Assembly: GCA_963701455.1 (NCBI GenBank)
Contig: CAVPAE010000007.1
Span: 223,761-287,760 of the forward strand
DNA from: an uncultured Gammaproteobacteria bacterium
GTDB lineage: Bacteria > Pseudomonadota > Gammaproteobacteria > UBA9214
Direction: 5' to 3'
Length of the DNA: 64,000 bases
Shown here: piece by piece, positions 1 to 64,000 of the stretch
How positions within the stretch are numbered: the first letter of the stretch is position 1
Layout of the letters: each line of letters starts with the position of its first letter
Translations under genes and position numbers: made by a program
Notes under the pieces: generated by a model
Told to the model about the DNA's origin: nothing
What the model saw: only the letters and a program-made list of their open reading frames with translations
Database searches by the model: none

Positions 1-1741
1 CCTGACTGCCGTGCAGCATGCCATGCCCGGGCTGCTCAATCCGTATGGTGCCAATGCGCCGCAGGCGGTGCAGGAACACTACGACGACAAACCGTTTTTC
101 CTGGACTTCCCGTTTGGTTACGTGGCAGCGGACGTCAACTGGTTCGAGGGCGCGGGTATTCCGTTCGCGGCGTTTGACGATTCTGGCCGGGAAAACGCCT
201 ACCCGCTGGTGCGCGTGGCAGCGAAGAGCGGCGCAAACACGCTGGCGACGGTAGACACAGTGCTACCGATCTCCGGCGAGGCGAGTTGCACCAACTGCCA
301 TGCAGACCCGGCGGATGTGCAGAACAGCCGCAGCAGTGCGCCGACCAATGCGCTCAGCAATGCCGGACTGCCGGTGGCCACCAGCCTCGACGACCCGGAT
401 GCCAATCTGCCGACGAAGGTCAGCGTGGAGTATGCCGCCGACATCAACATCCTGCGGCTGCACGATCTGAAGCACGGGAACCGCTACGTGAGCACAGCGT
501 GTGACAATGTGCCGGCCGGAGAAAACTGCCTCAATACTGCGGCCGATCCCTGCACCATCAACAATGCCACCCCGAACGGGTCGAAGAGTTGCCTGACTAA
601 CAAGGCGCTGGTGCAACTGCAGCCGGTAGTCTGCCAGGTATGTCACTACACACCGGCGCTGGACCTGGCACAGGTCGGACCAATGGCCGGCGCTCCGGGT
701 ACCACCGCCAATGGCCGCAACCAGTTGGCAAACCAGAGCAACTCGCGGGTGATGCACAATCACCATGGGCAGTTTAACAACCTGTTCCCGGCCATTCCGG
801 CACCGACACAGGCCGCCAACGGCATCATCACCAACCAGGCCGCGCGACTGAGGGCGCTGGAAGACAACTGTTACCAGTGCCACCCGGGCTCGACAACCCA
901 GTGCCTGCGCGGTGCGATGTTTAATGCAGACATGCTGTGCAGTGACTGCCATGGCAGCCTGCTGCAGGTGGGCAACGACTTCTCGAAGAACGTCTCGCCG
1001 AGCAACCCGGGAGCCTTTATCCTGGCGGATGACTTCTACACCAATGCCAACACGCCGCGCGTGCCCTGGGCGAACGAACCAGGTTGCGGCTCCTGTCACA
1101 CCGGTGACGCCGACAGCAACCTGGCAGGCACGCCCAATACTATCGTCAACAAGGTCGACACCAACGGCAATACGGACGGTATCCGCCTGCGCCAGGCCTG
1201 GCTGAGTGGAGATGCGAAGGCGACGCCGATCGTGCCGGGTAACAAGCGTTTCGCTGAGCCCGTGGTACCGGCGAAGTTCAATGGCTTCAGCAATCCCGGC
1301 GCCGGCAACCCGCAGTTGTACCGGGTGAGCACCGGCCACGGCGGTGTGATGTGCGAAGGCTGCCACGGGGCCACGCATGCAGAATGGCCGAATGCCAACC
1401 CGAATGCCAACGACAATGTCACAGCCAGCCAGCTGCAGGGACACACCGGGACAATCGTCGAGTGCAGCACCTGCCATGGCACAACAATGAATAACCGCAA
1501 CACCCTGCTTGGGCCGCATGGCATGCACCCGGTTGGCGGCAATACCGGATTTGCCAGGGGCGGCCACGAGAACATGGACACCAGCGGCTGCCCGGCCTGT
1601 CACGGCCCCGGATCCAGATCGCAAAACGCCGGCACCGTACTCTCCCTTGCCAAGACGGACCGCATCCTGGATGGCACCCTGGTACACGAGGGTGAACCGG
1701 TCGGCTGCGCTATCTGTCATGACGGCGGCGATGATGATTAG
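1..1741 (+). CDS. multiheme c-type cytochrome (9 CxxCH motifs), 5'-truncated at window edge
   Basis: The frame is open to position 2 and no signal peptide is visible, so the N-terminus lies outside the window. Nine CxxCH motifs: CTNCH, CQVCH, CYQCH, CSDCH, CGSCH, CEGCH, CSTCH, CPACH, CAICH. The antisense 530-aa ORF has low-complexity R/G/A-rich content. Confidence 0.8.
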   Translation, partial: LTAVQHAMPGLLNPYGANAPQAVQEHYDDKPFFLDFPFGYVAADVNWFEGAGIPFAAFDDSGRENAYPLVRVAAKSGANTLATVDTVLPISGEASCTNCHADPADVQNSRSSAPTNALSNAGLPVATSLDDPDANLPTKVSVEYAADINILRLHDLKHGNRYVSTACDNVPAGENCLNTAADPCTINNATPNGSKSCLTNKALVQLQPVVCQVCHYTPALDLAQVGPMAGAPGTTANGRNQLANQSNSRVMHNHHGQFNNLFPAIPAPTQAANGIITNQAARLRALEDNCYQCHPGSTTQCLRGAMFNADMLCSDCHGSLLQVGNDFSKNVSPSNPGAFILADDFYTNANTPRVPWANEPGCGSCHTGDADSNLAGTPNTIVNKVDTNGNTDGIRLRQAWLSGDAKATPIVPGNKRFAEPVVPAKFNGFSNPGAGNPQLYRVSTGHGGVMCEGCHGATHAEWPNANPNANDNVTASQLQGHTGTIVECSTCHGTTMNNRNTLLGPHGMHPVGGNTGFARGGHENMDTSGCPACHGPGSRSQNAGTVLSLAKTDRILDGTLVHEGEPVGCAICHDGGDDD

Positions 1742-1935
1742 CGCGCAATATGCAGGAATAATGTGCTCTGACAAACGTCTCATACAGCGCTGATCACGCG
1801 CCCGGGACCCGGCCACATCCTGATTGTCTTTCTTTATGCACCTGTAATCCTGCATAATTCAGCCAGCCGGCTGATAACGGGTCGTACTTGCGGGTGTCGC
1901 AAAGCGCCTGCCCAACTCGGATAAAACCTCAGGAT

Positions 1936-3429
1936 ATGTTCACAATGTTGCGATTGATGACACTGTTGTTGTTTGTTTCGGTCCTGTCTGGATGTAATAA
2001 CGGGTCTTCTTCCGGTGGTATTGGTATTGGGGGTGGTGCTGGAGCCGCAAATTCCCGGCCAGTTGTCTACATCGCCGATGCGGATACTGACGGGATCAAC
2101 GAGCTGTACCTTGCGGACGCGACAATGCCCGGTGCTGCTGTCAAGCTGAATGCCGTGCTGGTTGCCGGCGGAAACGTAACCGATTACCGGGCAAACCCGG
2201 AAGGCACGCAGGTGCTGTACCTTGCTGATCAGGAGACGGATGATGTGTTCGAACTCTATCTTGTCGAACTTGCCACACCGGGTGTTGCAACAAAGATCAA
2301 CGGTCTGCTGGTTGGCGGCGGTAACGTAACCAGTGACTTCGCATTCTCACCGGACGGCACGCAGGTTGTCTACCGGGCGGATGAGCATGTCAACGGGGTA
2401 TTCGAACTGTTTCTCGTCAACCTGGCGGCACCCGGGTTTGCTGCGAACCTGAGTGGCCCGCTGACTGGCGGGGGTGATGTATTACCCGGGTTCGCGTTCA
2501 CGCCGGATGGCACCCGGGTCATCTATCATGCCGATGAACTGGCCGGCAATGTCAATGAACTGTTTGTGGTTGATCTTTCCCTGCCGGGAGTATCGACAGT
2601 ACTCAGTGCCCCCCTTGTCGGCGGCGGTGATGTCAATCCGGGATTTATCGTAACCCCCGACAGCTCACAGGTCATATATCGCGCCGACCAGACAGTTGAT
2701 AACCAGGTGGAACTGTATCTCGTTGACCTGGCCACACCCGGTGTTTCCATGACATTAAGCAGCCCGCTGGTTGCCGGGCGCGATGTCTCCGACGGGTTTA
2801 TTATCAGTCCCGATGGCAGCCTGGTTGCCTACCTTGCCGACCAGGACAGTAACGACGTATTCGAACTGTACGTGGTTGCGACAGCAACCCCGGGCGTATC
2901 CACCAGGATCAACCGCAACCCGACTTCCGGCGGTGATGTCCTGCAATCAGGATTCCGCTTCAGCCCTGACAGCAGTGCGCTGGCCTACGTTGCCGACGAG
3001 AATACCAATGACCTTGTCGAGTTTTTCCTGGTCGAGCTGGCAAGCCCGGCGGTCTCAATCAAGCTGAACGGCCCACTGGTAGCAGGCGGAGATATTTCGA
3101 CTGATTTTGCGTTTACCCCGGGAGGCACTGCGCTGATCTACGTTGCGGACCAGGATACTGACGACGTGTTCGAACTGTATCGCGTCGAACGCGCCACACC
3201 GGGCACGACAGTCAAGCTGAATGCCCCGCTGGTGGCCGGTGGCAATGTCCAGTCACCGGGCTTTGAGCAGTCAGATGACGGGGTAGACCTGTTTTATATT
3301 GCCGACCAGGCAATCGATGAGGATTTTGAGCTGTATGTTGTTGACCTGGCAACGCCGGGCGCTGCAACAGAAGTGGGGGTCCCGCCGACAGCCGGGGGGG
3401 ATGTGCTGGAGTTCTCGCTGATTCAATGA
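1936..3429 (+). CDS. lipoprotein with ~11 PD40/TolB-like beta-propeller repeats
   Basis: Signal peptide ends in a lipobox (LLFVSVLSGC). There are about 11 repeats of ~45 aa of the form ELYLVDLATPGV..LN.PLVAGGDV..FSPDG..V.Y.AD, which resembles PD40 repeats. Start chosen at ATG 1936 (MFTMLRLM); ATG 1945 is an alternative. Confidence 0.7.
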   Translation: MFTMLRLMTLLLFVSVLSGCNNGSSSGGIGIGGGAGAANSRPVVYIADADTDGINELYLADATMPGAAVKLNAVLVAGGNVTDYRANPEGTQVLYLADQETDDVFELYLVELATPGVATKINGLLVGGGNVTSDFAFSPDGTQVVYRADEHVNGVFELFLVNLAAPGFAANLSGPLTGGGDVLPGFAFTPDGTRVIYHADELAGNVNELFVVDLSLPGVSTVLSAPLVGGGDVNPGFIVTPDSSQVIYRADQTVDNQVELYLVDLATPGVSMTLSSPLVAGRDVSDGFIISPDGSLVAYLADQDSNDVFELYVVATATPGVSTRINRNPTSGGDVLQSGFRFSPDSSALAYVADENTNDLVEFFLVELASPAVSIKLNGPLVAGGDISTDFAFTPGGTALIYVADQDTDDVFELYRVERATPGTTVKLNAPLVAGGNVQSPGFEQSDDGVDLFYIADQAIDEDFELYVVDLATPGAATEVGVPPTAGGDVLEFSLIQ

Positions 3430-3470
3430 GCTGGACCCCGGCCTTCGCCGGGGTGACGACTTATTCAGGG
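3429..3470 (+). repeat. partial copy (3' 42 bp) of interspersed repeat family C (GC-rich hairpin ccccggccttcgccgggg)
   Basis: Near-identical to the 3' ends of the copies at 44743-44908 and 46618-46784. Lies immediately after the lipoprotein stop codon. Confidence 0.8.
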
Positions 3471-5527
3471 ATCCCCTGGTCTCTAACCTCACGCCTGTCG
3501 AGCAGTGATTCCCAGGCCAGCAAGCTATAGGGCATGGAACCAGGGGCATCGGCCAGTTGCGCGCCGGCCCAGGCCGCGGTTTCCCTGGCTCGTTGCTGAT
3601 ACAGGGTCTCGTTGCTGAATGCTGCCAGCTGCAGCAACACCTGCAACGCCACGCCGTTGGCCGACACGGCGGCACCATCAGCCAGCGGCTTTTCCCGTAG
3701 CCACAACTCCGTGTCAGCGCCGGTATTGAAAAACCCGCCATTCTTGCCGTCCCAGAACCGTGCCAGCATGGCATCGGTCAGGCTGCGCGCCTGCAGCAGC
3801 CAGTCGCGTTTACCGCTGACCTTGTACAACGCCAGCAGCGCCTCGGCCAGCGCGGCATAGTCCTCGCAAAATCCTGCCACGCCACGCACGCCATCACGCC
3901 AGTCCCGGTAGAGTAACTGCGTATCGTCATCCAGCAACCGACCCTCGATGAACTCCGCCGCCGCCACCGCGGCATCAAGATAACGCGGCTCATCCAGCAC
4001 CCGCCCGGCCAGCGCCAGCGTGGTGATCATGTAGCCGTTCCACGCCGTGACCACCTTGTCATCGACAGGGACTGCCGGGCGTTTGCCGCGCGCCGCCAGT
4101 AGTCGTTCATCTACCTGTGCAAGGCTGCTGCGCTGCGACGCCGGGTTCCACCTGGAAACGTGTCGGCCAGCGCGGCTGTGTCCAGTGCGCGGTACAGCAC
4201 GTTGCTGCCGGCGACCTCGCCGTGCGCCTCCCCCGCCTGCGTGATGCCGTAGCGGGCCACTGCCCAGTCACGCAGTTCCTTATCCGGCAGGGCTTCCATC
4301 AGCTGCGCCCAGCTCCAGGTGTAGTAGGCACCTTCCTGCAGGTGCGTCCTGTGCCTTGCCGGGAACCGGGCTGTCCGCACTCAGGGCCGAATAGAACCCG
4401 CCCTGCGGGTCGCGCATTTCAGCCAGCGTGAAATCCAGGATGGCGCGCGCGGTAGCGGCATAACGTGCAGCACCGGTGCGCCGGTAGGCAACCAGGCAGG
4501 CGCGTGCAATCAGCGCCTGGTCGTAAAGCATCTTTTCGAAGTGCGGCACATGCCAGTCAGGATCGGTGGCATAGCGGTGGAAGCCGCCTCCCAGCTGGTC
4601 GTGAATACCGCCGGCGATCATGCTGTCCAGGGTGTGCAGCGCCATCGCTGCACTGTCCGCGTCTGCATCCTGCAGCAGGAACAGCAGGCGTGCCGGTTGC
4701 GGAAACTTCGGTGCCGGGCCGAAGCCGCCCTGCAGTTCGTCATAAGACGCTGCGAACTGTTTGCGTGCCGTGAGCAGGGGCGCATTATCCAGCTGTGCCA
4801 GCGGCGTCGCGGATGCATCCATCCGGCGCAGGGTCGCCACGGCATTGTCCGCAACCCGGCGAATGCCGTCCGCATCCGACGCCCACGCCGCGGCCAGCTT
4901 CTCCAGCAACGGCCGGAAGCCGGGCCTACCCCGGCCTGCTTCCGGCGGATAATAGGTCCCGCCCAGAAACGGCTTGCCGTCCGGCGTCGTCCACACGGAC
5001 ATCGGCCAGCCGCCATGGCCACTGGTCAGGGTGACATAGCGCATGTAGGCGGCATCCACGTCGGGACGCTGCTCACGGTCCACCTTGATGGCGATGAAAT
5101 GCGCGTTCAGCAGCCTGGCGATGGTCGGGTCGCTGAACGATTCACGCGCCATGACGTGACACCAGTGACAGGTGAAATACCCGATGGAAATGAATACCGG
5201 CTTGTTTTCCCGGCGTGCCTGCGCGAACGCCGCCTCACCCCAGGGATGCCAGGCAACCGGGTTATCCGCATGCAGTCGCAGATAGGGGCTGGATTCATCC
5301 GCCAGGCGCCAGCCGCCGGCAGGTTGCGAGGATGCCGGAGTTTCAGCCTGAGCAGGCGCGCCCAGCAGCAGGAGGAGCGCCAGCAACGCAGTGAGGCATT
5401 GTCGCAGTCGCAGGTTGGGCTGAACAACGTGAAGCCCAACATGACGGGATAGACGGAACTCGCACTCGTTGGGCTTCGCAAGCTCAGCCCAACCTGCCTG
5501 CCTTTCCGGCAAAAGTGTCGTCAGCAA
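3461..5527 (-). pseudogene. thioredoxin-domain protein (YyaL/DUF255 family), split over three frames by two apparent frameshifts
   Basis: The N-terminal ORF 4280-5527 has the thioredoxin motif [14 protein letters not shown]. The middle piece 4111-4380 and the C-terminal piece 3461-4054 (six-hairpin glycosidase-like part) are in different frames. Intact homologs are about 680 aa. The 5' end overlaps repeat family A and no in-frame ATG follows the signal-like [17 protein letters not shown] segment, so the start is uncertain. Confidence 0.6.
5413..5494 (-). repeat. 82-bp interspersed repeat family A (nested inverted repeats ggttgggctga / gaagcccaac)
   Basis: The reverse complement aligns almost base for base with 16993-17074. 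Confidence 0.85.
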
Positions 5528-5587
5528 TGCCAGCCCCCTATCGCAAAGTATCAGGAACCATCAAGTCTCCCCTGCGTCATTCGACGG

Positions 5588-6379
5588 TCAGGAGCCCGCA
5601 GGGTTCCAGCTGTCGAGCCGCAGTACCTCCCTGGCATTTGCCGTCGTCCTGCGGGCCAGTTCCTCCACGGGTTCATCTCGGATCTCCGCCAGTGCGGCCA
5701 GGCAGTACGGCAGGTACTCCGGGCTGTTACGCTCACCGCGATGCTGCGCCACGGTCATGTCGGGCGCATCGGTTTCCAGCACCAGGTCCTCCAGCGGCAG
5801 CGCGCGCGCCAGCGCCCGCAGCTTGCTGGAACGTTCGAATGTCAGCATGCCGCCAAAACCGAACTTGAAGCCGAGATCGCGGTACTGCGCCGCCTGCTGC
5901 AGGCTGCCGTTGAAGGCATGCGCAATGCCGCCGCAAACACGAACCCGCTTCAGGGTCGCCAGCACCTGGTCATGCGCCTTGCGCACATGCAGCAGCACCG
6001 GCAAAGCGGCCGCCTGTGCCAGTTGCAGCTGCTGCTCGAACAGGACCTGCTGGCGCTGGTGATCCAGACCGTCCACGTAGTAGTCGAGCCCGATCTCGCC
6101 AACGGCCACGGCCGGCTCCCGCGCCAGCCAGGTTTCCAGGGCCTGCAGGTCTGCCGGCTGATGCAGTTCCAGATAGACCGGGTGCAGACCGTATGCCGGG
6201 TACAGGCGGCTGTCGCTGGCACAGAAGTCCCGCAGCCCGCTCCAGCCGGCAGCGGCAACACCGGGGATTACAATCCCGCAAACGCCCTGTTCAAGGGTGC
6301 GTCGCAGGACGGCCGGCCGGTCGGCGTCGAACTCGCTGACGTCCAGGTGGCAATGGGTGTCGATGATTTCCACAGTCAT
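5588..6379 (-). CDS. tatD: TatD-family metal-dependent DNase/hydrolase
   Basis: MTVEIIDTHCHLD ... LLHVRKA ... AHAFNG ... LETDAPDM, 264 aa. The upstream part of the long ORF 5588-7045 is read-through, antisense to tcdA. Confidence 0.85.
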   Translation of the reverse strand: MTVEIIDTHCHLDVSEFDADRPAVLRRTLEQGVCGIVIPGVAAAGWSGLRDFCASDSRLYPAYGLHPVYLELHQPADLQALETWLAREPAVAVGEIGLDYYVDGLDHQRQQVLFEQQLQLAQAAALPVLLHVRKAHDQVLATLKRVRVCGGIAHAFNGSLQQAAQYRDLGFKFGFGGMLTFERSSKLRALARALPLEDLVLETDAPDMTVAQHRGERNSPEYLPYCLAALAEIRDEPVEELARRTTANAREVLRLDSWNPAGS

Positions 6380-6526
6380 GATTGTAGGCGCTCGCGCACG
6401 GCAAACACAGTGGCCGGAAGTTCTGCCCGGAAAATCGGCGCTATGGCGTTCCCGGATTACGCTCCGCTTCATCCGGGCTACAATGATGGTTTTGCGGCCC
6501 GGGCCGCGCACGGGAGTTGTTGCACA

Positions 6527-7327
6527 GTGGTAAACGAAAACCAGGATACAGAGCGCCGCTTTGGCGGCATCCAGCGCCTTTACGGGGATGCCGCCCTGCA
6601 AGGATTCCGGCAGGCGCACGTCTGCGTGATCGGCATCGGCGGCGTCGGTTCCTGGGCGGCCGAGGCACTGGCGCGTTCGGCCATCGGCCACATCACGCTC
6701 ATCGATCTTGACCATGTCGCCGAGTCCAACATCAACCGCCAGCTGCCCGCCCTTACCGCCACCCTTGGCATGGCCAAGGTCCGGGTCATGGCGGAACGAA
6801 TTGCACAGATCAATCCGGACTGCGTTGTCACCACCGTCGAGGAATTCATTACCCCCGACAACCTGGAACAGCAACTCGACCGGGGCTTTGACTACGTCAT
6901 CGACTGCATCGACGGCTTTCGGACCAAGGCCAGGCTCATAGCCCATTGCCGCCGCAACCGCATTCCGGTGGTGACCGTGGGTGGCGCCGGTGGACAGAGC
7001 GATCCGACACGCATCCGGGTCGCCGACCTGAGCCGCACCGAGCACGATGCGCTGTTCTCCAAGACCCGCAAACTGCTGCGCACCGACTACGGCTTCACGA
7101 AAAATCCGCAGCGCCGTTTCGATGTCCCCTGCGTTTATTCACTGGAGCAGCCCGTGTTCGCCAGTGCTGACGGCTGCATCAGCCAGGAAAAACCGTCCGG
7201 CACCACCACGGGCGGGCTGACCTGCGCCGGCGGCCTGGGCTCTTGCATGCCGGTCACGGCCAGTTTCGGGCTGGCCGCGGCCGCCCATGTCCTCAAGAAA
7301 CTGCATCAGGCCAGCTCCCGCACCTGA
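6527..7327 (+). CDS. tcdA: tRNA threonylcarbamoyladenosine dehydratase (ThiF-family, TcdA/CsdL)
   Basis: RFGGIQRLYG..VCVIGIGGVGSWAAEALARSAIGHITLIDLDHV..NINRQ. Start taken at GTG 6527 (GGGAG lies 10 nt upstream). ATG 6443 is an alternative. The first ~260 aa of ORF 5741-7327 are antisense to tatD and not coding. Confidence 0.85.
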   Translation: MVNENQDTERRFGGIQRLYGDAALQGFRQAHVCVIGIGGVGSWAAEALARSAIGHITLIDLDHVAESNINRQLPALTATLGMAKVRVMAERIAQINPDCVVTTVEEFITPDNLEQQLDRGFDYVIDCIDGFRTKARLIAHCRRNRIPVVTVGGAGGQSDPTRIRVADLSRTEHDALFSKTRKLLRTDYGFTKNPQRRFDVPCVYSLEQPVFASADGCISQEKPSGTTTGGLTCAGGLGSCMPVTASFGLAAAAHVLKKLHQASSRT

Positions 7328-7339
7328 CGCGCAGGTATT

Positions 7340-8128
7340 TCAGCGCCGCCGCCAGGGAAACAGCCGCGGCACCGTCTGCTGATACTTCCGGTACGGCATA
7401 CCGAGGTAGCGCACCAGGTCGCGTTCCTCGAAGCCGATGCCGATCAGGATATAGGCAGTCAGCCCGAGCGCCAGCAGCAGGTGCCCCTGCGTCATCGTCG
7501 GGATCGACCAGACACCAAGCAGCACACCCAGCATCAGCGGATGGCGGACGTACCTGTATGCCCCGCGGGTAACGAAAGGCGAGTGGCTGTATTCGCGCCG
7601 GCGAAAATGCAGCCAGACCTGGCGCAGCCCGAACAGGTCGTAGTGGTCGATCATGTAGCTGGAGGCGAACAGCAGCAGCCAGCCGGCGGCACAGATTGTC
7701 CACAACAGTCCGGCGAGCAGTGTGGAGTCCACCTGCCAGACAATTTCGGGCAGCGGTCGCCAGTAGTAGCACAACGCACCCAGGATCAGTGACGTGGTCA
7801 ACACGAACGTGCTGCGCTCCGCGGCATCCGGAATATAGCGCGTCAGCCACTGCTTGAAACCACTGCGCGCCATGAGGGTATGTTGCACGGCAAACAGCAC
7901 TATCAGCGCCAGGTTCGTGATCGCCGCCAGCAACGGCGGCGCATCCGGCCCGCGATCGACGCTCCGCGGCACGAACAGGTCCGTCACGAAGGCGATGAAA
8001 TAAACGAACACGGCAAAAAAGATGGCATAGCTGAATACGCCGTAGGCCAGCACCAGGCTGCGGCACAGGAGACCGGGCGTCGCCACCGATGTGAAACGGG
8101 GCATACCTGGATTATCCATGGTGAGCAC
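7340..8128 (-). CDS. membrane methyltransferase of the isoprenylcysteine carboxyl methyltransferase (ICMT)/PEMT-like family
   Basis: Polytopic membrane protein. C-terminal region reads RGAYRYVRHPLMLG...FEERDLVRYLGMPYRKY. Confidence 0.7.
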   Translation of the reverse strand: MLTMDNPGMPRFTSVATPGLLCRSLVLAYGVFSYAIFFAVFVYFIAFVTDLFVPRSVDRGPDAPPLLAAITNLALIVLFAVQHTLMARSGFKQWLTRYIPDAAERSTFVLTTSLILGALCYYWRPLPEIVWQVDSTLLAGLLWTICAAGWLLLFASSYMIDHYDLFGLRQVWLHFRRREYSHSPFVTRGAYRYVRHPLMLGVLLGVWSIPTMTQGHLLLALGLTAYILIGIGFEERDLVRYLGMPYRKYQQTVPRLFPWRRR

Positions 8129-8178
8129 CTCCTGTCAGAACTGCAATGACCGCAGAGCCCGGCCATGCAGCGGAAAAG

Positions 8179-8550
8179 TCAGGCACCGGCATAGCCGAAC
8201 TCGGCCTGCCACTTGCCGCGGCGATAGTCGAGCCGCAGCCAGTGAGGGAAATAACGCTCGGGTCTGACAACGGGCATATCCACGAGCGGCGGCATTTCCC
8301 CGTCGCAGTCACTGATGGAACAGGTCCGGGTCGCGACCGGGCGGAACCGGACCAGCAAGCGGTCAGTCAGGGAAATATAGCCCTCCGCGGGCGGTGCTTC
8401 ACGCACGTAGACCCGCTTGCGGATCAGGCAGCTGAAATACAGTTCCAGCTCCAGGCACAGCGGCTGCGCACGCCGCTCGAGCTGTCGCCTCGCGGCATCG
8501 CTGATGTCGAGATGAAAGGACTTGCCCCGGATGCTGAGGGTCTCGCTCAT
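8179..8550 (-). CDS. hypothetical protein (124 aa)
   Basis: ORF starting at MSETLSIRGK, directly downstream of the TusE/DsrC-like gene on the same strand. I recognised no family. Confidence 0.4.
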   Translation of the reverse strand: MSETLSIRGKSFHLDISDAARRQLERRAQPLCLELELYFSCLIRKRVYVREAPPAEGYISLTDRLLVRFRPVATRTCSISDCDGEMPPLVDMPVVRPERYFPHWLRLDYRRGKWQAEFGYAGA

Positions 8551-8593
8551 GGTGCTGCCCGTCGGCTGCAGACGCAGACGACGGGACAAACGG

Positions 8594-8995
8594 CTATTGC
8601 ACGCTGCCGAATCCGGCGTCGGCACTGCCGGCGGGCGGCTCCAGCCCGGCCAGCCTGCAGCCCTGCGACACCGGGCCGCCGGGAAACAACCGGTACAGGA
8701 ATTTCATGCCGCCATGCGCATGGAAGCGTTCTTCAAGCGCGTCATGGAGTTCCCGGGTATTGATGGTCGGCCCGTCATGGCGGGCATAGAACTCCTGCAG
8801 GGCGCGCACGGCTGTCCAGTGATCTGCCTCTGCGGTAATGCCCTCGCCGGCCGCCACATCCAGGGCGGCTTGCCGGGACCAGCCGGTCGGTGCATGCGGA
8901 AAATCTTTCGGGTTGCTTGTCTCTGTCAAGGTCTGCTCCTCCGTTGCGGGTTGGAATAAACCCATTGCCCCCTGACTCTGACTGTAGTTTGCCAA
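8594..8995 (-). CDS. TusE/DsrC-family protein lacking the C-terminal penultimate Cys
   Basis: ...HWTAVRALQEFYARH...KFLYRLFPGGPVSQGCRLAGLEPP... aligns with the TusE/DsrC C-terminal region (LYRLFPxGPAKQAxKIAGLPKP). It ends ...GFGSVQ with no terminal Cys-Val. Confidence 0.65.
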   Translation of the reverse strand: MANYSQSQGAMGLFQPATEEQTLTETSNPKDFPHAPTGWSRQAALDVAAGEGITAEADHWTAVRALQEFYARHDGPTINTRELHDALEERFHAHGGMKFLYRLFPGGPVSQGCRLAGLEPPAGSADAGFGSVQ

Positions 8996-9067
8996 TCGCC
9001 TGCTGACAAGCCGCGCATGCGGCGAACGCCCTCCTCGCCCGGTCCGACCGTCTTTCAGCGGCAGCCC

Positions 9068-9529
9068 TCAGCCAATCAGGAAACGCCCACCCGACGCAAT
9101 TGCAACCACCACCAGACCGATCGCCAGATTGACACCGATCAGGACGCGTATCTGCGCCAGCGCCTTGCCGCCTGCCGGCCAGTCCTCCGCCGCCACTGCG
9201 CGCTTGAGGCGCGTGAATGGCGCAAAGAAGACATGCAGGAAGATCAGCATCATGACATAACCTGGCCAGACCATCAGGTGCACGTGCAGGCCAACGGCAT
9301 CGAAGCCGCCATAGAACGCCAGCACCATCCAGTAGCCGCTCGCCAGGAGTATCGCGATGGCGGCAAATACCCAGGGGAAAAATCTCCGGAACACTCCCGC
9401 CCACAGAGCCAGGCGCAGCGGTGGTTCCAGCTGTGCGACCGCAACCGGACGCAGCATCACGTGGCCAAAAAACATTCCACCGACCCAGACCACGGCGGAC
9501 AACAGATGCAACGTCAATGCGATTCCCAT
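9068..9529 (-). CDS. small integral membrane protein (CopD/DUF2214-like, 4 TM)
   Basis: MGIALTLHLLSAVVWVGGMFFGH... Four hydrophobic helices. Start set at the ATG ending at 9529. The longer upstream extension of ORF 9068-9919 is probably not coding. Confidence 0.55.
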   Translation of the reverse strand: MGIALTLHLLSAVVWVGGMFFGHVMLRPVAVAQLEPPLRLALWAGVFRRFFPWVFAAIAILLASGYWMVLAFYGGFDAVGLHVHLMVWPGYVMMLIFLHVFFAPFTRLKRAVAAEDWPAGGKALAQIRVLIGVNLAIGLVVVAIASGGRFLIG

Positions 9530-9689
9530 GACACTTCCCCTTCTATCCCGATTGAAAATTCCCGCCATTGTCGCACAAGCGGCGGCTGGAGAAATACGCG
9601 GCAACCTTCCCTGCGTACAGTGTTGCATGCAGGCCCGGCGGAAAAGCGTATGATGTCTCGCCGTCAATCCGACAAGCGGACAACCCGGC

Positions 9690-10223
9690 ATGAACCAGAC
9701 AACAAGTGACAACGTATTGATCAGCCAGTCGGTCGCCATCCTGGTCGACGGCAACAATATCGAGCGCAGCATCCACGCCGAAACCAACAAGCCGAATACC
9801 ATGCTGAACTTCGACACCCTGGTGCCGCGCCTGCTGGGCAATCGCGGCCTGAACCGGCTGGTGTACTTCCGCGAGGGCAAGCAGATTTCATCGAAACTCA
9901 GGGAACGCCTGCACGCCAATTACCACGGCTCGGTCCGCCCCTGCCACAAGAGCGCGGACATCCCGCTGTCCATCAAGGCCACCCAGCTCGCCAACAAGGT
10001 GGATACCATCATCATCATGTCCGGGGATTCCGACTATGTCGAGCTGGTGCGGCACCTGAAGGCCGAGGGCGTGCGCGTGGAAATCGCCGCCGTTCCCACC
10101 ACCACCTCGAGGCTGCTGATCGATGAGGCCGACTATTTCCACAAGATAACGAAGGATGACTGGTTCACCCTGGAACCCAAGAAGCCCGGCCGGAAAAATG
10201 CTTCAAAAGAGGCGCCGGAGTAG
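9690..10223 (+). CDS. NYN-domain (LabA-like) protein
   Basis: AILVDGNN...KSADIPLSIKA...DTIIIMSGDSDYVELVRHLKAEGVRVEIAAV. Confidence 0.8.
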   Translation: MNQTTSDNVLISQSVAILVDGNNIERSIHAETNKPNTMLNFDTLVPRLLGNRGLNRLVYFREGKQISSKLRERLHANYHGSVRPCHKSADIPLSIKATQLANKVDTIIIMSGDSDYVELVRHLKAEGVRVEIAAVPTTTSRLLIDEADYFHKITKDDWFTLEPKKPGRKNASKEAPE

Positions 10224-10259
10224 CCCTGGCGCAGCGCCGCCGCGGCGGTAATCGAAGCG

Positions 10260-10694
10260 TCAGCCAGCCGGGACCAGCACCAGCCGGGTATGGCCCGACA
10301 CCTTGTAGCTCAGGTTCCTGGAAACCGGGCAGTTTTCCATGCGCTCGACAATGTAGTCGAGGTCGCCCTGCGTTGGCGTGCCGGCGCGCAATTTACTGGT
10401 AAATTCAACCTGCAGGTCACTGAGCACCCAGTCTTCCGTGGTGGTGACATGGATATAACCCTCGGCGCTATCCAGCAGCAGGCCGCGCTCCGCACAATTC
10501 AATCGCATGTACATGTGCTGGCAGTTGAGTACGGCGTAGACGAAAATCAGGAAACCGGCCGAACCGGAATTCAGGTCGAATACCTGCCACTCCTCCTCGG
10601 CGAAGATCTCGACCCGCAGACTGGCAACGCTGTTTTCGGGTTCCTGGTACTGGCCATACAGGCGCAATTGAAAGTGACGCTCGTTCATACTCAC
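10260..10694 (-). CDS. OsmC/Ohr-family protein (probable)
   Basis: About 144 aa with two Cys-containing segments (AVLNCQHMYM and ERMENCPVSRNL) placed as in OsmC-family proteins. Confidence 0.45.
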   Translation of the reverse strand: MSMNERHFQLRLYGQYQEPENSVASLRVEIFAEEEWQVFDLNSGSAGFLIFVYAVLNCQHMYMRLNCAERGLLLDSAEGYIHVTTTEDWVLSDLQVEFTSKLRAGTPTQGDLDYIVERMENCPVSRNLSYKVSGHTRLVLVPAG

Positions 10695-10704
10695 AGCCCT
10701 TGCT

Positions 10705-10770
10705 TGAGGAATTCAGTTGTAGCCCGGATGGAGCGCAGCGGAATCCGGGGATGATGCGATGCACCCGTGC
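10705..10770 (+). repeat. ~65-bp interspersed repeat family B (core GTAGCCCGGATGGAGC..GCG.AATCCGGG hairpin)
   Basis: Second copy at 14845-14913. Both begin aggaattc.g and both are intergenic. Confidence 0.75.
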
Positions 10771-10836
10771 CCCGCGCACAAACCATGACAATGACTTTAC
10801 GTATCCGGCATATACCTGTAAAGCCCCGGCGGGCAC

Positions 10837-11118
10837 TCAGGATTCCGCCCGGATGCCCGCCATGCCATTCGTTTCAGAGGCAATCAGCTGGCACTTCTGC
10901 GCCCGGTTCAATTTCTTTATCGCCGCTTCGCGCCGGCTGGCGGTACTGCGGGTGTGCCCGCCCTCGAGGTAGACCACCCGCTGCGGGCGGCGTCCCCGGA
11001 AATAACGGGCGCCGCCGCGCCGGCCGCCATGCTGTGACAGGCGCCGCTCGATGTCGGTGGTGATTCCCGTGTACAGGGAGTCATCCGAACACAGAATGAT
11101 ATAGACCTGCCAGTTCAT
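10837..11118 (-). CDS. GIY-YIG nuclease superfamily protein (UPF0213/YhbQ-like)
   Basis: WQVYIILCSDDSLYTGITTDIERRLSQH...VVYLEGGHTRSTASRREAAIKKL. Confidence 0.85.
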   Translation of the reverse strand: MNWQVYIILCSDDSLYTGITTDIERRLSQHGGRRGGARYFRGRRPQRVVYLEGGHTRSTASRREAAIKKLNRAQKCQLIASETNGMAGIRAES

Positions 11119-11250
11119 AATCCCGTGGATTTTTCAAAAATACCCGGATAAATCAAGGCATTTAACACAAAAGCAAAATCCCTGTGTTAACATCCCCGCC
11201 TCACAATCAGGACAGAACATACCAGATCACCGCTTACCAGGAGCTATTTC

Positions 11251-11736
11251 ATGCAAATCGCAGACAACCACGTCGTAACCCTCGCGTACACCCTCAAAGA
11301 CAATGACGACAACATCATCGATAAATCCGACGACGGCAGTTTCTGCTATCTGCACGGGGCCAGTAATATCATCCCCGGACTGGAAAACGCCCTGACCGGC
11401 AAGACCGCCGGCGATGAGCTCAGCGTATCGATTCCGCCGGAGGAAGCCTACGGCTTGCGTGACGAGGCGCGCCAGCAGGAAGTGCCGCGCGAGATGTTCC
11501 CGGAAGATGTCGAAATCGAGGTCGGCATGCAGTTCCACGCCCAGAACCCGGAAGGTCATGCGGTCATGGTCAGCGTGATCAAGGTCGATGACGCCAGTGT
11601 CACGGTGGACGGCAACCACCCGCTGGCCGATGTGCACCTGAACTTCGACGTGCGCATCATGGACATCCGCGAGGCCACGGCCGAGGAACTTGAGCACGGC
11701 CATGTGCATGGACCGCACGGGCATCACCACGACTGA
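11251..11736 (+). CDS. slyD: FKBP-type peptidyl-prolyl cis-trans isomerase SlyD
   Basis: MQIADNHVVTLAYTLKD...YLHGASNIIPGLENAL..., IF-domain insertion, His-rich C-terminal tail (HGHVHGPHGHHHD). Confidence 0.9.
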   Translation: MQIADNHVVTLAYTLKDNDDNIIDKSDDGSFCYLHGASNIIPGLENALTGKTAGDELSVSIPPEEAYGLRDEARQQEVPREMFPEDVEIEVGMQFHAQNPEGHAVMVSVIKVDDASVTVDGNHPLADVHLNFDVRIMDIREATAEELEHGHVHGPHGHHHD

Positions 11737-11748
11737 GCTGCCGCCCGC

Positions 11749-12312
11749 ATGAAAGCCAGCGAACTCAAGAAGGGCCAGGTACTGGATATCGACGGCCGCC
11801 GCATCCTGGTCCGGGACCTCGAGGTGCAGAGTCCGTCATCGCGCAGCGGCAGCACGCTTTACAAGGTGCGCGGCTTCGACATTGTCACGCGGCAGAAATA
11901 CGAAAACCGCTTCAAGGGCGATGACAATCTCCAGGGTGTCGAATTCAACCGCCGTGCGGTGCAGTTCCTGTACCGCGACGCGGAGAGCTGTACCTTCATG
12001 GACAGGGAAAGCTATGAACAGTACACGCTGGACAGCGCGGACCTCGAAGCCGAATTGCAGTACCTCAGCGATGACCTTGACGGCATTATCGCCATGATCG
12101 CCGATGATGCCGTCATCGGCATCGAGCTGCCGGCCACCGTGGTGCTGGAGATCCTGGAAACCGCGCCCGGCATGAAGGCGGCCTCGGCCTCGGCGCGCAA
12201 CAAGCCCGCCACGCTGAGCACCGGCCTGGTCGTGCAGGTCCCCGAGTACCTCACGCCCGGCGAGCGCATCAAGGTCAACACCGGCAGCGGCGAGTACGTC
12301 TCAAGGGCCTGA
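11749..12312 (+). CDS. yeiP: elongation factor P-like protein (YeiP/EfpL)
   Basis: MKASELKKGQVLDIDGRRILV...TLYKVRGFDIVTRQKYENRF..., 187 aa, three OB-like domains. Confidence 0.85.
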   Translation: MKASELKKGQVLDIDGRRILVRDLEVQSPSSRSGSTLYKVRGFDIVTRQKYENRFKGDDNLQGVEFNRRAVQFLYRDAESCTFMDRESYEQYTLDSADLEAELQYLSDDLDGIIAMIADDAVIGIELPATVVLEILETAPGMKAASASARNKPATLSTGLVVQVPEYLTPGERIKVNTGSGEYVSRA

Positions 12313-12648
12313 TTATCCCTTCTTATCACGAAGTCCTCGTGTGATTTTGTCACCTTGGGGGAATGTAACAATCCACCTGAAGTAGAACTTACTGACTCTT
12401 CGATTAGAAGAGGCGGGAAAGCGGGCCCTGGCCGGACCAACAGAATTTATACTTGAACTTCCGGAAAGTACTGTGATGAGTCCATCCCGTTGGGCTCGAT
12501 CCTTTTCCTGCCATGCAGGATCCTGGTTCAAGCAGCGATGAGTGGGCAATATCCCTGCTCTTGTCGGTGTTGTGTACCAAATACTTGCCGGTCGTACAAT
12601 TGGGTTGGCAGCCAAGGGGATGTTCAATGCCGCCAGATCTCAGTGAGA

Positions 12649-13716
12649 TTATTTAATGTATTGTTCCCTGTTTTTGTCCGTCAAAGCCTTCAGGAAATCT
12701 ACAATATCACTTACCTGCTGAGATGTGAGTTCTTCGTCCAGTTGCAGTTTCCCCATCTTGCGCACAGCTTCATCGAGTGTTTTGATTTTTCCGTCATGAA
12801 AATACGGTGCTGTTAAGGCCACATTACGAAGAGCGGCCACCTTGAAAACCATGCGGTCACTTTCGTCCTTTGAGAGCGTGTATATACCCGGGTCAGACTG
12901 GTTTTCATAGGGGTTTTCCTTGCCGAGAGGTTCATATGTCTCGCCACCAACCAGCATTCCATCGTGGCATGATCTGCAATCAACCTTGATAAAGGTTTTC
13001 AGGCCTCGCTGCTCAGCCTCGCTTAAGGCATTAGCATCGCCATTCATGAAATCATCGAAACGGCTTGGTGTTATCAACGTGCGCTCAAAGGCCGCTATGG
13101 CTTCGGCAATATTCTGGTAGGTGATAGCAGGTTCATCGCCGGGGAATGCCGAAGCGAAAGCATCCCGGTATTCAGCGATGCCCCGTATCTTTTCTTCCAC
13201 CGTTTCCTCGTCGGGCATGCCCATTTCGATCGGATTTAGAATCGGTCCCTTTGCCTGCTCGACCAGGTCCTCGGCACGACCATCCCAGAACTGGCTGTCC
13301 TGCCAGCCCGCATTCAGTACCGTCGGGCTGTTGCGAGTTCCCGGTTCACCTTTTGCGCCAGGCGAAGTAGGGAGGTTATCGACGCCTGCAAAACCATCAT
13401 CGAGTCGGTGACAGGAAGCACAGGACTGGGTGTCATTGATAGACAGGCGGTTTTCAAAATATAGCTTCTTGCCCAGCGCAATGCGTTCCGACGTGTCGTT
13501 TTCTGATCCCGGCATGGCATTCGACAATGGTGAAAAATAGCGGTTTGCACTACGGATCAACAGGTCAGTATCTTCAGCGAAAACGGTGTTTGTCGCCAGC
13601 AACAGGGATGAAATAACGATCCAGGTGATGTGTTTCATGTCTGCTCTACTTTTATCTGTCAGGTTACACTGAGTAATATCAGGAATACCGGTATTATACT
13701 CCAGTCTTTTCTCCAT
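12649..13716 (-). CDS. di-heme cytochrome c peroxidase (CCP/MauG family)
   Basis: Signal peptide. Two CxxCH motifs (CASCH, CRSCH). Also has ...FWDGRA...GPILNP.EMG... and ...AALRNVALTAPYFHDGKIKTLDEAVRKM. Confidence 0.9.
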   Translation of the reverse strand: MEKRLEYNTGIPDITQCNLTDKSRADMKHITWIVISSLLLATNTVFAEDTDLLIRSANRYFSPLSNAMPGSENDTSERIALGKKLYFENRLSINDTQSCASCHRLDDGFAGVDNLPTSPGAKGEPGTRNSPTVLNAGWQDSQFWDGRAEDLVEQAKGPILNPIEMGMPDEETVEEKIRGIAEYRDAFASAFPGDEPAITYQNIAEAIAAFERTLITPSRFDDFMNGDANALSEAEQRGLKTFIKVDCRSCHDGMLVGGETYEPLGKENPYENQSDPGIYTLSKDESDRMVFKVAALRNVALTAPYFHDGKIKTLDEAVRKMGKLQLDEELTSQQVSDIVDFLKALTDKNREQYIK

Positions 13717-13833
13717 CTTCTGTTGCTGATTTCAGCTGCTTTAGAACCCAGATCACGTTGTGGCCGTCTGTTTTGCTCCTGCAAGCAGCCCTTTAGCGTG
13801 CGATAGATACTGACACCAACCCTCTGTCACGTA

Positions 13834-14712
13834 TCAATCAGCCCCGGCAGGTTCGATCACCCCCATCTTCCCCGACTGGAAGTCACTGATGGCGGCGGCG
13901 ATTTCGGCCTCGGTGTTCATGACGAATGGCCCATGCTGTACAACCGGCTCGTTGAGCGGGACGCCGCCCAGCAGCAGCACCTGCGTATCGACTGCATTGC
14001 CTGCAGCCGCCACCAGTTCCACCACATCCCCGGCACCGAGCACTCCCATCTGGCCATCCGCGATGCGGATACCGTTCGACTGCAACTCTCCTGCAAACAC
14101 GTACACCAGGCCGTTGTGATCCGGCCGCAAGGGCTGCTCGACACGGGCGCCGGGCGCTAGCGTCCAGTGCAGGTAGACAATCGGGGTATGGGTATCGATG
14201 CGCGCCGCGACACCCAGTGCCTCGCCGGCAATGACACGCACCCGCGCCAGGCCGTCTTCAGTTACGGCCTCGGGAATACCGCTGCCTGCCATTTCCTGGT
14301 AACGGGGTTGTGTCATTTTCAGGCGCGCCGGCAGGTTCACCCAGATCTGGAAGCCATGCACCCGACCGCCCTCCTCCAGGATGCGGGCCGAGGGCATCTC
14401 GGAATGCACCACCCCACTCCCGGCCGTCATCCACTGCACATCGCCCGGGCGCAGACTGCCGGCATGGCCGGCCGAATCCCGGTGCTCAAATTCACCTGCC
14501 AGCATGTAGGTCACCGTTTCGAAACCGCGATGCGGATGGTCCGGTGCGCCCACGGCCTCGCCGGGGGCATAGTCGGCCGGCCCCATTTCATCGATCATCA
14601 GGATGGGGTCTACCGTACGCACACCCGCTGCCGGCAGCGGCCGACGCACCGTGAACCCGCCACCTTCCCGCTGCCTGCGTGCCGTTGTCACGCGCTCGAC
14701 CGGTCTCAACAT
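13834..14712 (-). CDS. pirin-family protein
   Basis: HPHRGFETVTYMLAGEFEHRDSAGH...GDVQWMTAGSGVVHSEMP. RBS GGAGGTG precedes ATG 14712. The ORF extension to 14886 is unlikely to be coding. Confidence 0.85.
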   Translation of the reverse strand: MLRPVERVTTARRQREGGGFTVRRPLPAAGVRTVDPILMIDEMGPADYAPGEAVGAPDHPHRGFETVTYMLAGEFEHRDSAGHAGSLRPGDVQWMTAGSGVVHSEMPSARILEEGGRVHGFQIWVNLPARLKMTQPRYQEMAGSGIPEAVTEDGLARVRVIAGEALGVAARIDTHTPIVYLHWTLAPGARVEQPLRPDHNGLVYVFAGELQSNGIRIADGQMGVLGAGDVVELVAAAGNAVDTQVLLLGGVPLNEPVVQHGPFVMNTEAEIAAAISDFQSGKMGVIEPAGAD

Positions 14713-14844
14713 GATCACCTCCGTAATCGGGATATAGACCGCGATAAGCTGATATTGTTTTATCAATTCTTGCTTAAGGATGCTCTGAACAAGCCCCGCC
14801 CCCGGATTACGGCCTGTGGCCTGCATCCAGGCTACGGTATGTGG

Positions 14845-14913
14845 AAAGGAATTCGGAACAGGTAGCCCGGATGGAGCAACGCGCAATCCGGGAACGAGCG
14901 TGCATTTCCCGGC
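14845..14913 (+). repeat. second copy of interspersed repeat family B
   Basis: Matches 10705-10770. Intergenic, between the pirin gene and the SGNH/TPR gene. Confidence 0.75.
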
Positions 14914-15025
14914 TAGCGGACCTGCAGCCGGACGAATTACCGCTACCGGCTGGACCTGCAGCAGAGCACTGAGCTGGATATCCGGCGTACAGCTCGGCTA
15001 CAATTTTGTTAAAACAGGCTCTCGA

Positions 15026-17002
15026 ATGCGTATGTTTCTCAAGCACTCGCTATTCACAGTCATTATCGTGGCGGCGTTCTTCGGGGCCATGGAGGTCGTC
15101 CTTGCCGTGGCCGGCGTGCGCCCGCTGCTGCTGACCGAGGACCCCTTCGTCGGCTTCGCCGACAACGTGCCCCAGTTCGTCCCCGATACCCGGCCCGACG
15201 GCACCGCTATCCTCCGAACCGCCCGCAACAAGCGCGGCCTGTTCAATTACCAGGAATTCCCCCGGGCCAAGGGCGACAACAGCGTCCGCATCTTCTGCAT
15301 GGGCGGCTCCACCACCTACGGCCGCCCCTACTTCGACGAGGTCTCCTTCTGCGGCTGGCTGCGCGCCTACCTGCAGGCCGCCGACCCGAACCGCCACTGG
15401 GAGGTCATCAACGCCGGCGGCGTCAGCTTCGCCAGCTACCGGGTGACCCGCCTGATGGACGAACTCAGCCAGTACCAGCCGGACCTGTTCATCGTCTATT
15501 CCGGGCAGAACGAATTCCTCGAACAGCGCTCCTACGGCGGCCTGATCGACCAGCCCGACTGGCTCATCAACCTCAATGCCAGCCTCAGCGGCACCCGGGT
15601 CTATACCGCCCTGGCGCAGCTGATCGAGGCCGTGCAGCCCGACTCGCTGCAGCAGGCACAGGCCCGCAGCCAGCTGAACGGCGAGGTCGACGAGATCCTC
15701 AACCACACCATCGGCCCGCAAAGCTACCAGCGCGACGACACCCTGAAGCAGCAGATCCTGACCCACTACCGCCTTAACCTGGTACGCATGGTCGGGATCG
15801 CGCGCAGCGTGGATGCGGGCATCCTGTTCGTACAGCCCGCGATCAATCTCAAGGACATGTCGCCCTTCAAGAGCGCGCACCGCGAGGGGCTGGACGAAGC
15901 AGCGCTGCAGGCATGGCAGGCGCTGTATGACCGAGCCGGGGAACTGGCGGCCGCGGGCGATGCCGCTGGCGCACTGGCGCTGTACCGTGAGGCGCTGGCA
16001 CTCGATGACCGCTATGCGGAACTGCATTACCGGATGGGCCAGGCGCTGTTCAGCCTGGGGCACTACGCGGAGTCGGAGCAGGCCTTCCAGCAGGCGGTGG
16101 AGGAAGACATTGCGCCGCTGCGGATGCTGGGCGCGATGCAGCGCAGCGTGGCGGAGGTGGCGGCAGAGGCAGGCGTGCCGCTGGTGGATTTCCCGGAAAT
16201 CCTGCGCACGGCATATCGCGAGGACTACCCGCATGCGGTCTTCGGCAAGGAGTATTTTGTCGACCACGTGCATACCAGCATGGAGGGCTACCGGCGGCTG
16301 GGACTGGCGCTGTTCGACGAACTGGTCAGTCAGGGCATAGCCAGACCGGATGCCGGCTGGAATGCGGCACGCCGCGCGGCGGTCGAGCAGCAGGTGATCG
16401 CGGGCCTGGATCCCAGGAATGTGGGACGATCGCTGGTGAACCTGGGGAAAGTACTCGGCTGGGCCGGCAAGTTCCAGGAAGCCTACGACTCCTTCCAGCG
16501 GGCATTGGAAACCCTGGGACCGCATCCCGCCGTGTATTACGGACTCGCCTCGGCCCTGTATTCGCTGGGAAAACCCGAAGAAGCGGCGCAGTACTATCAG
16601 GCGACATTGATCCTCGCGCCCGACAGGCACGGCGTCCATGCGGAGCTGGCAAGAATTTTCGCTGAACAGGGCAAAACCAACGCAGCAATCGAACATTGCC
16701 AGGCGGAACTGAAGCTCGACCCCGATAACTATCACGTGCATGTGGCAGTTGCGGAACTTCTGGAAACACAGGGCGATCAGGCAACCGCGCTGCAGCACCT
16801 GCAAACAGCGTTACAGATCAACCCGCAGCAACACCGTGCCCACACGGCGCTTGGCCTGATCCTGAAACAACAGGGAGATGACCGGCAGGCCATCCAGCAT
16901 TTCTCGGAGGCCTTGCGGCTGGAACCGGGCGACAGAACCGCTGAGGAAAACCTGCGAGAACTGCAGGCGGAACATAACAAGACAGCAGGCAGGCTGGGCT
17001 GA
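15026..17002 (+). CDS. SGNH/GDSL-type hydrolase domain protein with C-terminal TPR repeats, N-terminal membrane anchor
   Basis: MRMFLKHSLFTVIIVAAFFGA (TM helix). RIFCMGGSTTYG ... VINAGGVSFASYRV ... YQPDLFIVYSGQNEF. Multiple TPR units in the C-terminal 300 aa. The 584-aa antisense ORF is low-complexity. Confidence 0.75.
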   Translation: MRMFLKHSLFTVIIVAAFFGAMEVVLAVAGVRPLLLTEDPFVGFADNVPQFVPDTRPDGTAILRTARNKRGLFNYQEFPRAKGDNSVRIFCMGGSTTYGRPYFDEVSFCGWLRAYLQAADPNRHWEVINAGGVSFASYRVTRLMDELSQYQPDLFIVYSGQNEFLEQRSYGGLIDQPDWLINLNASLSGTRVYTALAQLIEAVQPDSLQQAQARSQLNGEVDEILNHTIGPQSYQRDDTLKQQILTHYRLNLVRMVGIARSVDAGILFVQPAINLKDMSPFKSAHREGLDEAALQAWQALYDRAGELAAAGDAAGALALYREALALDDRYAELHYRMGQALFSLGHYAESEQAFQQAVEEDIAPLRMLGAMQRSVAEVAAEAGVPLVDFPEILRTAYREDYPHAVFGKEYFVDHVHTSMEGYRRLGLALFDELVSQGIARPDAGWNAARRAAVEQQVIAGLDPRNVGRSLVNLGKVLGWAGKFQEAYDSFQRALETLGPHPAVYYGLASALYSLGKPEEAAQYYQATLILAPDRHGVHAELARIFAEQGKTNAAIEHCQAELKLDPDNYHVHVAVAELLETQGDQATALQHLQTALQINPQQHRAHTALGLILKQQGDDRQAIQHFSEALRLEPGDRTAEENLRELQAEHNKTAGRLG

Positions 17003-17074
17003 GCCTGCGAAGCCCAACGAGCGGGATTCCCGTCGATCGTGCCATGTTGGGCTTCACCTTGTTCAACCCAACCT
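16993..17074 (+). repeat. 82-bp interspersed repeat family A, second copy (inverted relative to 5413-5494)
   Basis: ggctgggctgagcctgcgaagcccaacgag...catgttgggcttcaccttgttcaacccaacc. Confidence 0.85.
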
Positions 17075-17156
17075 ACGACCTTTTTCCAGGGCCCGCCCCC
17101 CCTGGTCTATGCAGGAGCGGTCATGGGTACTGGCAGCGATACCGCAGTGTGCCGGG

Positions 17157-17855
17157 TTATGAAATCTTCACGACGATGTCATGCAACACTTCGCCGGCGC
17201 GCGCCAGGCGGTCCGAGGCATTGGAAAGGTGACGATAGATTTCACGGTGCTTGAAGATGTCAAGAACCAGTTTGACGGCTGCCACCCTGGTATCCGTTTC
17301 ATGCTGGGCCAGTGCCTCGATATAGGCATCTTCCCGGAACAACTCGCCCAGCGCCCTGCGATAGACTTTTTCAGAGCTGCGTTCCGCCTTGCGCGCGGCC
17401 TGCGAGTCAACTTCCGCCTGATGCGGGTTGACCGAAAGCTTTTGGTAACCCCGCTGCAGCGCATACGCACCTTCTTTCAGCAGCACCGCAAGTTCCAGCA
17501 TGTACTTGTCAGGCTCCACCTGGAGCACTTCGATTTCGCGGGTCGTGGTCTTGGCATAATTGACGATGTGATCGATGGTGGTAATCGCGCGGTAGATATC
17601 CTCGCGATCCATGGGGGTGGAAAACGACTTGTTGAGAATATCGGTATTCCTCACCTTGAGTACATCGCCACGTTTTTCCAGTGCCCGCACCTGTTTGGCC
17701 AGAGCCTTGTCACCGTTTTCCATGAACTGGACAAAGACCTCCATCGCCTCGACAACGAGATCACATTGCTCATTGAGCAGTGAATAGAAATCCGGCATGC
17801 GGGGGAACACCCTGTCTACCAGGCGGGTTAATACAGAGTCTGTGCTACCATTCAT
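17157..17855 (-). CDS. DUF47/TIGR00153 PhoU-like accessory protein of PiT phosphate transporter
   Basis: About 230-aa helical protein immediately upstream of the PiT-family transporter on the same strand, a conserved pairing. Confidence 0.75.
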   Translation of the reverse strand: MNGSTDSVLTRLVDRVFPRMPDFYSLLNEQCDLVVEAMEVFVQFMENGDKALAKQVRALEKRGDVLKVRNTDILNKSFSTPMDREDIYRAITTIDHIVNYAKTTTREIEVLQVEPDKYMLELAVLLKEGAYALQRGYQKLSVNPHQAEVDSQAARKAERSSEKVYRRALGELFREDAYIEALAQHETDTRVAAVKLVLDIFKHREIYRHLSNASDRLARAGEVLHDIVVKIS

Positions 17856-17919
17856 TGTTGTCTTCTCCGTGCAATAAAGGCTGTCCTGCAGCCGGATTAT
17901 CGATACGTTCCGATGCAGC

Positions 17920-18960
17920 CTATGCCACGCCGGTTAGCAGGTGCACCAGGTAATAGCTGAGTATTGCTACCGTGGCGGCACCGGGAATTGTGATGATCCA
18001 TGTCTTGAGGATTTCGCGCGCCTTGCCCCAGCGCACCGCCTTGGGCCGTTCCGAAGCGCCGATTCCCATGATGGACGAACTCACCACGTGGGTGGTTGAT
18101 ACCGGTGCGCCGATCATCGATGCCGCAAAGATGACCGATGCAGAGGTTAGCTGGGCATCGAAGGCGTGCAGCGGCCGCACCTTGTAAATGCCAAAACCAA
18201 CGGTGCGCACAATGCGCCAGCCGCCGGACATAATACCCAGGGTAATCGCGCAGGCGCAGGCAAGAATCACCCAGAACGGCACTTCGAATTCCGTGATGAA
18301 TCCGCCCAGCAAGAGTACCAGCGTGATGATACCCATACTTTTCTGGGCGTCATTGGCACCATGCGAGAAGGCCAGACCAGCCGAAGTAACAAACTGGACG
18401 CGACGCAGGTACTTGTTGGCAACGGGCTTTGCCCCGCGCAACAGGAATTTCATCGACCGGTGGATCAGGAAACCCGCCCAGAAACCGATGATCGGCGAGA
18501 CCACCAGGGCAATGAGCACCTTGGTCACGCCGGTGAAGTGGCCCTGGGCAAGCTCGGTAAACCCCCATGCCACATGGCCAACACCGGCTGATACCACCAC
18601 CGCACCCACCAGACCGCCCACCAGGGCGTGCGATGATGAAGACGGTATCCCGAACCACCATGTCCCGAGGTTCCAGGTGATTGCCCCGACGATGCCGCAC
18701 AGGATGATTGTTACGGCGTCCAGCGATTGCAGATCGCTGATATCGATAAACTTGCCAATGGTGTTGGCTACCGCCGTGCCGCCAAGCATCGGCCCCAGGA
18801 ATTCAAACGTCGCGACGATGATGACGGCCTGCACCGGCGTCATTGCACGGGAGGCAATCACCGTGGCGATGATGTTGGAGGCATCATGGAAACCATTGGT
18901 GTAGTCGAATATCAATACGACGATGACCGCGATCACAGCGAGCGTCACCAGAGCATCCAT
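17920..18960 (-). CDS. inorganic phosphate transporter, PiT family
   Basis: Polytopic membrane protein with the characteristic GANDAQK motif, 346 aa. Confidence 0.85.
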   Translation of the reverse strand: MDALVTLAVIAVIVVLIFDYTNGFHDASNIIATVIASRAMTPVQAVIIVATFEFLGPMLGGTAVANTIGKFIDISDLQSLDAVTIILCGIVGAITWNLGTWWFGIPSSSSHALVGGLVGAVVVSAGVGHVAWGFTELAQGHFTGVTKVLIALVVSPIIGFWAGFLIHRSMKFLLRGAKPVANKYLRRVQFVTSAGLAFSHGANDAQKSMGIITLVLLLGGFITEFEVPFWVILACACAITLGIMSGGWRIVRTVGFGIYKVRPLHAFDAQLTSASVIFAASMIGAPVSTTHVVSSSIMGIGASERPKAVRWGKAREILKTWIITIPGAATVAILSYYLVHLLTGVA

Positions 18961-19229
18961 AGGTTCTCCAGAAATTGGTATTGTTATGGCAGTGGCAACT
19001 GCCCGCCGCCGGGCGGTAAACGTTTTGCTCCCGCATCAGATGGCCGGCGCATGATACACACAGCCGGAACAAAAATATCCAGTTTATTTCCAGCTTTTTC
19101 CTGGCGGCTAACCCGGTCTTTTACCCGCCATGATCAGTTCGGGAAAACGACGCACGTGCACAATAAAACCTGCATCCTGTTGCCTTATCACCGGTCCATG
19201 GTGATTCAGCGCCAGCCGGGAACGGCAAC

Positions 19230-20660
19230 TCAGAAATACGCGGCGTTAACCCACATGTGCGTCGCGATGCTGGCGGCATAACCCAGCGCGATCGCCGGCG
19301 TCCACTTCAGGTGACTGAAGAAGGTGTACTTGCCGCGCGCCTGCCCCATCAGTGCCACGCCGGCAGCCGAACCGATCGACAGCATGCTGCCACCCACACC
19401 GGCGGTCAGCGTGACCAGCAGCCACTGCCCGGTCGACATGTCAGGGTTCATGCTCAGCACCGCGAACATCACCGGGATGTTGTCCACGATGGCGGACATC
19501 ACGCCGACGGCGATGTTTGCATTCGTTGCACCCCAGCCGGTGTACATGGTTTCGGAAGCCATACCGAGATAGCCGATGAAACCCAGCCCGCCAACGCACA
19601 GCACCACGCCGTAGAAAAACAGCAGCGTGTCCCACTCGGCACGTGCGATGTGGTTGAAGATGTCGAATGGCACCACGTCGCCCATCTGGCCGTCGTGCTC
19701 GGCATCATCGGGATGACTCAGATCGCGCCCGGCCGTCTTCTTCAGGTAATAACCGAATACCTGCAGGAAACCCAGGCCGGTCAGCATGCCCAGCACCGGC
19801 GGCAGGCCGAGGAAGTTATGAAAGCTGACCGCTGTGGCGATAGTCAGCAGGAACAGGCCGATAACGCGCCGCGCCCCGCGTTGCAGGATCACGACTTCGC
19901 CACCCGCCTCCGGTTTGAGATCGGGCACTGCGAAGTGCATCAATGCGGCCGGCACCAGGAAATTGACCAGCGAGGGAATGAACAGCGCAAGGAATGTCCC
20001 GAAATCCACCATGCCCTTCTGCCAGACCATCAGCGTGGTGATATCGCCGAAGGGACTGAAGGCGCCGCCGGCGTTTGCGCCGACCACGATGTTGATGCAC
20101 GCCAGGCTGACAAACCGCAGGTTGTCCCCGCCGACTGCCATCACCACCGCGCACATCAGCAGTGCCGTGGTCAGGTTGTCCGCGATCGGTGAAATAAAGA
20201 AGGCCAGCAGGCCTGTCAGCCAGAACAGTTTGCGAAAACCGAATCCCTTGTAGATCAGCCAGGAACGCAGCGCGGTGAATACGCGCCGCTCATCCATGGT
20301 GTTGATGTAGGTCATGGCCACCAGCAGGAACAGCATCAGCTCCGCGTATTCCAGCAGGTTGTGGCGCATCGCGACTTCGGCTGTTTCCGACATGCCGTGG
20401 CTGCTATACAGCCAGCCAATCGCACCCCAGATCAGGCCCGCCGCGATGATCACCGGTTTTGACTTGCGCAGGTGAGTGAACTCCTCGGCCATGACCAGCA
20501 GGTATGCCAGCACAAATATCACCAGGGCGAATATGCCGACACCGTGACCGGTCAGGTCCAGCGTCTCGGCGGCAGCGCCTTCACTGGCCAGGACAACACC
20601 CGGCAACAAAACAACCAGCGGCAACCACAGGGCTGCCGTGTATTTCAGGAAATTGGGCAC
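19230..20660 (-). CDS. ArsB/NhaD-superfamily permease, NhaD-like Na+/H+ antiporter
   Basis: 476 aa, more than 10 TM helices, signal-like N-terminus. Size and topology are typical of NhaD. The family assignment comes from overall pattern only. Confidence 0.5.
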   Translation of the reverse strand: MPNFLKYTAALWLPLVVLLPGVVLASEGAAAETLDLTGHGVGIFALVIFVLAYLLVMAEEFTHLRKSKPVIIAAGLIWGAIGWLYSSHGMSETAEVAMRHNLLEYAELMLFLLVAMTYINTMDERRVFTALRSWLIYKGFGFRKLFWLTGLLAFFISPIADNLTTALLMCAVVMAVGGDNLRFVSLACINIVVGANAGGAFSPFGDITTLMVWQKGMVDFGTFLALFIPSLVNFLVPAALMHFAVPDLKPEAGGEVVILQRGARRVIGLFLLTIATAVSFHNFLGLPPVLGMLTGLGFLQVFGYYLKKTAGRDLSHPDDAEHDGQMGDVVPFDIFNHIARAEWDTLLFFYGVVLCVGGLGFIGYLGMASETMYTGWGATNANIAVGVMSAIVDNIPVMFAVLSMNPDMSTGQWLLVTLTAGVGGSMLSIGSAAGVALMGQARGKYTFFSHLKWTPAIALGYAASIATHMWVNAAYF

Positions 20661-20670
20661 GCAGGTCTCC

Positions 20671-22653
20671 TCAGAAAACCAGGTTGAGCATCAGTAGTGA
20701 CACCACCAGGAACAGCACCGTCATGATGCCGCCCGCTCGCAGAAAATCTGGCACGCGGTAGCCGCCAGGGCCCATGATAAGCGCATTTACCTGGTGCGTG
20801 GGAATCAGGAAGGAGTTCGAGGTGGCGATAGCGACCGTCAGCGCGAATATCGCCGGGTCGGCACCCACACCAATGGCAATGTTGACCGCCAGCGGCACCA
20901 GCAACACGGTGGCGCCGACGTTCGACATAACGAGAGTGAAGAAGGTTGCCAGCAGCGCGACGGCAGACTGGATCACCCACAACGGCATGTGGCCGACCAC
21001 GGCAAGCGTCTGCTCGGCAATCCACTTGGCGGTACCGGTGGTTTCCACGGCCAGGCCGAGCGGTATCAACGAGGCCAGCAGGAACACGGTCTTCCAGCTG
21101 ACCGCCTTGTAGGCCTCATCTATCGACAGCACGCCGGAGAGGATCATGCCCACGGCCCCGGTCAGCAGGGCAATCGACAGGCGGATATCGGTGAACAGCA
21201 CCAGGAACAGGGCAATGCCGAAAAACAGCCCGGCCCAGTAGACCTTTTTCGGGCGCATTTCCTCGTGCGGAAACTCGGTGGTGACCACCACGAAGTTGCG
21301 GTTCCGCTCCAGGCGCGCCAGTGCCTCCCAGGTCGTATGTACCACCAGGGTATCACCGGCCTGCAGCGGCAGGTCGCGGATGCCGTCACCCTCGCGCAGT
21401 GTTTCGGCATTGCGGTGCAGCGCGACCATGGCGATGCCGTAAGTCTTGCGCAGCCAGACGTCCCGGGCGCTCTTGCCCACGAGACTGGAACCGGGTGGAA
21501 TGACCACCTCGGCAATACCGGAGCGGGTGGCTGACAGCGCCTCGGTGAAGGTCTCGATGTCCCTGCGCAGTTGCAGGCCGTAGTGCTCGACAAAGGCCTT
21601 CAGGTTGTAGGGCGCCGCCAGGATACCCAGTACGGTGCCGGGTTCGATGCCGACATCACGTGCCAGGCTGCCCGGTCCGACGCACATTTCCTCGTGACAC
21701 AGCGCTGCGATCACGCGGATGCGCTCCTGCTGCTCGACATCATCCAGGTTCTTGCCCACCAGGCTGCTGTCCGCAGGCACTACCACCTCGAACAGGCTGT
21801 AGTTCAGGCCGTAAACGTCCTGGAAGTACTGCATGGTGTTGGCGGAAGTGGTGCCGTCGCCGCGCACGTCGCGGGGCAGTACAAAGCGGCCCGCCAGGAC
21901 GAAATAGAGGATACCGGTGGCCACCAGCGCCAGCCCGATCGGGGTCACCGAGAACAGTGACCAGGCATCCATGTGCTGCCCGGCCGGCAGTGCCTTGTTG
22001 GATGTCAGCATCAGGTCGTTCAGCAGAATCAGCGGACTGGAACCGACCATGGTGACCGTGCCGCCGAGGATGGCGCAGAAGCCCATGGGCATGAGCAGAC
22101 GCGACATCGGCAGACCGGAGCGCGCCGAGATGCGGCTGACCACCGGCAGAAACAGCGCGGCCGCTCCCACGTTCTGCATGAAACTGGAAATAATGCCGAC
22201 CGTACTGGAGATAATCGGGATGATGCGCTTCTCGCTGGTCCCGCCCACTCTCAGGATAAAGCCGGCGACCTTGCTCATGATGCCGGTCTTGTCGAGGCCG
22301 GCGCCAATGATCATGACGGCGATAATCGACATGACCGCGTTACTGGAAAAGCCGTCGAACAGGTGTTTGGTATCCACCAGCCCCTGCTCCAGCCCCATCC
22401 AGGGCGCCAGCAACGAGGATAGCCCCAGCAGCACCATGATCGTGACTGCAGCCAGGTCCACACTGACGACTTCAAAGGCAAACAGGTAAATGGTCAGCAG
22501 CAGCATGGCCGTGACCCAGGCGATTTCTATACTGGGCACCAGGGTCGAAAGGTACAGCGCGACCAGGACGAATATCACGGGGGCAACCCATAACTTGGGC
22601 CCCGAGAGTCGGGTCGGCGCGATCACGCTCTCTTCATCAGCTAATGTTGTCAC
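20671..22653 (-). CDS. SLC13/DASS-family anion transporter with two central TrkA-C domains
   Basis: Two TrkA_C-like segments (VVVPADSSLVGKNLDDV... and VVIPPGSSLVGKSARDV...) sit between two polytopic permease halves. Confidence 0.8.
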   Translation of the reverse strand: MTTLADEESVIAPTRLSGPKLWVAPVIFVLVALYLSTLVPSIEIAWVTAMLLLTIYLFAFEVVSVDLAAVTIMVLLGLSSLLAPWMGLEQGLVDTKHLFDGFSSNAVMSIIAVMIIGAGLDKTGIMSKVAGFILRVGGTSEKRIIPIISSTVGIISSFMQNVGAAALFLPVVSRISARSGLPMSRLLMPMGFCAILGGTVTMVGSSPLILLNDLMLTSNKALPAGQHMDAWSLFSVTPIGLALVATGILYFVLAGRFVLPRDVRGDGTTSANTMQYFQDVYGLNYSLFEVVVPADSSLVGKNLDDVEQQERIRVIAALCHEEMCVGPGSLARDVGIEPGTVLGILAAPYNLKAFVEHYGLQLRRDIETFTEALSATRSGIAEVVIPPGSSLVGKSARDVWLRKTYGIAMVALHRNAETLREGDGIRDLPLQAGDTLVVHTTWEALARLERNRNFVVVTTEFPHEEMRPKKVYWAGLFFGIALFLVLFTDIRLSIALLTGAVGMILSGVLSIDEAYKAVSWKTVFLLASLIPLGLAVETTGTAKWIAEQTLAVVGHMPLWVIQSAVALLATFFTLVMSNVGATVLLVPLAVNIAIGVGADPAIFALTVAIATSNSFLIPTHQVNALIMGPGGYRVPDFLRAGGIMTVLFLVVSLLMLNLVF

Positions 22654-22721
22654 GATGTCTGTCTCCTCAATTCAAGTTCCAGAAAATTCTTTAGCCGTCA
22701 GCAGCAACCCGCCAGACTGCG

Positions 22722-23270
22722 TCACATCGCACCGGCGGCAGCCAGCCGCTGCTCCGGTTTGTTTCCCACCAGTACCAGTGGCACGGGCAGATACTTGCGG
22801 CGTGTCGGCGGCGCTTCCTCGACCATCTCCGCGATGTCCGGATCATCCAGCGCGGCCACCATGTAGATCAGTGAGTGCTTCTGCCCTGCATAGTCAGCAA
22901 TCCCGCTGGCAACCGGGCCGGACAGGTAGATGGACTGAAATGCCACACCGGCACGCTGCACCGCGGCTTCCAGCTGCACCATCCGCTCCCGGCTGGACGG
23001 CCCACTCAGCAGCAGGTCCAGATGTGCTCCAAGGCGCTGGCAGGACTGGAGCGCATGTGCAAACGCGGCTTCCGTCGATCCCTTGTTGATGACAACGGCG
23101 ACGCGCCCGGGAGTCGCATGTGGTACAGCAGTCGTTGCAGCCACTGGTGAACCCGCCTGACCAGGACGGCCTATTTTCCGCAGTTTCTCGTCCATTGAGA
23201 GGTAATCACCGCCATCCTGAAAGGCAAGGCCGTCCAGCATACGTTTCAGATCTTCGGTCAGTTTTTTCAT
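22722..23270 (-). CDS. hypothetical protein
   Basis: ORF starting MKKLTEDLKRML. Same strand as, and upstream of, the SLC13 and NhaD-like transporters. Confidence 0.35.
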   Translation of the reverse strand: MKKLTEDLKRMLDGLAFQDGGDYLSMDEKLRKIGRPGQAGSPVAATTAVPHATPGRVAVVINKGSTEAAFAHALQSCQRLGAHLDLLLSGPSSRERMVQLEAAVQRAGVAFQSIYLSGPVASGIADYAGQKHSLIYMVAALDDPDIAEMVEEAPPTRRKYLPVPLVLVGNKPEQRLAAAGAM

Positions 23271-23519
23271 CGAACCACGCACTCCTGAGTATCACTGACC
23301 AAATTGAGTGCAAGCCTTATGCCAATAAAACAGGCTTGTAAGCTATTGATAAATAATAGCGTATAAGCAGTCCCTCATGAATCGCATGTTTCGTATTGCA
23401 ACAAACCGCATCCGGAGCTATATAAGCACTGCAGTATATACTGATTTGAGCGTATTTCCAGCGTGCGTTACACTATGCAACGCAATTTTGCAAATTGAAA
23501 CGCTCCAGCCAGTCCCGCC

Positions 23520-24989
23520 ATGCCCAGCCTCAGAGGCAAGATCCGTCTCGCCTACTCCAGCCTCGCGATCATCGTGATCACGCTCTGCGGGATTGCGGTC
23601 TTTGAGCTGATATTCCTGGAGCGCCAGGTACACGAGGGCGTGGCGGTCTCGGACCTGAACAACGCCGTGCTGGAAATGCGCCGCCAGGAGAAGAACCTGT
23701 TTCTTTATAAAGACCCCGACGCGCTGACGGATGCCGAGATGCATGCCGGGGCGGCCCTGGAAATCCTGCGCAGTGAACAGTCGGTATTGACCACTGTCTC
23801 GACCACCCACCTGCTGGCGAGCCTTGCGGACTCCATTGAGGCGTATCGCAGCATGCTTGGCGACTGGCGTACGGAGCAGGTGCCCCGCCACGACCTCGAA
23901 ACCGGACTGCGGGAACAGGGACAACAGATATCTTCCCTGGTAGACGGTATCGCTCGCAGCGAACGACTGGTGCTTGCCAGGGCGGTTCGCCAGTCCCGCG
24001 GGTGGCTGCTGCTCTCGATCGTGGTTGTCGGCGTGCTGGTGTTCCTGGTCGGCAGACACCTCGCCCTTGCCGTGGTCACCCCGCTGCGGCGCCTGGAACT
24101 GAACCTGGCACCGATCGCCGCCGGACGCTTCGACCACCTGGAGGCAGGCTCCAGCGACCGCGAGTTCGTTGCCTTTGCCGAGGCATTCAACCGCATGCTG
24201 CGGGAACTGGATACCCGCCGTCGCCGCATGCACCAGTCGGAAAAGCTGGCCTCCCTGGGTGTGCTGGTCGCGGGCGTGGCCCACGAGCTGAACAATCCCC
24301 TGGCCAACATTTCCTCATCCTGCCAACTACTGCTGGAGGAACTGGAGTCAGCCCACCCGGAACAACTCGCCACCTGGCTGCAACAAATCGACGGCGAAAC
24401 CGAACGCGCCCGGCGGATTGTGCTGGCACTGCTGGAATTCGGCAGGCAGCGCGAGCTGAACCTGGAACCCGTGCGCCTGGTGGACCTGTTCGAGAAGACG
24501 CGCATGCTGCTGGGCAACAACCTGCGCAGCAGCGCGGCACACCTCGAAATCGATGTACCCGACGACCTCGTGGTGCACGCGGACCCGCACCGCCTGCAGC
24601 AGGTCTTCATCAACTTGCTGCGCAATGCCCTGGATGCCGGCGGCGAGGGTGTGCAGATCCGCATCCTCGCCAGTGACTGCAACATTGCACACACCACGCT
24701 GCCTGCCGATGCCCAGGTGCTCGGCGAAGCGGACTGCACCCTGTCCGGCGACCGCTCCTGCGCCGAGATCCTGGTCGAGGACAACGGGCCCGGCATTCCC
24801 GCCGCGGTACTGCCGCAGGTCTTCGACCCGTTCTTCACCACCCGGGAACCCGGCAAGGGCATGGGCCTTGGCATGTACATCATTCAGGAAATCATTCTGG
24901 AACACGGCGGCTGCATCGCGGTCAACACGCGTCCCGCCAGCGGCACCCGCGTCACCATCCGGCTGCCACGCAAGGAGCGACAGACATGA
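23520..24989 (+). CDS. sensor histidine kinase (NtrB-like; TM, HAMP, HisKA, HATPase_c)
   Basis: H-box AHELNNPL, then N, G1 (DNGPGI) and G2 (GKGMGLGM) boxes. The stop overlaps the regulator start as ATGA at 24986-24989. Confidence 0.9.
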   Translation: MPSLRGKIRLAYSSLAIIVITLCGIAVFELIFLERQVHEGVAVSDLNNAVLEMRRQEKNLFLYKDPDALTDAEMHAGAALEILRSEQSVLTTVSTTHLLASLADSIEAYRSMLGDWRTEQVPRHDLETGLREQGQQISSLVDGIARSERLVLARAVRQSRGWLLLSIVVVGVLVFLVGRHLALAVVTPLRRLELNLAPIAAGRFDHLEAGSSDREFVAFAEAFNRMLRELDTRRRRMHQSEKLASLGVLVAGVAHELNNPLANISSSCQLLLEELESAHPEQLATWLQQIDGETERARRIVLALLEFGRQRELNLEPVRLVDLFEKTRMLLGNNLRSSAAHLEIDVPDDLVVHADPHRLQQVFINLLRNALDAGGEGVQIRILASDCNIAHTTLPADAQVLGEADCTLSGDRSCAEILVEDNGPGIPAAVLPQVFDPFFTTREPGKGMGLGMYIIQEIILEHGGCIAVNTRPASGTRVTIRLPRKERQT

Positions 24990-26356
24990 GTATCGATACC
25001 GGCAGCGGCGGCAGCCTGCTGATCGTCGATGACGAGGCAGTCGCCGTAGAAAACCTGGCCCATGCTTTTCGCAAGGCCGGTTACACGGTAACAACGCGCA
25101 CCACCGGCCCCGGCGGCATCGAGGCACTGGAAAATAACCGCTTCGACGTGGTGCTGACCGACGTGCGCATGGAACATATCGACGGCATGGCAATCCTGAA
25201 CCGCGCCCTGGAACTCGATCCGGATGCCGCGGTGGTACTGATCACCGGTCACGCCACCCTGGGCTCAGCGGTTGCCGCCATGCGCGCCGGCGCCTACCAC
25301 TACATCGCCAAGCCGTTTCGCCTGGACGAGGTCCGCAAGGTCGTCGCCAACGCCATGGAACGTGCACACCTGCGGCGTGAAAACCGGCAACTGCGCCACC
25401 AGGTGAATGACAGCCACAGTGGAACCCGCATCATCACCCAGGATGCCTCCATGCAACGACTGCTGGAGACGGCACGGCAGATTGCACCCACCGACTGCAA
25501 CGTCCTCATCGCCGGTGAAAGCGGCACCGGCAAGGAACTGCTCGCGCGCTATATCCACCTGCAAAGTGGACGCGCGGAAAAACCGTTCCTTGCCATCAAC
25601 TGCGGCGCCCTGCAGGAGGAATTGCTTGCCAATGAACTGTTCGGCCACGAGAAAGGTGCATTCACCGGCGCTGGCGAGAAACGCACCGGCCTGATCGAGG
25701 CCGCAGACGGCGGCACCCTGCTGCTGGACGAAATCGGCGACATGTCGCTGGCCATGCAGGTCAAGCTGTTGCGCGTGCTCCAGGAACGCGAAGTCCTGCA
25801 CCTCGGCAGCACCCGGCCGGTGCCGGTCGATGTGCGTTTTCTTGCCGCGACCAATCGCGACCTGCGCAACGAGGTCGATGCGGGACGTTTCCGCCACGAC
25901 CTCTACTTCCGCCTCGACGTCGTAACACTGGAACTACCGCCGCTGGCCGAGCGGCGCGACGATATCCCCCTGCTCGCCTACTATTTCCTCAAGAAAGTTG
26001 CGCATCGCATGGGACGGCCCGTGGCGGATATCGAACCCGAGGCCATGTCCCTGCTGCGCGACTATGACTACCCGGGAAACGTCCGCGAACTGGAAAATGT
26101 GATCGAACGCGGCGTAGCCCTGGCCACCGGTCGCAAACTTACACCCACGCAGCTGCCCCCGTCACTGGTAGACCAGGCGGTGCACGTCGTGCGCACCACA
26201 GGAGACCAGCTGCCCACACTGGAAGAGCGGGAGACGCAATATATTCGCTGGGTGCTGAAACGCACCGGCGGCAATCGCACCAGGGCGGCGGAAATCCTCG
26301 GAATCGACCGCGTGTCACTGTGGAGAAAGCTGAAAAACCTCGATACCACCGAGTAA
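24986..26356 (+). CDS. sigma-54-dependent response regulator (NtrC family: REC, AAA+, HTH)
   Basis: Receiver Asp region VVLTDVRM. Walker [15 protein letters not shown] motif present. C-terminal HTH. Confidence 0.9.
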
Positions 26357-26763
26357 ACCCGACAGTTGCATAAATTTCGGCCTGACAATTCATTTCACCC
26401 CCCTGATTTACAGGATGCAATGACTATTTCATGCTATTTCCGGAATTCACACCTGGCGAGCTTCTGGTCCGATCTTGCAGGAGCACCGTGAATACTCCAC
26501 CAGCTAAAGCCGGTGGCTTCGGGTTACGGCTAAAAGCCGGATTGATCGGCCCTTCGGCCGATTGCCTCGATATCCACCGCCGATGGCATTCCACGCTCCC
26601 TGTGCACTGCTCTCGCCGATACACGATCTACTGACCTCGTCATTGCGGCGCAGGCCGCAATCCAGATTCACCCGTGGACTGATTTCTCTGGATGCCGGCC
26701 TGCGCCGGCATGACGACTTTCCGTCTGAAGGCGGGGGGGGTGTACTGATCCCCTGTTCGAGAC

Positions 26764-26831
26764 TCTAAAGGGCATAAACGGTTTTCATGCGCGAATCACG
26801 GCTGTAAGCCGTTTATGCCCTTTAGGGTGCT
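26764..26831. other. perfect 17-bp inverted repeat (ctaaagggcataaacgg ... ccgtttatgccctttag) with 33-nt loop, within a 580-bp structured non-coding gap
   Basis: Read directly from the sequence. Additional hairpins at 26644-26661 (ttgcggc gcag gccgcaa) and 26693-26712 (atgccggc ctgc gccggcat). Confidence 0.7.
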
Positions 26832-26937
26832 CCTACAGCAAGAATTTTTGCAATGATCGGGTAAAGTCTACCCCGACAATCTCGCGACAGAGTGTCAATC
26901 AGCGGCCGAATCACGCGCCAGGCGTAACCCCGGACAC

Positions 26938-28553
26938 TCAGAAGTCAGCCCGGTAGCCCAGGTTAATAAAATAGCTGTTGCTCTCTTCAGAGCCATCAAC
27001 AATTTCGCGGTCCGAATATTCCCCCCCGATTTCGGCTTCCAGGCGCAGCCTGCGCTTGATCCGATAGTCCAGCCGCAGTGACGGGCGGTAGGTGATCTGG
27101 TCCGTGCCGTCATCCCGGTTATTGCTGTAATCCATTCTGAAGCGTGGGTTGACCCGAAATTCACTGGTGACGGGATATCGCGTATTTAAATTCAGGGAAT
27201 AGATATCCCTGTTGCCCGCATCGGAATAACGCAGACCTGCTATCGTAATATCACCCGGCTTTACCAGATTGCTTCCGACGAGTTGCAGGTTGTAAACAAA
27301 ATCGGTGCCTGTTCCATCCGTCGCCGCAACACCACCTGAAGCGCTGGTACCAGAAAGGTTAAATGCCGTGACATCACCGCTTACCTGCAGTTTTTCGGTT
27401 ATTGGATGCGACACGCCCAGGGTCGCAAGCTTGCTGGTTGCCGTGCGATCACGCGCCAGATCCTGAATTTCACTGGCTGCAAGGCTGTTCTGCAGCTCAT
27501 CGATTGAGCTGACAGCCTGGCCCACCAGCGCATTCCGGCTCGTAAGGATCGGACTCCTTCTGTAATCTGCGACCACGTTGACCGTGGTCTTGTCCGAGAA
27601 TGTCCAGTTCCCGAGCAGCTGCCCGATATTCAGTTCGTTGTAATGTATGTCGTAGTCGACGAGACTGAAAAACGAACGAGCGGCGTCAAAATATCTGAGC
27701 TCACCACCAACCGCACGACGATCTGTGATTCCATCCACCTGCTGCTCGATAACAAAGGCATTTGCATCCCACCCCTTCGCAAACCCTTCAGTCTCGAGAG
27801 TCAACCCATAGAAGTATCTGTCCGTACCTTCGAAAGCATCAGTCGATGATTCTACCGGGAATCCGCCAACCGCACTCACCGAGAACTTTTTGCCCAAAGG
27901 GACCCCCAGCAACAGGCCGTCAAAGCGCCCCAATACTCCTCCGGTACTGCGGGACTGTCGTCCGATTCGCATGGACATGTCGCTCTGTGTTGAGCTGGCA
28001 TCAAAGTACAGTCGAACTCACAGTGGTATCAGTGTTAGCACCGTCATCAATAAAGTCATGCAAATAGCCACCGGTAAAGCGGGCCTGTAGATTGTAGTCG
28101 CTACCGCGCAGCCGGGCAGTGACATCCATATTGCTGTCCAGAGATGACTGGGTCAGCGTCGTGAGTTCATTGTCATCATCAATATTGGTTGTATTCTCAT
28201 TACGCCGGTAGTACTGGGAAACTCCACCGAACACATCCCACTGCGACTCCGCTTCATTACGCGACTTGCTCCGGGTTGTGCCCAGTTTCTCCCTGGGCTG
28301 TTTTCTGGCAGTCATCAGGGCCGCAAAACGTTGTTTGACACGTTCAGCACCCTCTCCTTCCGGGTAACGCTCAAGATAAGTCCTGTATACCAGTTCTCGC
28401 CTGCGCCAGCTGGTCGTTGCGTTCACGGGCCAGTCCCAGGTATTCCAGGGAATCCTGGCTGTACTGGTTATCGGGCTGCTCCAGAATCTTGGTATATAGC
28501 CTGATTGCCCCGGCATAGTCCTTGTCGGTCATATTGTTACGCGCCTCCTGCAC
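26938..28553 (-). pseudogene. TPR-domain + outer-membrane beta-barrel protein, interrupted by at least 2 frameshifts (may merge with the upstream SPOR-like ORF)
   Basis: C-terminus ends ...GYRADF, an aromatic terminal residue typical of OM beta-barrels. Alternating beta-strand pattern throughout 26938-28516. A one-base shift near 28003-28020 joins ...SSTVL to FDASSTQSDMSMRIG.... A shift near 28385 joins ...LGLARERNDQLAQAR to RELVYRTYLERYPEG... (TPR). Confidence 0.55.
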
Positions 28554-29572
28554 CAGGGAAGCAAGTCGCTCCGGCGTGACAACATTGCCCGCAGCAACTT
28601 CACGCGGAACAACGACTGCAGACGCGTAGTCGCCTCTGGTTGGGCTGTTGTGCCCGCACCGGATCCGGACAGGTTACCGGCGAGCATGGATTCACCGGAA
28701 CGGGTCCTTTCTGCTACTGATGCTTTGGCAACCCAGGAATCCGGGTAATAGGCCTTGAGTTCTTCCCTGACAATATCTGCTTGCTGCACCTTCCTGAAAA
28801 ACCCGAATCGCAGCCGGTACCATGTCTTGCCGTCCTTGACAAAGGTGGTGGTGTAAACGCGATATGCCTGGGATTCACCAGGATCTGGCAAATCCATGAA
28901 TACTTCCGGATCAGGCAAATCATTTACCTCGAACGGCGTGACTGATGAGGCCAGATTAATAACATAAGGATAGAGCGTGGCAGTGGTCGCCGCCTCCACC
29001 GGGACTTCCGTATTGGCAGCAGTCGCTTCAGTCATGATCGCGACAGGTGTTGTCGAATCGCTATCAGGCCGGTTTCCCGGCCCCGCGTGAAGTACGTCTT
29101 CCACTGCAGACGCACCCGGATTTCCCCTGCTTTGCGGATGCTTTACAACTACATCGATGGTCCTGAAATCTCCTGAACGAGGTATCTCGAATTCCACCTC
29201 CTTCTGAAAGCGCAAGGTAATGCTTGTATTCGCGAATCCGGCGCCTTCGTAGGTCACGTCGTACAATGGCATATCTCTGTCCGGACTCCACTGTATCGTC
29301 TGCTCCCCCAGCAATGTATCCCCGGCAGAGCCGAGTGACGGGGCCGGTTCCACAAAGATGCGCAGCAGATCACCGGATCGTTCCGGCGCATGTGATTTGT
29401 AGCTCACCGGAATGGTAAGCCTGATATGGATAGTCGACTGATCCCGGCCAGGTGTGATATCGATGCTGTCGATAACATCAATGGCGGCCTGCGCTCCCGT
29501 AGTAACCGGCACACAACATATAACGCATAACAGCCGCGCGAACCTCGCCATGCCGTGAAATATATTTTTCAT
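28529..29572 (-). CDS. periplasmic protein with SPOR-like domain; 3' end uncertain (probable frameshift into TPR frame near 28640-28680)
   Basis: Signal peptide MKNIFHGMARFARLLCVICCVPVTTGAQA. SPOR-like segment KTWYRLRFGFFRKVQQADIVREELKAYYPDSWV. The alternative frame past 28680 reads protein-like (...VVVPREVAAGNVVTPERLASLVQEARNNMTDKDYAG...). Confidence 0.5.
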   Translation of the reverse strand: MKNIFHGMARFARLLCVICCVPVTTGAQAAIDVIDSIDITPGRDQSTIHIRLTIPVSYKSHAPERSGDLLRIFVEPAPSLGSAGDTLLGEQTIQWSPDRDMPLYDVTYEGAGFANTSITLRFQKEVEFEIPRSGDFRTIDVVVKHPQSRGNPGASAVEDVLHAGPGNRPDSDSTTPVAIMTEATAANTEVPVEAATTATLYPYVINLASSVTPFEVNDLPDPEVFMDLPDPGESQAYRVYTTTFVKDGKTWYRLRFGFFRKVQQADIVREELKAYYPDSWVAKASVAERTRSGESMLAGNLSGSGAGTTAQPEATTRLQSLFRVKLLRAMLSRRSDLLPWCRRRVTI

Positions 29573-30060
29573 TCGCTGACAGGGTCCACAACCGGTTGCT
29601 GCTGGACTTCCGGCGCAACCTCGTCCACATAAACCACGATACTGCGAGAATCCCTGCCCTGTTCCACCCAGAAATCGACACAACGATTGAAGAACAGGGT
29701 CAGATACGGACCACCTTCGATATCTCCCTCATAAACCACCTCGTCGAGCGGCAGGTTTTCATAGTCGAAGGGAACGAGAGTTTCCCGCTTGTGCAAGGCA
29801 TTCAGGTCATCCGCGCTGATCCCAAAAGGCCTGATCCTGATACGCAGTTCCTTGCCAGACTCATACGGGAAGTGGCTGTCATACCTTACCCGCGTTGTCA
29901 GACTGACCTGCACTGTCGTCACAGCATCGGTCTCGTACACATCCAGGGTATCGAGTATTTTCTTTCTGACCGGCTCGGAATCCACCAGCTGCGTGAATAG
30001 GAGCACGCCAAGCGCCAGCAAGATTCCGGCTCGTGCTTTTCGTCCAGGCATCTGCATCAC
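29569..30060 (-). CDS. secreted hypothetical protein (163 aa)
   Basis: Signal peptide (MMQMPGRKARAGILLALGVLLFT). Its stop overlaps the downstream start as ATGA at 29569-29572. Confidence 0.5.
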   Translation of the reverse strand: MMQMPGRKARAGILLALGVLLFTQLVDSEPVRKKILDTLDVYETDAVTTVQVSLTTRVRYDSHFPYESGKELRIRIRPFGISADDLNALHKRETLVPFDYENLPLDEVVYEGDIEGGPYLTLFFNRCVDFWVEQGRDSRSIVVYVDEVAPEVQQQPVVDPVSE

Positions 30061-30070
30061 TGCACCTCCG

Positions 30071-33000
30071 TCAGAAATCGCTACTGGTTGTACGGTGCTC
30101 AGGCCCGGGGCGACGGTCCTTGATCGTCGTCATGCTGCTGTCCGTATACATATGACAGCTTCCCGAACAGTCCCTCAACTCGCTGACACTGTAGGTCGTA
30201 TCGGGATTCTCGTATTTCTTGTGTGCGCTCTGCTTGAAATCATTCGCATGACACGCTGCACAATCCGGCACATACGCAGGTGCCGACCAGTTCACTACCT
30301 CACTGTTTGCCTGGTGACACGCAGTACAGAGAAGATTACTTCTGTGGTCTCCCGGATATGACGCCGAGGTATGCTGGAAATCCAGTGGCACCCAGTAAGA
30401 CGTCGTATGACATGCGTCGCACTGTAAACTGGTGACGAAGTGCCCGCCGGGCTTGCCGGTTGCCGTTGTACCGTTATGACAATTCGAGCATGAACCCGTG
30501 ACTTGGTCGTGATTAAAGCTGGCCGGCAGCCATGCGATAGTCGAATGGCATTCATCGCATTGCGCCGACGTGATGACATGTCCGGATGGCTTTCCGGTTG
30601 AGGTAACCCCGTTGTGGCAGGTAGTACATGTTCCGGGGGTCACATTGGCATGATCGAATACCGCCGGCAGCCAGGCGCTCGTGCTGTGACAGTCATCGCA
30701 GGTGTTGTTGCTGGCGATGTGGTTGACCGACTTGCCGGGCGCCGTGCTGCCATCGTGGCAGCTGAAGCAGGTCCCCAGCACGTCGGCATGGTCCACCCGG
30801 GTCACCGGTAGCCAGGCGCTCGTGCTGTGACAGTCATCGCACAGCGCCGTGGTCTGGATATGGGTACTGTTCTTGCCCGTGGCCGTGGTGCCGTCGTGGC
30901 AGCTCGCGCAGTTGCCGCTCACCGTGCTGTGATCGAAGGTCGCCGGTAGCCAGGCGCTCGTGCTGTGACAGTCATCGCAGGTGTTGTTGCTGGCGATGTG
31001 ATTGGCCGTCTTGCCGGGCGCCGTGCTGCCATCGTGGCAGCTGAAGCAGGTCCCCAGCACGTCGGCATGGTCCACCCGGGTCACCGGCAGCCAGCTACTG
31101 GTGCCGTGGCAGTCCTCGCACAACGCCGTGGTCTGGATGTGGGTCGGGTTCTTGCCCGTGGCCGTGGCACCGTCATGACAGCTCGCGCAGTTGCCGCTCA
31201 CCGTGCTGTGATCGAAGGTCGCCGGCAGCCAGGCACTCGTGCTGTGACAGTCATCGCAGGTGTTGTTGCTGGCGATGTGGTTGACCGACTTGCCGGGCGC
31301 CGTGCTGCCGTCGTGGCAGCTGAAGCAGGTCCCCAGCACGTCGGCATGGTCCACCCGGATCACCGGCAGCCAGCTACTGGTGCCGTGGCAGTCCTCGCAC
31401 AACGCCGTGGTCTGGATGTGGGTCGGGTTCTTGCCCGTGGCCGTGGCACCGTCATGACAGCTCGCGCAGTTGCCGCTCACCGTGCTGTGATCGAAGGTCG
31501 CCGGCAGCCAGGCACTCGTGCTGTGACAGTCATCGCAGGTGTTGTTGCTGGCGATGTGGTTGACCGACTTGCCGGGCGCCGTGCTGCCATCGTGGCAGCT
31601 GAAGCAGGTCCCCAGCACGTCGGCATGGTCCACCCGGGTCACCGGGATCCAGCTGCTGGTGCCGTGGCAGTCCTCGCACAGCGCCGTGGTCTGGATATGG
31701 GTACTGTTCTTGCCCGTGGCCGTGGTGCCGTCGTGGCAGCTCGCGCAGTTGCCGCTCACCGTGCTGTGATCGAAGGTCGCCGGTAGCCAGGCGCTCGTGC
31801 TGTGACAGTCATCGCAGGTGTTGTTGCTGGCGATGTGGTTGGCCGTCTTGCCGGGCGCCGTGCTGCCATCGTGGCAGCTGAAGCAGGTCCCCAGCACGTC
31901 GGCATGGTCCACCCGGGTCACCGGCAGCCAGCTACTGGTGCCGTGGCAGTCCTCGCACAACGCCGTGGTCTGGATGTGGGTCGGGTTCTTGCCCGTGGCC
32001 GTGGCACCGTCGTGACAGCTCGCGCAGTTGCCGCTCACCGTGCTGTGATCGAAGGTCGCCGGTAGCCAGGCGCTCGTGCTGTGACAGTCATCGCAGGTGT
32101 TGTTGCTGGCGATGTGATTGGCCGTCTTGCCGGGCGCCGTGCTGCCATCGTGGCAGCTGAAGCAGGTCCCCAGCACGTCGGCATGGTCCACCCGGGTCAC
32201 CGGCAGCCAGCTACTGGTGCCGTGGCAGTCCTCGCACAGCGCCGTGGTCTGGATATGGGTACTGTTCTTGCCCGTGGCCGTGGTGCCGTCGTGGCAGCTC
32301 GCGCAGTTGCCGCTCACCGTGCTGTGATCGAAGGTCGCCGGCAGCCAGGCGGTGGTGCTGTGACAGTCCTCGCAGGTCGCGGCACTGGGGATGTGGTTCG
32401 TACTCTTGCCGATGGCGGTGGCACCGTCGTGGCAGCTCACGCAGGTCCCCAGTACCTCGGCATGATCGACCTGGATCGCCGGCAGCCAGGCCGTCGTCTG
32501 GTGGCAGGCCTCGCAGATCGTCGTGGTCTGGATGTGGGTCGGATTCTTGCCGGTGGCCGCGGTGCCGTCGTGACAGCTCGCGCAGTTGCCGCTCACCGTG
32601 CTGTGATCGAAGGTCGCCGGTAGCCAGGCGCTCGTGCTGTGACAGTCATCGCAGGTGTTGTTGCTGGCGATGTGGTTCGCACTCTTGCCGATGGCGGTGG
32701 CACCGTCGTGGCAGCTCACGCAGGTCCCCAGCACCTCGGCATGATCGACCTGGATCGCCGGCAGCCAGGCCGTCGTCAGGTGGCAGGCCTCGCAGATCGT
32801 CGTGGTCTGGATGTGGGTACTGTTCTTGCCGGTGGCCGCGGTGCCGTCGTGGCAGCTCGCACAGTTACCGGTGACGTTGCTGTGGTCGAAGGTCGCCGGC
32901 AGCCAGGCGGTGGTGCTGTGACAATCCTCGCAGGTCGCGGCACTGGGGATGTGGTTCGTACTCTTGCCGATGGCGGTGGCACCGTCGTGGCAACTCACGC

Positions 33001-33808
33001 AGGTCCCCAGTACCTCGGCATGATCGACCTGGATCGCCGGCAGCCACGCCGTCGTCAGGTGGCAGGCCTCGCAGACCGTGCTGGTCTGGATGTGTGAGCG
33101 GCGCTTGCCCGTGGCAACGATGCCGTCATGGCAGCTCGAACAGGCACCAGTGATATTGGCATGGTCGAAACTCGCATTCGCCCAGGCGATGGTGGTATGG
33201 CAATCCTCGCAGGTATCGGCACTCGGAACGTGGTGATTCGACTTACCTGTGGCCGTAGCACCATCATGGCAACTTGAGCATGTAGCGGTAACATTACTGT
33301 GATCGAAGGTCGCAGTTGTCCAGGCAGTTGTGGTATGGCAGTCCTCGCAAGTATCGGCACTTGAGATATGATTGGTGGTCTTGCCGGTCGATGTTGATCC
33401 ATCATGACAAGTTGCGCAGGATCCAATAACTGCATCGTGACTCATGTTAGCCAGTGGTTTCCAGTACGCATCCGTATGACATTCTTCACAAACAAGGTTC
33501 GTCTGGATATGATCAGACGGCATCTTGTCTGCCGGCATCGAGCTGGCCTGGTTGTGACAAACCCCGCATTCAACCGGTGTTCCCTCAAATATTCCACGCA
33601 GGTGACAACTCGTACAGGGTGCATTTTTATGCGCGCCTTCAAGCGGGAATCCTGTAGAAAAATGATCAAACCCGGCATTGGTTCCGAGCGCCATCACACC
33701 ATGTGACAGCAAGAACAGGAAACAGACAAACAGGAACATAACAGTCGCAGGCCGGCGGATTTCCCTCGACCCGGCCATTGACATGGTGACTTGTTGTTTA
33801 GGCTTCAT
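30071..33808 (-). CDS. giant c-type cytochrome with about 50 heme-binding motifs (49 CxxCH + 1 CX3CH)
   Basis: Signal peptide ...FLFLLSHGVMA. My hand count gives 49 CxxCH plus CSGSCH near the C-terminus. About nine tandem 93-aa tetraheme modules, with one extra His per heme (FDHS, THIQ, VDHA, NHIA). Start taken at ATG 33808 (MKPKQQ); ORF ATG 33847 is an alternative. Confidence 0.85.
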   Translation of the reverse strand: MKPKQQVTMSMAGSREIRRPATVMFLFVCFLFLLSHGVMALGTNAGFDHFSTGFPLEGAHKNAPCTSCHLRGIFEGTPVECGVCHNQASSMPADKMPSDHIQTNLVCEECHTDAYWKPLANMSHDAVIGSCATCHDGSTSTGKTTNHISSADTCEDCHTTTAWTTATFDHSNVTATCSSCHDGATATGKSNHHVPSADTCEDCHTTIAWANASFDHANITGACSSCHDGIVATGKRRSHIQTSTVCEACHLTTAWLPAIQVDHAEVLGTCVSCHDGATAIGKSTNHIPSAATCEDCHSTTAWLPATFDHSNVTGNCASCHDGTAATGKNSTHIQTTTICEACHLTTAWLPAIQVDHAEVLGTCVSCHDGATAIGKSANHIASNNTCDDCHSTSAWLPATFDHSTVSGNCASCHDGTAATGKNPTHIQTTTICEACHQTTAWLPAIQVDHAEVLGTCVSCHDGATAIGKSTNHIPSAATCEDCHSTTAWLPATFDHSTVSGNCASCHDGTTATGKNSTHIQTTALCEDCHGTSSWLPVTRVDHADVLGTCFSCHDGSTAPGKTANHIASNNTCDDCHSTSAWLPATFDHSTVSGNCASCHDGATATGKNPTHIQTTALCEDCHGTSSWLPVTRVDHADVLGTCFSCHDGSTAPGKTANHIASNNTCDDCHSTSAWLPATFDHSTVSGNCASCHDGTTATGKNSTHIQTTALCEDCHGTSSWIPVTRVDHADVLGTCFSCHDGSTAPGKSVNHIASNNTCDDCHSTSAWLPATFDHSTVSGNCASCHDGATATGKNPTHIQTTALCEDCHGTSSWLPVIRVDHADVLGTCFSCHDGSTAPGKSVNHIASNNTCDDCHSTSAWLPATFDHSTVSGNCASCHDGATATGKNPTHIQTTALCEDCHGTSSWLPVTRVDHADVLGTCFSCHDGSTAPGKTANHIASNNTCDDCHSTSAWLPATFDHSTVSGNCASCHDGTTATGKNSTHIQTTALCDDCHSTSAWLPVTRVDHADVLGTCFSCHDGSTAPGKSVNHIASNNTCDDCHSTSAWLPAVFDHANVTPGTCTTCHNGVTSTGKPSGHVITSAQCDECHSTIAWLPASFNHDQVTGSCSNCHNGTTATGKPGGHFVTSLQCDACHTTSYWVPLDFQHTSASYPGDHRSNLLCTACHQANSEVVNWSAPAYVPDCAACHANDFKQSAHKKYENPDTTYSVSELRDCSGSCHMYTDSSMTTIKDRRPGPEHRTTSSDF
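30500..33050. repeat. tandem array of about nine 279-bp units (93-aa tetraheme modules) inside the 50-heme cytochrome gene, several copies near-identical at DNA level
   Basis: Identical antisense ORF peptides recur at 31260, 31539 and 31818 (279-bp spacing). 30965 and 32081 share peptide text 1116 bp (4 x 279) apart. This is coding, not a CRISPR array. Confidence 0.85.
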
Positions 33809-33861
33809 ATGCTGTTCTGTTTCCTGAATTAGCAATACCCGGAACACCGGAAATAGCGCCC

Positions 33862-35445
33862 TTACCTGATTTCCACCACGTCAAACGATTCCGTCGTGTG
33901 GCAACGATCGCAATACTTCCCAAACTCTCCGTCATGCACATCCTCCTGGCGATGACAGGAAACACAGGTACCTGGCAGCCTGATTTCTCCTGTTATTTCC
34001 TCAACGTGACAGGACAGACAATCAATATCCTGATGCGCACCATCCAGTTCGTAATTCGTGTGAACGTTGTGTTCAAACTCCCACAAAGACCAGTCATTCG
34101 GGTTATGACACGACTCACAGCGCGGGCCCAAGCGGCGTTCATGCACATCATCCGGCTGATGACAAACATTGCATTCACGTGCCGCCTGTTTGTATGCCGA
34201 TGTCAGATGGCACTCCTCGCACGGGGTAACCGCATGCAAACCGAGAAGCGGGAAATCGGTCATATCGTGTTCGAAACGCACCTTCCCGCCCCAGCCATCC
34301 TCGTCATGGCATTTCTCACAACGCTTGCCCTCCTGGCCCTCGTGCACATCATCCGCTCCATGACAACTGAAACATTCCGTTGCAAGTTTTTCCTCGTAAA
34401 CCTCACCCCTGTGACAGGATGAGCAACTGGCTTCCTGATGCTTCCCGCGCAATGGAAACTCCGTTTCCCGATCATGCTCGTACTTCACCTTGTCCCAGCC
34501 ACGCGTGCTGTGGCAGGCCTGGCATTTATTCCCGTATCGGCCAGCGTGCTTGTCGTCACCGCGATGACAGTCGATACATTCCGTGCCCAGTGCCGTGTCA
34601 TACAGTTTCCCCACATGGCAGACATCGCACTTCACTTCCCGGTGACTTCCGGAAAGCGAATATCCCGTATCACGATCATGATCGAACCGGGAGCGGTCCC
34701 AGCCTGCCTCTGAATGACAGTCTTTGCATTTCTGCCCGTAACGACCGGCATGCACATCATTCAGCCTGTGGCAGGTATGGCATTCCCCGGGGATATCCTT
34801 GTATTTGTGATTGACGTGGCAACTGTCACAGGCCAGTTCTGCATGCTTTTCCCGAAGCACGAAATCCGTGTCGTCGTGGTTGAATTCCTGGCTGGTCCAA
34901 CTGCGCTCGGCATGGCAATCCGCACACTGCTCACCAAGCCTGCCTGCATGAATGTCGTCTCCCTCATGGCATGAGACGCACTCCTGCGGCGCATCGCGGA
35001 ATTTTTTCCCTTCAGCGTGGCAGGCTGCACAACGCGTCGCAATATGCGCACCCTTTAGCAAGTAATCCGTTTCATCATGTGCAAAGGTTTCAACATCCAG
35101 CTGGACTACGTCTGCATCGCGACCCTTGTGATCGCTATGGCAATGACTGCACTCTGCATTCCTTGCCACTCCCAACCCGTGGAAACCTGTCTGCTGCCGA
35201 ATATCTGCATCGACTTCCTCGTGACAGTCCCGGCACAGCATGCTTTGGCTCTCCTTGCTGAAGGGCTTGTGGCACTTTTCACACTCTTCCTCGTATTTCA
35301 TGTGCCCCTCTATCACCTGCCCCGGTTTGACCAGTGATTCGATTCCTGCAAACACAGTCGAACCGAAGCACATAGCCGCCACAAAGAGGGTGGCGGCAAT
35401 ACAAATCCGGTACCGTTTCACAGTGACTTTTCTTGCATGGGCCAT
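33862..35445 (-). CDS. 21-heme c-type cytochrome (7 x tri-heme repeat)
   Basis: Signal peptide MAHARKVTVKRYRICIAATLFVAAMCFGSTVFA. 21 CxxCH motifs in a repeating CxxCH-x~15-CxxCH-xxDDxHxGxxGxxCxxCH-x4-W-x5-FxH pattern. Its start shares one nucleotide with the upstream stop (TGATG at 35443-35447). Confidence 0.85.
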   Translation of the reverse strand: MAHARKVTVKRYRICIAATLFVAAMCFGSTVFAGIESLVKPGQVIEGHMKYEEECEKCHKPFSKESQSMLCRDCHEEVDADIRQQTGFHGLGVARNAECSHCHSDHKGRDADVVQLDVETFAHDETDYLLKGAHIATRCAACHAEGKKFRDAPQECVSCHEGDDIHAGRLGEQCADCHAERSWTSQEFNHDDTDFVLREKHAELACDSCHVNHKYKDIPGECHTCHRLNDVHAGRYGQKCKDCHSEAGWDRSRFDHDRDTGYSLSGSHREVKCDVCHVGKLYDTALGTECIDCHRGDDKHAGRYGNKCQACHSTRGWDKVKYEHDRETEFPLRGKHQEASCSSCHRGEVYEEKLATECFSCHGADDVHEGQEGKRCEKCHDEDGWGGKVRFEHDMTDFPLLGLHAVTPCEECHLTSAYKQAARECNVCHQPDDVHERRLGPRCESCHNPNDWSLWEFEHNVHTNYELDGAHQDIDCLSCHVEEITGEIRLPGTCVSCHRQEDVHDGEFGKYCDRCHTTESFDVVEIR

Positions 35446-36413
35446 CAGTACATGTGCACGGCATACACATGGACAAGACCGGCAATCAAAAGCATGATGA
35501 AGAGAGGCAGATGGAGAACGTGCCACATGGAAAACAACCGCTCGAAGAATGAAAAGCCGGCCACCTTGCGGACCGTATACAGGTATGTGCGCAGGTAATA
35601 CCCTGCCTTGCGGTAATAATAGCGGCGTTGCTCTCGAGTCAGTCTCTCGCGAACAATCGGTGTCCTGAAGAATCGGCGCAACTCCAGCAGGGATACCAGC
35701 AGGCACCAGCGTGATCTGATGTTGATCACCAGCATACTGACCAGGCAAGAGAGAAAGCCGTTTTGGGTTGCCACCGCCTTGTCTTCAATACGCTGCAGCC
35801 GGACCTTCATTCCCGGCATTTCCTTGAAGACGGGTCCGAGTTCCGCCATGGCCATTGCTGTATCGCTGCCCAGATCCTCAAGATCTGCTTTTCGGCCATA
35901 CAGACCGTAGTGGACTTTTGAATATATAAATCTGCCGATCAGGCCACTGCCGGCAACCAGCAGCATACTGAACAGGGCGACATTCCCGTTTATGGAACCG
36001 AGCTGGAAGTTACAATGCAGGAGAATACAAACAGGCCCCAGGATACCCAGCAACATGTGCCCCCTGAACCAGTGGCGCACCGGTCCGAAGCCCTGTGCCC
36101 AGCGCGCATGCTTGCGTAGCGGATACAGCATGAGCAACAGCATCATCGTGCCTCCTGTTATACCAAGGGCATAACCGATACCTAGCTCCGGTGTGAGATA
36201 AAGGTAACTGCCATACTTCCATCCGCAATACACAAGCAGCAGGACCAACAGGTGGAAGACCGGTAACTCCGGAACCCGGGAAGACCTCTCACGTCCCTCA
36301 TTATCCCGTTTGATAATGGGTTCATTTGCAGGGTCCTGAGGGTATCCCGCGACGCCTGCGGCTTGAGTTATCGAGTTCTTGTCAATATCAAAAACAGTCT
36401 GTACTTCACTCAT
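35445..36413 (-). CDS. polytopic membrane protein with conserved His in TM helices; putative b-type cytochrome / quinol-interacting subunit
   Basis: About 6 TM helices. His residues sit in TM1 (FHLL), TM3 (HWFRGHMLLG...LLHCNF) and TM6 (MWHVLHLP...LVHVYAVHMY). Translationally coupled to the 21-heme gene. Start at MSEVQ (36413); ATG 36503 is an alternative. Confidence 0.5.
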   Translation of the reverse strand: MSEVQTVFDIDKNSITQAAGVAGYPQDPANEPIIKRDNEGRERSSRVPELPVFHLLVLLLVYCGWKYGSYLYLTPELGIGYALGITGGTMMLLLMLYPLRKHARWAQGFGPVRHWFRGHMLLGILGPVCILLHCNFQLGSINGNVALFSMLLVAGSGLIGRFIYSKVHYGLYGRKADLEDLGSDTAMAMAELGPVFKEMPGMKVRLQRIEDKAVATQNGFLSCLVSMLVINIRSRWCLLVSLLELRRFFRTPIVRERLTREQRRYYYRKAGYYLRTYLYTVRKVAGFSFFERLFSMWHVLHLPLFIMLLIAGLVHVYAVHMY

Positions 36414-36766
36414 TACCGCCCCCGTTCCCCAGGATGTACAAACACCGCAATATCTGTACCTGCATATCGGACCTGCAGCGAAAGTTCTCAACCAGCCAGG
36501 CAACCCAGAAATACGTATCCGGAGGGGCTCTCATGCTTGAGAAATTCCATAACCCACTGCTTTTACTAGTGAATACACTGCACCACAGAACATAAACACA
36601 GAATCACACAAATGTGACGGACTTCACTATTTGGGAGGATATTCCCATTTGTTGATATACTATGCAACATTCAATTACAGGATTGCCGATGCAGTCACAC
36701 AACAGAAAAGCTTTCAGAAAACATAATTCACATGCGAGCACAGAACCCGCGTACAGGTAGACACCG

Positions 36767-38068
36767 ATGACCGATACCGCACTTTATTTCTATCTGACCC
36801 CGATGCTGTTCATCTGGGGCATTTACTATGGATTTCGCACCAGGAGGCATCGCCGCGCCACCCGCTTGCGCGATGACGCACAAAAGTCCGGTCTTCTGGC
36901 TCCGGCATCACTCCACCCCGTGATAGATTCATGCCGCTGCCTGGGTTGTCGGTCCTGCGTAAGCGCCTGCCCGGAAAAATCAGTACTGGGAATTATTGAT
37001 AGCAAATCCGTGCTGGTCAGCCCTGCCAACTGCATCGGGCACGGCGCATGCAAAACCGCCTGCCCGATGAACGCAATCACACTGGTGTTTGGCACATCCG
37101 AACGCGGCGTCGATATTCCACTGGTTGCTCCCGACTACGAGACCAATGTTCCCGGTCTTTTTATTGCCGGAGAACTGGGCGGGATGGGGCTGATTCGCAA
37201 CGCCGTTGAACAGGGCCGTCAGGCAATGGCATCCATCATCGAGCACTGTCGGAAGGGAAACAGGCAGGAACTGGATGTCGTAATCGTCGGCGCCGGACCC
37301 GCGGGTCTTTCAGCCAGCCTGGCCGCACAGGAAAGCGGCCTGCGCTACGCAACACTCGAACAGGATTCTCTCGGGGGAACGGTATCCCATTTCCCGCGAG
37401 GAAAAATTGTCATGACAGCTCCTGTAAAGCTACCCCAGGTCGGCACAGTTAAATTCAGGGAGATATCCAAGGAAGCACTGCTGGAATTCTGGGAGGACGT
37501 CATCAGGAAGACAGGCGTGCAGATCATATTCAGGGAACGCGTTGAAGCCATCACGCCTCTTGCAGGAGGACTAGAAGTCAGGACTCCCGGGAATGTCTAT
37601 CGCACCAAATGCGTCCTGCTCGCGATTGGCCGGCGCGGCACACCGCGCAAGCTGGATGTGCCTGGCGAAGAATCAACAAAAGTCGTCTACCGGCTGATAG
37701 ATCCAGAGCAATACCGCAATCAGAAAGTACTGGTTGTCGGGGGTGGAGACAGCGCCCTGGAGGCCGCGATAAGTATTGCCGAGCAGCCCGGCACGGATGT
37801 CAGCCTGTCTTATCGCAGCGCTGCATTTTCCCGCGCCAAGGAAAAGAACCGGCAGAAGATTGATGACTTGAACAATTCAGGCCGCTTGAAAGTCTTCCTG
37901 AATTCCACGGTCAGCGAAATACATGAGAACAGGGTAGAAATAGACCAGCAAGGCAACATGATTGATATCGGGAATGATGCCGTGATCGTCTGTGCCGGTG
38001 GCATTTTACCTACACCCTTCCTGAAAGAAATCGGCGTCGAGGTGGAAACAAAATATGGCACGCAGTAA
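36767..38068 (+). CDS. membrane-anchored 4Fe-4S ferredoxin-domain + FAD/NAD(P)-binding pyridine nucleotide-disulfide oxidoreductase-like protein
   Basis: N-terminal TM helix. Two Cys clusters (CRCLGCRSCVSACP and CIGHGACKTACP). Two Rossmann GxGxxG motifs (VVIVGAGPAG, VLVVGGGDSA). Confidence 0.7.
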   Translation: MTDTALYFYLTPMLFIWGIYYGFRTRRHRRATRLRDDAQKSGLLAPASLHPVIDSCRCLGCRSCVSACPEKSVLGIIDSKSVLVSPANCIGHGACKTACPMNAITLVFGTSERGVDIPLVAPDYETNVPGLFIAGELGGMGLIRNAVEQGRQAMASIIEHCRKGNRQELDVVIVGAGPAGLSASLAAQESGLRYATLEQDSLGGTVSHFPRGKIVMTAPVKLPQVGTVKFREISKEALLEFWEDVIRKTGVQIIFRERVEAITPLAGGLEVRTPGNVYRTKCVLLAIGRRGTPRKLDVPGEESTKVVYRLIDPEQYRNQKVLVVGGGDSALEAAISIAEQPGTDVSLSYRSAAFSRAKEKNRQKIDDLNNSGRLKVFLNSTVSEIHENRVEIDQQGNMIDIGNDAVIVCAGGILPTPFLKEIGVEVETKYGTQ

Positions 38069-40145
38069 GACGATTACCGGATTCTGCAGCCACGGACCGT
38101 TATTACGCTCCTGTTCAGCCATTGCTGCATGTCTGCTGTTTGCCTGCCTCTTCGCACCATCTGCCGCCGCCACCGGGGAGTTTGATGAAATACGCGCCGC
38201 CATCCGGGTGCGTGACTTTGGAAAGGCCATCCCCCTGCTTGAAACCCTGGCAAGCTCGGGCAACCCCGACGCCCAGTATCAACTTGCCGCCTTGTATCGC
38301 GCAGGCTCCGGCGTTGCAAAGGATCACGAAACCGCATTTTACTGGCTGGACAAGGCCGCACACCGGAATCACAGGCAGGCCCAGTACAACCTGGGCGTTA
38401 TGTATGAATATGGATGGGGAACGCTGGCAAGCGCGGCAGCTGCAGCCGACTGGTATGAAAAGGCCGCCGCACAGGGCCACCCGATGGCGCAGGAAAAGCT
38501 TAACGAGAGTGATATAGCCGCACGCCGCACAAGAGATAATACGCGGCCTGGCGAAGCACCCGACCCGGACCTGTTACTGCGGCGGGCCGTGACAAGGGGC
38601 GATGCGCGGTCGGCCAGTGAAGCCATCAAGGCCGGCGCCAATGTGGATGCAACTGACAAATACGGCAGAACCGCGCTCATTGATGCCGCCGAACAGGGAT
38701 TTACTGAAATCGTCGAGCTGTTGATAAGCAATAATGCCGACATCAACCACGAGGATGCCTATCGCAACAGCGCACTGCTCCTGGCAACCGGCAATGGCCA
38801 TTCCGATACGGTCAGGAAACTGCTCACTGCCAATGCAGACAGCAACGCCACGGACACAAATGGCAACACCCCGTTGATGATCGCGAGTGGAAGGAATGAT
38901 GTAGAGATTGTCCGGGCATTGATAGCACAGGGCGCACGCCTTTACGGGAAAAACACCACGGGTGATTCTGCCGCTGATATCGCGGCCCGCAAGCGGCATG
39001 CTGAGATACTGAAAATCCTGCAGGCGCGTGGCGCCAATCCTGAAAAGCATTTTGCCCAGAAGAAGGCGACGATCGCCAAACGCCTTGCCATGCAGAATCC
39101 TGACCCGGCATCCGGATCCGGTGGCAAGGAATCATCACAGCCATATGCAGGCTGGTCAGCGCTGATGGAGTCTGCCTGGCGCGGCCAGGAAGAAATCGTC
39201 CGGGAACTGCTGGACCGGGGCGTCGATATCAATAGCAGGGATGATCAGGGCCACACTGCCCTGACGCGCGCAGCCAGCAAGGGGAACAGCAAGATTGTGC
39301 AGCTGTTACTGGAAGCCGGCGCCGATACCGGTGTCACCCGTGACGATGGCATGACCTTGCTCATGCTGGGCACTGCATCGGGTGATGCCGACACGGTCAC
39401 GTTGCTGCTTGCAAGGGAGCGCAATATCAACGCAAGGGATACCGATGGTTGCACTGCCCTCTGCTACTCGGTCCGCAACGGTGACACGGATATTGCCAGC
39501 CTGCTGTTGCAGCATGGTGCCGACAGCAACCTGGCTCTGAATGACGGCAGGACGGTCCTGATGCTGGCGGCTGAAATGGACACACCGGAGATACTGGCTC
39601 TGCTGCTCGCAAACGCACCCGCGGTCAACCAGCCGGACAAGACCGGCCTGACTGCCTTGTCATACGCGGTTATCAAGGGACACGAAAAGAATGCGCGCAT
39701 GCTGCTGGAGCATGGCGCGAAGCCAAACATCAGCGACTCGAAAAAGCGCACCCCGCTTACGCTTGCCGCCACGGGTAAAAACACAAATATTGTCGACCTG
39801 CTGATCAAGCACCGGGCTGACATCGCAACAAGCACCAGCGATGGTAATACGCCGCTTATTCTTGCAGCCAATTCCGGGAATACTGCCATCGCCGGCCGTC
39901 TGATAAAAGCAGGAGCAGATATCAATGTGCGCAACAATAATGGAAACACAGCCCTGATGCTTGCTGCCGCAAACAATCATGTCGACATCGTCAGGATCCT
40001 GCTGGAAACCGGCGCCAGGGCGGGAATCAGGAACAACAATCGCAAAAGCGCCAGCGACCTGGCCGAGGCCTCGGGAAATACGGAAACACTTGCCGTCCTT
40101 GAAAAGCACCGCAGTAGCGGGCTATGGTCATCCAGCTGGTTCTGA
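38055..40145 (+). CDS. secreted Sel1-repeat + ankyrin-repeat (about 15 ANK) protein
   Basis: Signal peptide. Sel1-like units (AQYQLAALYRAGSGVAKD, AQYNLGVMYEYGWG). Then repeated G.TALM.AA..G...IV..LL..GA..N units through the C-terminus. Overlaps the upstream gene by 14 nt. Confidence 0.8.
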   Translation: MARSKTITGFCSHGPLLRSCSAIAACLLFACLFAPSAAATGEFDEIRAAIRVRDFGKAIPLLETLASSGNPDAQYQLAALYRAGSGVAKDHETAFYWLDKAAHRNHRQAQYNLGVMYEYGWGTLASAAAAADWYEKAAAQGHPMAQEKLNESDIAARRTRDNTRPGEAPDPDLLLRRAVTRGDARSASEAIKAGANVDATDKYGRTALIDAAEQGFTEIVELLISNNADINHEDAYRNSALLLATGNGHSDTVRKLLTANADSNATDTNGNTPLMIASGRNDVEIVRALIAQGARLYGKNTTGDSAADIAARKRHAEILKILQARGANPEKHFAQKKATIAKRLAMQNPDPASGSGGKESSQPYAGWSALMESAWRGQEEIVRELLDRGVDINSRDDQGHTALTRAASKGNSKIVQLLLEAGADTGVTRDDGMTLLMLGTASGDADTVTLLLARERNINARDTDGCTALCYSVRNGDTDIASLLLQHGADSNLALNDGRTVLMLAAEMDTPEILALLLANAPAVNQPDKTGLTALSYAVIKGHEKNARMLLEHGAKPNISDSKKRTPLTLAATGKNTNIVDLLIKHRADIATSTSDGNTPLILAANSGNTAIAGRLIKAGADINVRNNNGNTALMLAAANNHVDIVRILLETGARAGIRNNNRKSASDLAEASGNTETLAVLEKHRSSGLWSSSWF

Positions 40146-40247
40146 ATCCCGCATCAAGTCACACCGCTTGTTCCCGACGGATTACGTTCCGGAGACGAAC
40201 ATGAAAAGCCTTGCTGACCCGGACTGTTGCAGGTTCATGAAACGGAA

Positions 40248-41318
40248 TTATGCTGGCTGAAGCTGCGCGATCGGCATGGAAGCGCGAATTGTTGTCCCTT
40301 CTCCATCTCCACTGGACATGGATATTTTCCCATCGACGAGTTCAATTCGTTCCCTCATACCACCGAGCCCCGCTCCCCTGAGAGAATCGTCTACAGACAG
40401 AGCGTCCTCAAGACTGAACCCGACCCCGTTATCCTGCACGGTCAATTCCAGAAAGTCGTTTATCCTGTGCAGACTGATGAGGACCTGATCTGCCTTGCTG
40501 TGCCGGGCCACATTGTTAAGTGCTTCCTGCACTACCCTGTAGACCACGACCTTCAGATTGTCCGCTATCTCGTCATCAGTTATTACAATGTCGCTGTGAA
40601 CCTGGATACCCGGATTGGCATCCTGAAAATCGCGCCGTAACCAGGTAAGTGTCGCCGAAAGGCCCAGATCATCCAGCATGGATGGCCGCAATCGCATGTA
40701 GATATTACGTACTTCCTCAATAGTCTCCTGAACAACAGGAACAAGAATCCTCGACATTTCAGCAGGGTTCAATGCTTCGTCAACCGATTCGTGCAGGGCG
40801 TGCTCAATCCTGAACTTCATCGCAACCAGTGTCTGGCTTACATTGTCATGGAGATCCTTCGCGATCCTGCGTCTTTCATTTTCCTGTGCGGCCAGCAATT
40901 GCGCCGAGAGCAGGCGCAGTTCTTTATCGGATTTACGTAACGCCTCTTCTGTTTGAGCCTGTTCTGCAATTGCATTTTCAAGTTTCTTGTTGGTATCAAG
41001 CAATTCCCGGGTACGATCCTGCACTCGATGTTCAAGATTGTCGTATGCCCGGGTCAAGGCCTCTCTTGCCTGATCGGCGTCGTTCATACTGACAAAAGCC
41101 AACCTGGCTGGAATTATCAGCGCGACCGTTGTGAAAATCAGTGTAGTGACAACATATTCCCAGCGCTCGTATAACGGCTCTGGGTGATAAAACTCGTAAA
41201 TGTGTGGTACCACCAGATCCTCAAGGTAAAACTCCCAGAAAGCACACAGCAACGTCACTCCTGCCAGGATCAGCAGAAACAGCAACATGAGGCCTCCAAG
41301 GCGACTTCTCACTGCCAC
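40248..41318 (-). CDS. membrane sensor histidine kinase, HisKA_3 (NarX/DesK-like) type
   Basis: Two N-terminal TM helices. H-box LHDNVSQTL after LAAQENERRRIAKD. HATPase_c at the C-terminus. No response regulator is adjacent. Confidence 0.8.
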   Translation of the reverse strand: MAVRSRLGGLMLLFLLILAGVTLLCAFWEFYLEDLVVPHIYEFYHPEPLYERWEYVVTTLIFTTVALIIPARLAFVSMNDADQAREALTRAYDNLEHRVQDRTRELLDTNKKLENAIAEQAQTEEALRKSDKELRLLSAQLLAAQENERRRIAKDLHDNVSQTLVAMKFRIEHALHESVDEALNPAEMSRILVPVVQETIEEVRNIYMRLRPSMLDDLGLSATLTWLRRDFQDANPGIQVHSDIVITDDEIADNLKVVVYRVVQEALNNVARHSKADQVLISLHRINDFLELTVQDNGVGFSLEDALSVDDSLRGAGLGGMRERIELVDGKISMSSGDGEGTTIRASMPIAQLQPA

Positions 41319-41590
41319 TCAACCCCTGCCTGCCGGTAAACCCCATTACCATCAAGAACCATCTGCAGCCCCCCTCCCTCGAATTGCTCAACTTTTCAGA
41401 GTGAAAACAGACAATACCATTCATGCGAATGCGAATCAATCTCATTAATCATCAGTTACCAGGAATGCCATCCAGATAATTTGAAAATGCATATCCAGGG
41501 AAGTGGATTTGTGAATCAGGGCATGGAGCTGCCACCAGCGTATTGATAACGGCGCCTGACGGTCAGTTCAGGAATTGCCCCACTCCGGTT

Positions 41591-42073
41591 TCATGGCACC
41601 AGCCAGACGGGCTCACGGTGACCAGAGAGGTCGACGAGATACCCACCTCTTGAGAGAACCCGCTGACCGGGTGTGATACCGGCGCGGAGATACAGGGGCA
41701 GATAGGCGGTGAGTGTTGACGAGTGGTTGAGCAGGTCCAGGAGGTAGTCGCGGGAAATGTAGAGACCCATGTGTTTCGCGCCATCGGCAAAAGCGAGGCA
41801 GGCAAAATAGGCCAGCGCCTGATGCCGTTCTTCCCGGATCGGTATACCTCTTGCCCGGGTCCAGGCGCGGAAGCGCTGCAGCGACGGGTCGGGCTCACCG
41901 GGAAGCGCGGAGAGGTGAACCACCGGTGTCCGTGCCCGCAAGGCGTCGGGCACATCTACCCACGTCGCACCGAGCAGGGTCGGTGACAGAAATACCGGCG
42001 CCTCCCCGTTACTGAAACCCGGTTCTGCCGCCATGCGTCGGACACCAGCTGCCCTTCTCGGCAAGTGCTCCAT
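41591..42073 (-). CDS. truncated paralog (C-terminal ~150 aa) of the cytochrome-c/periplasmic-binding-protein fusion at 42986-44707; possible gene remnant
   Basis: WTRARGIPIREERHQALAYFACLAFADGAKHMGLYISRDYL...GGYLVDLSGHREPVWLV aligns with WLKVRGIPATNLAIQSRMYFLGWMLPDAIKHMRGEFYRDYF...GCYIVQLSGDENPELIKV in the larger gene. Confidence 0.5.
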   Translation of the reverse strand: MEHLPRRAAGVRRMAAEPGFSNGEAPVFLSPTLLGATWVDVPDALRARTPVVHLSALPGEPDPSLQRFRAWTRARGIPIREERHQALAYFACLAFADGAKHMGLYISRDYLLDLLNHSSTLTAYLPLYLRAGITPGQRVLSRGGYLVDLSGHREPVWLVP

Positions 42074-42233
42074 GCTTTGCCCTACCGCCTGCGTCCATGC
42101 AGGCGTCCCGGAGGGAGAAGGAACTCTTATTCGAAAGGCGCATAAGTGCTCGACAGAACATCATTTCCATGCAACCTGATCCATCGCCTAAAGGCGAGGG
42201 GTTTACGGATCCCCTATCGGTGACTCTAAATGG

Positions 42234-42917
42234 TCAAAGTAAAGAAGGATCTCTCCGGGGATCGGTCTGTCTTGTCAATGCCTGGTATTCACGCACCAGG
42301 TCACCGGCACTCGCAAAACCCTCCATGCGAACCCAGCCTGTTTGCGGTGCAGCATGCATGAATGTCAACGGTATGTGATTCATCTTGTCGCGCCGGTATG
42401 CATCAAAAGCTTTCAGCACCGCCACGATGTCTTCACGATCCCCGGTCAGAAACGTCCAGCCTGTGCTGGCCTGGAAACGCTGCGCATATTCCCGAAGTTT
42501 TGCCGGAGTATCATGCTCAGGATCGATGGTAACTGAGATCATTCGAACATTATCCGCTTCAGGACCAAGGGCCTTCCGGGTCTGGGTAAAGCTGGCACTC
42601 AGGACCGGACAGATAGTTGTGCACGTGGTAAATATAAAATTCAGCATCACCGGCTCATTACCCTCCAGCATGTCGTGCAGGGAAACCTTCCTGCCGTCCT
42701 GATCGGTCAGTACGACATCGGGCACCTGGTATTCCTGTTCCTTGCGGACATAGCCCTTTTGCTGCAGCATCTGCCTGTGCTGCGAATGATCAACTCCATG
42801 CTGGTGCATATGGTGGGCAGCATCTCCGTCATCCAGGGCATGACCGGACGATGCCATGCCGAACGTAACCAGCAGGCCCATCATCCTGCCCGCAAACCTT
42901 ATTTTGTTATTCAGCAT
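42234..42917 (-). CDS. SCO1/SenC-family thioredoxin-like copper chaperone
   Basis: Membrane anchor, His-rich stretch (HHMHQHGVDHSQH), CxxxCP motif (FTTCTTICP), DPEHDT motif. Start at MLNNKIRF (42917). Confidence 0.8.
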   Translation of the reverse strand: MLNNKIRFAGRMMGLLVTFGMASSGHALDDGDAAHHMHQHGVDHSQHRQMLQQKGYVRKEQEYQVPDVVLTDQDGRKVSLHDMLEGNEPVMLNFIFTTCTTICPVLSASFTQTRKALGPEADNVRMISVTIDPEHDTPAKLREYAQRFQASTGWTFLTGDREDIVAVLKAFDAYRRDKMNHIPLTFMHAAPQTGWVRMEGFASAGDLVREYQALTRQTDPRRDPSLL

Positions 42918-42985
42918 GTCGTATTCTCCTTTTGTAATAACGTCCCTGCTTGTTGATATTCCCCGCGGCAGAGCCACAGCCGCTT

Positions 42986-44707
42986 CTAGTTGACGACCCA
43001 GTCACTCACTTTTATCAGCTCCGGATTTTCATCACCGCTGAGTTGCACGATATAACAACCTTTTGATGCATAGCGCTGACCAGGGCCAAAACTCAGCCGG
43101 GGAAACACGGCAATTGCTGCATCCTGATCTGTCATCATGTCGAAAGATTCCAGGAAATAGTCCCGGTAGAACTCGCCACGCATATGTTTTATGGCGTCCG
43201 GCAACATCCAGCCAAGAAAATACATCCTCGACTGGATTGCCAGATTGGTAGCCGGAATACCCCGCACCTTGAGCCATTGCTGCAGCGCCATCTGCCTGTA
43301 TTTATTTTCTTCGGGAAGGCTTTCCGGATAAGTCAGATAGAGAATGTTGCGCATCCCGGCGGGAACAAGATCCAGCCTCCCTTCCAGCAGGCTCGCAGAG
43401 GCAAACAGCATGGCGTCCCTCTCCTGATTCACAACCTGGCTACGCAGAGCTTCGGTGAGATCTTCCGCAGCAAGCCACAGCAGCACCACTGGCGCAGCTT
43501 GTTCATCCTCTCCTCGCCACCATGTCGCCGGCAGGGCACCGTTATCTTCGGGCTGCCGGAACTCCGGGACACCTCCTCCATATTCAGCCCAGGCATCCTG
43601 GAACCCTCGCGCAAGCATCTCCCCCTCGCTCCCCGGCCGGTACACCTGAATGACCCGGGTATCCGGCCCGACCTTCCCGGATGCCTGCAGAAACTTGGCC
43701 GCGGTTTCTCCCTCCTGGTAGAGCCCCCTGGAGAAATACAAGGTATACCAGTCGGATTTTGAAACTACCGGCTGATCAGTCACCGGGAAGATATTGGGTA
43801 TTTCATTGTCCTCGCAGAAGTCATGAATTGGCGCCCATCTGCCGGAACCAATCCCGCCAAGCAGGGCAAACACAGGTCGCAACCGGTAATAGGATTCAAG
43901 CTGCTCGCGCCAGGTTTCAGGCGGGCCGGTCAACTCCCACACATCGAGTGCGAGCTTGCGATAGGAACCGTACTGTTCGGTCTTGTAGAAAGGGCCCTGA
44001 CTGGCCCGGCGCAGATGAGGCCGGGTCTGGGTATTGCGCGCATCGATGTGCGCCTGCAGCACCGAAAGCATGGCATCACGATCAGTAGGGGACACACCAT
44101 CGGTCACCACGGTTGCAAAGCGCAGCGTCTCCCCGTCGAGCCCCGGAGCGTTGTTGACGGAAAGGTTTTTCAGGTAATGGATGAGGATCTCCATATCCCC
44201 CTCCTCCAGATCATAACGGGGCATTGCCTGGCTCAGCACCCTACCGTCCGCAGCCACACCGGTGCGCATAGCCCTGGCCAGGGTTTCTGCCGTATAGGGC
44301 GGACGGGCATCAACAGCCCGATTCTGGGACGGCAGCGACCAGCGCTCCGCAGCGCCCGGCCCGTGACCTTCGGCGGCAGGACTCCAGGCACCGGTACGCC
44401 GTCTCGGGACAAACAATTCCTTGCCATTGATCGGCCAGGTGACGATCGAACCCTCCACCGAGCCCAGTCCGCTGCGCTGGTGGCAGTTAATACAGGTAAA
44501 CATACGTCCATCCACGAATATATCCCCTGCGATGAGGGCCTGTACCGGTTCCCCGTCGGAGAGAATTCCTTCCCGGTAGAGACGCTCTCCCAACTGTAAG
44601 GTCGCATCCTCCTGAAGGCCCGCAGCCACAGCTGGACCCGGAACAAACGCGGTCCCTCCAACTACGCCGAGGAACAATAAACACCGGGTTATGTACCGTG
44701 GCATCAT
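42986..44707 (-). CDS. fusion of mono-heme cytochrome c domain (CINCH) with a type-I periplasmic-binding-protein (LivK-like) domain
   Basis: Signal peptide. A single CxxCH with a downstream Met-rich cytochrome c fold region. The C-terminal ~350 aa has the PBP-like alternating alpha/beta pattern. Confidence 0.65.
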   Translation of the reverse strand: MMPRYITRCLLFLGVVGGTAFVPGPAVAAGLQEDATLQLGERLYREGILSDGEPVQALIAGDIFVDGRMFTCINCHQRSGLGSVEGSIVTWPINGKELFVPRRRTGAWSPAAEGHGPGAAERWSLPSQNRAVDARPPYTAETLARAMRTGVAADGRVLSQAMPRYDLEEGDMEILIHYLKNLSVNNAPGLDGETLRFATVVTDGVSPTDRDAMLSVLQAHIDARNTQTRPHLRRASQGPFYKTEQYGSYRKLALDVWELTGPPETWREQLESYYRLRPVFALLGGIGSGRWAPIHDFCEDNEIPNIFPVTDQPVVSKSDWYTLYFSRGLYQEGETAAKFLQASGKVGPDTRVIQVYRPGSEGEMLARGFQDAWAEYGGGVPEFRQPEDNGALPATWWRGEDEQAAPVVLLWLAAEDLTEALRSQVVNQERDAMLFASASLLEGRLDLVPAGMRNILYLTYPESLPEENKYRQMALQQWLKVRGIPATNLAIQSRMYFLGWMLPDAIKHMRGEFYRDYFLESFDMMTDQDAAIAVFPRLSFGPGQRYASKGCYIVQLSGDENPELIKVSDWVVN

Positions 44708-44742
44708 TAATCGCCTGAGCAGTTACCTGTATTCTAGGAGTC

Positions 44743-44908
44743 TCTGAACAAGTCCCGACTCGTCATTCCGGCGCATGCCGGACAAAAGCGCAAGGCGCGT
44801 TGAACGCCCGGAGGGCGGCCCGCAGGGTGAGCGAAGCGAAGCATCCTGGAAATCAACAAGCTGGACCCCGGCTTTCGCCGGGGTGACGACTTATTCAGGA
44901 TTTCCTTG
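44743..44908 (+). repeat. ~167-bp interspersed repeat family C, full copy
   Basis: About 90% identical to 46618-46784. Contains the hairpins cattccggcgcatgccgg and ccccggctttcgccgggg. Confidence 0.85.
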
Positions 44909-44919
44909 ATTCATTATCG

Positions 44920-46596
44920 CTAGCGACACGCCCGGTTCTTGCGGCAGCCTGAATCAAGACAATCGACAAGCCCGTCACCGTCGTTGTCGAGACTGTCAGA
45001 GCATGTGCCGCCCTTGCCTTCCACACCACCGCCAGTGCCACCCCCACCGGTGTCACCGCCTCCGTCACCTCCGGGGACCGGGCAGGACTTACCTTTCAGT
45101 CTGTCCTTACCGTCGCAGTCCTGGTCGATGCCGTCCCGCTTGATATCGCAGGCATCGGGGTTGATAGCGGCGTTGCTGTCATCACAGTCCGGTAACGTTC
45201 CGCAGTTTAACTCGGCATAGAAATTATCACTGTCGTTATCCGTACATGGGGGGGGCGGCGGATTGCTCAGCAGAGCGGATGCCGCGACCACGTCGACCAG
45301 TCCGAAACCGGAGTCGTTATCCGCACCGGCCTGGCCGATGTCCATGGCTGAATCCTGCAGGGATTGTTCGAGTTCGGCCACGCTGACACCGGGAAAGGCA
45401 CCGCGCAGCAGTGCCAGCGCGCCCGCGACATGCGGCGCGGCGGCTGAAGTGCCGCTCACGGACACATAGGAATCCGGGAACAGTCCACCGGAGGTCAGGT
45501 CCGCTGTCCTGACGTTCACACCGGGCGCGACCACTTCCGGATACAGGGTCCCGCTACAGGCCGATGGTCCGCGCCCGCTGGTCGAGGCGATGTTCAGCGC
45601 AGCGTCTACGGCGCCAACCGCGAAACCATCTGGATTATTGGCCGGGCTTTCACTGGATGACCCTGACGGCCCCTTGTTACCGGCGGAAAATGCCACGGCA
45701 ATACCGGCAGCCTTGAGTACCTGAATATCTGTCTCGAATTCCAGGTAACACTGATCCAGCAGTTGCGGGAATCCCCAGGAATTATTGACCACGTGCGGCG
45801 CATCATCACTCGCCGGGTTGCCGTCGGGATCCAGCAGCCATTGGAACCCCTGGTGAATGCCGCTCAGCGAGGCTGTCCCGCTGTCGTCAAAGATCTTCAC
45901 CGCGATCCACTGCGCGCCGGGCGCCACGCCGATTGCCGTACCCCCGGCATCTCCACCAACCGCCAGTCCCATGACCTGGGTTCCATGACCATTCCTGTCA
46001 TGGGGTGAGGCATGCTCGCCATTGGGATCGAACCAGCTGTTGTTACCGCCACGCCAGCGAGGAGCCAGGTCCGGATGGTTCACATCAACCCCGGTGTCCA
46101 TACCCGCCACAACCATACCGGTTCCGGTGTAGCCCAGCCCCCAGAACTCCGGTGCACGTATTGCATCGAGATTCCACTCCGATGTCGTGGCGGTCGCCGC
46201 TGCCGGCGCCGGAGCCTGGACACTGGCATCAAGCGTAATACTGTCCACCCCCGGAAGTCCGAGTAACGGCTGAATGACATCCGCCCTGGCCGTCACAGCA
46301 AGGGCATTGATCGACCATAACTGAATGAGCCGTTTTGCCCCGTTCCCCTGCAGGAAGGCGATGGCTGGTCCCTGGCTGGCATTCGCCGTATTCCGCAAGG
46401 CCTGGATCAGCGCTGCCAGTTCGACACCCCTGCCCTGCCCCTTCCCTGGGAATGCCTCCAGATCCACACGTTCGGAAAATCTGACAATGAATGCCACATC
46501 TTTCCCGTCCTGGATGGCTTGTTGCACTTCCGCTGTCATGGTGGCGGCCTGCACTCCTGGCCCCCATGCGGAAACGCAGACCATGCCAAACAGCAG
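44920..46596 (-). CDS. subtilisin-like serine protease (S8) with C-terminal Cys/Asp-rich DxDxDG module
   Basis: Catalytic triad contexts: VAGMDTGVD (Asp), HGTQVMG (His), GTSAAAPHVAGA (Ser). The C-terminus has ...DIKRDGIDQDCDGKD..., a Gly-rich run and further Cys. The start is uncertain: the ORF 5' end (MRRNDGSGLVQ) is encoded by repeat C, so GTG about 46596 or ATG 46575 are more likely. Confidence 0.8.
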   Translation of the reverse strand: MLFGMVCVSAWGPGVQAATMTAEVQQAIQDGKDVAFIVRFSERVDLEAFPGKGQGRGVELAALIQALRNTANASQGPAIAFLQGNGAKRLIQLWSINALAVTARADVIQPLLGLPGVDSITLDASVQAPAPAAATATTSEWNLDAIRAPEFWGLGYTGTGMVVAGMDTGVDVNHPDLAPRWRGGNNSWFDPNGEHASPHDRNGHGTQVMGLAVGGDAGGTAIGVAPGAQWIAVKIFDDSGTASLSGIHQGFQWLLDPDGNPASDDAPHVVNNSWGFPQLLDQCYLEFETDIQVLKAAGIAVAFSAGNKGPSGSSSESPANNPDGFAVGAVDAALNIASTSGRGPSACSGTLYPEVVAPGVNVRTADLTSGGLFPDSYVSVSGTSAAAPHVAGALALLRGAFPGVSVAELEQSLQDSAMDIGQAGADNDSGFGLVDVVAASALLSNPPPPPCTDNDSDNFYAELNCGTLPDCDDSNAAINPDACDIKRDGIDQDCDGKDRLKGKSCPVPGGDGGGDTGGGGTGGGVEGKGGTCSDSLDNDGDGLVDCLDSGCRKNRACR

Positions 46597-46617
46597 CAGA
46601 ATCACCTTGAGGAGAAA

Positions 46618-46784
46618 CTGAACAAGTCCTGATCCGTCATTCCGGCGCATGCCGGACAAAAGTGCATGGCGCGTTGAACGCCCGGAGGGCGGCCCGCAGG
46701 GCGAGCGAAGCGAGTCATCCAGGGAAATCAACAAGCTGGACCCCGGCCTTCGCCGGGGTGACGACTTATTCAGGGTTTCCTTGA
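46618..46784 (+). repeat. ~167-bp interspersed repeat family C, full copy
   Basis: Direct repeat of 44743-44908. The two copies flank the protease gene. Confidence 0.85.
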
Positions 46785-46804
46785 GCTTCAGGCTTTTCAT
46801 GGCA

Positions 46805-47308
46805 TCACTCCACAACGATGTGCTCTTGCCTGAAGTCACCGATCACCAGGGTGACCTGATCTCCAGCCTTGACGGCACGGCCGGGATTGGCAAAGAACAT
46901 AAAATAGTTCCGGTCCACCTTGGCAAACTTCGGTGCCTGGCGCAGCGGCCCGATCTTGGCCGAGACCGGCACCTGCAGCTTGTGGCCGTTTTTTTCCACG
47001 ATCAGCTGCGGTTTAATCTTGCGGTCCATGATGGCAGCGGCCTTTTCCGGGTCCAGCATCCGGAACCGGAAATCCAGCATGTAATCAGCCGCGGTCCGGC
47101 GGATCCCGATGACACGTATCCCCCAGGGATCTCCGGGGTCTGCCTGTTCCTGCTCAGCAACGTTCGGCACTGCGACACTTGTTGCAAAGACCAGCTGTCC
47201 TGGCATAAACATGAACGCAAGCCCCAGCACCACCAGCAGGGCTACCGCGATTTGTACGGTATGGACGCATACCCCCAAGGTGATCCGCCTGGTCTGAGTC
47301 TGTTGCAT
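46805..47308 (-). CDS. membrane-anchored periplasmic hypothetical protein (167 aa)
   Basis: A single TM helix (IAVALLVVLGLAFMF) then a soluble domain. Lies between the MCO-like triad and the protease. Confidence 0.45.
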   Translation of the reverse strand: MQQTQTRRITLGVCVHTVQIAVALLVVLGLAFMFMPGQLVFATSVAVPNVAEQEQADPGDPWGIRVIGIRRTAADYMLDFRFRMLDPEKAAAIMDRKIKPQLIVEKNGHKLQVPVSAKIGPLRQAPKFAKVDRNYFMFFANPGRAVKAGDQVTLVIGDFRQEHIVVE

Positions 47309-47420
47309 GGTTTTATTCCCCTTCAGTCGTGATCAAACAATAGTCCGATCTCTCTACCAGTTCGTCAGTCATTGCAAGCAGTGGCGGGTACCTCCCCCAC
47401 TGGAGAGGTACCCGGAGCAC

Positions 47421-49244
47421 TTATTTCAGGATATCCACCCGGACGGTAGCCTCATTCGAGGTCGCGTCGAGATCATCCATGACGGTGTAGCCGAGCGCAT
47501 CCGAGCCGCGCTTGCCGGCGGTCGGCGTGTAGGTGATTGTGCCGTTACCGTTGTTCACCGCAGCGCCCTTGCGCGGGTTGCTGGTGATGATCACGGTATT
47601 GGCGACAACCGTACCGTCGTCGGTGTCATTGGCGACCACATTGATGGTCACGGAGTTGGTGCTGGCACCGGTATTACGCATCACCGTGGCGTAGTCGTCG
47701 TTGGCTACCGGAGACTGATTACCTGGCGCCGCATTGACCGTGACTGTGACCGTCGCGGAGTCGACACCACCATTGCTATCAGAGATGTCATAGGTGAAGG
47801 TTTCGTCACCGGAGAATCCCGCCAGCGGGCTGTAGGTCACGGTATTGCCATCCGTCGTGGCCGTTCCACCATTATCCGTTGCACCTACCGCAGTTATCGT
47901 CAGCGCATCGCCATCCACGTCGGTATCGTTGGCCAGCACGTCGAGACTGTTGTTGATCGAATCCTGGGCTACGCCAAAGGGATCGTCGACTGCAACCGGA
48001 TCATCGTTGAGCGGCGTTACCGTTACGCTCACGGTCGCGGCATTGGAAATATTCCCTGCCGTATCACGAACCGTGTAGGTGAAACCGTCCGCCCCGCTGA
48101 AATCGGGACTCGGGGTATAGGACACGGTACCGTCGTTAATCGCAACAGCCTGACCGTTGACCGCCGGACTGGCGATCGCCACTGTTGCCAGATCAATCGG
48201 ATTCCCGACAGGCGTATCGTTTGCCAGGACGCTGATGCTGCTGCCTGTCGAATCCTCCGCCACGGACGACACATCATCGACCGCCGTTGGCCCGGGTACC
48301 GCCGCGGCCACCGACAGATTGGTGAGCATCCCGCTACGCAGACGCCGGTCATACACGGGGTAGGTACCATTGGCGGCCGGCGTGAAGATCGCATCCTTTG
48401 TCTTGCCAGCGGCCATCAACACCGTGTGCTGCACGCGCGGGAAGGGATAGACATTGCCGTCCTCTGCAACCAGGGTCATGTGCTGGCCCTGCAATACCAT
48501 GGCATGGTCTTCCAGGCCTGCATTGAGCAAGCGGACCAGTGTATTGCTGCCTGCTGTACCGGCAGGCAAAGGCGCATCACCGGGCACAAAGGGGGCGCCA
48601 TTGACCAGGAAATATTTCGGTGCATAGTTGATCGTGCTGGGATAGCTTGCTGTCCCGTAGGTGCCACCGGCCACGGCTGCGTGCAGGGCCGGATCGATCT
48701 CGCTGTACAACAGCGACACCTCGCTATCATAGGAAATACCCGCATAGGCCTCTCCGGTCTGCGCATCGTGCGTCACCGCGCCGTACAGGCCCATCTGCAC
48801 CTGCACCGCCGGGTGTGTACCACTCGAATACAGGAAGGTCCCCGGTTTGAGGTTGCTCCATGCATAGATCCCGGTGGCTGCAGGGAGCGTCTCGTGGGTA
48901 AACGAACGCACCCGCTGCCGGCCCTGGTCATCGGTAAAAAACACCGGTGTCATTGCCGCCTGCTGGCCGGAGATCACGATCGACACCGGACTGGCGAGTT
49001 CATTACGCAGGTTGACCGTGAGCGTAGTGTCACCTACCGGCACCGTCAGCTGCGGGCCCGGTACGGTTGGCGTGCATGGCACACCCGTGTCCAGCCCGTA
49101 GCCCCACATGGTTATCACTGTGCTATCCGGCATGGTCAGGGTCGTCGTGCCGGCGCAGAGATCGTAAGTCACCGCACCGGCCTGGCCGGCAGCCGTCAGC
49201 AGGGCGGTGAGTGCCACACCTTGTTTGATTGATCTTATGTTCAT
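47421..49244 (-). CDS. secreted cupredoxin/multicopper-oxidase-like protein with degenerate Cu sites + C-terminal tandem Ig-like (cadherin/VCBS-like) domains
   Basis: Signal peptide. N-terminal ~330 aa are paralogous to the 49266 and 50569 genes (MWGYG..PGP.L.V; LEDHAMVLQGQHMTLVAEDGN aligns with HPFHFHGNHVTLIGRDGR). There is no HCH motif. Three Ig-like repeats (VAEDSTGSSISVLANDT..., ...LDVLANDTDVDGDALTI...). The 641-aa antisense ORF is R/G/H-rich junk. Confidence 0.7.
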   Translation of the reverse strand: MNIRSIKQGVALTALLTAAGQAGAVTYDLCAGTTTLTMPDSTVITMWGYGLDTGVPCTPTVPGPQLTVPVGDTTLTVNLRNELASPVSIVISGQQAAMTPVFFTDDQGRQRVRSFTHETLPAATGIYAWSNLKPGTFLYSSGTHPAVQVQMGLYGAVTHDAQTGEAYAGISYDSEVSLLYSEIDPALHAAVAGGTYGTASYPSTINYAPKYFLVNGAPFVPGDAPLPAGTAGSNTLVRLLNAGLEDHAMVLQGQHMTLVAEDGNVYPFPRVQHTVLMAAGKTKDAIFTPAANGTYPVYDRRLRSGMLTNLSVAAAVPGPTAVDDVSSVAEDSTGSSISVLANDTPVGNPIDLATVAIASPAVNGQAVAINDGTVSYTPSPDFSGADGFTYTVRDTAGNISNAATVSVTVTPLNDDPVAVDDPFGVAQDSINNSLDVLANDTDVDGDALTITAVGATDNGGTATTDGNTVTYSPLAGFSGDETFTYDISDSNGGVDSATVTVTVNAAPGNQSPVANDDYATVMRNTGASTNSVTINVVANDTDDGTVVANTVIITSNPRKGAAVNNGNGTITYTPTAGKRGSDALGYTVMDDLDATSNEATVRVDILK

Positions 49245-49265
49245 GTCTATTCCCCCGCCCTGCGT

Positions 49266-50540
49266 TTATGGAATCGGAACACCGTTGGGCTCGACGATCA
49301 TCATGGTCATCATGCCGCCCGGAAAGATGTCGTTGTTGGCAAGTTCTTTCTCTGCATGGGAATGCCACATGAAGAACATGCCCCCGTCCAGGTTCAGACC
49401 GCCCTCGCCCGGCGGCAGGTCACCAAACTGACCCAGGAACGGGCTGCCGCGGTAGAAGCCACCAAAGGTCATGTCCTGGATCGCCGGCAGTACCACCGGT
49501 AACTTCTTGCCGTGATCCGGCGCGTATTCGTTGGGTTCCAGCGGGTCGCCGTTTTTGTGGCCGTAGATGTCCCAGCCGAGCTTGTAACCGGTCCAGCTCC
49601 ACAGGGCATCATAGGTCGAGCCCGGCACCGCCTGCAGGGTGAAGTCGACACGCGCCAGGTCAGGTCCCGCTCCGGGCGTGCTCTCCAGCATGCGACCGTC
49701 GCGACCGATGAGGGTGACGTGATTACCGTGGAAGTGGAAGGGATGCAAGTCCCGTCCGGCGCTGATCACCCGCGCCAGTACTGTCTCACCGACATGCGTC
49801 CGCGGCAGGATGTTGTAGGGCTGGTTCGGCAGCCACGGGGCATATGCATCCGCCATGGTATCCGGACCATTGCGGCCGTTGATGAACCACAGCACCGCCT
49901 TGTGTTCGCTGTTGTCGATGACATCGTACAGTTCCAGCGAGGCGTAGTAATGGACCATCGGGTCCATTTCGGTGAGCAGGAACAGGTATTCCTGGTCGAA
50001 CGCCGTGTCCGGATGATTGTAGGCCTGGTTAGCAGCAGCAGGCCGGACGATGATGGCGCCCAGCAGGCCCATCTCGACCTGCAACTCCGGGCGCGTGCCG
50101 CTGTTGTACAGGTAGGTTCCGGGATTACTGGCGGTAAAGGTGTAGGTCACCTTGTCCGCTAGCGCGGGCCCGGTACTCTCCTGGGTCAACAGTCCCGCTG
50201 AGCCGCCGGTTGCACTCACCCCCTCCTGACCGGGAAATACCAGCGACACCGGCATGTTCGGCACGCCGAGCGCATTGGTCAGGTTGATGGTAATGGTATC
50301 GCCCTGGTCGACGATCAGCGTCGGCCCGGGATACTGCATTTCGCCGTCATCCAGCGCGTAACCCCAGACCAGCAGGCTGTCACCGTCCGGCGTGGAGATA
50401 ATGGCCGGTTTTGCAGTGAAGTCGAAGTTCGTTCCGGTGACGCCGTCGATGGCCGCCTCGGTCCTGGCACCCGCCAGGGACATCAGCAGCAGGGCAAATC
50501 CCGCCAGCCAGTGTCCGGTTTGCAGTGTTTTCGTATTCAT
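49266..50540 (-). CDS. multicopper-oxidase-like protein lacking the type-1 Cu cysteine (HSH instead of HCH)
   Basis: Signal peptide. HPFHFHGNH fits the HxxHxH motif. FMWHSHAE occupies the position of the HCH motif with Ser replacing Cys. Confidence 0.7.
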   Translation of the reverse strand: MNTKTLQTGHWLAGFALLLMSLAGARTEAAIDGVTGTNFDFTAKPAIISTPDGDSLLVWGYALDDGEMQYPGPTLIVDQGDTITINLTNALGVPNMPVSLVFPGQEGVSATGGSAGLLTQESTGPALADKVTYTFTASNPGTYLYNSGTRPELQVEMGLLGAIIVRPAAANQAYNHPDTAFDQEYLFLLTEMDPMVHYYASLELYDVIDNSEHKAVLWFINGRNGPDTMADAYAPWLPNQPYNILPRTHVGETVLARVISAGRDLHPFHFHGNHVTLIGRDGRMLESTPGAGPDLARVDFTLQAVPGSTYDALWSWTGYKLGWDIYGHKNGDPLEPNEYAPDHGKKLPVVLPAIQDMTFGGFYRGSPFLGQFGDLPPGEGGLNLDGGMFFMWHSHAEKELANNDIFPGGMMTMMIVEPNGVPIP

Positions 50541-50568
50541 GGACTTATCCCCCGGTTCCGGTCTGTTG

Positions 50569-51828
50569 TCATAACCCGATGTGGATTTCGGTCATCATGC
50601 CGCCGAAATCCTCGTCGTTGTTGCTGAGATAATTCAGGTTGGTGGTGTAGAGGAAGTAGGTCCCCGGCGCCACGCCCGCTGTATCGATAATTGCGTCAAC
50701 CGACTCGCCCCCGCCCAGCGTCACCGAAGCGGTGTCGTAGTACAGTTCCTCGCCGCTGGCCACGCCGCCGCCTTTCAGGATGCGCGCGCCGGTGCCCACC
50801 ACCTTCATGGTCAGCCCCAGGGTAGTCAGGGTGTAGTAGCGGGTGACGTTCAGGTTGGAGATGCGCAGCAGGATCTTTTGCCCGGCAGTGGCCTCAATCC
50901 GTGAACTGACCGGCTGGGAGGTGCTGAGCGGGCTAACAGCAGTTGGGAAATCCCCAGCTCTGACAGGATTGGCGCCACTCTCCAGTGTGTGCGGAAAGTC
51001 GAAGGTACTGGCATCGGCGGTATCAGGGTAGCCGCGGCCGTTCAGCATGGCATAGCGGTCGGTCATGTTGGCAAACGGCAGCGGCTGGGTATTCATGCTG
51101 GCATCGTGAAAGTCCGGATCGAAGGAACCGATCTGGATGGGAAACTCGACGTCATAGCCGGTTGAACCGTCGGTGTCGTTGTACACAAACTTGTTATAGC
51201 CACCAATGGTGGTCCCGTTCTGTGCCGGCCTGACATAGAGGTTGCCCAGCATGCCCATCTGCATGTGCTCGGTAGCCTCGACATGACAGTGATACATGTA
51301 GGTGCCGGGCTCCGCGAGATTGTAGTAATAGGTCACGCTGGCCCCCATGTTGATGGAGATGGTGGCATCCGGCACCCCGTCGAAGATATCCGAGGCGTTC
51401 GGGAAACCGTGGAAATGCACGGTATGCGGATCGGCCAGATCCGGACGCATCAACATGCCGTAGTTGGTCAGCGTCAGGTAGAATTCCTTGCCCTCGTCCA
51501 GCACGATGGTCGGCGCTGGAAAGTTTGCTGCCAGAATGCTCGCATCGAGTGCCTGGTCATGGGGCACACCCGTCAGGTCGACGAAGCTGAACATGTACTG
51601 CAGCCTGCGGATGTCATCGGACATGCTGACAAAACCGTCCCCGGCGCCCAGGTGCATGCACCTCACATTCGCGGTTGACTGTCCCTTGTGCATCGCCTTG
51701 TCAACTACGGCATCGCCATCGGTATCACCGGGACACTGCACCAGGGCCGCGGCACCTGCCAGGCCCGGCAATCCCGTCAACAGCAACAGGAGTGCAGCGG
51801 CAAGTGGATTTACGTGGTTGTCTTTCAT
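50569..51828 (-). CDS. multicopper oxidase with intact type-1 copper motif
   Basis: RBS GGAGGA lies 7 nt before ATG 51828. Signal peptide MKDNHVNPLAAALLLLLTGLPGLAGAAA. HTVHFHG, then YMYHCHVEATEHMQMGM (HCHxxxxHxxxxM). C-terminal cupredoxin domain ends FGGMMTEIHIG. Confidence 0.75.
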   Translation of the reverse strand: MKDNHVNPLAAALLLLLTGLPGLAGAAALVQCPGDTDGDAVVDKAMHKGQSTANVRCMHLGAGDGFVSMSDDIRRLQYMFSFVDLTGVPHDQALDASILAANFPAPTIVLDEGKEFYLTLTNYGMLMRPDLADPHTVHFHGFPNASDIFDGVPDATISINMGASVTYYYNLAEPGTYMYHCHVEATEHMQMGMLGNLYVRPAQNGTTIGGYNKFVYNDTDGSTGYDVEFPIQIGSFDPDFHDASMNTQPLPFANMTDRYAMLNGRGYPDTADASTFDFPHTLESGANPVRAGDFPTAVSPLSTSQPVSSRIEATAGQKILLRISNLNVTRYYTLTTLGLTMKVVGTGARILKGGGVASGEELYYDTASVTLGGGESVDAIIDTAGVAPGTYFLYTTNLNYLSNNDEDFGGMMTEIHIGL

Positions 51829-51889
51829 TGGTCTATCCTCCTGTGTGCCCCGGGGTGGAGGCATCCCACCCCGGAACGCTAGCCCTTGG

Positions 51890-54800
51890 TTACGGCGTGA
51901 ACTCATCAGCCCCGATGTCGTCACGGTTCCGCCAGACCGTCGTCGGCCGGGTATCGCCGTCAATATCAACAGCCGGTGCATTATCATTGTTGTTACCTGC
52001 GCCCCTGTCGATTGCGGCCAGCCTTGAGACTGACGTATCGACAAGGTGGTAATCACCCGTCGGTGCCAGCGGGCCAAAGCGGACCTGGATGAAGTTGCCA
52101 CCCTCGTCGAAGGCCGGTTGCGTGGCGATGGTGGTGGTGAGTTCCACCTGCTGGATGGTCTCGCCGTTGTCGGTATTGACGTATGGCAGAACAAACAGGT
52201 CCAGTGGATCGGTGATACCGCTGCCGTCACGGTTGTTGTTGTGGTAACCAGTAGTATCAGTCAGCAGGTTGAAACGCGGGTCCAGCGAACCGGTCGCACC
52301 GAGCACTGCCAGGTCCTGGTAGGGCGTGGCGGCACTGTTCAGACCGTACACCGCAGGTTCCACCGTCGTATCGATCTCGAAGAAGAACGACCGGTTGCGC
52401 CAGACAATGTTGTTCAGCAGCAACGGCTTGGAGAACACACCGTATTGATTTTGCCGGTTATTGGGTATTTCGCCGTTCAGTGCCGAGCTGTGCGCACGCG
52501 AGACGATACCCGCCGGTTGCGCCGTAGACTGGTTCGGACTGCCGGGTGCAAATGCCTCACCCGCCGTGGCCGTGGAGTCATTGTGGGCAACGGTGTTGTT
52601 GACGATGTTCACTCTCACCGTATCCTGCAGGGCGATACCGCCGGCAGCCATGCCCGCCATGTTGTTGACGACGATGTTGTTGACAATATCCAGCGGATAC
52701 CAGCCGTTTGGATTGTTTGATGCTTGCACATCTGTGCCGTTGACAGCCGCGGCCGCGATACCGCCACCGTCACCGGCACCGGCCTGGTTACCCTGGATGA
52801 CGTTGGACAGGATCTGTACCGGACCGGACCCCGGGCTCAGTGCGCCGGGATTCAGGGCCGCAGCGCCGCCGATGAAGATGCCACCGCCGTTGCGTGCCTG
52901 CCCCTGGTTAAAGGACTGGTTGAACATGATGGTGTTGTTGGCGATGAGACCCGAGAGCACCGTATTTCCGGATCCAAAGCCGCCACTGCGGCCATAGTGG
53001 CCGATGCCGCCGCCGTCACCCTGGGTGAAGTTACCGCAGATGGTGTTGTCCGTTACCTGGTAACTGTCACTGCCGTGATACAGGCTGACACCGCCACCGG
53101 CACCATTGCCGCTGCCGTTCCCGGCAATCAGATTATGGTGGATACGGATGTTGTCATTGAAGCCGTCCTGGTAGACCAGATTGGCGCCCTGTTCAAGGGC
53201 CAGGAACGGATGACCGACGCGGATACCGCCGCCGTAGATGCCATGATTGCCGAAGATACGGTTATTAGACATTTCCAGGTTTTCGGCATAGCCGTTGACC
53301 ACGATACCGCCGGCACTGTCCGACCCGGTAATGCTGAGGCCGTCGATACGTGACACATTTTTACCGAAAGTGTCGTCCTGCGTACTCCCTGTACCATCCA
53401 GGCCCAGCACGATGATGCCGGGGCCTTCCTCGGTGAACAGGACGTCCGGTTCACCGGCCACGCCGAACCCGACCTCCTGGGCCGGCAGCAGGTGATACTT
53501 GCCCTGGGTGTGCAATGTCTCGACATCCTGGCGCCAGGCGGTGATTTTCTCGCCCGGCGACTTGATGGCGCTGATGGTGGTGGAAGCGCCCGAGCCCTGC
53601 AGGCGCACCGGCTTGTGCATGATGACCAGTTCCTCGTACTCGCCCGGCGGCACCAGTATCAGGTCACCGGGACTGGCCACATCGATGGCAGCCTGGATGG
53701 AGCCGCCCGGGGCCACCTGTATTGCACCGCCACCCACCGTCACGGTGATACCCGCGACAGTCGACCGACCGTTGTCACCCCGGGTGATCTGCAACTGACC
53801 GGTGGTGGTACCGGCGGTCACCGTGCCGCTGATGGAACCGTTCGACCAGCTGACGTTCGTCAGTGGAACGCCGCTGATAGTGACGCTACCCGTCCCCTGG
53901 GAAGCGCCGAAGCCATAGTCGCGGCCGCCGGGGTCCTGGGCTGCCGTGATCGTGATTGACTGCGTGCCGTCGGCAACATACGGATTGTTGCCGTTGGGTG
54001 CCGGTGCGTCGACGTATGGTCCGCTCAGTGAGCCGACTACCGACCAGATTACCGGCGTACCATCCTGGTCCCGGCAGTCCAGCGGCTGCTGGTTCGGGCC
54101 CGTAAAGGCTGCGACGGGTACCACCGGTGTATCCAGGAAGGTGGTCACGCCCGGCATGTACTGGAAGGTGTAGCAGAACTGGCTGTACTGCGAGTTATAG
54201 TTCGGATCCGTGACGAAACCACCGGCACCATCGGGAATGGGGCCCGGATCATTCATGCAGGTGGTGACCATGTTCGGCGAAGTGCCACTGGCACTTGCAT
54301 TGCTGTTGGTAAACATGGAGGGCAATACCGCATTGAACGTGCCCCAGCGGTCGGAGTAGGTGCGCGCATACTCCCGCCCCTTCCAGTCGCGAATCGACAC
54401 CGGCAGGTAGGGCGGCGAGTACTTCTCGCCGAAGGTCGGTGAATTGGGGTCAAACTCGTTCGACAGATCGTCGAGAATGAACCCTGTTACCTTCGCCGCC
54501 ACCGGCACCTGGGTGAACATGAAGAAGTCGGCCGCCGCGTTCTTGCCATCGGTCAACAGGACCTGCTTGCGGTCGCACAACGGGGTATCGGTGCCGGCCA
54601 GGAATGGTGATTCTCCTGGAATCGGGAATAGCGAGAAATCATCGGGCACCAGGTGCAGGTCACCGACACAGACCGGTGGCAACAGTTCAGGCGCCGGCAC
54701 GAACTCATCACCGAAGTCCACGTTGCGGTCTTCTTCCTTGAGTGTCTGGTAGACCGGGTGCTCACCGGTAGCGACGATGTAGATGCCCTTGGGCAAGGAA

Positions 54801-57022
54801 TCCACCTCGGCAGCGCCCGAATCGACGCCACCCGGCACGTAGGAATCGAAGGCATAACCACCGTCGAACACCGCCGGGCGTACCTGGTTGTAGTTACGTA
54901 TGCCGTCGTAGCAATCCGTCGGTACCGAACCATTGACCATGAAAACGTCACCCTGGCAGCCGGTCGGGATGTTGTCGTCCCAGCTGTCAGTGGTGCTTAT
55001 CTGGATGGCATCACCGCCGTCGAAGCTGCCGTTTTCCGAATCGGCCAGCGGCGCACAACCGTTGAGCGGATCCAGCGCAGGGTAGTCGAAGTCCTCGGCG
55101 CCCGGGAAGTTGCCAAATGGATAGTTATCCACATCCGCCAGTGTCTGGCAGCCATCGCCGTTGAGGTCGTCAATCACGCCATCGCCACCGGGGGGAATAT
55201 TATCCTCGTACAGGACCACCTGGATGCGCGGTATACCCGGCTCCCACAACTCGGCGCCGGCATAGGCCGGATCGTCCTCGGCGCGGGTCACGGCATAAAA
55301 GACGATTCCCGAAATGCCGCCGTTCTCACCGATCACGTAGGGTTTCTTGCCCCACTGGATGACATTGGTCTGGCCGAGGAAGGCCTGTACGCCCTGGGTC
55401 AGCACCGGCCCGGTCTCGGTACGGTAGGAAGCGCCACCGTTCTCTGACTGGGGCTGGGGATTGAGCACGCCATCAAATGACCAGGGATCATTGGGGTCGA
55501 CCGGCCCGCCGTCATCCACGATGATGGTTGCACCGGTTGCCTTGTAGCGGGTAAAGCCGACTTCCGCGACCAGCCAACTGAAGAAGGGGAATACCTCGTC
55601 ATAGGGCGCGGCCCCGCCAAGGTCCGTGGGGAATCCCTGGTAGATGGTGCCATCACGCCAGCGCAGCGCGGTGCCCTCTTCGAACATCGGCGCCTCTCCG
55701 GCGTCCCAGAAGCCGTTTTCGTTCTGGTCGTTGAATACGTGTTGTTCGACACGGCCAAACCAGGCAAACACCGGCACATCCAGCAGGCTGCAGCTGCCAC
55801 CATTACACTGGCCGTTCAGAACGGTGACACCCTGGGAACCGAAGATGTAATCCAGATTCTTGTCCCAGATCGCCAGCTGGTAATTGCCATCGGGCACGCC
55901 GGAAATAGAGAACTTGCTGTCCTCGTCACAGGGGACCGCGATGACACCCTGGCCGATATTGACTGCCAGGTCGTTGAGACCAACCCAGCAGCCGGGTACG
56001 GGTGCCCCGGTATGAAAAGCAAAATCCGGCGGGCGCGAGTTATGGATACTGCGCACCTGGCCGGTGATAGTGACACCACCGCCGAGTGTGGCACCATTCT
56101 GGAGTCCTTCCCTGACGAAACCCATAAACACGTGCGGGCCTGGCGGGCCGAACTCGGTGAAGAACGGCGGTTCATTAGCCTTCACCCAGGCATCGATAAT
56201 CTTCTTGCCCTCGAGGGTGGTGGTCTGTGACCAGCTGGTCGGATCGCCATTTGCATCGGTGGTTGGTGGAACTGCCTGGATGCCATACTTGGCCGGGACG
56301 AGGTTCTTGATCAGGGCGATACCGTTCGCATCGGTCGTGACGGTGCCATCCCCCAGGCTGACAACATTGCCGGCATTGCCATAGGTGGTGCCGAGCGGGT
56401 TGCCGAAGGCATCCGTGGTGATCTGCTGGCCGGAGATACCGTAGCGACCACCGGCATCCTCGAGCAGGATATTGAATCCGCCCAGCCCGACTTCTTCCGG
56501 GGTATCCGGTGCACCGTTGATAGGCCAGTTATCCTCGAAGATGAAGATACGGATCTGCGCCGTGGGAACAGGATGCTCATTGACGCTGATCGGGACAATG
56601 ACCTGACCCGCCGCGATCTGCGCACCGCCCATGCTGAAGCCTGAATCGGGCAGTATGGACACATAGTAGCGCTTGTTGTCATCCAGGGCTGGCAGGGAGG
56701 AAGGATCACTGGAATGACCTTCCGCGACGACCGGCAGGTAGCTCTTGTGGAAGTTCACCGACAGGCAGTCAGCCTCAAAATCAGGCTGGCAGGTCTCCCC
56801 CGGCACGATGTCGTAGGTGACATCCTCTTCAATCAGCCAGCGATAAGCCGGAACAGGTACCGAGCCGCCATTGGCGTCAACGCCGGTTACATTCAGGACA
56901 GGCACTGCAGCCGCCACAGGCCAGGCAATCAGCACGCAGGTGAGCAACGCCACAAGACCTGAGTAGCGGCTGACAAGCAATTCCCCCCAACTCTTTTCCC
57001 AATGAATAGTGATTGCGTTCAT
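51890..57022 (-). CDS. giant (about 1700 aa) secreted/surface protein: N-terminal signal-anchor, SdrD-B/carboxypeptidase-regulatory-like region, C-terminal right-handed parallel beta-helix repeats
   Basis: TM/signal segment LVALLTCVLIAWPVAAA. The C-terminal ~500 aa have repeated beta-helix rungs (NNRIFGNHGIYGGGIRVGH; NLIAGNGSGNGAGGGVSLYHG; NTICGNFTQGDGGGIGHYG; NNTIMFNQSF; NVIQGNQAGAGDGGGIAA; NNIVVNNMAGMAAGGIALQD). The antisense ORFs are low-complexity. Confidence 0.7.
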   Translation of the reverse strand: MNAITIHWEKSWGELLVSRYSGLVALLTCVLIAWPVAAAVPVLNVTGVDANGGSVPVPAYRWLIEEDVTYDIVPGETCQPDFEADCLSVNFHKSYLPVVAEGHSSDPSSLPALDDNKRYYVSILPDSGFSMGGAQIAAGQVIVPISVNEHPVPTAQIRIFIFEDNWPINGAPDTPEEVGLGGFNILLEDAGGRYGISGQQITTDAFGNPLGTTYGNAGNVVSLGDGTVTTDANGIALIKNLVPAKYGIQAVPPTTDANGDPTSWSQTTTLEGKKIIDAWVKANEPPFFTEFGPPGPHVFMGFVREGLQNGATLGGGVTITGQVRSIHNSRPPDFAFHTGAPVPGCWVGLNDLAVNIGQGVIAVPCDEDSKFSISGVPDGNYQLAIWDKNLDYIFGSQGVTVLNGQCNGGSCSLLDVPVFAWFGRVEQHVFNDQNENGFWDAGEAPMFEEGTALRWRDGTIYQGFPTDLGGAAPYDEVFPFFSWLVAEVGFTRYKATGATIIVDDGGPVDPNDPWSFDGVLNPQPQSENGGASYRTETGPVLTQGVQAFLGQTNVIQWGKKPYVIGENGGISGIVFYAVTRAEDDPAYAGAELWEPGIPRIQVVLYEDNIPPGGDGVIDDLNGDGCQTLADVDNYPFGNFPGAEDFDYPALDPLNGCAPLADSENGSFDGGDAIQISTTDSWDDNIPTGCQGDVFMVNGSVPTDCYDGIRNYNQVRPAVFDGGYAFDSYVPGGVDSGAAEVDSLPKGIYIVATGEHPVYQTLKEEDRNVDFGDEFVPAPELLPPVCVGDLHLVPDDFSLFPIPGESPFLAGTDTPLCDRKQVLLTDGKNAAADFFMFTQVPVAAKVTGFILDDLSNEFDPNSPTFGEKYSPPYLPVSIRDWKGREYARTYSDRWGTFNAVLPSMFTNSNASASGTSPNMVTTCMNDPGPIPDGAGGFVTDPNYNSQYSQFCYTFQYMPGVTTFLDTPVVPVAAFTGPNQQPLDCRDQDGTPVIWSVVGSLSGPYVDAPAPNGNNPYVADGTQSITITAAQDPGGRDYGFGASQGTGSVTISGVPLTNVSWSNGSISGTVTAGTTTGQLQITRGDNGRSTVAGITVTVGGGAIQVAPGGSIQAAIDVASPGDLILVPPGEYEELVIMHKPVRLQGSGASTTISAIKSPGEKITAWRQDVETLHTQGKYHLLPAQEVGFGVAGEPDVLFTEEGPGIIVLGLDGTGSTQDDTFGKNVSRIDGLSITGSDSAGGIVVNGYAENLEMSNNRIFGNHGIYGGGIRVGHPFLALEQGANLVYQDGFNDNIRIHHNLIAGNGSGNGAGGGVSLYHGSDSYQVTDNTICGNFTQGDGGGIGHYGRSGGFGSGNTVLSGLIANNTIMFNQSFNQGQARNGGGIFIGGAAALNPGALSPGSGPVQILSNVIQGNQAGAGDGGGIAAAAVNGTDVQASNNPNGWYPLDIVNNIVVNNMAGMAAGGIALQDTVRVNIVNNTVAHNDSTATAGEAFAPGSPNQSTAQPAGIVSRAHSSALNGEIPNNRQNQYGVFSKPLLLNNIVWRNRSFFFEIDTTVEPAVYGLNSAATPYQDLAVLGATGSLDPRFNLLTDTTGYHNNNRDGSGITDPLDLFVLPYVNTDNGETIQQVELTTTIATQPAFDEGGNFIQVRFGPLAPTGDYHLVDTSVSRLAAIDRGAGNNNDNAPAVDIDGDTRPTTVWRNRDDIGADEFTP

Positions 57023-57516
57023 CAGCGTTCCCCCAATCTGTTTTTCGGTTTTTCTGGCTGGCCACCACACGGCGACGCTACAGATCCATATTCCCTACAC
57101 ATCAGTCAGTTACTGCACAGATTCCGCAACATTCGATCACTACAGGTACTGTGACAAAACCAACTACTCCGGCAGCACTACAACACTTGTGGGGTAACTG
57201 TAGGCGGATTGAGTCTCAAAGAGAGGTAGTTCAACACCGTATTTCACGGCACCAATGCACGATAAATCAGGTAGGGTATTCCGGTAGCTTCAGGCTACTG
57301 CACCGGGTTTCTGCGCCTGGAATTCAGCCCGGATAAATGGCACGGACCAACCCGGCAAGGGACAGAACAAGGGACGAGTAAACGCCATGCGCCTGGCCAC
57401 CGATAATCAGGGGGATATATTTGCAGGAATGGAACGACAAGCGTCGTTAATGAAAGCGCACTGCTACTAGAGGTAAAAGAAACAGCCCTGCCAGGCCGAA
57501 ACGGAACGATCCCGAA

Positions 57517-57924
57517 TCAGTGGCGCAGGCTTTTGCTTATGGTCCCCTCGACACGGGCCAGTATATCTTCTATGCAGGAGTCGTCTCCCTTTGAGAGAAA
57601 ACAGTCCGCGCCGTTCCGGAAGGCCTCCTGACGATACTCGGGCAGATCGTAGCTGGTAAGAATAACGATCACAATGTAGTCATACACCAGCTTTATCTTT
57701 TTGGTCACCTCCAGTCCATTTTCTCCAGGTAACTGGATATCCATAAAGATAATATCCGGACGCAGATACTCAACCTTACTCAAGGCCTCTCCTCCATCTC
57801 CAGCCTCGTCAACACCAATCAACGGGAAGTACGAGAGCAATATATCCGAGAGTGAATTTCGGAATGTGACATTGTCTTCAACAAGCAGCGCATGGAACAT
57901 TGATGCCTCCTCAGCCGAATGCAT
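57517..57924 (-). CDS. single-domain response regulator (CheY-like receiver)
   Basis: LLVEDN...DIIFMDIQLPGENGLEV...ILTSY...K. Start is either ATG 57924 or 57900. Confidence 0.75.
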   Translation of the reverse strand: MHSAEEASMFHALLVEDNVTFRNSLSDILLSYFPLIGVDEAGDGGEALSKVEYLRPDIIFMDIQLPGENGLEVTKKIKLVYDYIVIVILTSYDLPEYRQEAFRNGADCFLSKGDDSCIEDILARVEGTISKSLRH

Positions 57925-58173
57925 ATGCCACCATTAATAGCATCCGTTGCTAACATCATAAGGAGATAACTGCCGTTTAATAGGTAGGCAAACACCCCAT
58001 ATTGCTCCACCAGGCACCGTATTCTTGTGGCTGCTGATATCAGGGTTATGCTGCAGCGTCGGCGTCATGCAGACGCCAGGGCCATGCCATTGCCCCGGCA
58101 ACAAGTGGAGTCTTTCTGCCAGTCCGGCACAGACAGGGATAAATGCAGACGGTGTCTGAATAATAGCCGCCTG

Positions 58174-60264
58174 TTAACCAGTGAATCCCGGGCACTTGTT
58201 GTAGCGCCTGCGAAATAACTGACCCACCAGTGATATCAGCAGCAGGACATACAAAGTCGGATCAAGCACGGCACCGGGCCTGACACTGCAGCCACCGCCC
58301 CCACCCCCTCCGCCGTTATTTACCAACGCATTTGCATTTGCATTGTCAGTGGTAACTGACACCGTGTCGGGCGCACTGCCCACCATCCCGTCGTTGACGA
58401 TCAACTGCGCCACATAGGTACCGGGCAGATCTGCCACAAAAGCAGGATTGACTGTTGTTGCATTCGACAGCGTCGCTGTGCTGCCCGCCGGCACACTCGC
58501 CAGCGACCAGGCATAAGTCAGTCCATCACCGTCCGCATCATACGAGCCACTGCCGTCCAGCGTCACGGTATCGCCCACCAGCACCGACTGGTCCGCACCG
58601 GCAGCGGCCACCGGCGCGGAATTATCGGTGCTGATACTCACGCTGTCAGGCGCACTGCCCACCATCCCGTCGTTGACGATCAACTGCGCCACATAGGTAC
58701 CGGGCAGGTCTACCACGAAGGTGGGCTTGACTGCCGCGGCATTGGACAGCATGGCCGCGCTGCCCGCCGGCACACTCGCCAGTGACCAGGCATAGGTCAG
58801 TCCATCACCGTCCGCATCATGCGAGCCACTGCCGTCCAGCGTCACGGTATCGCCCACCAGCACCGACTGGTCCGCACCGGCAGCGGCCACCGGCGCGGAA
58901 TTATCGGTGCTGATACTCACGCTGTCAGGCGCACTGCCCACCATCCCGTCGTTGACGATCAACTGCGCCACATAGGTACCGGGCAGGTCTACCACGAAGG
59001 TGGGCTTGACTGCCGCGGCATTGGACAGCATGGCCGCGCTGCCCGCCGGCACACTCGCCAGTGACCAGGCATAGGTCAGTCCATCACCGTCCGCATCATG
59101 CGAGCCACTGCCGTCCAGCGTCACGGTATCGCCCACCAGCACCGACTGGTCCGCACCGGCAGCGGCCACCGGCGCGGAATTATCGGTGCTGATACTCACG
59201 CTGTCAGGCGCACTGTCCATCTTCCCGTCGTTGACAACCAGCTGCGCCACATAGGTACCGGGCAGGTCTACCACGAAGGTGGGCTTGACTGCCGCGGCAT
59301 TGGACAGCATGGCCGCGCTGCCCGCCGGCACACTCGCCAGTGACCAGGCATAGGTCAGTCCATCACCGTCCGCATCATACGAGCCACTGCCGTCCAGCGT
59401 CACGGTATCGCCCACCAGCACCGACTGGTCCGCACCGGCAGCGGCCACCGGCGCGGAATTATCGGTGCTGATACTCACGCTGTCAGGCGCACTGTCCACC
59501 TTCCCGTCGTTGACAACCAGCTGCGCCACATAGGTACCGGGCAGGTCTACCACGAAGGTGGGCTTGACTGCCGCGGCATTGGACAGCATGGCCGCGCTGC
59601 CCGCCGGCACACTCGCCAGTGACCAGGCATAGGTCAGTCCATCACCGTCCGCATCATGCGAGCCACTGCCGTCCAGCGTCACGGTATCGCCCACCAGCAC
59701 CGACTGGTCCGCACCGGCAGCGGCCACCGGTGGATTATTGCCCTGACTAACCAGCTGGATTTCAGGCGTGTAGGCCCACAGGGTGGCATCCTCGCCACCT
59801 GGTGGATTCCTGTACGTCACAACGATATTACCGTCAGCACCCGGCGCAACTGGCGACCCATCGATAAACGTGCCGCTGAACAGATAGGCAGCGCGATAAG
59901 TCAACACCACGGAATTGACACGCGACGGCGGGTTGCCACCCTCGTACTTTAACTGCAATACGCTCTCGACATTCCCTCCCCCGGCGTCGAAGATGCTGTA
60001 TTCCGTCAAGCCGGCGCTGACTACACACCCGTTACATAACGAGGTGGCTGGAAACAGCGGCTGGCCTATATCGACCTGCTCATAGTCGCCAGCAAGGTTG
60101 GTGAAATCCCAATCATAGGTTACCGTCCGCTGAACCGTATCTACCGTCGTCGTGATCGTCACACCATTCGACATCATCGCGGTCATGGCCGCGGCCGATG
60201 CAGCACCAGCCAATCCTACACATAGCAATAACAGTAATAGTTGAACTCTTGTTATTAGCCTCAT
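58174..60264 (-). CDS. secreted protein with 5-6 tandem PKD domains and a C-terminal GlyGly-CTERM/PEP-CTERM-like sorting tail
   Basis: Signal peptide MRLITRVQLLLLLLCVGLAGAASA. Repeated 93-aa unit APVAAAGADQSVLVGDTVTLDGSGSHDADGDGLTYAWSL... (PKD signature). C-terminus reads NNGGGGGGGGCSVRPGAVLDPTLYVLLLISLVGQLFRRRYNK. Confidence 0.8.
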   Translation of the reverse strand: MRLITRVQLLLLLLCVGLAGAASAAAMTAMMSNGVTITTTVDTVQRTVTYDWDFTNLAGDYEQVDIGQPLFPATSLCNGCVVSAGLTEYSIFDAGGGNVESVLQLKYEGGNPPSRVNSVVLTYRAAYLFSGTFIDGSPVAPGADGNIVVTYRNPPGGEDATLWAYTPEIQLVSQGNNPPVAAAGADQSVLVGDTVTLDGSGSHDADGDGLTYAWSLASVPAGSAAMLSNAAAVKPTFVVDLPGTYVAQLVVNDGKVDSAPDSVSISTDNSAPVAAAGADQSVLVGDTVTLDGSGSYDADGDGLTYAWSLASVPAGSAAMLSNAAAVKPTFVVDLPGTYVAQLVVNDGKMDSAPDSVSISTDNSAPVAAAGADQSVLVGDTVTLDGSGSHDADGDGLTYAWSLASVPAGSAAMLSNAAAVKPTFVVDLPGTYVAQLIVNDGMVGSAPDSVSISTDNSAPVAAAGADQSVLVGDTVTLDGSGSHDADGDGLTYAWSLASVPAGSAAMLSNAAAVKPTFVVDLPGTYVAQLIVNDGMVGSAPDSVSISTDNSAPVAAAGADQSVLVGDTVTLDGSGSYDADGDGLTYAWSLASVPAGSTATLSNATTVNPAFVADLPGTYVAQLIVNDGMVGSAPDTVSVTTDNANANALVNNGGGGGGGGCSVRPGAVLDPTLYVLLLISLVGQLFRRRYNKCPGFTG
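58310..59700. repeat. tandem array of five near-identical 279-bp units (PKD modules) inside the CDS
   Basis: Antisense ORFs 58819-59064 and 59098-59343 give 80 of 81 identical residues (one HPVVDDQ/LPVVDNQ-region difference) 279 bp apart. The coding repeat is 93 aa. Confidence 0.85.
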
Positions 60265-60616
60265 CCCCCTCTCCCCGAAAGTCAGTGTTCTTGCGTGAGA
60301 CCGAATTGCGACTTGTCACGCTTGAGCCTAAAGGAATCGTCTCTATGGAAAAGGTAGGGAAACACCCCAGAATCGATCTTAAAACACTCTATTTTCATGC
60401 CTGCAGACGTAACAAATGCGGCTATTAAGTACAACTTACTGAATCTAAGTATATTTACGGATTGCCAATATTCCGGCTGTTGACTAGCATGATAAGGTAA
60501 TCCTGATTAACTCATGCGTCTCGTCCCTCACCATGAGGCTTTAACCAGTAGGTTCTAAATAATGCCTGTTACGTAATACGGTAGTAAAGAATTAGAATCA
60601 ACCTTAGGGAGAAAAG

Positions 60617-61273
60617 GTGATGCTAAAACAAAAAGTCCTCCTCGCCGAGGATCATGCAATATTACGGGAAGGCCTGCGAGCCTTGCTTTCAAGTACACCT
60701 GAGCTGGAAATCATCGGAGAAGCCGAGGATGGACAGGAAGCTATCAACCTGGCCAGACAACTCGAACCAGACCTTATCCTGATGGACCTCACCATGCCGA
60801 ACATCAACGGCACAGAGGCCATGCGCACGATAAAGCGCAACAGTCCCGACATCAAAATCATTGTGCTGACCGTTCACAAGTCAGAAGAGTATGTCCGGGC
60901 CACTCTGGATGCGGGTGCGAATGGTTATGTCCTCAAGGACGATACACATAGCGACCTGTTAACTGCCATTCTGAACGTGCAGAAGGGTAATGTGTATTTG
61001 AGTCCCGGCATCTGTGACAAAGTAATCAACGGCTACCTTGACACCTCCACTCGCGACACTTTCTCTATACCTTGGAACCAGCTCACTGTACGTGAACGCG
61101 AGGTAACAAAACTCATAGCCGAAGGCAAAAAGAGTCGGGAAGTTGCCGATTACCTTTCGGTGAGTCTCAAGACTGTGGAAAAGCACCGTTCCAACCTCAT
61201 GAGGAAACTTGATCTCCACAATGTTTCGGCAATAACCAAGTACGCCATTGAAAACAAGCTGGTGCAGCTATAG
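60617..61273 (+). CDS. LuxR/NarL-family response regulator (REC + HTH_LuxR)
   Basis: VLLAEDH...LILMDLTMPNINGTEA...IIVLT...K, then a C-terminal HTH (EREVTKLIAEGKKSREVADYLSVSLKTVEKHRSNLMRKL). Confidence 0.9.
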   Translation: MMLKQKVLLAEDHAILREGLRALLSSTPELEIIGEAEDGQEAINLARQLEPDLILMDLTMPNINGTEAMRTIKRNSPDIKIIVLTVHKSEEYVRATLDAGANGYVLKDDTHSDLLTAILNVQKGNVYLSPGICDKVINGYLDTSTRDTFSIPWNQLTVREREVTKLIAEGKKSREVADYLSVSLKTVEKHRSNLMRKLDLHNVSAITKYAIENKLVQL

Positions 61274-61339
61274 GCGTAATAGCGCACAGAGGCATGCCTG
61301 CCCAGGACAGCCTCGACAAATAAACGTTCCGGAGGCATA

Positions 61340-63609
61340 TCAAGTCCCCACGATAGCCGGCCATGCGGCACGGATGAGCGTGCCAGCTCCTGGCACTGAT
61401 TCAAGATCGAACTCCCCGCCCGAAAGCTCCACCCTGTTACGCATGCCGCTTAGCCCGAAACCATGCACCGGGCATAAGGTTTCCGGCATAATTCCCTTGC
61501 CGTCGTCTTTAACCGACAGGGTGAGCATGCCGCCTGTATTCAGCAACTCGACTGATATGCTACCTGCTTCCGCGTGCTTGCCCGTATTATTCAGTGACTC
61601 CTGAACAACCCTGAATATCACGATTTTCTGAAGATCTGACAGATCACTTTCCGCAACATCAATCTGCAAATCCACAGAGATCGACGGAAAGTGAGTAATA
61701 AATTCCCTGATGAACCATTTAACCGTTGCCTTCAATCCCAGGTCATCGAGAATTGACGGTCTGAGGTTCATGGAAATATTTCGTACTTCATCAATAGTGT
61801 CACGCAGTTTCTCGATAATACCGCGCAGGTATAGCTTACCCGAACCCGGCAAGCTGCTCTCATATTCCCGCATGGCATTTTCCATACCGAATTTGATCGC
61901 ACTGATACTTTGACCGACGCTGTCATGCAGCTCCGACGCAATCCGCTTCCTTTCCGCTTCCTGGGCTTCCATGAGTTTTCCCGAGAGAATCTTGAGCTCG
62001 CACTGAGAGCGGCGCAGGGCATCCTCGGTATTTTTCTGCGCTGTGATATCTATGATGTTCCCCATAATCATGAATTCGTTCGCGCAACCAACCCTGGTCA
62101 GATTTCTTTGCAACCAGAGCGCCCTCCCGTCCCGGGTCACACCCTTGATAATTCGTTCTTCAGATGCCCACTCCTCTTCCGCAATCGTGCCATTCATGTC
62201 TGCACTGCTTCTGCTTCTGCACGAGGAAACAAAACCTGCATATCCAATGTGGCGACTTCTTCCTGCGTGTATCCGAATATTTCCGCAAACCGGTTATTGC
62301 AGAAAACAATACGCTTGTCTTGCATAACGTAGAGCCCGGTCAGCGTGGTCTCCACGAGGCAGGTGTATTTTTTTTCTGATTCTCTCAGCGCTTCCCCATC
62401 ACGCATGTGGTCCTGGATTTCTCCCCTCAATGCTGCATTCGCCTTTGTGAGGTCTATCGTTCTTTCTTGCAGTCGCTTCTCCAGTTCCTCGTTGTAATCC
62501 TGCATGACCCGTTCAGCCCGCTTCTGCAGGCTGATGTCCTCAATGACCAGGAATGCAAAACCTTCCTCCTCTATACCATCCTCATATTGAGACTTTTTGC
62601 ATTTGTTAATGGAACATCGCAGGTCCTGTCCCGGGGTTGCATTATGGTATTCACATGTCACGAAGTCGGTATTCAGCAGTTGTTGCCACATGTCATAGAA
62701 TTTTGTTTTCAGCGCGCAACGCCAGTTGCTGCATCCGGGATGGATGACATCGTGCACATGTTTCCCTCTCACCGAGGTAACATCACCCAGCCCCCATGTC
62801 TCCAGCGTCCGGTTGGACCTGATTACATGTCCGTTCTCGTCTATCAGGCACACCAGTTGCGGCAGGGCATCCAGCGTGCTTTCCCACTGGTGTTTTGCCT
62901 GAATAACCTGCTGCATATTGCGGGTATGCGCCAATTCCGCATGTTCACTTTCGACGGTCAGGCTCAACATGTTCATCATTGCACGCAGAAACACGGCATC
63001 CTGCCCTGAAAATACAACACCGGATTCCGAACTACCGGCAAACGCCGCCAGGTTGCCATCCCTGCAGGGCACCATAACGAATATGCCGGCGCCAAGCGTG
63101 TATTTCTCCAGGATCGCGACTGAAGGAATATAGATGTTTCCCTGCAGTTGACCAGGACCAGGGCTAACATCCACCACCTCTGCGCAGCCGGGCTGTTGCG
63201 ACAATTCGGCAAGCGCATGCGCGAATCCCGCGGCAGTGGCCCGGTCCCAGCCGATGCTCGAGTTAAAGCGCGAGTCGGTATCAACAGCGCCGAGATCCTG
63301 AATCAGGATATGATCCGCAGGCAGCCCTGCAGCGATAACCTCGATTGCCCGACGCAACAGATTATTTATTTCCGTAGTGGAAAGTGCGTCGTAAACAGCC
63401 GAGATCATCTGTCTGCACCCGACAGTCCCGACATACCGCACGGACCCTGGTACTGCAGCCCCGGGACACTGCCTGTTTAGATCGATTTTAATTTTTTCCG
63501 GACAAGGGTAATCGGCAAACAACAGAAAATCACTCCCGGCACTCCCGTGCGGATTGGCAGAACGCTGGCCTTCAGAAACCGTAAGCATAATATTGGCGTT
63601 AGAATGCAT
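61340..63609 (-). pseudogene. GAF-PAS-PAS-HisKA_3-HATPase sensor kinase split by a frameshift inside a PAS domain (~62195)
   Basis: ORF 62194-63609 ends mid-PAS (...YVMQDKRIVFCNNRFAEIFGYTQEEVATLDMQVLFPRAEAEAV). ORF 61340-62197 begins with the rest of the same PAS domain (EEWASEERIIKGVTRDGRALWLQRNLTRV...NIIDITAQK), then the H-box ELHDSVGQS and HATPase_c. It is convergent with the LuxR-type regulator. Confidence 0.6.
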
Positions 63610-64000
63610 GTTTATGATCGCCTATAATGAAGACTGGACTACTCTTTGAATACACAGATATTTATACCAACGATATCACTTGCTGGATATAAGTAGAAAT
63701 ACTTACCAGCAGAGGGCCTTAAATAAGGACACTTCACCTGTACCGTGTAAAATATTGTAGCCAATGATTCGGTTGCTGTCTTGAACCCGACTGGTCAGAT
63801 GATGCGCGTAGTTGCTGCTTCCGTGAAAATACGCCGTCAGGGTCGGACCTCTCCAGCACAACGTGTCGCAGCACATCCCTGTGCCGCGAACCATGCGATA
63901 ACCGTTACCTGATCTTGTTGTCGTGTCACAGGGTGCAGTTCACCTCGGCGTCCTCGGTTACGAAGATCACGTTCTCGCCGTTCAACCTACCGCCACACTT

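What the first reader, a model, noticed from the sequence alone, without database searches (positions are those of the whole stretch)
33862..36413. Translationally coupled His-rich membrane protein + 21-heme periplasmic cytochrome (Cbc-like quinol:cytochrome module)
The His pattern in TM1, TM3 and TM6 of the 322-aa membrane protein is what di-heme b-type anchors look like. Its stop overlaps the start of a signal-peptide-bearing 21-heme protein made of seven copies of a tri-heme unit (CxxCH-x15-CxxCH-xxDDxHxGxxGxxCxxCH). Established knowledge: Geobacter CbcL and Cbc-type complexes couple a b-type anchor to a periplasmic multiheme c subunit to move electrons between the quinone pool and the periplasm. 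Inference: this pair may do the same at the entry or exit of the conduit.
Basis: partly seen in the sequence, partly recalled or inferred. Interest (0 to 1): 0.7.

Follow-up and report, generated by a model that had tools for sequence, protein, structure and literature searches.

The report
PCC3 inner-membrane and periplasmic cytochrome pair
The gene pair is real but already described: it is the inner-membrane protein and 21-heme periplasmic cytochrome of the untested "PCC3" electron conduit, here almost always linked to an NAD(P)H-type iron-sulfur flavoprotein gene, which suggests an electron source other than quinones.

Summary
On the minus strand, a 322-aa membrane protein (36413..35445) ends in TGATG, overlapping the start of a 527-aa cytochrome (35445..33862). 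That cytochrome has a signal peptide and 21 CxxCH motifs in seven triheme c7-type units. One detail is wrong. The TM1 histidine (H54) is not conserved. The conserved pattern is W-x3-H-x13-H on TM3 and on the last helix (TM5), plus SGxxG on TM4.

This is the inner-membrane protein (IMP) signature of the "PCC3" porin-cytochrome cluster (He et al. 2017, PMC5566968). All four components are homologous to Sideroxydans lithotrophicus ES-1 Slit_1446-1449. The Cbc comparison is an analogy only. There are no Pfam or NCBIfam hits, no detectable similarity to MsrQ or YodB, and fold searches are non-specific. PCC3 function has never been tested.

One result appears to be new. In 73 of 75 informative related loci, a membrane-anchored 2x[Fe-S] + YpdA/TrxR-like flavoprotein gene and a periplasmic ankyrin/Sel1 gene sit beside the IMP. 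The Gallionellaceae clusters lack both genes.

I favour a di-heme b relay fed by this flavoprotein (0.45) over quinone coupling (0.35).

Verdict: new member of a known, uncharacterised kind.

The parts
35445..36413 (-). PCC3 inner-membrane protein (IMP), 322 aa. It has 5 TM helices, N-terminus in and C-terminus out. Putative heme-b ligands are H119/H301 on the cytoplasmic side and H133/H315 on the periplasmic side. SGxxG is on TM4. A cytoplasmic helical bundle spans about 177-292.
   Evidence: ORF and start. No Pfam/NCBIfam hit. Motif conservation in 28, 94 and 152 homologs. Positive-inside topology. AlphaFold model with pLDDT 76.6 overall and 80-90 outside the N-terminus. 34% identity, E 6e-60, to the S. 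lithotrophicus ES-1 PCC3 IMP.
33862..35445 (-). PCC3 periplasmic multiheme cytochrome, 527 aa. It has a signal peptide and 21 CxxCH motifs in seven c7-type triheme units.
   Evidence: 42% identity, E 2.5e-146, to the 24-heme Slit_1447 ortholog. 21 hemes in 57 of 71 orthologs.
30071..33847 (-). PCC3 'extracellular' giant multiheme cytochrome, up to 1258 aa, with 49 CxxCH. It contains a 279-bp tandem repeat of 8.9 copies (30651-33138). The likely start is an ATG at 33808 or 33784.
   Evidence: 27% identity, E 1e-52, to the 28-heme ES-1 protein.
29569..30060 (-). 163-aa secreted protein with no family hit. It is paralogous to the N-terminal domain of the porin-like protein. Its stop overlaps the next start (ATGA).
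   Evidence: Conserved in many loci.
26938..29572 (-). PCC3 porin-like outer-membrane gene (SPOR/TPR N-terminal part plus a C-terminal presumed barrel; intact ortholog 869 aa). In this window it is broken by at least 3 frameshifts.
   Evidence: tblastn of the L001 ortholog switches frame. Frame inspection. The ortholog is 31% identical, E 5e-65, to a Gallionellaceae PCC3 porin. The C-terminal piece is 28% identical, E 2.7e-39, to the ES-1 porin.
36767..38068 (+). Divergently transcribed, membrane-anchored Fe-S flavoprotein, 433 aa. It has an N-terminal TM helix, a CxxCxxCxxxCP motif, a CxxHxxCxxxCP motif, and a YpdA/thioredoxin-reductase-like FAD/NAD(P)H domain.
   Evidence: Pfam. PDB 7a76 and 7a7b, E 3e-25 and 8e-23. 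NCBIfam Bthiol_YpdA E 6e-46, below its curated cutoff. Cys/His conservation in 111 homologs. Present next to the IMP in 73 of 75 loci.
38055..40145 (+). Periplasmic Sel1 + ankyrin-repeat protein, 696 aa, with a signal peptide. Its start overlaps the flavoprotein gene by 14 nt.
   Evidence: Pfam. N-terminus. Syntenic in most loci.

Best explanation
The pair is the inner half of a PCC3-type porin-cytochrome conduit.

The 322-aa protein is a five-helix, di-heme b-type membrane cytochrome. One heme sits near the cytoplasmic face (H119 + H301) and one near the periplasmic face (H133 + H315). It carries electrons across the cytoplasmic membrane. On the periplasmic face it exchanges them with the 21-heme c7-polymer. 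At about 25 residues per heme, that polymer can act as a periplasm-spanning wire towards the 49-heme protein and the outer-membrane barrel.

On the cytoplasmic face, in this clade, I propose that the partner is the adjacent membrane-anchored flavoprotein. The path would be NAD(P)H -> FAD -> two Fe-S clusters (one ligated by 3 Cys and 1 His) -> inner heme b. The IMP's conserved cytoplasmic helical bundle may serve as the docking site. The system would then export electrons outward and bypass the quinone pool, as NOX/FRE/STEAP do and as MsrQ does with its cytosolic NADH oxidoreductase.

Shown here: the gene anatomy, the conserved motifs, homology to PCC3, and the synteny with the flavoprotein.
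Inferred: heme b binding, the direction of electron flow, and the flavoprotein-IMP contact.

Confidence is about 0.8-0.9 for the shared core (PCC3 member, di-heme b relay plus multiheme wire). It is 0.45 for the flavoprotein-fed version stated here.
For: - PCC3 identity. The IMP, periplasmic cytochrome, giant cytochrome and porin are each homologous to S. lithotrophicus ES-1 Slit_1446-1449. The gene order matches.
- IMP motifs. W-x3-H-x13-H occurs twice and SGxxG once, exactly as He et al. defined. They are 96-100% conserved in 152 representatives.
- Topology. The positive-inside rule places both H-x13-H helices parallel, with the 127-aa basic domain in the cytoplasm. The model shows five TM helices and a confident cytoplasmic bundle.
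- Flavoprotein linkage. It is present in 73 of 75 informative loci across Gammaproteobacteria, Alphaproteobacteria, Nitrospirota and Deltaproteobacteria/Thermodesulfobacteriota. It lies in three different arrangements: 62 divergent, 9 co-directional upstream, 2 downstream.
- Flavoprotein anatomy. It has an N-terminal anchor followed by RTRRHRR, invariant Fe-S ligands including H92, and GxGxxG/A motifs. Its closest solved relatives are NADPH flavoenzymes.
- Precedent. MsrQ receives electrons from a cytosolic NADH oxidoreductase, and the earlier quinone-donor assumption was contradicted (PMC12525009).
- In ES-1, PCC3 genes go down on Fe(II) compared with thiosulfate, which argues against the default 'iron oxidase feeding quinone' model (PMC8788666).
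Against: - Gallionellaceae PCC3 clusters (ES-1 L086, L083) and locus L055 have no flavoprotein or ankyrin gene within 10 kb. Their IMPs still keep the same cytoplasmic domain. The flavoprotein is therefore not a universal neighbour.
- No IMP-flavoprotein fusion appeared among ten longer homologs checked.
- No heme b, flavin or quinone site can be demonstrated from sequence.
- Sequence and profile comparisons to the ferric reductase domain (FRD) family member MsrQ are negative.
- NAD(P)H-driven export would conserve no energy, which is odd for a machine of about 70 hemes.
- The porin gene in this window is frameshifted, so this copy may not be functional.
Confidence: 0.45

Rival explanations
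1. Quinone-coupled relay, as proposed by the first reader and by He et al. 2017. The IMP is a quinol/quinone-reactive di-heme cytochrome b. It connects the quinone pool to the 21-heme periplasmic wire. Electrons flow either outward (respiration on extracellular acceptors, for example during sulfur oxidation) or inward (uptake from Fe(II), minerals or electrodes). The neighbouring flavoprotein and ankyrin genes would be accessory, for example for regulation, maturation or redox maintenance.
For: - The Gallionellaceae PCC3 clusters work, if they work at all, without an adjacent flavoprotein gene. A partner available in every host is therefore needed, and the quinone pool is the simplest.
- From general knowledge, all characterised Gram-negative extracellular electron-transfer routes (CymA, ImcH, CbcL, CbcBA) start at the quinone pool.
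- Quinol oxidation would allow energy conservation.
- He et al. proposed this model.
Against: - There is no direct evidence for a quinone site.
- The IMP hits no known quinone-reactive cytochrome b family.
- The large, conserved cytoplasmic domain is not expected for a simple quinol dehydrogenase subunit.
- This model does not explain the 73 of 75 linkage to a membrane-anchored NAD(P)H-type Fe-S flavoprotein.
- The same default assumption was made for MsrQ and later contradicted (PMC12525009).
Confidence: 0.35
2. The IMP is not a redox protein. In this view the conserved His bind a metal or serve in transport, signalling or cytochrome maturation (for example heme handling for the 70 c-type hemes encoded downstream). 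The pairing with the cytochrome would then reflect biogenesis, not electron transfer.
For: - No family assignment in any library.
- Fold searches return transporter-like and sensor-like helical bundles.
- Some databases call homologs 'transcriptional regulator'.
- Extra conserved His (H168, H298, H320) lie outside the four-His pattern.
Against: - Two H-x13-H pairs sit at matching depths on two parallel helices. Each is preceded by an invariant Trp and all are 100% conserved. This is a specific di-heme signature.
- Strict adjacency to a multiheme wire within a conduit operon.
- The fold hits are generic, with high rmsd.
- The database names are unsupported by any domain hit.
Confidence: 0.07

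Closest known systems
PCC3 porin-cytochrome gene cluster (He et al. 2017, PMC5566968; S. lithotrophicus ES-1 Slit_0867-0870 and Slit_1446-1449)
   Same: - All four core genes are present in the same order and are homologous one by one.
- The IMP is about 300 aa with 5 TM helices, SGxxG on TM4 and two W-x3-H-x13-H motifs.
- The periplasmic cytochrome has 21 hemes, the median reported for PCC3.
- The giant 'extracellular' cytochrome is repetitive.
- Hosts named in the paper (Bradyrhizobium sp. STM 3843, tubeworm endosymbionts) appear among my related loci.
   Different: - This clade adds a linked Fe-S flavoprotein gene and a periplasmic ankyrin/Sel1 gene. Neither is mentioned in the paper and both are absent from the Gallionellaceae clusters.
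- It also adds a 163-aa secreted protein and a SPOR/TPR N-terminal extension on the porin.
- The giant cytochrome has 49 hemes.
- The porin gene is frameshifted in this window.
   Same: The general logic is shared. A membrane b-type cytochrome is coupled to a periplasm-facing multiheme c partner at the inner-membrane end of an extracellular electron-transfer route.
   Different: - No homology. No hit to Ni_hydr_CYTB or cytochrome b families in any of 94 members.
- The heme ligands are arranged as 2+2 on two helices.
- The c-type partner is a separate, soluble 21-heme c7 polymer.
- Quinone reactivity is unproven.
Ferric-reductase-domain (FRD) superfamily: NOX, FRE, STEAP, MsrQ
   Same: - Two bis-His hemes are stacked across the membrane on two parallel helices with H-x13-H spacing (noted by He et al.).
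- A flavin/NAD(P)H module lies on the cytoplasmic side. It is fused in NOX and separate for MsrQ (PMC12525009).
- Invariant basic residues (R100, K101) sit at the cytoplasmic end of the preceding helix, reminiscent of the MsrQ R77/R78 FMN site. This last point is inference only.
   Different: - No detectable sequence or profile similarity (PF01794 absent; hhalign probability 0.13 or less).
- Five helices rather than six.
- A 127-aa helical bundle is inserted before the last helix.
- The candidate donor carries Fe-S clusters.
Geobacter c7-type polymer cytochromes (e.g. dodecaheme GSU1996; NCBIfam 'nanowire_3heme')
   Same: Tandem triheme c7-type domains form an elongated heme wire. Pfam Cytochrome_C7 matches 7 times.
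   Different: - Seven units rather than four.
- The match to TIGR04257 is below its cutoff (27.4 versus 40 bits).
- No solved relative by sequence at E 0.01 or below.
- Each of the regular units examined carries three extra conserved His, which suggests all-bis-His ligation.
PCC4 inner-membrane proteins (He et al. 2017)
   Same: Five TM helices, SGxxG on TM4, two W-x3-H-x13-H motifs, and in subgroup II an Fe-S protein gene just upstream of the IMP.
   Different: The paper states that the two IMP groups share no significant overall sequence similarity. PCC4 has no extracellular cytochrome and its cytochromes are small.

Membership tests
PCC3 (He et al. 2017) | Conserved inner-membrane protein of about 300 aa with five TM helices | tested here: met
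   322 aa. Hydropathy, the positive-inside rule and the AlphaFold model give 5 TM helices.
PCC3 (He et al. 2017) | SGxxG on TM4 and W-x3-H-x13-H on both TM3 and TM5 | tested here: met
   The motifs are W115-H119-H133, S156-G157-x-x-G160 and W297-H301-H315. They are 96-100% conserved in 152 representatives.
PCC3 (He et al. 2017) | Adjacent periplasmic multiheme cytochrome (median 21 hemes) | tested here: met
   21 CxxCH and a signal peptide, with a 1-base overlap with the IMP gene. 42% identical to the ES-1 periplasmic cytochrome.
PCC3 (He et al. 2017) | Second, very large repetitive multiheme cytochrome (predicted extracellular) | tested here: met
   49 CxxCH and a 279-bp repeat of 8.9 copies. 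Homologous to the ES-1 28-heme protein. Its cellular location was not tested.
PCC3 (He et al. 2017) | Outer-membrane beta-barrel porin gene in the cluster | tested here: inconclusive
   A homolog of the ES-1 and Gallionellaceae porin is present. In this window it is split by at least 3 frameshifts. The barrel fold itself was not modelled.
PCC3 (He et al. 2017) | Acts in extracellular electron transfer | not testable with these tools
   The literature calls PCC3 'functionally unverified' (10.1101/2025.02.27.639646). It is down-regulated on Fe(II) in ES-1 (PMC8788666).
Cbc / CbcL-type quinol:cytochrome complexes | b-type subunit belonging to the HydC/FdnI (Ni_hydr_CYTB) or cytochrome b families | tested here: not met
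   No such Pfam/NCBIfam hit for the window protein at E 1 or below. No such Pfam hit among 94 family members at E 10 or below. hhalign against E. coli YodB (cytochrome b561) gives probability 0.09. The only structural resemblance is to CybB, which is weak.
Cbc / CbcL-type quinol:cytochrome complexes | Quinol oxidation or quinone reduction | not testable with these tools
   There is no sequence signature to test. It requires biochemistry.
Ferric reductase domain superfamily (NOX/FRE/STEAP/MsrQ) | Detectable homology to the FRD transmembrane domain (PF01794) | tested here: not met
Ferric reductase domain superfamily (NOX/FRE/STEAP/MsrQ) | Two H-x13-H (or x12) pairs on two parallel helices that ligate two stacked hemes b | tested here: met
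   H119/H133 and H301/H315 lie on helices of the same orientation. Heme binding itself is untested.
c7-type triheme cytochrome polymers | Tandem cytochrome c7 triheme domains | tested here: met
   PF14522 matches seven stretches, E 7e-31 and 106 bits against a cutoff of 24.8. Unit alignment. NCBIfam nanowire_3heme scores below its cutoff.

The most novel reading that the evidence does not exclude
In this widespread PCC3 clade, found in sulfur-oxidising Gammaproteobacteria (tubeworm symbionts included), Nitrospirota, Alphaproteobacteria and Deltaproteobacteria, the conduit would not be a quinone-linked iron oxidase. It would be a 'split NOX wired to about 70 hemes'. A membrane-anchored NAD(P)H:Fe-S flavoprotein would feed a di-heme b relay, which would push cytoplasmic reducing power straight out of the cell and bypass the quinone pool. 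That would be a new type of inner-membrane entry point for bacterial extracellular electron transfer, and it would reverse the direction usually assumed for PCC3.
Probability: 0.3. Interest if true: 0.75.

Novelty: new member of a known kind. Interest (0 to 1): 0.42.

Why it matters
PCC3 is one of the most widespread predicted electron conduits. The IMP family has relatives in 332 species genomes and 2,246 clusters at 50% identity. No one has shown what PCC3 does or how it connects to metabolism.

The inner-membrane step decides both the direction of electron flow and the energy yield. If that step is quinone-coupled, PCC3 can support respiration or electron uptake. If it is fed by the linked NAD(P)H flavoprotein, PCC3 is an outward electron-export or reductase system. 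In that case its use as an 'iron-oxidation marker' in metagenomes would be misleading.

The conserved flavoprotein/ankyrin module gives a concrete handle that can be tested by genetics.

Tried and rejected
- Family scans. Pfam and NCBIfam scans of the IMP gave nothing at E 1 or below. Scanning all 94 aligned members at E 10 or below gave only noise and a weak DUF4405 match (E about 1, 8 members). I treat that match as a lead, not evidence.
- PDB sequence search with the family profile gave only two chance hits, E about 0.1.
- hhalign of the family profiles against E. coli MsrQ and YodB showed no similarity.
- Rosetta-stone fusions. Ten longer homologs carry TPR or SPOR domains or nothing, never the flavoprotein.
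- A literature search for PCC3 together with flavoprotein or ankyrin terms found nothing.
- Look-up of P0242 failed. P0273 and P0401 worked.
- A cursory look for a sigma-54 promoter upstream of the IMP gene found nothing, and I did not pursue it.
- Rejected: that the 214-243 hydrophobic stretch is a sixth TM helix. The model and the topology parity place it in the cytoplasmic bundle.
- Rejected: that H54 or H102 are ligands. They are conserved in 1% and 13% of representatives.
Full report
**1. What is in the sequence**

Both genes lie on the minus strand. The membrane protein runs 36413..35445 (322 aa, ATG start). Its TGA stop shares one base with the ATG of the next gene (TGATG at 35445).

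The next gene runs 35445..33862 and encodes 527 aa. It has a typical Sec signal peptide and exactly 21 CxxCH motifs. The motifs fall into seven triheme units. Six units are about 67 aa and the first is longer. Pairwise identity between units is 21-49%, and there are about 25 residues per heme. Each of the regular units examined also has three conserved non-motif His, enough for bis-His ligation of every heme. Pfam Cytochrome_C7 matches seven times, E 7e-31.

The operon continues on the same strand with very short gaps or overlaps:
- a 49-CxxCH giant cytochrome (33847..30071);
- a 163-aa secreted protein (30060..29569);
- a porin-like gene starting at 29572.

Its histidine map is not.

**2. The membrane protein**

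It matches nothing in Pfam or NCBIfam at E 1 or below. Yet it belongs to a large family:
- at least 4,097 relatives in the 90%-identity clustered collection;
- 2,246 clusters at 50% identity with E 0.001 or below, 505 of them at 1e-30 or below;
- relatives in 332 species genomes.

I aligned 152 representatives. Conservation at the key positions is:

| Residue(s) | Conservation |
|---|---|
| H119, H133, H301, H315, W297, S156, G157, N142, Y97, K101 | 100% |
| G160 | 99% |
| W115 | 96% |
| H320 | 96% |
| H298 | 95% |
| H168 | 92% |
| H102 | 13% |

Hydropathy and the positive-inside rule give an N-in, C-out topology with five TM helices. The loops 100-115 and 166-292 are basic (4 and 24 K+R) and therefore cytoplasmic. 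The periplasmic loops carry no K or R. H119 and H301 then lie at the cytoplasmic level, and H133 and H315 at the periplasmic level, on two helices of the same orientation. This is the classical geometry for two stacked bis-His hemes b.

An AlphaFold model built from 121 sequences of two clades has pLDDT 76.6 overall and 80-90 outside the disordered N-terminus. It shows five TM helices. TM5 continues as a helix of about 60 residues out of a confident cytoplasmic helical bundle spanning about 177-292.

**3. It is PCC3**

He et al. [quoted passage not shown] They described the IMP as about 300 aa with five TM helices, SGxxG on TM4 and W-x3-H-x13-H on TM3 and TM5. They likened it to the ferric reductase domain (FRD) and to cytochrome b, and proposed that it binds two hemes b and is quinone-active. 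The window protein has exactly these motifs.

I fetched the S. lithotrophicus ES-1 cluster, which has 24 and 28 CxxCH and so corresponds to Slit_1446-1449 according to PMC8788666. Every component is homologous:

| Window component | Identity to ES-1 counterpart | E-value |
|---|---|---|
| IMP | 34% | 6e-60 |
| Periplasmic cytochrome | 42% | 2.5e-146 |
| Giant cytochrome | 27% | 1e-52 |
| Porin, C-terminal part | 28% | 2.7e-39 |

Hosts that the paper names as PCC3 carriers (Bradyrhizobium sp. STM 3843, tubeworm endosymbionts) are among my related loci. Across those loci the periplasmic cytochrome has 21 CxxCH in 57 of 71 complete copies. It lies 60 nt or less from the IMP gene in 68 of 76 loci. 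An actual overlap, as in this window, occurs in only 4.

PCC3 remains 'functionally unverified' (10.1101/2025.02.27.639646). In ES-1 both PCC3 clusters are down-regulated on Fe(II) compared with thiosulfate (PMC8788666). The IMP and the porin are detected in ES-1 proteomes (PMC11429942).

**4. What it is not**

The Cbc/CbcL comparison is functional only.
- No family member hits Ni_hydr_CYTB or cytochrome b models.
- hhalign against E. coli YodB gives probability 0.09.
- The FRD resemblance noted by He et al. stays at motif level. PF01794 is absent. hhalign against MsrQ gives probability 0.13 or less.

**5. What seems new: a linked flavoprotein/ankyrin module**

Two genes are transcribed divergently from the IMP gene.

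The first is a 433-aa protein (36767..38068). It has:
- an N-terminal TM helix followed by RTRRHRR, so its body is cytoplasmic;
- a CxxCxxCxxxCP motif;
- a CxxHxxCxxxCP motif whose His is invariant in 111 homologs;
- a YpdA/thioredoxin-reductase-like FAD/NAD(P)H domain.

Its best solved relatives are PDB 7a76 and 7a7b, E 3e-25 and 8e-23.

The second gene overlaps the end of the first by 14 nt. It encodes a 696-aa Sel1 + ankyrin-repeat protein with a signal peptide.

tblastn across the related loci finds the flavoprotein gene in 73 of 75 informative loci:
- 62 are divergent and immediately upstream (median gap 563 bp);
- 9 are co-directional upstream, in the order flavoprotein, ankyrin, IMP;
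- 2 lie downstream of the cluster.

The hosts span Gammaproteobacteria, Alphaproteobacteria, Nitrospirota and Deltaproteobacteria/Thermodesulfobacteriota. Linkage that survives rearrangement argues for a functional connection. He et al. mention no FAD, ferredoxin, 4Fe-4S or ankyrin component for PCC3, and my literature searches found none.

The exceptions matter. The Gallionellaceae clusters (L083 and ES-1 L086) and locus L055 have neither gene within 10 kb. Their IMPs still keep the cytoplasmic domain.

**6. Mechanism**

The shared core carries about 0.8-0.9 confidence. The IMP is a di-heme b relay across the membrane. It hands electrons to, or takes them from, a periplasm-spanning 21-heme wire.

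The cytoplasmic partner is open. I favour the flavoprotein route at 0.45: NAD(P)H, then FAD, then the Fe-S clusters, then the inner heme. My reasons are:
- the synteny;
- the membrane anchor;
- the His-ligated cluster, a type that in other enzymes often serves as a surface electron exit (general knowledge);
- the family-wide cytoplasmic bundle, which a simple quinol site would not need;
- the MsrQ precedent. For MsrQ, a cytosolic NADH oxidoreductase turned out to be the donor, and the assumed quinone donor was contradicted (PMC12525009).

Electron movement from inside to outside runs with the membrane potential. This route therefore predicts outward export without energy conservation.

It is favoured by the Gallionellaceae clusters that lack the flavoprotein gene, by the weak CybB fold match, by energetic sense, and by the fact that all characterised Gram-negative extracellular electron-transfer routes start at the quinone pool. 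A non-redox role is unlikely (about 0.07).

**7. Verdict**

The finding is real and well described, apart from the histidine and helix map. It is a new member of an already published but uncharacterised kind. The conserved flavoprotein/ankyrin module is the part worth following up. Interest is 0.42 overall, and 0.75 if the NAD(P)H-fed, quinone-independent reading proves true (probability about 0.3).

Noticed in passing
window 26938-29572 (-): The PCC3 porin-like gene has an intact 869-aa ortholog in L001. In this window it is interrupted by at least three frameshifts: two between about 28700 and 28300, and one near 28012. It is either a pseudogene or a local assembly error. If the frameshifts are real, the outer-membrane end of this conduit is inactive in this genome.
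   Followed up: partly
window 30651-33138 (-), inside the 49-heme gene: A 279-bp tandem repeat of 8.9 copies with 91% matches. Each copy encodes a 93-aa unit with four hemes. It looks like a recent expansion and explains why heme numbers of the 'extracellular' PCC3 cytochrome vary so much between genomes.
   Followed up: partly
window 36767-38068 (+), residues 58-99: The second Fe-S motif of the flavoprotein is CxxHxxCxxxCP. The His (H92) is invariant in 111 homologs, implying a cluster with 3 Cys + 1 His ligation (or a 3Fe cluster). The N-terminal hydrophobic helix is also conserved, and nearly all homologs are exactly 433 aa.
   Followed up: partly
window 38055-40145 (+): A Sel1 + ankyrin-repeat protein of 696 aa with a signal peptide. 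Its start overlaps the flavoprotein gene by 14 nt, which suggests translational coupling, and it is syntenic in most related loci. A periplasmic ankyrin protein tied to a multiheme conduit has no obvious role. It might be a scaffold or chaperone for the giant cytochromes.
   Followed up: partly
window 29569-30060 (-): A 163-aa secreted protein with no family hit. It is about 30% identical to the N-terminal domain of the porin-like protein, and its stop overlaps that gene's start (ATGA). It is present in many, but not all, related loci.
   Followed up: partly
window 35445-36413 (-), residues 97-101, 168, 298, 320: Several conserved residues lie outside the four-His pattern. Y97, R100 and K101 sit at the cytoplasmic end of TM2. 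H168 and H298 sit at the cytoplasmic face. H320 sits at the periplasmic end. They might mark a third cofactor site (the flavin-binding R77/R78 of MsrQ is a possible parallel) or docking sites. This is unexplained.
   Followed up: no
databases (P0101, P0108, P0271, P0401): Public annotations of IMP homologs are misleading. They include 'transcriptional regulator', 'pyridine nucleotide-disulfide oxidoreductase' and 'FAD-dependent pyridine nucleotide-disulphide oxidoreductase' (the last for the S. lithotrophicus protein in UniRef). None of these proteins has such a domain.
   Followed up: no
window 42234-52230 (-) and 51890-57070 (-): Upstream lies a copper-related block: SCO1/SenC, a subtilase with a MopE-like Cu-binding motif, and three multicopper-oxidase-like proteins (one with cadherin/Ig domains). 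A 1726-aa ORF there has no Pfam hit. This may be a second extracellular redox system in the same region.
   Followed up: no

Follow-up and report, generated by a model that had tools for sequence, protein, structure and literature searches.

A membrane-anchored ferredoxin-flavoprotein and a Sel1/ankyrin-repeat protein as probable conserved companions of the PCC3 multihaem cytochrome system

Organization of the locus

The window analysed is a stretch of 64,000 nucleotides from an uncultured Gammaproteobacteria bacterium, in which the genes for a membrane-anchored ferredoxin-flavoprotein (OXR) and for a Sel1/ankyrin-repeat protein (Sel1/ANK) lie divergent from an operon encoding multihaem cytochromes (MHC) and an inner-membrane protein (IMP) (Table 1). 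The initial annotation had described the first two as open reading frames overlapping by 14 nt, which proved exact, and the same overlap was found, by approximate ORF calling, in 9 other loci.

Table 1. Coordinates of the genes, domains and candidate regulatory elements (nucleotides counted from the first letter of the window)
Feature	Position (nt)	Strand	Residues (aa)	Remarks
PCC3 porin-type gene	26941-29542	-		split by frameshift near 28012
PCC3 large extracellular-type multihaem cytochrome (putative location)	30071-33808	-	1245	49 CXXCH
PCC3 periplasmic MHC	33862-35445	-	527	from MAHARK; 21 CXXCH
PCC3 IMP	35445-36413	-	322	W115xxxH119-x13-H133, S156GxxG160, W297xxxH301-x13-H315
Divergent intergenic/promoter region	36414-36766	.		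between IMP operon and OXR
IMP-operon leader	36414-36500			conserved, non-coding
CRP/FNR-family-like candidate site	36613-36628	.		TGTGA-CGGACT-TCACT
Palindrome, candidate operator	36632-36647	.		TGGGA-GGATAT-TCCCA
Promoter motif of the initial annotation	36649-36674			partly conserved; core ACTATGCAAC
OXR, membrane-anchored ferredoxin-flavoprotein	36767-38068	+	433	ATG start
OXR anchor helix	36776-36835	+	4-23	near N-terminus
OXR basic stalk and invariant P46-x-S-L-H50-P51				between helix and ferredoxin domain
OXR ferredoxin domain	36914-37087	+	50-107	C58xxC61xxC64xxxC68P and C89xxH92xxC95xxxC99P
OXR permuted FAD motif	37136-37183	+	124-139	ETNVPGLFIAGELGG
OXR TrxR-fold FAD/NAD(P) domains	37274-38047	+	170-427	GxGxxG 175-180, GGGDSA 325-330
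OXR Y349-R350...F354-x-R356				within TrxR-fold FAD/NAD(P) domains
SD-like GAGGTGG	38039-38045	+		inside OXR gene, 9 nt 5' of Sel1/ANK ATG
Sel1/ANK protein	38055-40145	+	696	ATG start; overlaps OXR by 14 nt
Signal-peptide-like N-terminus	38055-38171	+	1-39	
TPR-like unit and 2 Sel1 repeats	38172-38480	+	40-142	
Block 1, 5 ANK repeats	38553-39047	+	167-331	
Variable linker			332-361	between ANK blocks
Block 2, 10 ANK repeats	39138-40127	+	362-691	
Sel1/ANK C-terminus				short hydrophobic tail

In the divergent operon, the start of the periplasmic MHC gene shares 1 nt with the stop codon of IMP, and its product has a signal-like N-terminus and Cytochrome_C7 Pfam matches. The porin-type gene, along which the alignment with an intact 869-aa ortholog shifts from frame -1 to frame -2, is homologous to a 700-930-aa protein (cluster 4) adjoining MHCs in 40 loci, and SPOR was the only domain that Pfam returned for it. 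Hydropathy gives IMP five clear TM segments and one marginal one; a topology of 5 TM with the N-terminus inside and the C-terminus outside is predicted, with K+R-rich loops at residues 96-117 (5) and 160-298 (25) and 0-1 such residues in the periplasmic loops. The IMP motifs (W115-FRG-H119-x13-H133, S156-G-L-I-G160 and W297-HVL-H301-x13-H315) show little or no variation among 25 homologs, and with two bis-His WX3HX13H motifs, in TM3 and TM5, the protein is a putative di-haem b protein.

Judged from these sequences, the operon is the PCC3 of He et al. 2017 (Front Microbiol 8:1584; PMC5566968), described there as four genes for a porin, a very haem-rich, repetitive "extracellular" MHC of low complexity (T/S/A/G-rich), a periplasmic MHC with a median of 21 haems, and an IMP some 300 aa long that has 5 TM, two WX3HX13H motifs (TM3, TM5) and SGXXG (TM4). 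All four have counterparts in the window. IMP and both MHCs fit, the periplasmic MHC equalling the published median and the very haem-rich MHC being repetitive (25 aa per haem) and rich in T (14%), S (11%) and A (10%); the porin-type homolog is frameshifted. Moreover, Bradyrhizobium sp. STM 3843 and Amphritea, both organisms of that paper, recur among the loci found here. No mention of the OXR and Sel1/ANK genes was found in He et al. 2017 or in later searchable PCC3 papers.

The ferredoxin-flavoprotein

OXR matches the Fer4 dicluster profile at residues 50-106 and Pyr_redox_3/Pyr_redox_2 at residues 170-427 (E 3e-41 and 2e-24), with the motifs G175-A-G-P-A-G180 for FAD and G325-G-G-D-S-A330 for NAD(P)H. 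The closest fold is that of TrxR, YpdA and TrxR-type ferredoxin-NADP+ reductases (FNR) (phmmer 7a76, E 3e-25; Foldseek, E 5e-20), the structure model being moderate (pLDDT 74; Foldseek TM-scores 0.3-0.5). The thioredoxin-reductase-like FAD/NAD(P) fold first annotated for this protein is thus borne out, as is its TM helix, although the latter has only moderate hydrophobicity in the window copy (Kyte-Doolittle 1.26, 17-residue span) compared with a median of 2.07 in 70 orthologs, 58 of which are free of charged residues in this segment. The helix is followed by RTRRHRRATRLR, and 8 K/R lie within the 22 residues C-terminal to it, which by the positive-inside rule suggests a cytoplasmic location of what follows. 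Its aromatic residues are conserved (Y9 in 65/71, Y20 in 59/71 and W17 in 37/71 orthologs) and the PxSLHP element between helix and ferredoxin domain is invariant, which suggests that the helix does more than passive anchoring requires.

As for the "two 4Fe-4S Cys clusters" of the initial annotation, the first motif is complete and all Cys (CxxCxxCxxxCP), but the second reads CxxHxxCxxxCP, H92 standing in place of the second Cys in 71/71 orthologs; the Fer4 profiles match nonetheless. OXR hence fails as a canonical 2x[4Fe-4S] ferredoxin with two CxxCxxCxxxCP motifs, and its second cluster may be either a 3Fe-4S or a His-ligated 4Fe-4S cluster, both compatible with the sequence. Cluster motifs of the type CXXHXXC(X)nCP are reported for some ferredoxins. 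OXR shares the His for Cys with these and with the His-ligated distal [4Fe-4S] clusters of hydrogenases, but unlike them carries it in a fused, membrane-anchored enzyme.

The flavoprotein part has the same two-dinucleotide-binding-domain fold as the bacillithiol-disulfide reductase YpdA/Bdr and the TrxR-type FNRs (PDB 7a76, 3ab1, 3lzw), which are its best sequence and structure matches, with scores far under the family cut-offs. In fact, the assignment to a well-known housekeeping family that would have spoken against the initial annotation was not obtained: in its best NCBIfam matches OXR scored 156.6 bits for YpdA/Bdr (TIGR04018) against a cut-off of 339.9, and 79.8 bits for TrxR against 343, and both identities were rejected. 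A redox-active CxxC was found in the flavoprotein part (residues 165-433) of 0/71 orthologs, which rules out a disulfide reductase, and the Cys at 161, 282 and 409 are unconserved among the same 71. Lack of a redox-active disulfide and a ferredoxin partner are features shared with the TrxR-type FNRs; these and YpdA are soluble, however, whereas OXR is fused to its ferredoxin and preceded by a membrane anchor. Furthermore, a circular permutation has affected its C-terminal FAD motif, the "GD" element being shifted before GxGxxG and reading GE.

The Sel1/ankyrin-repeat protein

That the second protein consists almost wholly of Sel1 and ankyrin repeats, as initially proposed, was confirmed by domain searches: Sel1 scored 61.8 bits (cut-off 30.7) in two stretches, Ank 270 (21.1) and Ank_2 299 (27.3), the last two with very strong matches (E 1e-90). 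There are 2-3 Sel1 repeats and about 15 ankyrin units of 33 residues (5 + 10), 9 of them fitting a strict ANK pattern, and the Sel1 part is the most conserved portion of the protein. The N-terminus has an R/K-bearing n-region and an h-region at residues 19-33 (KD >2) ending SAAA/TG, with a similar hydrophobic N-terminus in 46 aligned orthologs. Identities as a Legionella Dot/Icm ankyrin effector or MzaA were rejected (MzaA 201 against 800, AnkY 186 against 600), the NCBIfam matches being at repeat level only.

In Pseudomonas aeruginosa, the haem enzyme KatB is reportedly fully active only when AnkB, an ankyrin protein facing the periplasm, is present. Sel1/ANK may be likened to AnkB, which is encoded in the katB-ankB operon, reportedly on one transcript with a redox enzyme, and for which a role in supporting a haem protein has been proposed. 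Nevertheless, AnkB is small, with about 4 repeats and no Sel1, while Sel1/ANK, which is linked to multihaem cytochromes, combines 2-3 Sel1 with about 15 ANK repeats; homology is at repeat level only.

The divergent intergenic region

The region between the two operons had been noted as AT-rich, in keeping with a GC content of 0.43 as compared with 0.52-0.60 in the flanks. A 2-nt indel in one relative marks its leader on the IMP side as non-coding. The promoter motif quoted in the initial annotation is present but only partly conserved; the best-conserved elements are instead the TGGGA-N6-TCCCA palindrome beside it and the CRP-like TGTGA-N6-TCAC. In the palindrome the arms are invariant and the spacer is variable, and perfect copies were found 80-200 nt upstream of OXR in 12/71 loci, as against 9/1640 background windows. 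The GTGA-N6-TCAC of the CRP-like site is invariant in 5 close relatives, and such sites (at least 9/10 positions) occur in 16/72 OXR upstream regions and in 113/1720 background windows. These conserved blocks lend support to the idea of a regulatory region shared by both operons.

Linkage with PCC3 across genomes

OXR relatives are carried by at least 587 GTDB species representatives, the family having a constant length near 433 aa and 57-79% identity across Gamma-, Alpha- and Betaproteobacteria, Myxococcota and Nitrospiria. Where OXR loci are well flanked, with 6 kb or more to either side (n=25), PCC3 MHC or IMP genes are present in 25/25 and the ANK gene in 23/25; ANK lies immediately 3' of OXR in 49/63 loci. 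Conversely, metagenome loci retrieved with IMP contain OXR in 37/43 and ANK in 35/43 cases, OXR being absent within 6 kb in the other 6. In one locus, which encodes the Sulfuritalea hydrogenivorans protein, the genes run IMP-MHC-OXR on a single strand, beside a different NHL/porin outer set, and OXR keeps its place beside IMP in loci devoid of both ccm genes and ANK (betaproteobacterial loci, locus L166). By these comparisons, OXR and Sel1/ANK very probably belong to PCC3, and the suggestion of a cytoplasmic-side NAD(P)H-linked partner of the conduit gains support, while the "regulator" role suggested along with it found none.

Database annotations of OXR relatives are generic ("thioredoxin reductase", "NAD(P)-binding domain-containing protein"), and a few OXR loci on short contigs lack PCC3 genes in the sequence at hand, both of which would suit a chance or syntenic neighbourhood in which OXR is a ferredoxin-NADP reductase or thiol reductase of a generic kind and ANK has nothing to do with cytochromes. 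Linkage in both directions, in several proteobacterial classes and through rearrangements, together with sub-cut-off scores for all named families and the missing CxxC, largely refutes this explanation, which we regard as very improbable indeed.

Genes of the ccm type (ccmA, B, C, E, F, G, H, I-like) adjoin OXR-ANK in 12/25 well-flanked loci, a neighbourhood that would fit a maturation role as well. The pair could then act as assembly factors for large MHCs, OXR supplying reductant for haem or apocytochrome handling with Ccm and ANK serving as periplasmic chaperone or scaffold, a proposal also favoured by the AnkB-KatB precedent and by the conservation of the Sel1 portion. Nevertheless, OXR cannot be a thiol-reduction relay because it has no CxxC, it is retained beside IMP in those loci without ccm and ANK, and the ccm genes may be there merely because a 21- to 60-haem system requires them. 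System I maturation is not known to require an OXR-like enzyme. Such a role for the pair is accordingly judged unlikely.

A proposed transmembrane electron path

From the observed domain content, conserved residues and rearrangement-resistant OXR-PCC3 linkage, a reading was developed to which we give an even chance: OXR would be the cytoplasmic NAD(P)H module of IMP, in a split, NOX-like transmembrane electron path, and Sel1/ANK a periplasmic scaffold or assembly factor. OXR would span the inner membrane with its single N-terminal helix (N-out, C-in), pass electrons from NAD(P)H, probably NADPH, through FAD to its two Fe-S clusters in the cytoplasm, and dock on IMP, whose 5 TM may carry two b haems at the bis-His motifs. 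Sel1/ANK, putatively exported to the periplasm, would serve PCC3 there. Electrons could thus follow a quinone-independent route from cytoplasmic pyridine nucleotides through IMP to the 21-haem periplasmic MHC and thence to the porin and to the outer cytochrome with its 49 haems. Against the OXR-IMP reading stand the low-confidence IMP model, the moderate OXR model, the weakly hydrophobic anchor helix of the window copy, the 6/43 IMP loci and the short-contig OXR loci in which the partner genes are missing, the ccm neighbourhood and the frameshift in the porin gene of the window.

The membrane part of NADPH oxidases and ferric reductases comprises six TM helices that hold a stack of two b haems, and an FAD/NADPH domain in the cytosol comes after it. 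The five TM of IMP, the OXR helix and the cytoplasmic dehydrogenase would together mimic this layout, and the logic of the NOX/FRE proteins (FRD superfamily), from cytoplasmic NAD(P)H through flavin and two bis-His b haems to an acceptor on the outer side, is the one proposed for IMP and OXR. The haem ligands of NOX/FRE lie on TM3 and TM5 at a 13-residue spacing, as do H119/H133 and H301/H315 of IMP (criterion 12-14 residues), and bacterial MsrQ with the flavin reductase Fre provides a precedent for an FRD-type membrane protein with a separate flavoprotein. In contrast, no sequence or fold similarity of IMP to Ferric_reduct (PF01794) or NOX could be detected, and membership of the NOX/FRE superfamily was rejected: no PF01794 match appeared up to E 10, no Pfam family was assigned (only DUF4405 at E ~1), the IMP profile found nothing relevant in the PDB, and a Foldseek search with the low-confidence model (pLDDT 65) gave no significant fold match, with NOX/FRD proteins absent. 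Because Ferric_reduct and significant fold matches are both lacking, the likeness of IMP to FRD is one of motifs. Moreover, the NOX/FRE dehydrogenase is FNR-like whereas OXR joins a ferredoxin domain to a TrxR fold, IMP and OXR are encoded by separate, divergently transcribed genes, and the acceptor proposed for PCC3 is a multihaem cytochrome wire instead of O2, Fe(III) or MsrP (NOX/FRE/MsrQ).

Flavoproteins with the Pyr_redox_2 fold include type-II NADH:quinone reductases, and gene linkage and a shared promoter would fit equally well if the pair acted via the quinone pool, OXR being an NDH-2-like NAD(P)H:quinone oxidoreductase with Fe-S and IMP a quinol/quinone-active cytochrome b, co-regulated but not in complex. 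In fact, He et al. 2017 (PMC5566968) modelled IMP as exchanging electrons with quinones, having already noted its NOX/FRD-like bis-His resemblance. Flavin-to-quinone transfer, however, needs no ferredoxin domain with invariant ligands between anchor and flavoprotein, the conserved helix aromatics and invariant PxSLHP suggest a specific protein partner, and the IMP-OXR pairing survives exchange of the outer-membrane set as well as rearrangement of gene order; a quinone-mediated link is therefore considered rather unlikely.

Regarding direction, the OXR-IMP path would be thermodynamically easier if electrons left NAD(P)H and moved outward to an acceptor outside the cell. Many OXR hosts are chemolithoautotroph-like (Thiodiazotropha, Sedimenticola, Ectothiorhodospiraceae, Thiohalobacter-like, Sulfuricaulis, Sulfuritalea) and PCC3 was originally proposed for electron uptake (PMC5566968), which would agree with inward flow from an extracellular or periplasmic donor through MHCs and IMP to OXR, reducing NAD(P)+ or ferredoxin for autotrophy. 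Nevertheless, to reduce NAD(P)+ (-320 mV) with donors at the Fe(II) level, and to move the electrons from the positive to the negative membrane side, would be strongly uphill, with no coupling site evident, and the family also occurs in the heterotroph-like Bradyrhizobium, Jannaschia and Hyphomicrobium. Likewise, both PCC3 clusters of Sideroxydans ES-1 were down-regulated on Fe(II) (PMC8788666) and showed no induction on magnetite, and we consider inward flow quite improbable. The OXR and Sel1/ANK pair is apparently a widely conserved and hitherto undescribed companion of PCC3.

Gene organization of the locus

The oxidoreductase gene (OXR) and the gene for the Sel1/ankyrin protein (ANK) form, as the initial annotation had described, a pair of same-strand reading frames overlapping by 14 nt, with a Shine-Dalgarno-like GAGGTGG located 9 nt 5' of the ANK start codon. 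The operon diverging from them is the PCC3 porin-cytochrome cluster of He et al. 2017 (PMC5566968), whose inner-membrane protein (IMP) is defined by five transmembrane (TM) helices, two WX3HX13H motifs and SGXXG (PMC5566968); all these motifs are present in the IMP of the window (W115/H119/H133, S156GxxG160, W297/H301/H315). At 35445 the stop codon of the IMP gene shares 1 nt with the start codon of the gene for the 21-haem cytochrome, an arrangement suggestive of translational coupling in the PCC3 operon.

The porin gene is interrupted, an intact 869-aa ortholog matching it in frame -1 over residues 11-512 and in frame -2 over residues 513-869. The frameshift may be an error of sequencing or assembly, or the gene may truly be a pseudogene; it is also in two pieces in L002, the locus from the closest genome relative. 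A small ORF of about 163 aa (29626-30030, minus strand) lies between the porin and the large multihaem cytochrome (MHC); it is absent from the published PCC3 description, shows about 30% identity to the N-terminal portion of the porin and is found again in at least eight loci. Downstream of ANK, the sensor kinase, copper chaperone, subtilase and multicopper oxidases make up a metal-redox neighbourhood, and a sigma-54-dependent NtrC-type response regulator (24986-26356, plus strand) is encoded upstream of the PCC3 cluster.

Features of the PCC3 cluster, the divergent gap, the OXR-ANK pair and their neighbours in the window
Feature	Position	Strand	Size	Remarks
Porin-type gene	26941-29542	-		split near 28012
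Large cytochrome			1245 aa	49 CXXCH motifs; T/S/A-rich
Periplasmic cytochrome			527 aa	21 CXXCH motifs
IMP	35445-36413	-	322 aa	no Pfam family
Conserved IMP leader	36414-36500			alignment of five relatives
CRP-like site	36613-36628			TGTGA-N6-TCACT; conserved in gap alignment
Operator-like palindrome	36632-36647			TGGGA-N6-TCCCA; conserved in gap alignment
OXR	36767-38068	+	433 aa
Sel1/ANK protein	38055-40145	+	696 aa
HisKA_3 sensor kinase	40248-41318	-		conserved in close relatives (loci L082, L083, L085)
SCO1/SenC copper chaperone	42234-42977	-
Subtilase	44920-46839	-		MopE-like Cu-binding motif
Two multicopper oxidases	49266-52230	-

Conservation of the association across genomes

OXR relatives were sought in one genome per GTDB species. 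At least 587 were found, the best 80 of which (57-79% identity) were examined at the locus level; these came from Gamma-, Alpha- and Betaproteobacteria, Myxococcota and Nitrospiria. Clustering of the ORFs revealed a common layout, with porin, large MHC, 21-haem MHC and IMP on one strand and OXR followed by ANK on the other. All 25 OXR loci having at least 6 kb on both sides carried PCC3 MHC or IMP genes and 23 of them carried ANK, which lay directly 3' of OXR in 49/63 loci. The association was also seen from the opposite side, given that metagenome loci seeded with the IMP and having at least 2.5 kb upstream contained OXR in 37/43 cases and ANK in 35/43; where the IMP was at least 50% identical, the figure rose to 19/19.

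Betaproteobacterial loci keep OXR beside PCC3 without ANK. In a Sulfuritalea hydrogenivorans-type locus (L166:7561-11296), which encodes the OXR of the cultured species, the genes for an IMP 36% identical with its motifs intact, an MHC and OXR follow one another in this order as a single co-directional operon on one strand, again without ANK, and they adjoin and face a different, Uet-like set of NHL-repeat, porin and MHC genes. Taken together, the retention of OXR without ANK and the rearranged Sulfuritalea locus make the IMP-OXR pairing the most robust link. A HisKA kinase and a sigma-54 response regulator are encoded 3' of the three genes in this same locus.

The locus is a PCC3 cluster accompanied by two conserved genes that appear to have gone unremarked so far, and the partnership anticipated in the initial annotation holds as a conserved genomic association. 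In the PCC3 papers that could be read and in full-text searches, no connection of PCC3 to an ankyrin protein or to an OXR-type flavoprotein was found. Transcriptomic work on Allochromatium vinosum with pyrite and papers on Uet in Tenderiales either lacked the OXR-ANK pair or had no bearing on it.

The OXR flavoprotein

Pfam places a Fer4 dicluster domain at OXR residues 50-106 and Pyr_redox_3/2 at 170-427. Searches of the PDB by sequence and by fold, the latter with an AlphaFold model of moderate quality (pLDDT 74), led to YpdA/Bdr, thioredoxin reductases (TrxR) and TrxR-type ferredoxin-NADP reductases, so the TrxR-like FAD/NAD(P) fold read initially is borne out. In alignments of 22 and 71 orthologs, GxGxxG (175-180) and GGGDSA (325-330) were invariant and Y349-R350...F354-x-R356 was invariant or nearly so; this last stretch appears to resemble the NADPH-binding HRRxxxR region of TrxR. 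Moreover, ETNVPGLFIAGELGG (124-139) corresponds to the FAD motif that TrxR/YpdA carry at the C-terminus, in a comparison made partly against an approximate E. coli TrxB sequence, yet it precedes GxGxxG, and the Pyr_redox_2 profile match stops at position 253/291, at residue 427, 6 residues short of the C-terminus. The flavoprotein is therefore circularly permuted.

Two iron-sulfur cluster motifs were found as first described, CxxCxxCxxxCP and C89xxH92xxC95xxxC99P; the candidate ligands, which had been taken to be cysteines throughout, are seven Cys and one His, the latter (H92) invariant in 71/71 orthologs. Assignment to a well-known housekeeping family (TrxR, AhpF, YpdA, FNR) was considered and ruled out, as the best NCBIfam models (YpdA, TrxR, AhpF) each scored far below their own cut-offs and a CxxC in the flavoprotein part was found in 0/71 orthologs.

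Hydrophobicity of the N-terminal helix is weak in the window copy (KD 1.26); across the family it is a typical uncharged TM segment (median KD 2.07; 58/70 copies uncharged). It is followed by 8 K/R within 22 residues, from which an N-out topology with cytoplasmic catalytic domains is predicted. Among orthologs, conservation is high at Y9, at Y20 and in the PxSLHP linker.

The Sel1/ankyrin protein

Both the Sel1 and the Ank families were detected by Pfam far above thresholds. Residues 40-142 comprise a TPR-like unit and two Sel1 repeats, the best-conserved region of the protein, followed by five ankyrin units (167-331), a variable linker and ten further units (362-691), in agreement with the early count of 15. 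The N-terminus presents a basic n-region, a hydrophobic core (19-33) and AAA/T, and 46 orthologs have an equivalent hydrophobic segment just ahead of the Sel1 part; judged from these sequence features, the protein is likely to be exported. In most orthologs the C-terminus is a short hydrophobic/aromatic tail (LFGIF, FLGLF, WLPNWF) preceded by a basic, Lys/Gly-rich linker, the tail region of the window protein being at 40128-40142. This tail may be a docking peptide.

A role as host-interaction effector or in defence (Legionella Ank effectors, MzaA) was discarded, the matches being partial, at the level of the repeats and far below cut-off, and the gene being linked to PCC3. Most simply, on the basis of its association, the putatively periplasmic protein would be a scaffold or an assembly factor. 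Maturation is another role that the OXR-ANK pair may have; it is suggested by the System I ccm genes (ccmA, B, C, E, F, G, H, I-like) which adjoin the pair in 12 of the 25 well-flanked loci (L005, L008, L013, L017, L037, L053, L068, L073 and L079 are among the ccm-adjoined loci).

The divergent regulatory region

The 353-bp gap between IMP and OXR is AT-rich, as initially annotated, with a GC content of 0.43 against 0.52-0.60 in the surroundings. When it was aligned with the gaps of five relatives whose OXR is 87-96% identical, the middle proved variable and three blocks were conserved: the IMP leader, the CRP-like site and the palindrome. A 2-nt indel in one relative shows the leader to be non-coding and rules out an upstream TTG start for IMP at 36503. 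The palindrome occurs in perfect form in 12/71 regions upstream of OXR, from distant lineages, compared with 9/1640 background windows, its copies lying 80-200 nt upstream of the gene. For the CRP-like site, matches at nine or more of ten positions were counted in 16/72 OXR upstream regions and in 113/1720 background windows.

The motif highlighted in the initial annotation is present immediately after the palindrome (36649-36674); as a key element it did not hold up, being only partly conserved in the five relatives. A terminator-like match was discarded, as it coincides with the conserved palindrome. An Rfam scan of the gap returned no family, its sole match being sub-threshold and attributable to chance, and a sigma-70 consensus scan found no promoter. 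Inspection of the gap by eye revealed neither an FNR box (TTGAT-N4-ATCAA) nor a sigma-54 -24/-12 element.

Proposed electron path

In NOX/FRE enzymes, six TM helices are followed by a cytoplasmic NAD(P)H dehydrogenase. The five helices of the IMP plus the single one of OXR, and then the dehydrogenase, would reproduce this layout, although here it is divided between two polypeptides and the dehydrogenase is a TrxR fold with a ferredoxin. By the positive-inside rule the IMP is predicted to be N-in and C-out with five TM helices, so that H119/H301 would lie close to its cytoplasmic side and H133/H315 close to its periplasmic side; the OXR helix would run out-to-in. Electrons could then pass from NAD(P)H through FAD and the two Fe-S clusters to a pair of b haems, on to the 21-haem MHC and from there to the porin and outer MHC. 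The cofactor motifs and the gene linkage are demonstrated, while haem binding by the IMP, its direct contact with OXR and the direction of flow are steps that we infer. A likeness of the IMP to the ferric-reductase/NOX transmembrane domain was noted by He et al. (PMC5566968). Profile searches with the IMP against Pfam and the PDB were empty, and Foldseek with its structural model, a poor one (pLDDT 65), gave no significant match and no NOX-like fold, so the ferric-reductase (FRD) analogy rests on motifs.

Flow would be outward, a direction favoured on energetic grounds and consistent with PCC3 not being induced by Fe(II) in Sideroxydans (PMC8788666). He et al. proposed that the IMP exchanges electrons with quinones (PMC5566968), and OXR and IMP may work in a quinone-mediated version. 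On a more far-reaching view, which we regard as a real possibility rather than the probable case, PCC3 would not serve, or not solely, as a conduit for quinone-linked oxidation of Fe(II). The 5-TM di-haem-b IMP and the one-helix-anchored NAD(P)H-FAD-2FeS enzyme would form a split NOX-like module at the inner membrane, connecting the pyridine-nucleotide pool of the cytoplasm directly and quinone-free to a multihaem wire across the envelope, with a dedicated periplasmic Sel1/ANK scaffold.

Significance

PCC3 is widespread, occurring in iron oxidisers, sulfur-oxidising symbionts, marine sediment Gammaproteobacteria and rhizobia, and since 2017 it has been without a demonstrated function, its inner-membrane connection being a guess. 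A conserved NAD(P)H-FAD-FeS partner beside the IMP alters the working model of the cluster, suggests an outward flow of reducing power and opens a simple assay, in which NAD(P)H would reduce the haems of the IMP and the MHC. In addition, OXR and ANK provide two extra marker genes for finding PCC3 systems, and the palindrome could lead to the regulator and, through it, to the condition that induces the system. If the split NOX-like module is real, hundreds of proteobacterial species would possess a new class of inner-membrane module by which electrons enter or leave during extracellular electron transfer. It would also connect cytoplasmic NAD(P)H with electrodes or minerals by a compact path independent of quinones, of interest for bioelectrochemical engineering.

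Follow-up and report, generated by a model that had tools for sequence, protein, structure and literature searches.

A MofC-like cytochrome c/periplasmic-binding-domain gene paired with SCO1/SenC, and a putative paralogue remnant beside them, in an uncultured gammaproteobacterium

Introduction

Secreted multicopper and cupredoxin proteins are implicated in iron and manganese oxidation, in Fe(III) oxide reduction and in electron uptake from minerals. The combination of a cytochrome domain with a periplasmic-binding domain, encoded in a neighbourhood of multicopper oxidase (MCO) and SCO1 genes, was already described as ‘MofC-like’ by He et al. 2017 (PMC5566968), where such proteins are said to accompany OmpB/MofA MCOs, MofB and SCO1, and where one cluster of Sideroxydans lithotrophicus ES-1 is credited with three tandem MCOs. 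In both MofC itself (Leptothrix discophora mofABC) and the MofC-like GSU1397 (ompB cluster of Geobacter sulfurreducens) a single-haem cytochrome c is joined to a periplasmic-binding domain, and the genes adjoin those of SCO1/SenC and of extracellular multicopper oxidases. The proteins encoded by Slit_1812-1818 of strain ES-1 reach higher levels on magnetite than on Fe(II)-citrate, the cupredoxins among them are predicted to be extracellular, and clusters of Paraburkholderia, Ralstonia and Cupriavidus were termed similar to the one in ES-1 (bioRxiv 10.1101/2024.09.20.614158). Sco proteins, for their part, are Cu(I) chaperones and/or thiol oxidoreductases (PMC7558416).

Here, we analyse a gene of this kind (gene A), its SCO1/SenC neighbour (gene B) and a short open reading frame behind them (ORF C) in a 64-kb stretch of DNA from an uncultured gammaproteobacterium (hereafter ‘the window’, meaning the whole stretch). 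Loci of relatives are designated by an L and a number.

Results

The three open reading frames proposed by the first-pass annotation were all recovered on the minus strand, and their positions are collected, together with those of the flanking genes, in Table 1.

Table 1. Coordinates of the features discussed, in nucleotides of the window unless given as residues of the gene A product.
Feature	Position	Strand	Basis
HisKA_3 histidine kinase, directly downstream	40248..41318	-	Pfam; synteny with L008, L011, L092-L096
ORF C, 160 aa, putative 3' remnant (last ~150 codons) of divergent paralogue A2	41591..42073	-	BLASTP, A2 identity, homology boundaries
Spacer between SCO1 stop and ORF C, 160 nt	42074..42233	-	Homology searches
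Gene B, SCO1/SenC copper chaperone / thiol-disulfide oxidoreductase	42234..42977	-	Pfam SCO1-SenC (PF02630), 88 bits
Gene A, MofC-like periplasmic protein, 573 aa	42986..44707	-	ORF, motif, Pfam, AF2/Foldseek
Gene A, signal peptide	~residues 1-29 (N-terminal)	-	
Gene A, class I cytochrome c domain (predicted)	~residues 35-185	-	
Gene A, haem motif C72xxC75H76 (C72-I-N-C75-H76)	44480-44494	-	
Gene A, axial Met162 within ‘MPRY’ (putative ligand)	44222-44224	-	
Gene A, type I periplasmic-binding fold	~residues 190-573	-	AF2, Foldseek
Upstream cluster part: giant 1726-aa beta-helix/adhesin-like protein, MCO1, MCO2, MCO3-cadherin, 167-aa protein, S8 subtilase with MopE-type motif	44920..57070	-	Pfam, NCBIfam

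The product of gene A is predicted to be secreted and consists of an N-terminal c-type haem domain (CxxCH and Met) followed by a periplasmic-binding domain, an architecture that, together with the SCO1/SenC and extracellular multicopper oxidase genes around it, fits a MofC-like protein; the comparison with MofC, GSU1397 and Slit_1812 was drawn from architecture and cluster synteny. It carries the marks of a class I c-type cytochrome (CxxCH, distal Met, export signal) and is hence predicted to bind haem, with one CINCH motif in the whole product, as the first-pass annotation had read it. The CxxCH and the Met-Pro pair (M162-P163) were invariant in sets of 32 and of 25 diverse homologues, an invariance that spans A, its divergent paralogue A2 (see below) and the Burkholderiales and Geobacterales homologues. 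PF00034 is precomputed on many of the homologues, while the sole Pfam match of A was Peripla_BP_6 (residues 261-557); the suggested profile check thus recovered the family, but at 28.8 bits, under the gathering score of 31.7. The LivK-like fold was borne out by the AF2 model, which matched LivK/LivJ-type binding proteins with a Foldseek probability of 1.0 (E 1e-13 to 1e-9) at 10-15% identity, and in which confidence is low for the haem domain (pLDDT <50, residues 69-133). Within the PDB, Foldseek brought out no single binding-protein subfamily or ligand for A, the LivK-like matches scoring alike, and a profile search returned nothing besides a weak match of the MP region of the haem domain to the cytochrome subunit of fructose dehydrogenase. 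A copper site in the binding domain, sought among homologues in the form of a conserved Cys, Met or multi-His cluster, was not found.

With the LivK/LivJ-type (Peripla_BP_6) proteins of ABC importers gene A would share the two-lobe type I fold predicted by the model; it differs from them in its low identity, its sub-threshold Pfam score, its fusion to a cytochrome and the lack, in the window, of a cognate LivHMGF-type permease/ATPase partner. No permease or ATPase gene adjoins A, SCO1 or ORF C according to the Pfam annotation of the window, in agreement with the first reading of the sequence. The implied rarity of the fusion did not survive comparison with the databases: the family is very common (at least 3,299 homologues), occurs in Burkholderia, Cupriavidus, Geobacterales, Desulfobulbaceae, Holophagae and Nitrospirota, and is labelled by NCBI either ‘c-type cytochrome’ or ‘ABC transporter substrate-binding protein’. 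No NCBIfam model fits A, and an exact-sequence look-up of the window’s protein returned no record. The gene A family is widespread, already present in the literature, and uncharacterised.

In gene B, the SCO1/SenC profile match is accompanied by a CxxxC motif (C119TTIC123) and a distal His201; Met21, at 42917, is likely the true start, and the N-terminus holds a membrane anchor or signal and a His-rich stretch. A survey of 80 species genomes found Sco and the A homologue directly adjacent and co-oriented in 69 of them (at least 8 phyla); both gene orders occur, and the median gap is ~105 nt. MCO genes were found in A-homologue clusters of many phyla; their type varies by lineage, or they lie more than 10 kb off, and Sco is the constant neighbour. 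The conservation of this Sco and cupredoxin/MCO synteny across phyla upholds the early hint of copper or metal handling.

The upstream genes recur as a set with A homologues of Gammaproteobacteria, Desulfobulbaceae, Holophagae and Burkholderiales. Cluster content matching that of the window was also found in Cupriavidus metallidurans CH34, where the locus lies on the chromid at about 1.331-1.334 Mb, and in Paraburkholderia. Burkholderia cenocepacia is a further carrier of the pair, and GSU1397/GSU1398 of G. sulfurreducens and Slit_1812/Slit_1813 of ES-1 are its putative counterparts; the A homologues held by the Paraburkholderia and Ralstonia clusters are 34-36% identical to A over 93% of its length. 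Compared with the MofC and GSU1397 systems, the partners of A in the window are three two-domain cupredoxin proteins and the giant protein instead of an MCO of the MofA/OmpB type, and the window holds no MofB/FKBP gene. In Pelotalea chapellei (Geobacterales, L078) the A homologue is flanked on either side by an FKBP (MofB-like) gene; SCO1 lies upstream, and the cluster includes two MCO genes. Matched by cluster content, Slit_1812-1818 (a cytochrome, SCO1/SenC, two small proteins, a large cupredoxin protein and two MCOs) has the gene content of the window, but its gene order is that of a second cluster version, SCO1'-A2 (seen in L096, L010 and the Burkholderiales loci L106/L107), the version from which ORF C would stem. 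Relative to Slit_1812-1818, the intact cluster of the window is rearranged (giant protein, MCO1-3, 167-aa protein, an added S8 subtilase, A, SCO1). NCBIfam offered no model for the 167-aa protein, nor for the 100-aa and 335-aa proteins of relatives, and Rfam gave zero matches across the 64-kb window. A promoter/terminator scan of 41200-45000 was negative for promoter-like sites and picked up nothing in the interval from SCO1 to ORF C.

ORF C does resemble the C-terminus of the fusion (BLASTP against residues 431-562 of A, E 2e-17), albeit at 31% identity over 132 aa instead of the ‘about 40%’ first estimated, and matches the C-termini of intact A2 genes in other genomes at 67-80% identity. These intact paralogues, which the recommended search for full-length copies found in the syntenic position before the HisKA_3 kinase, are 530 aa long, carry the haem motif CQSCH and the Met motif MPRF, and are ~34% identical to the window’s A. 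The order SCO1'-A2-HK-Ank-FeS/FAD (HK being the kinase) in L096 and L094 is collinear with C-HK-Ank-FeS/FAD in the window, and the FeS/FAD protein of the window is 89% and 76% identical, at the amino acid level, to those of L096 and L094, respectively. In L008, the closest relative (85% identical), the order is A-SCO1-HK, ORF C is absent, and the SCO1-HK spacer holds no trace of A2. Both cluster versions have the kinase as their conserved neighbour on the right. All other A2 loci with enough upstream sequence to be judged are full-length, with a frameshift interrupting the gene in L009 and L010.

The homology of ORF C to A2 starts at ~42045, and its first ~10 codons (~28 nt, 42046-42073) are junction sequence. 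In searches with 41319-42240 and 42046-42233, the junction (the spacer together with these ~28 nt) matched neither A2 nor L008 nor any of the other loci retrieved. When full-length A2 was compared with the spacer by tblastn in all frames, the known 3' segment was the only hit, with no upstream A2 coding sequence. The homology is in this way limited to the 3' part of the gene and the upstream coding sequence is irrecoverable in any frame, as in a gene remnant. We rejected the view of ORF C as part of a longer, frameshifted gene, given the distance of only 160 nt to the SCO1 stop and the confinement of the tblastn hits to the 3' segment; correcting frameshifts does not restore it. A local tandem duplication of the 3' end of A was rejected as well, on the contrast between 31% identity to A and 67-80% to A2 elsewhere. 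Hence, of the initial description as a ‘partial duplication or degraded paralog’, the truncated or degraded paralogue stands, while the duplication of the fusion’s own C-terminus does not. On these sequence comparisons, ORF C is best regarded as a 3' scar from the replacement of one cluster version by another: an A-SCO1-type cluster would have replaced an SCO1'-A2-type cluster at one chromosomal site beside the HisKA_3 kinase and left ORF C behind.

Discussion

We hold, with moderate confidence, that A and B form a conserved periplasmic module serving the neighbouring secreted cupredoxin/multicopper proteins, and that ORF C is a remnant of A2. The best inference from the sequences is that the A-Sco pair would serve redox chemistry and copper delivery in the periplasm, as a module for the maturation of the secreted cupredoxin proteins. 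Sco may hold copper through its CxxxC and His site, the haem domain of A may give single electrons that keep the Sco-bound or handed-over copper as Cu(I), and the binding-protein domain may act as a docking or ligand-holding platform; the apo-cupredoxin proteins would be metallated in the periplasm and then exported, and ORF C would take no part in the working of the module. Because a His/Met-ligated haem is a poor reductant of the Sco disulfide, only Cu(II)/Cu(I) chemistry appears plausible between A and Sco. A Sco-cytochrome c fusion in Pseudomonas putida provides a precedent for electron transfer between Sco and cytochrome c. Such fusions, as well as the TlpA-ScoI-PCuAC system (CuA assembly), combine a periplasmic Sco with a dedicated redox partner, as would be the case here; in this instance, however, the cytochrome is a separate polypeptide with a large binding-protein domain, and the presumed clients are secreted cupredoxin/MCO proteins and not cytochrome oxidase. 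The Iodidimonas iox cluster (MCO and SCO1-like genes) is a loose precedent only, as no cytochrome/binding-protein fusion is reported there. Tentatively, one may go further and see in the Sco and MofC-like pair a general, hitherto unrecognised machinery that depends on haem to insert copper into secreted cupredoxin/multicopper complexes. This would be a functional analogue of the NosDFYL maturation apparatus, would be joined in many genomes by an ABC system of the MacB type and a membrane protein containing Cys, and would range from Geobacter to the Burkholderia cepacia complex.

It appears rather doubtful that A acts instead as a periplasmic electron carrier between an inner-membrane chain and the cupredoxin/MCO complex, in Fe/Mn oxidation or reduction, with Sco merely a generic assembly factor. 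This was the original hypothesis for MofC (Brouwers et al. 2000, as cited in PMC5566968), and it gains from the large multihaem cytochromes encoded at 30071-35748 of the window (7-13 kb from gene A) and from the rise of the ES-1 cluster proteins on solid Fe(II) (bioRxiv 10.1101/2024.09.20.614158). Yet an extracellular location is predicted for the MCO partners, while A, with a Sec signal only, would remain in the periplasm; the constancy of Sco, with no single MCO type, does not favour a carrier, and a binding-protein domain of 380 aa would be needless in a simple shuttle. The type I fold of this domain and its invariant polar residues (N225, Q269, H295, S326, E332, S437, Q544, R545) would suit a redox-responsive ligand sensor or the substrate-binding subunit of a transporter, in which a small molecule (possibly a metal chelate) is bound and the haem reports or alters its redox state, and which in many relatives would pass the ligand to an adjacent MacB/FtsX-type ABC system. 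Such a module (an FtsX/MacB permease and an ABC ATPase, with a protein of 100 aa and a Cys-containing membrane protein of 335 aa) is the only transporter near A in the relatives; of the 38 relatives with 8 kb or more of sequence on each side, 16 have it no further than 10 kb from the SCO1-A pair, and where inspected it follows the pair directly. We nevertheless consider this role of A unlikely: no transporter adjoins the gene in the window, MacB-type systems are not known to use LivK-type binding proteins, and A is devoid of a transmitter domain, even though two-component genes are found nearby.

As for ORF C, we regard it as very unlikely that it encodes a small protein that works on its own, descended from the C-terminus of A2, instead of being a pseudogene fragment. 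Its reading frame runs through all 160 codons without a break, it keeps almost every residue that the A2 family conserves, and the dN/dS values against intact A2 (0.18-0.27) are not above those of intact-intact pairs, with no indication of relaxed selection from dN/dS, stops or frameshifts; the dN/dS and the intact frame are, however, compatible with a recent truncation and with retained function alike. Against a working protein speak its non-homologous first codons, its absence from the closest relative and the full-length (or, in two cases, frameshifted) state of the gene at the other A2 loci that could be judged. The checks for a signal peptide and a promoter that the first-pass annotation had called for point the same way, since neither was found: ORF C lacks a signal peptide despite the periplasmic location of its parent protein, and the scan of 41200-45000 gave no sigma-70-like promoter. 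Moreover, the two lobes of type I binding proteins are made of interleaved segments, which makes independent folding of a C-terminal third improbable. No NCBIfam model fits ORF C.

For the window itself, the outcome is mostly clarifying: the fusion is common and known from the literature, and the ‘truncated paralogue’ is most readily understood as a recombination scar, one that would show how two divergent cluster versions were swapped at a single chromosomal site. In a wider sense, the A-Sco module may bear on how secreted multicopper/cupredoxin proteins get their copper, as a two-gene unit that travels with such proteins in at least 8 phyla, including the tractable Cupriavidus metallidurans CH34, Burkholderia and Geobacter.

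Gene A and its family

The product of gene A, a cytochrome c/binding-protein fusion, begins with a typical Sec signal peptide (MMPRYITRCLLFLGVVGGTAFVPGPAVAA) and carries one haem-attachment motif (C72-I-N-C75-H76), features that mark it, by sequence, as a secreted monohaem cytochrome c. A PDB profile search aligned its conserved stretch '...LAR..R.G....G....MPRY' with the Met-Pro region of a fructose dehydrogenase cytochrome subunit, which agrees with Met162 as the predicted sixth haem ligand. Peripla_BP_6 (residues 261-557) was the sole Pfam match, at 28.8 bits vs. a gathering score of 31.7. The AlphaFold2 model (32-sequence alignment as input; mean pLDDT 74.7) was poor over the haem domain and reached a pLDDT of ~90 over the C-terminal two-lobe domain; Foldseek likened it to LivK/LivJ-type binding proteins in the PDB (probability 1.0, E 1e-13 to 1e-9), at only 10-15% identity and with no one subfamily best. 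As modelled, A carries a type I binding-protein fold: the first-pass annotation was right about the LivK-like type, and the subfamily assignment that it proposed ended without one.

Coordinates of the features discussed (window positions)
Feature	Position	Strand	Description
Gene A	42986-44707	minus	573 aa; ORF in the flagged interval
Gene B, SCO1/SenC	42234-42977	minus	clear match, 88 bits
ORF C	41591-42073	minus	160 aa; ORF in the flagged interval
HisKA_3 kinase	40248-41318	minus	3' of ORF C
Second HisKA_3 kinase	61340-62197		opposite side of the cluster
NarL/LuxR-type response regulator	60617-61273
Second kinase, regulator and PAS protein	60617-63609		whole region
Three cupredoxin genes (MCO1-3)	47421-52230
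Giant protein	51890-57070		1726 aa
Multihaem c-type cytochromes	30071-35748		1258 aa and 628 aa
Probable membrane protein	35445-36503
Direct repeat, copy 1	44736-44909		just upstream of gene A
Direct repeat, copy 2	46610-46784		in mechanical 5' extension of S8 subtilase ORF
Direct repeat, partial copy	3425-3469		core
S8-A spacer	44708-44920		213 nt

A search with A yielded at least 840 homologues, of which almost all measure 550-600 aa; one with its Cupriavidus homologue yielded at least 3,299, among them proteins from the Burkholderia cepacia complex, Paraburkholderia, Ralstonia, Collimonas, Sulfuricella and Sulfurimicrobium. The latter are listed by NCBI as 'c-type cytochrome', 'type 1 periplasmic-binding domain-containing protein' or 'ABC transporter substrate-binding protein'. 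The first-pass annotation implied that the fusion was rare, and on this point it is not supported: the homologues are numerous and named, and PMC5566968 already describes the architecture for MofC-like proteins. Scanning one genome per species gave 180 loci, distributed over Gammaproteobacteria (Sedimenticola, Thiosymbion, Chromatiaceae), Geobacterales (Pelotalea chapellei, Citrifermentans bremense, Geomonas), Desulfobulbaceae, Holophagae, Nitrospirota, Rokubacteria and Binatia. Conservation is high (mean column identity 64%, 32 sequences), and 25 very diverse members share invariant residues in both the haem part (C72, C75, H76, R135, Y138, M162-P163) and the binding domain (N225, W257, W266, Q269, W291, H295, F297, Y324, S326, E332, W411, S437, Q544, R545, W570). 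Neither a Cys pair nor a Met cluster nor a multi-His site is conserved in their binding domain; therefore the sequence gives no argument for copper binding by it.

The Sco partner and other neighbours

Gene B carries C119xxxC123, His201 and a His-rich N-terminal stretch. In 69 of 80 fetched species genomes, the A homologue had a Sco gene of the same orientation as its immediate neighbour, upstream in 58 and downstream in 11, at a median gap of ~105 nt; of the remaining 11, Sco was 0.8-3.8 kb away in three, absent in five, and undecided in three, where the contig end was too near. The other neighbours are frequent, not constant. Clusters of the window type (the giant protein with three cupredoxin/MCO proteins, a protein of ~150-170 aa and an S8 subtilase) are also present in the symbiont of a tubeworm, in Thiosymbion, Desulfobulbaceae, Holophagae and in further lineages. 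Pelotalea chapellei (Geobacterales) has the order MCO - FKBP - SCO1 - A - FKBP - small protein - 1280-aa MCO, and Burkholderiales chromids (Paraburkholderia, C. metallidurans CH34) encode, in this order, an MCO2-like protein, an MCO3+giant fusion, a p167-like protein (after the 167-aa protein of the window), two ~270-aa proteins and A, with SCO1 directly 3' of A in CH34 and ~4 kb downstream in Paraburkholderia, where type II secretion genes come next.

Of the 38 loci whose flanks extend for at least 8 kb on either side, 16 have a transporter module (100-aa membrane-anchored protein, MacB/FtsX permease, ABC ATPase, 335-aa polytopic Cys-containing membrane protein) no more than 10 kb from the SCO1-A pair; in inspected loci the module comes directly 3' of the pair. 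It follows or precedes SCO1-A in many relatives (L002-L006, L021-L031, L037-L050, others). Its 335-aa protein has CCGS and HHCP motifs, and no Pfam or NCBIfam family covers this or the 100-aa protein.

ORF C and the history of the site

The three ORFs and the C-A similarity described in the first-pass annotation are present, at an identity of 31% (A residues 431-562, E 2e-17) and not ~40%. ORF C has 19 database homologues (56-79% identity), which are short because most of them come from tiny contigs or from genes called in pieces. A metagenome scan recovered the full-length paralogue that the annotation had proposed to look for: in these loci the ORF C region forms the C-terminal end of one continuous ~530-aa protein, A2 (haem motif CQSCH, plus 'MPRF'), only ~34% identical to A and without a ~35-residue insertion of A. 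The suspected degraded paralogue is hence a remnant, whose source is A2 (68-80% identity), not A. A2 is split by frameshift into two overlapping ORFs in L009 (~580-650; 4-nt overlap) and L010 (~9773-10013), at differing sites; in L010, where many genes are fragmented, assembly errors may be present.

One A2 locus (L096) reads MCO3 - giant protein - p167-like - 269-aa protein - SCO1' (the Sco neighbour of A2) - A2 - HisKA_3 kinase - ankyrin - FeS/FAD oxidoreductase, the last two on the opposite strand; its cluster order is that of ES-1/Burkholderiales, and another locus (L094) shows the segment from SCO1' onward. The right flank of L096 is collinear with the window (amino acid identity: kinase 70%, ankyrin 75%, FeS/FAD 89%). 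The nearest relative of the window for the intact cluster, L008 (A 84%, SCO1 87%), shows the order A - SCO1 - kinase, and no trace of A2 was found in its 437-nt spacer. In the window, nucleotide homology to A2 (76-79% identity with L010 and L011, 71% with L009) begins at ~42045, ~30 nt into ORF C, and extends to the stop codon; the first ten codons of ORF C belong to the junction, and the 188 nt between ~42045 and the SCO1 stop gave no match. As SCO1 of A2-type loci is 43-50% identical to that of the window, vs. 68-80% between their A2 and ORF C, the window SCO1 pairs with A, not with the remnant.

Neither a signal peptide nor a promoter-like site was found for ORF C, as the first-pass annotation had anticipated. 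The dN/dS of ORF C against intact A2 (0.18-0.27) is the same as among intact pairs (0.16-0.36), so the truncation is recent or the piece is still constrained; the second of these we hold to be very improbable. The simplest history would be that two divergent cluster versions occupy one chromosomal site in related lineages, that an A-SCO1-type cluster replaced, or was deleted into, a SCO1'-A2-type cluster in the window lineage, and that the last ~150 codons of A2 remained as ORF C. We regard ORF C as an ordinary gene remnant that happens to document a cassette replacement.

Features around the cluster

A ~175-nt direct repeat (copies 89-97% identical; a third, partial one lies far off) contains a strong GC hairpin (GTCACCCCGGCGAAAGCCGGGGTCCAGC), and the S8-A spacer that holds it folds well below shuffled controls (z = -3.4). 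The repeat has no Rfam match, is not in the 49-nt S8-A spacer of L008, and resembles either a small intergenic element of the REP/MITE kind or a regulatory region that is shared. Copper-ligand motifs are divided among the three cupredoxin paralogues: MCO1, which probably starts near Met135, has both HFH and HCH..H..M in one domain, MCO2 has HFH and HSH and zero cysteines, and MCO3 has none, with three cadherin/Big_9 repeats. This division points to a two-domain MCO that would be hetero-oligomeric and have a single active centre at a subunit interface. The giant protein, whose Burkholderiales counterpart is fused with an MCO3-like protein, shows only faint domain matches (fn3_3, SdrD_B) and, at residues 1125-1169, a weak one (E 1e-6) to the beginning of TIGR04247, the NosD copper-maturation beta-helix family.

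At 7-13 kb downstream of the flagged interval are the genes for two very large multihaem cytochromes (c7/c3 repeats, MtrC/MtrF-like domain). Between these and the nearer kinase come the probable membrane protein, an FeS/FAD oxidoreductase and an ankyrin/Sel1 protein of 696 aa. Taken together, the region resembles an island for extracellular electron transfer. The two HisKA_3 kinases (43% identical), together with the response regulator and PAS protein that accompany the second, are probably the cluster regulators.

Relation to MofC-like proteins and possible function

He et al. 2017 (PMC5566968) give GSU1397 of the Geobacter sulfurreducens ompB cluster, a direct neighbour of SCO1 (GSU1398), as a distant homologue of mofC from the Leptothrix discophora mofABC operon; the arrangement of A with Sco is exactly what they describe. 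In Sideroxydans lithotrophicus ES-1, Slit_1812-1818 encode a cytochrome, SCO1/SenC, two small proteins, a large cupredoxin protein (adhesin and polysaccharide-lyase-like domains) and two MCOs; the proteins are more abundant on magnetite vs. Fe(II)-citrate, an extracellular location is predicted for the cupredoxins, and similar clusters are said to occur in Paraburkholderia and Ralstonia (2025 preprint, 10.1101/2024.09.20.614158), genera in which we also find A homologues in syntenic clusters. That A is MofC-like, tied to MofC, GSU1397 and Slit_1812, rests on architecture and synteny. Full-text searches for GSU1397 and Slit_1812 led to these two sources only.

A sits in clusters encoding cupredoxin/MCO proteins (predicted extracellular in the literature), sometimes with type II secretion genes, and its genetic coupling to Sco is far tighter than to any particular MCO. 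We give an even chance to an A-Sco periplasmic module, taken as a whole: the two would act jointly upon apo-cupredoxin proteins before export, the haem of A would control the redox state of copper, or that of the copper bound by Sco, and its binding-protein domain would supply docking or hold a ligand. The classic alternative, a MofC-like periplasmic electron carrier to or from an MCO, appears doubtful beside it. A ligand sensor or transporter subunit, to which the binding-protein fold might point, seems unlikelier still; the MacB/FtsX transporter module is not present in the 64-kb window.

Whichever role the A-Sco module has, A is largely explained as one more member of a known family in a known cluster type. 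This family is large, conserved, already known and functionally uncharacterised, and overall it is a worthwhile experimental target.
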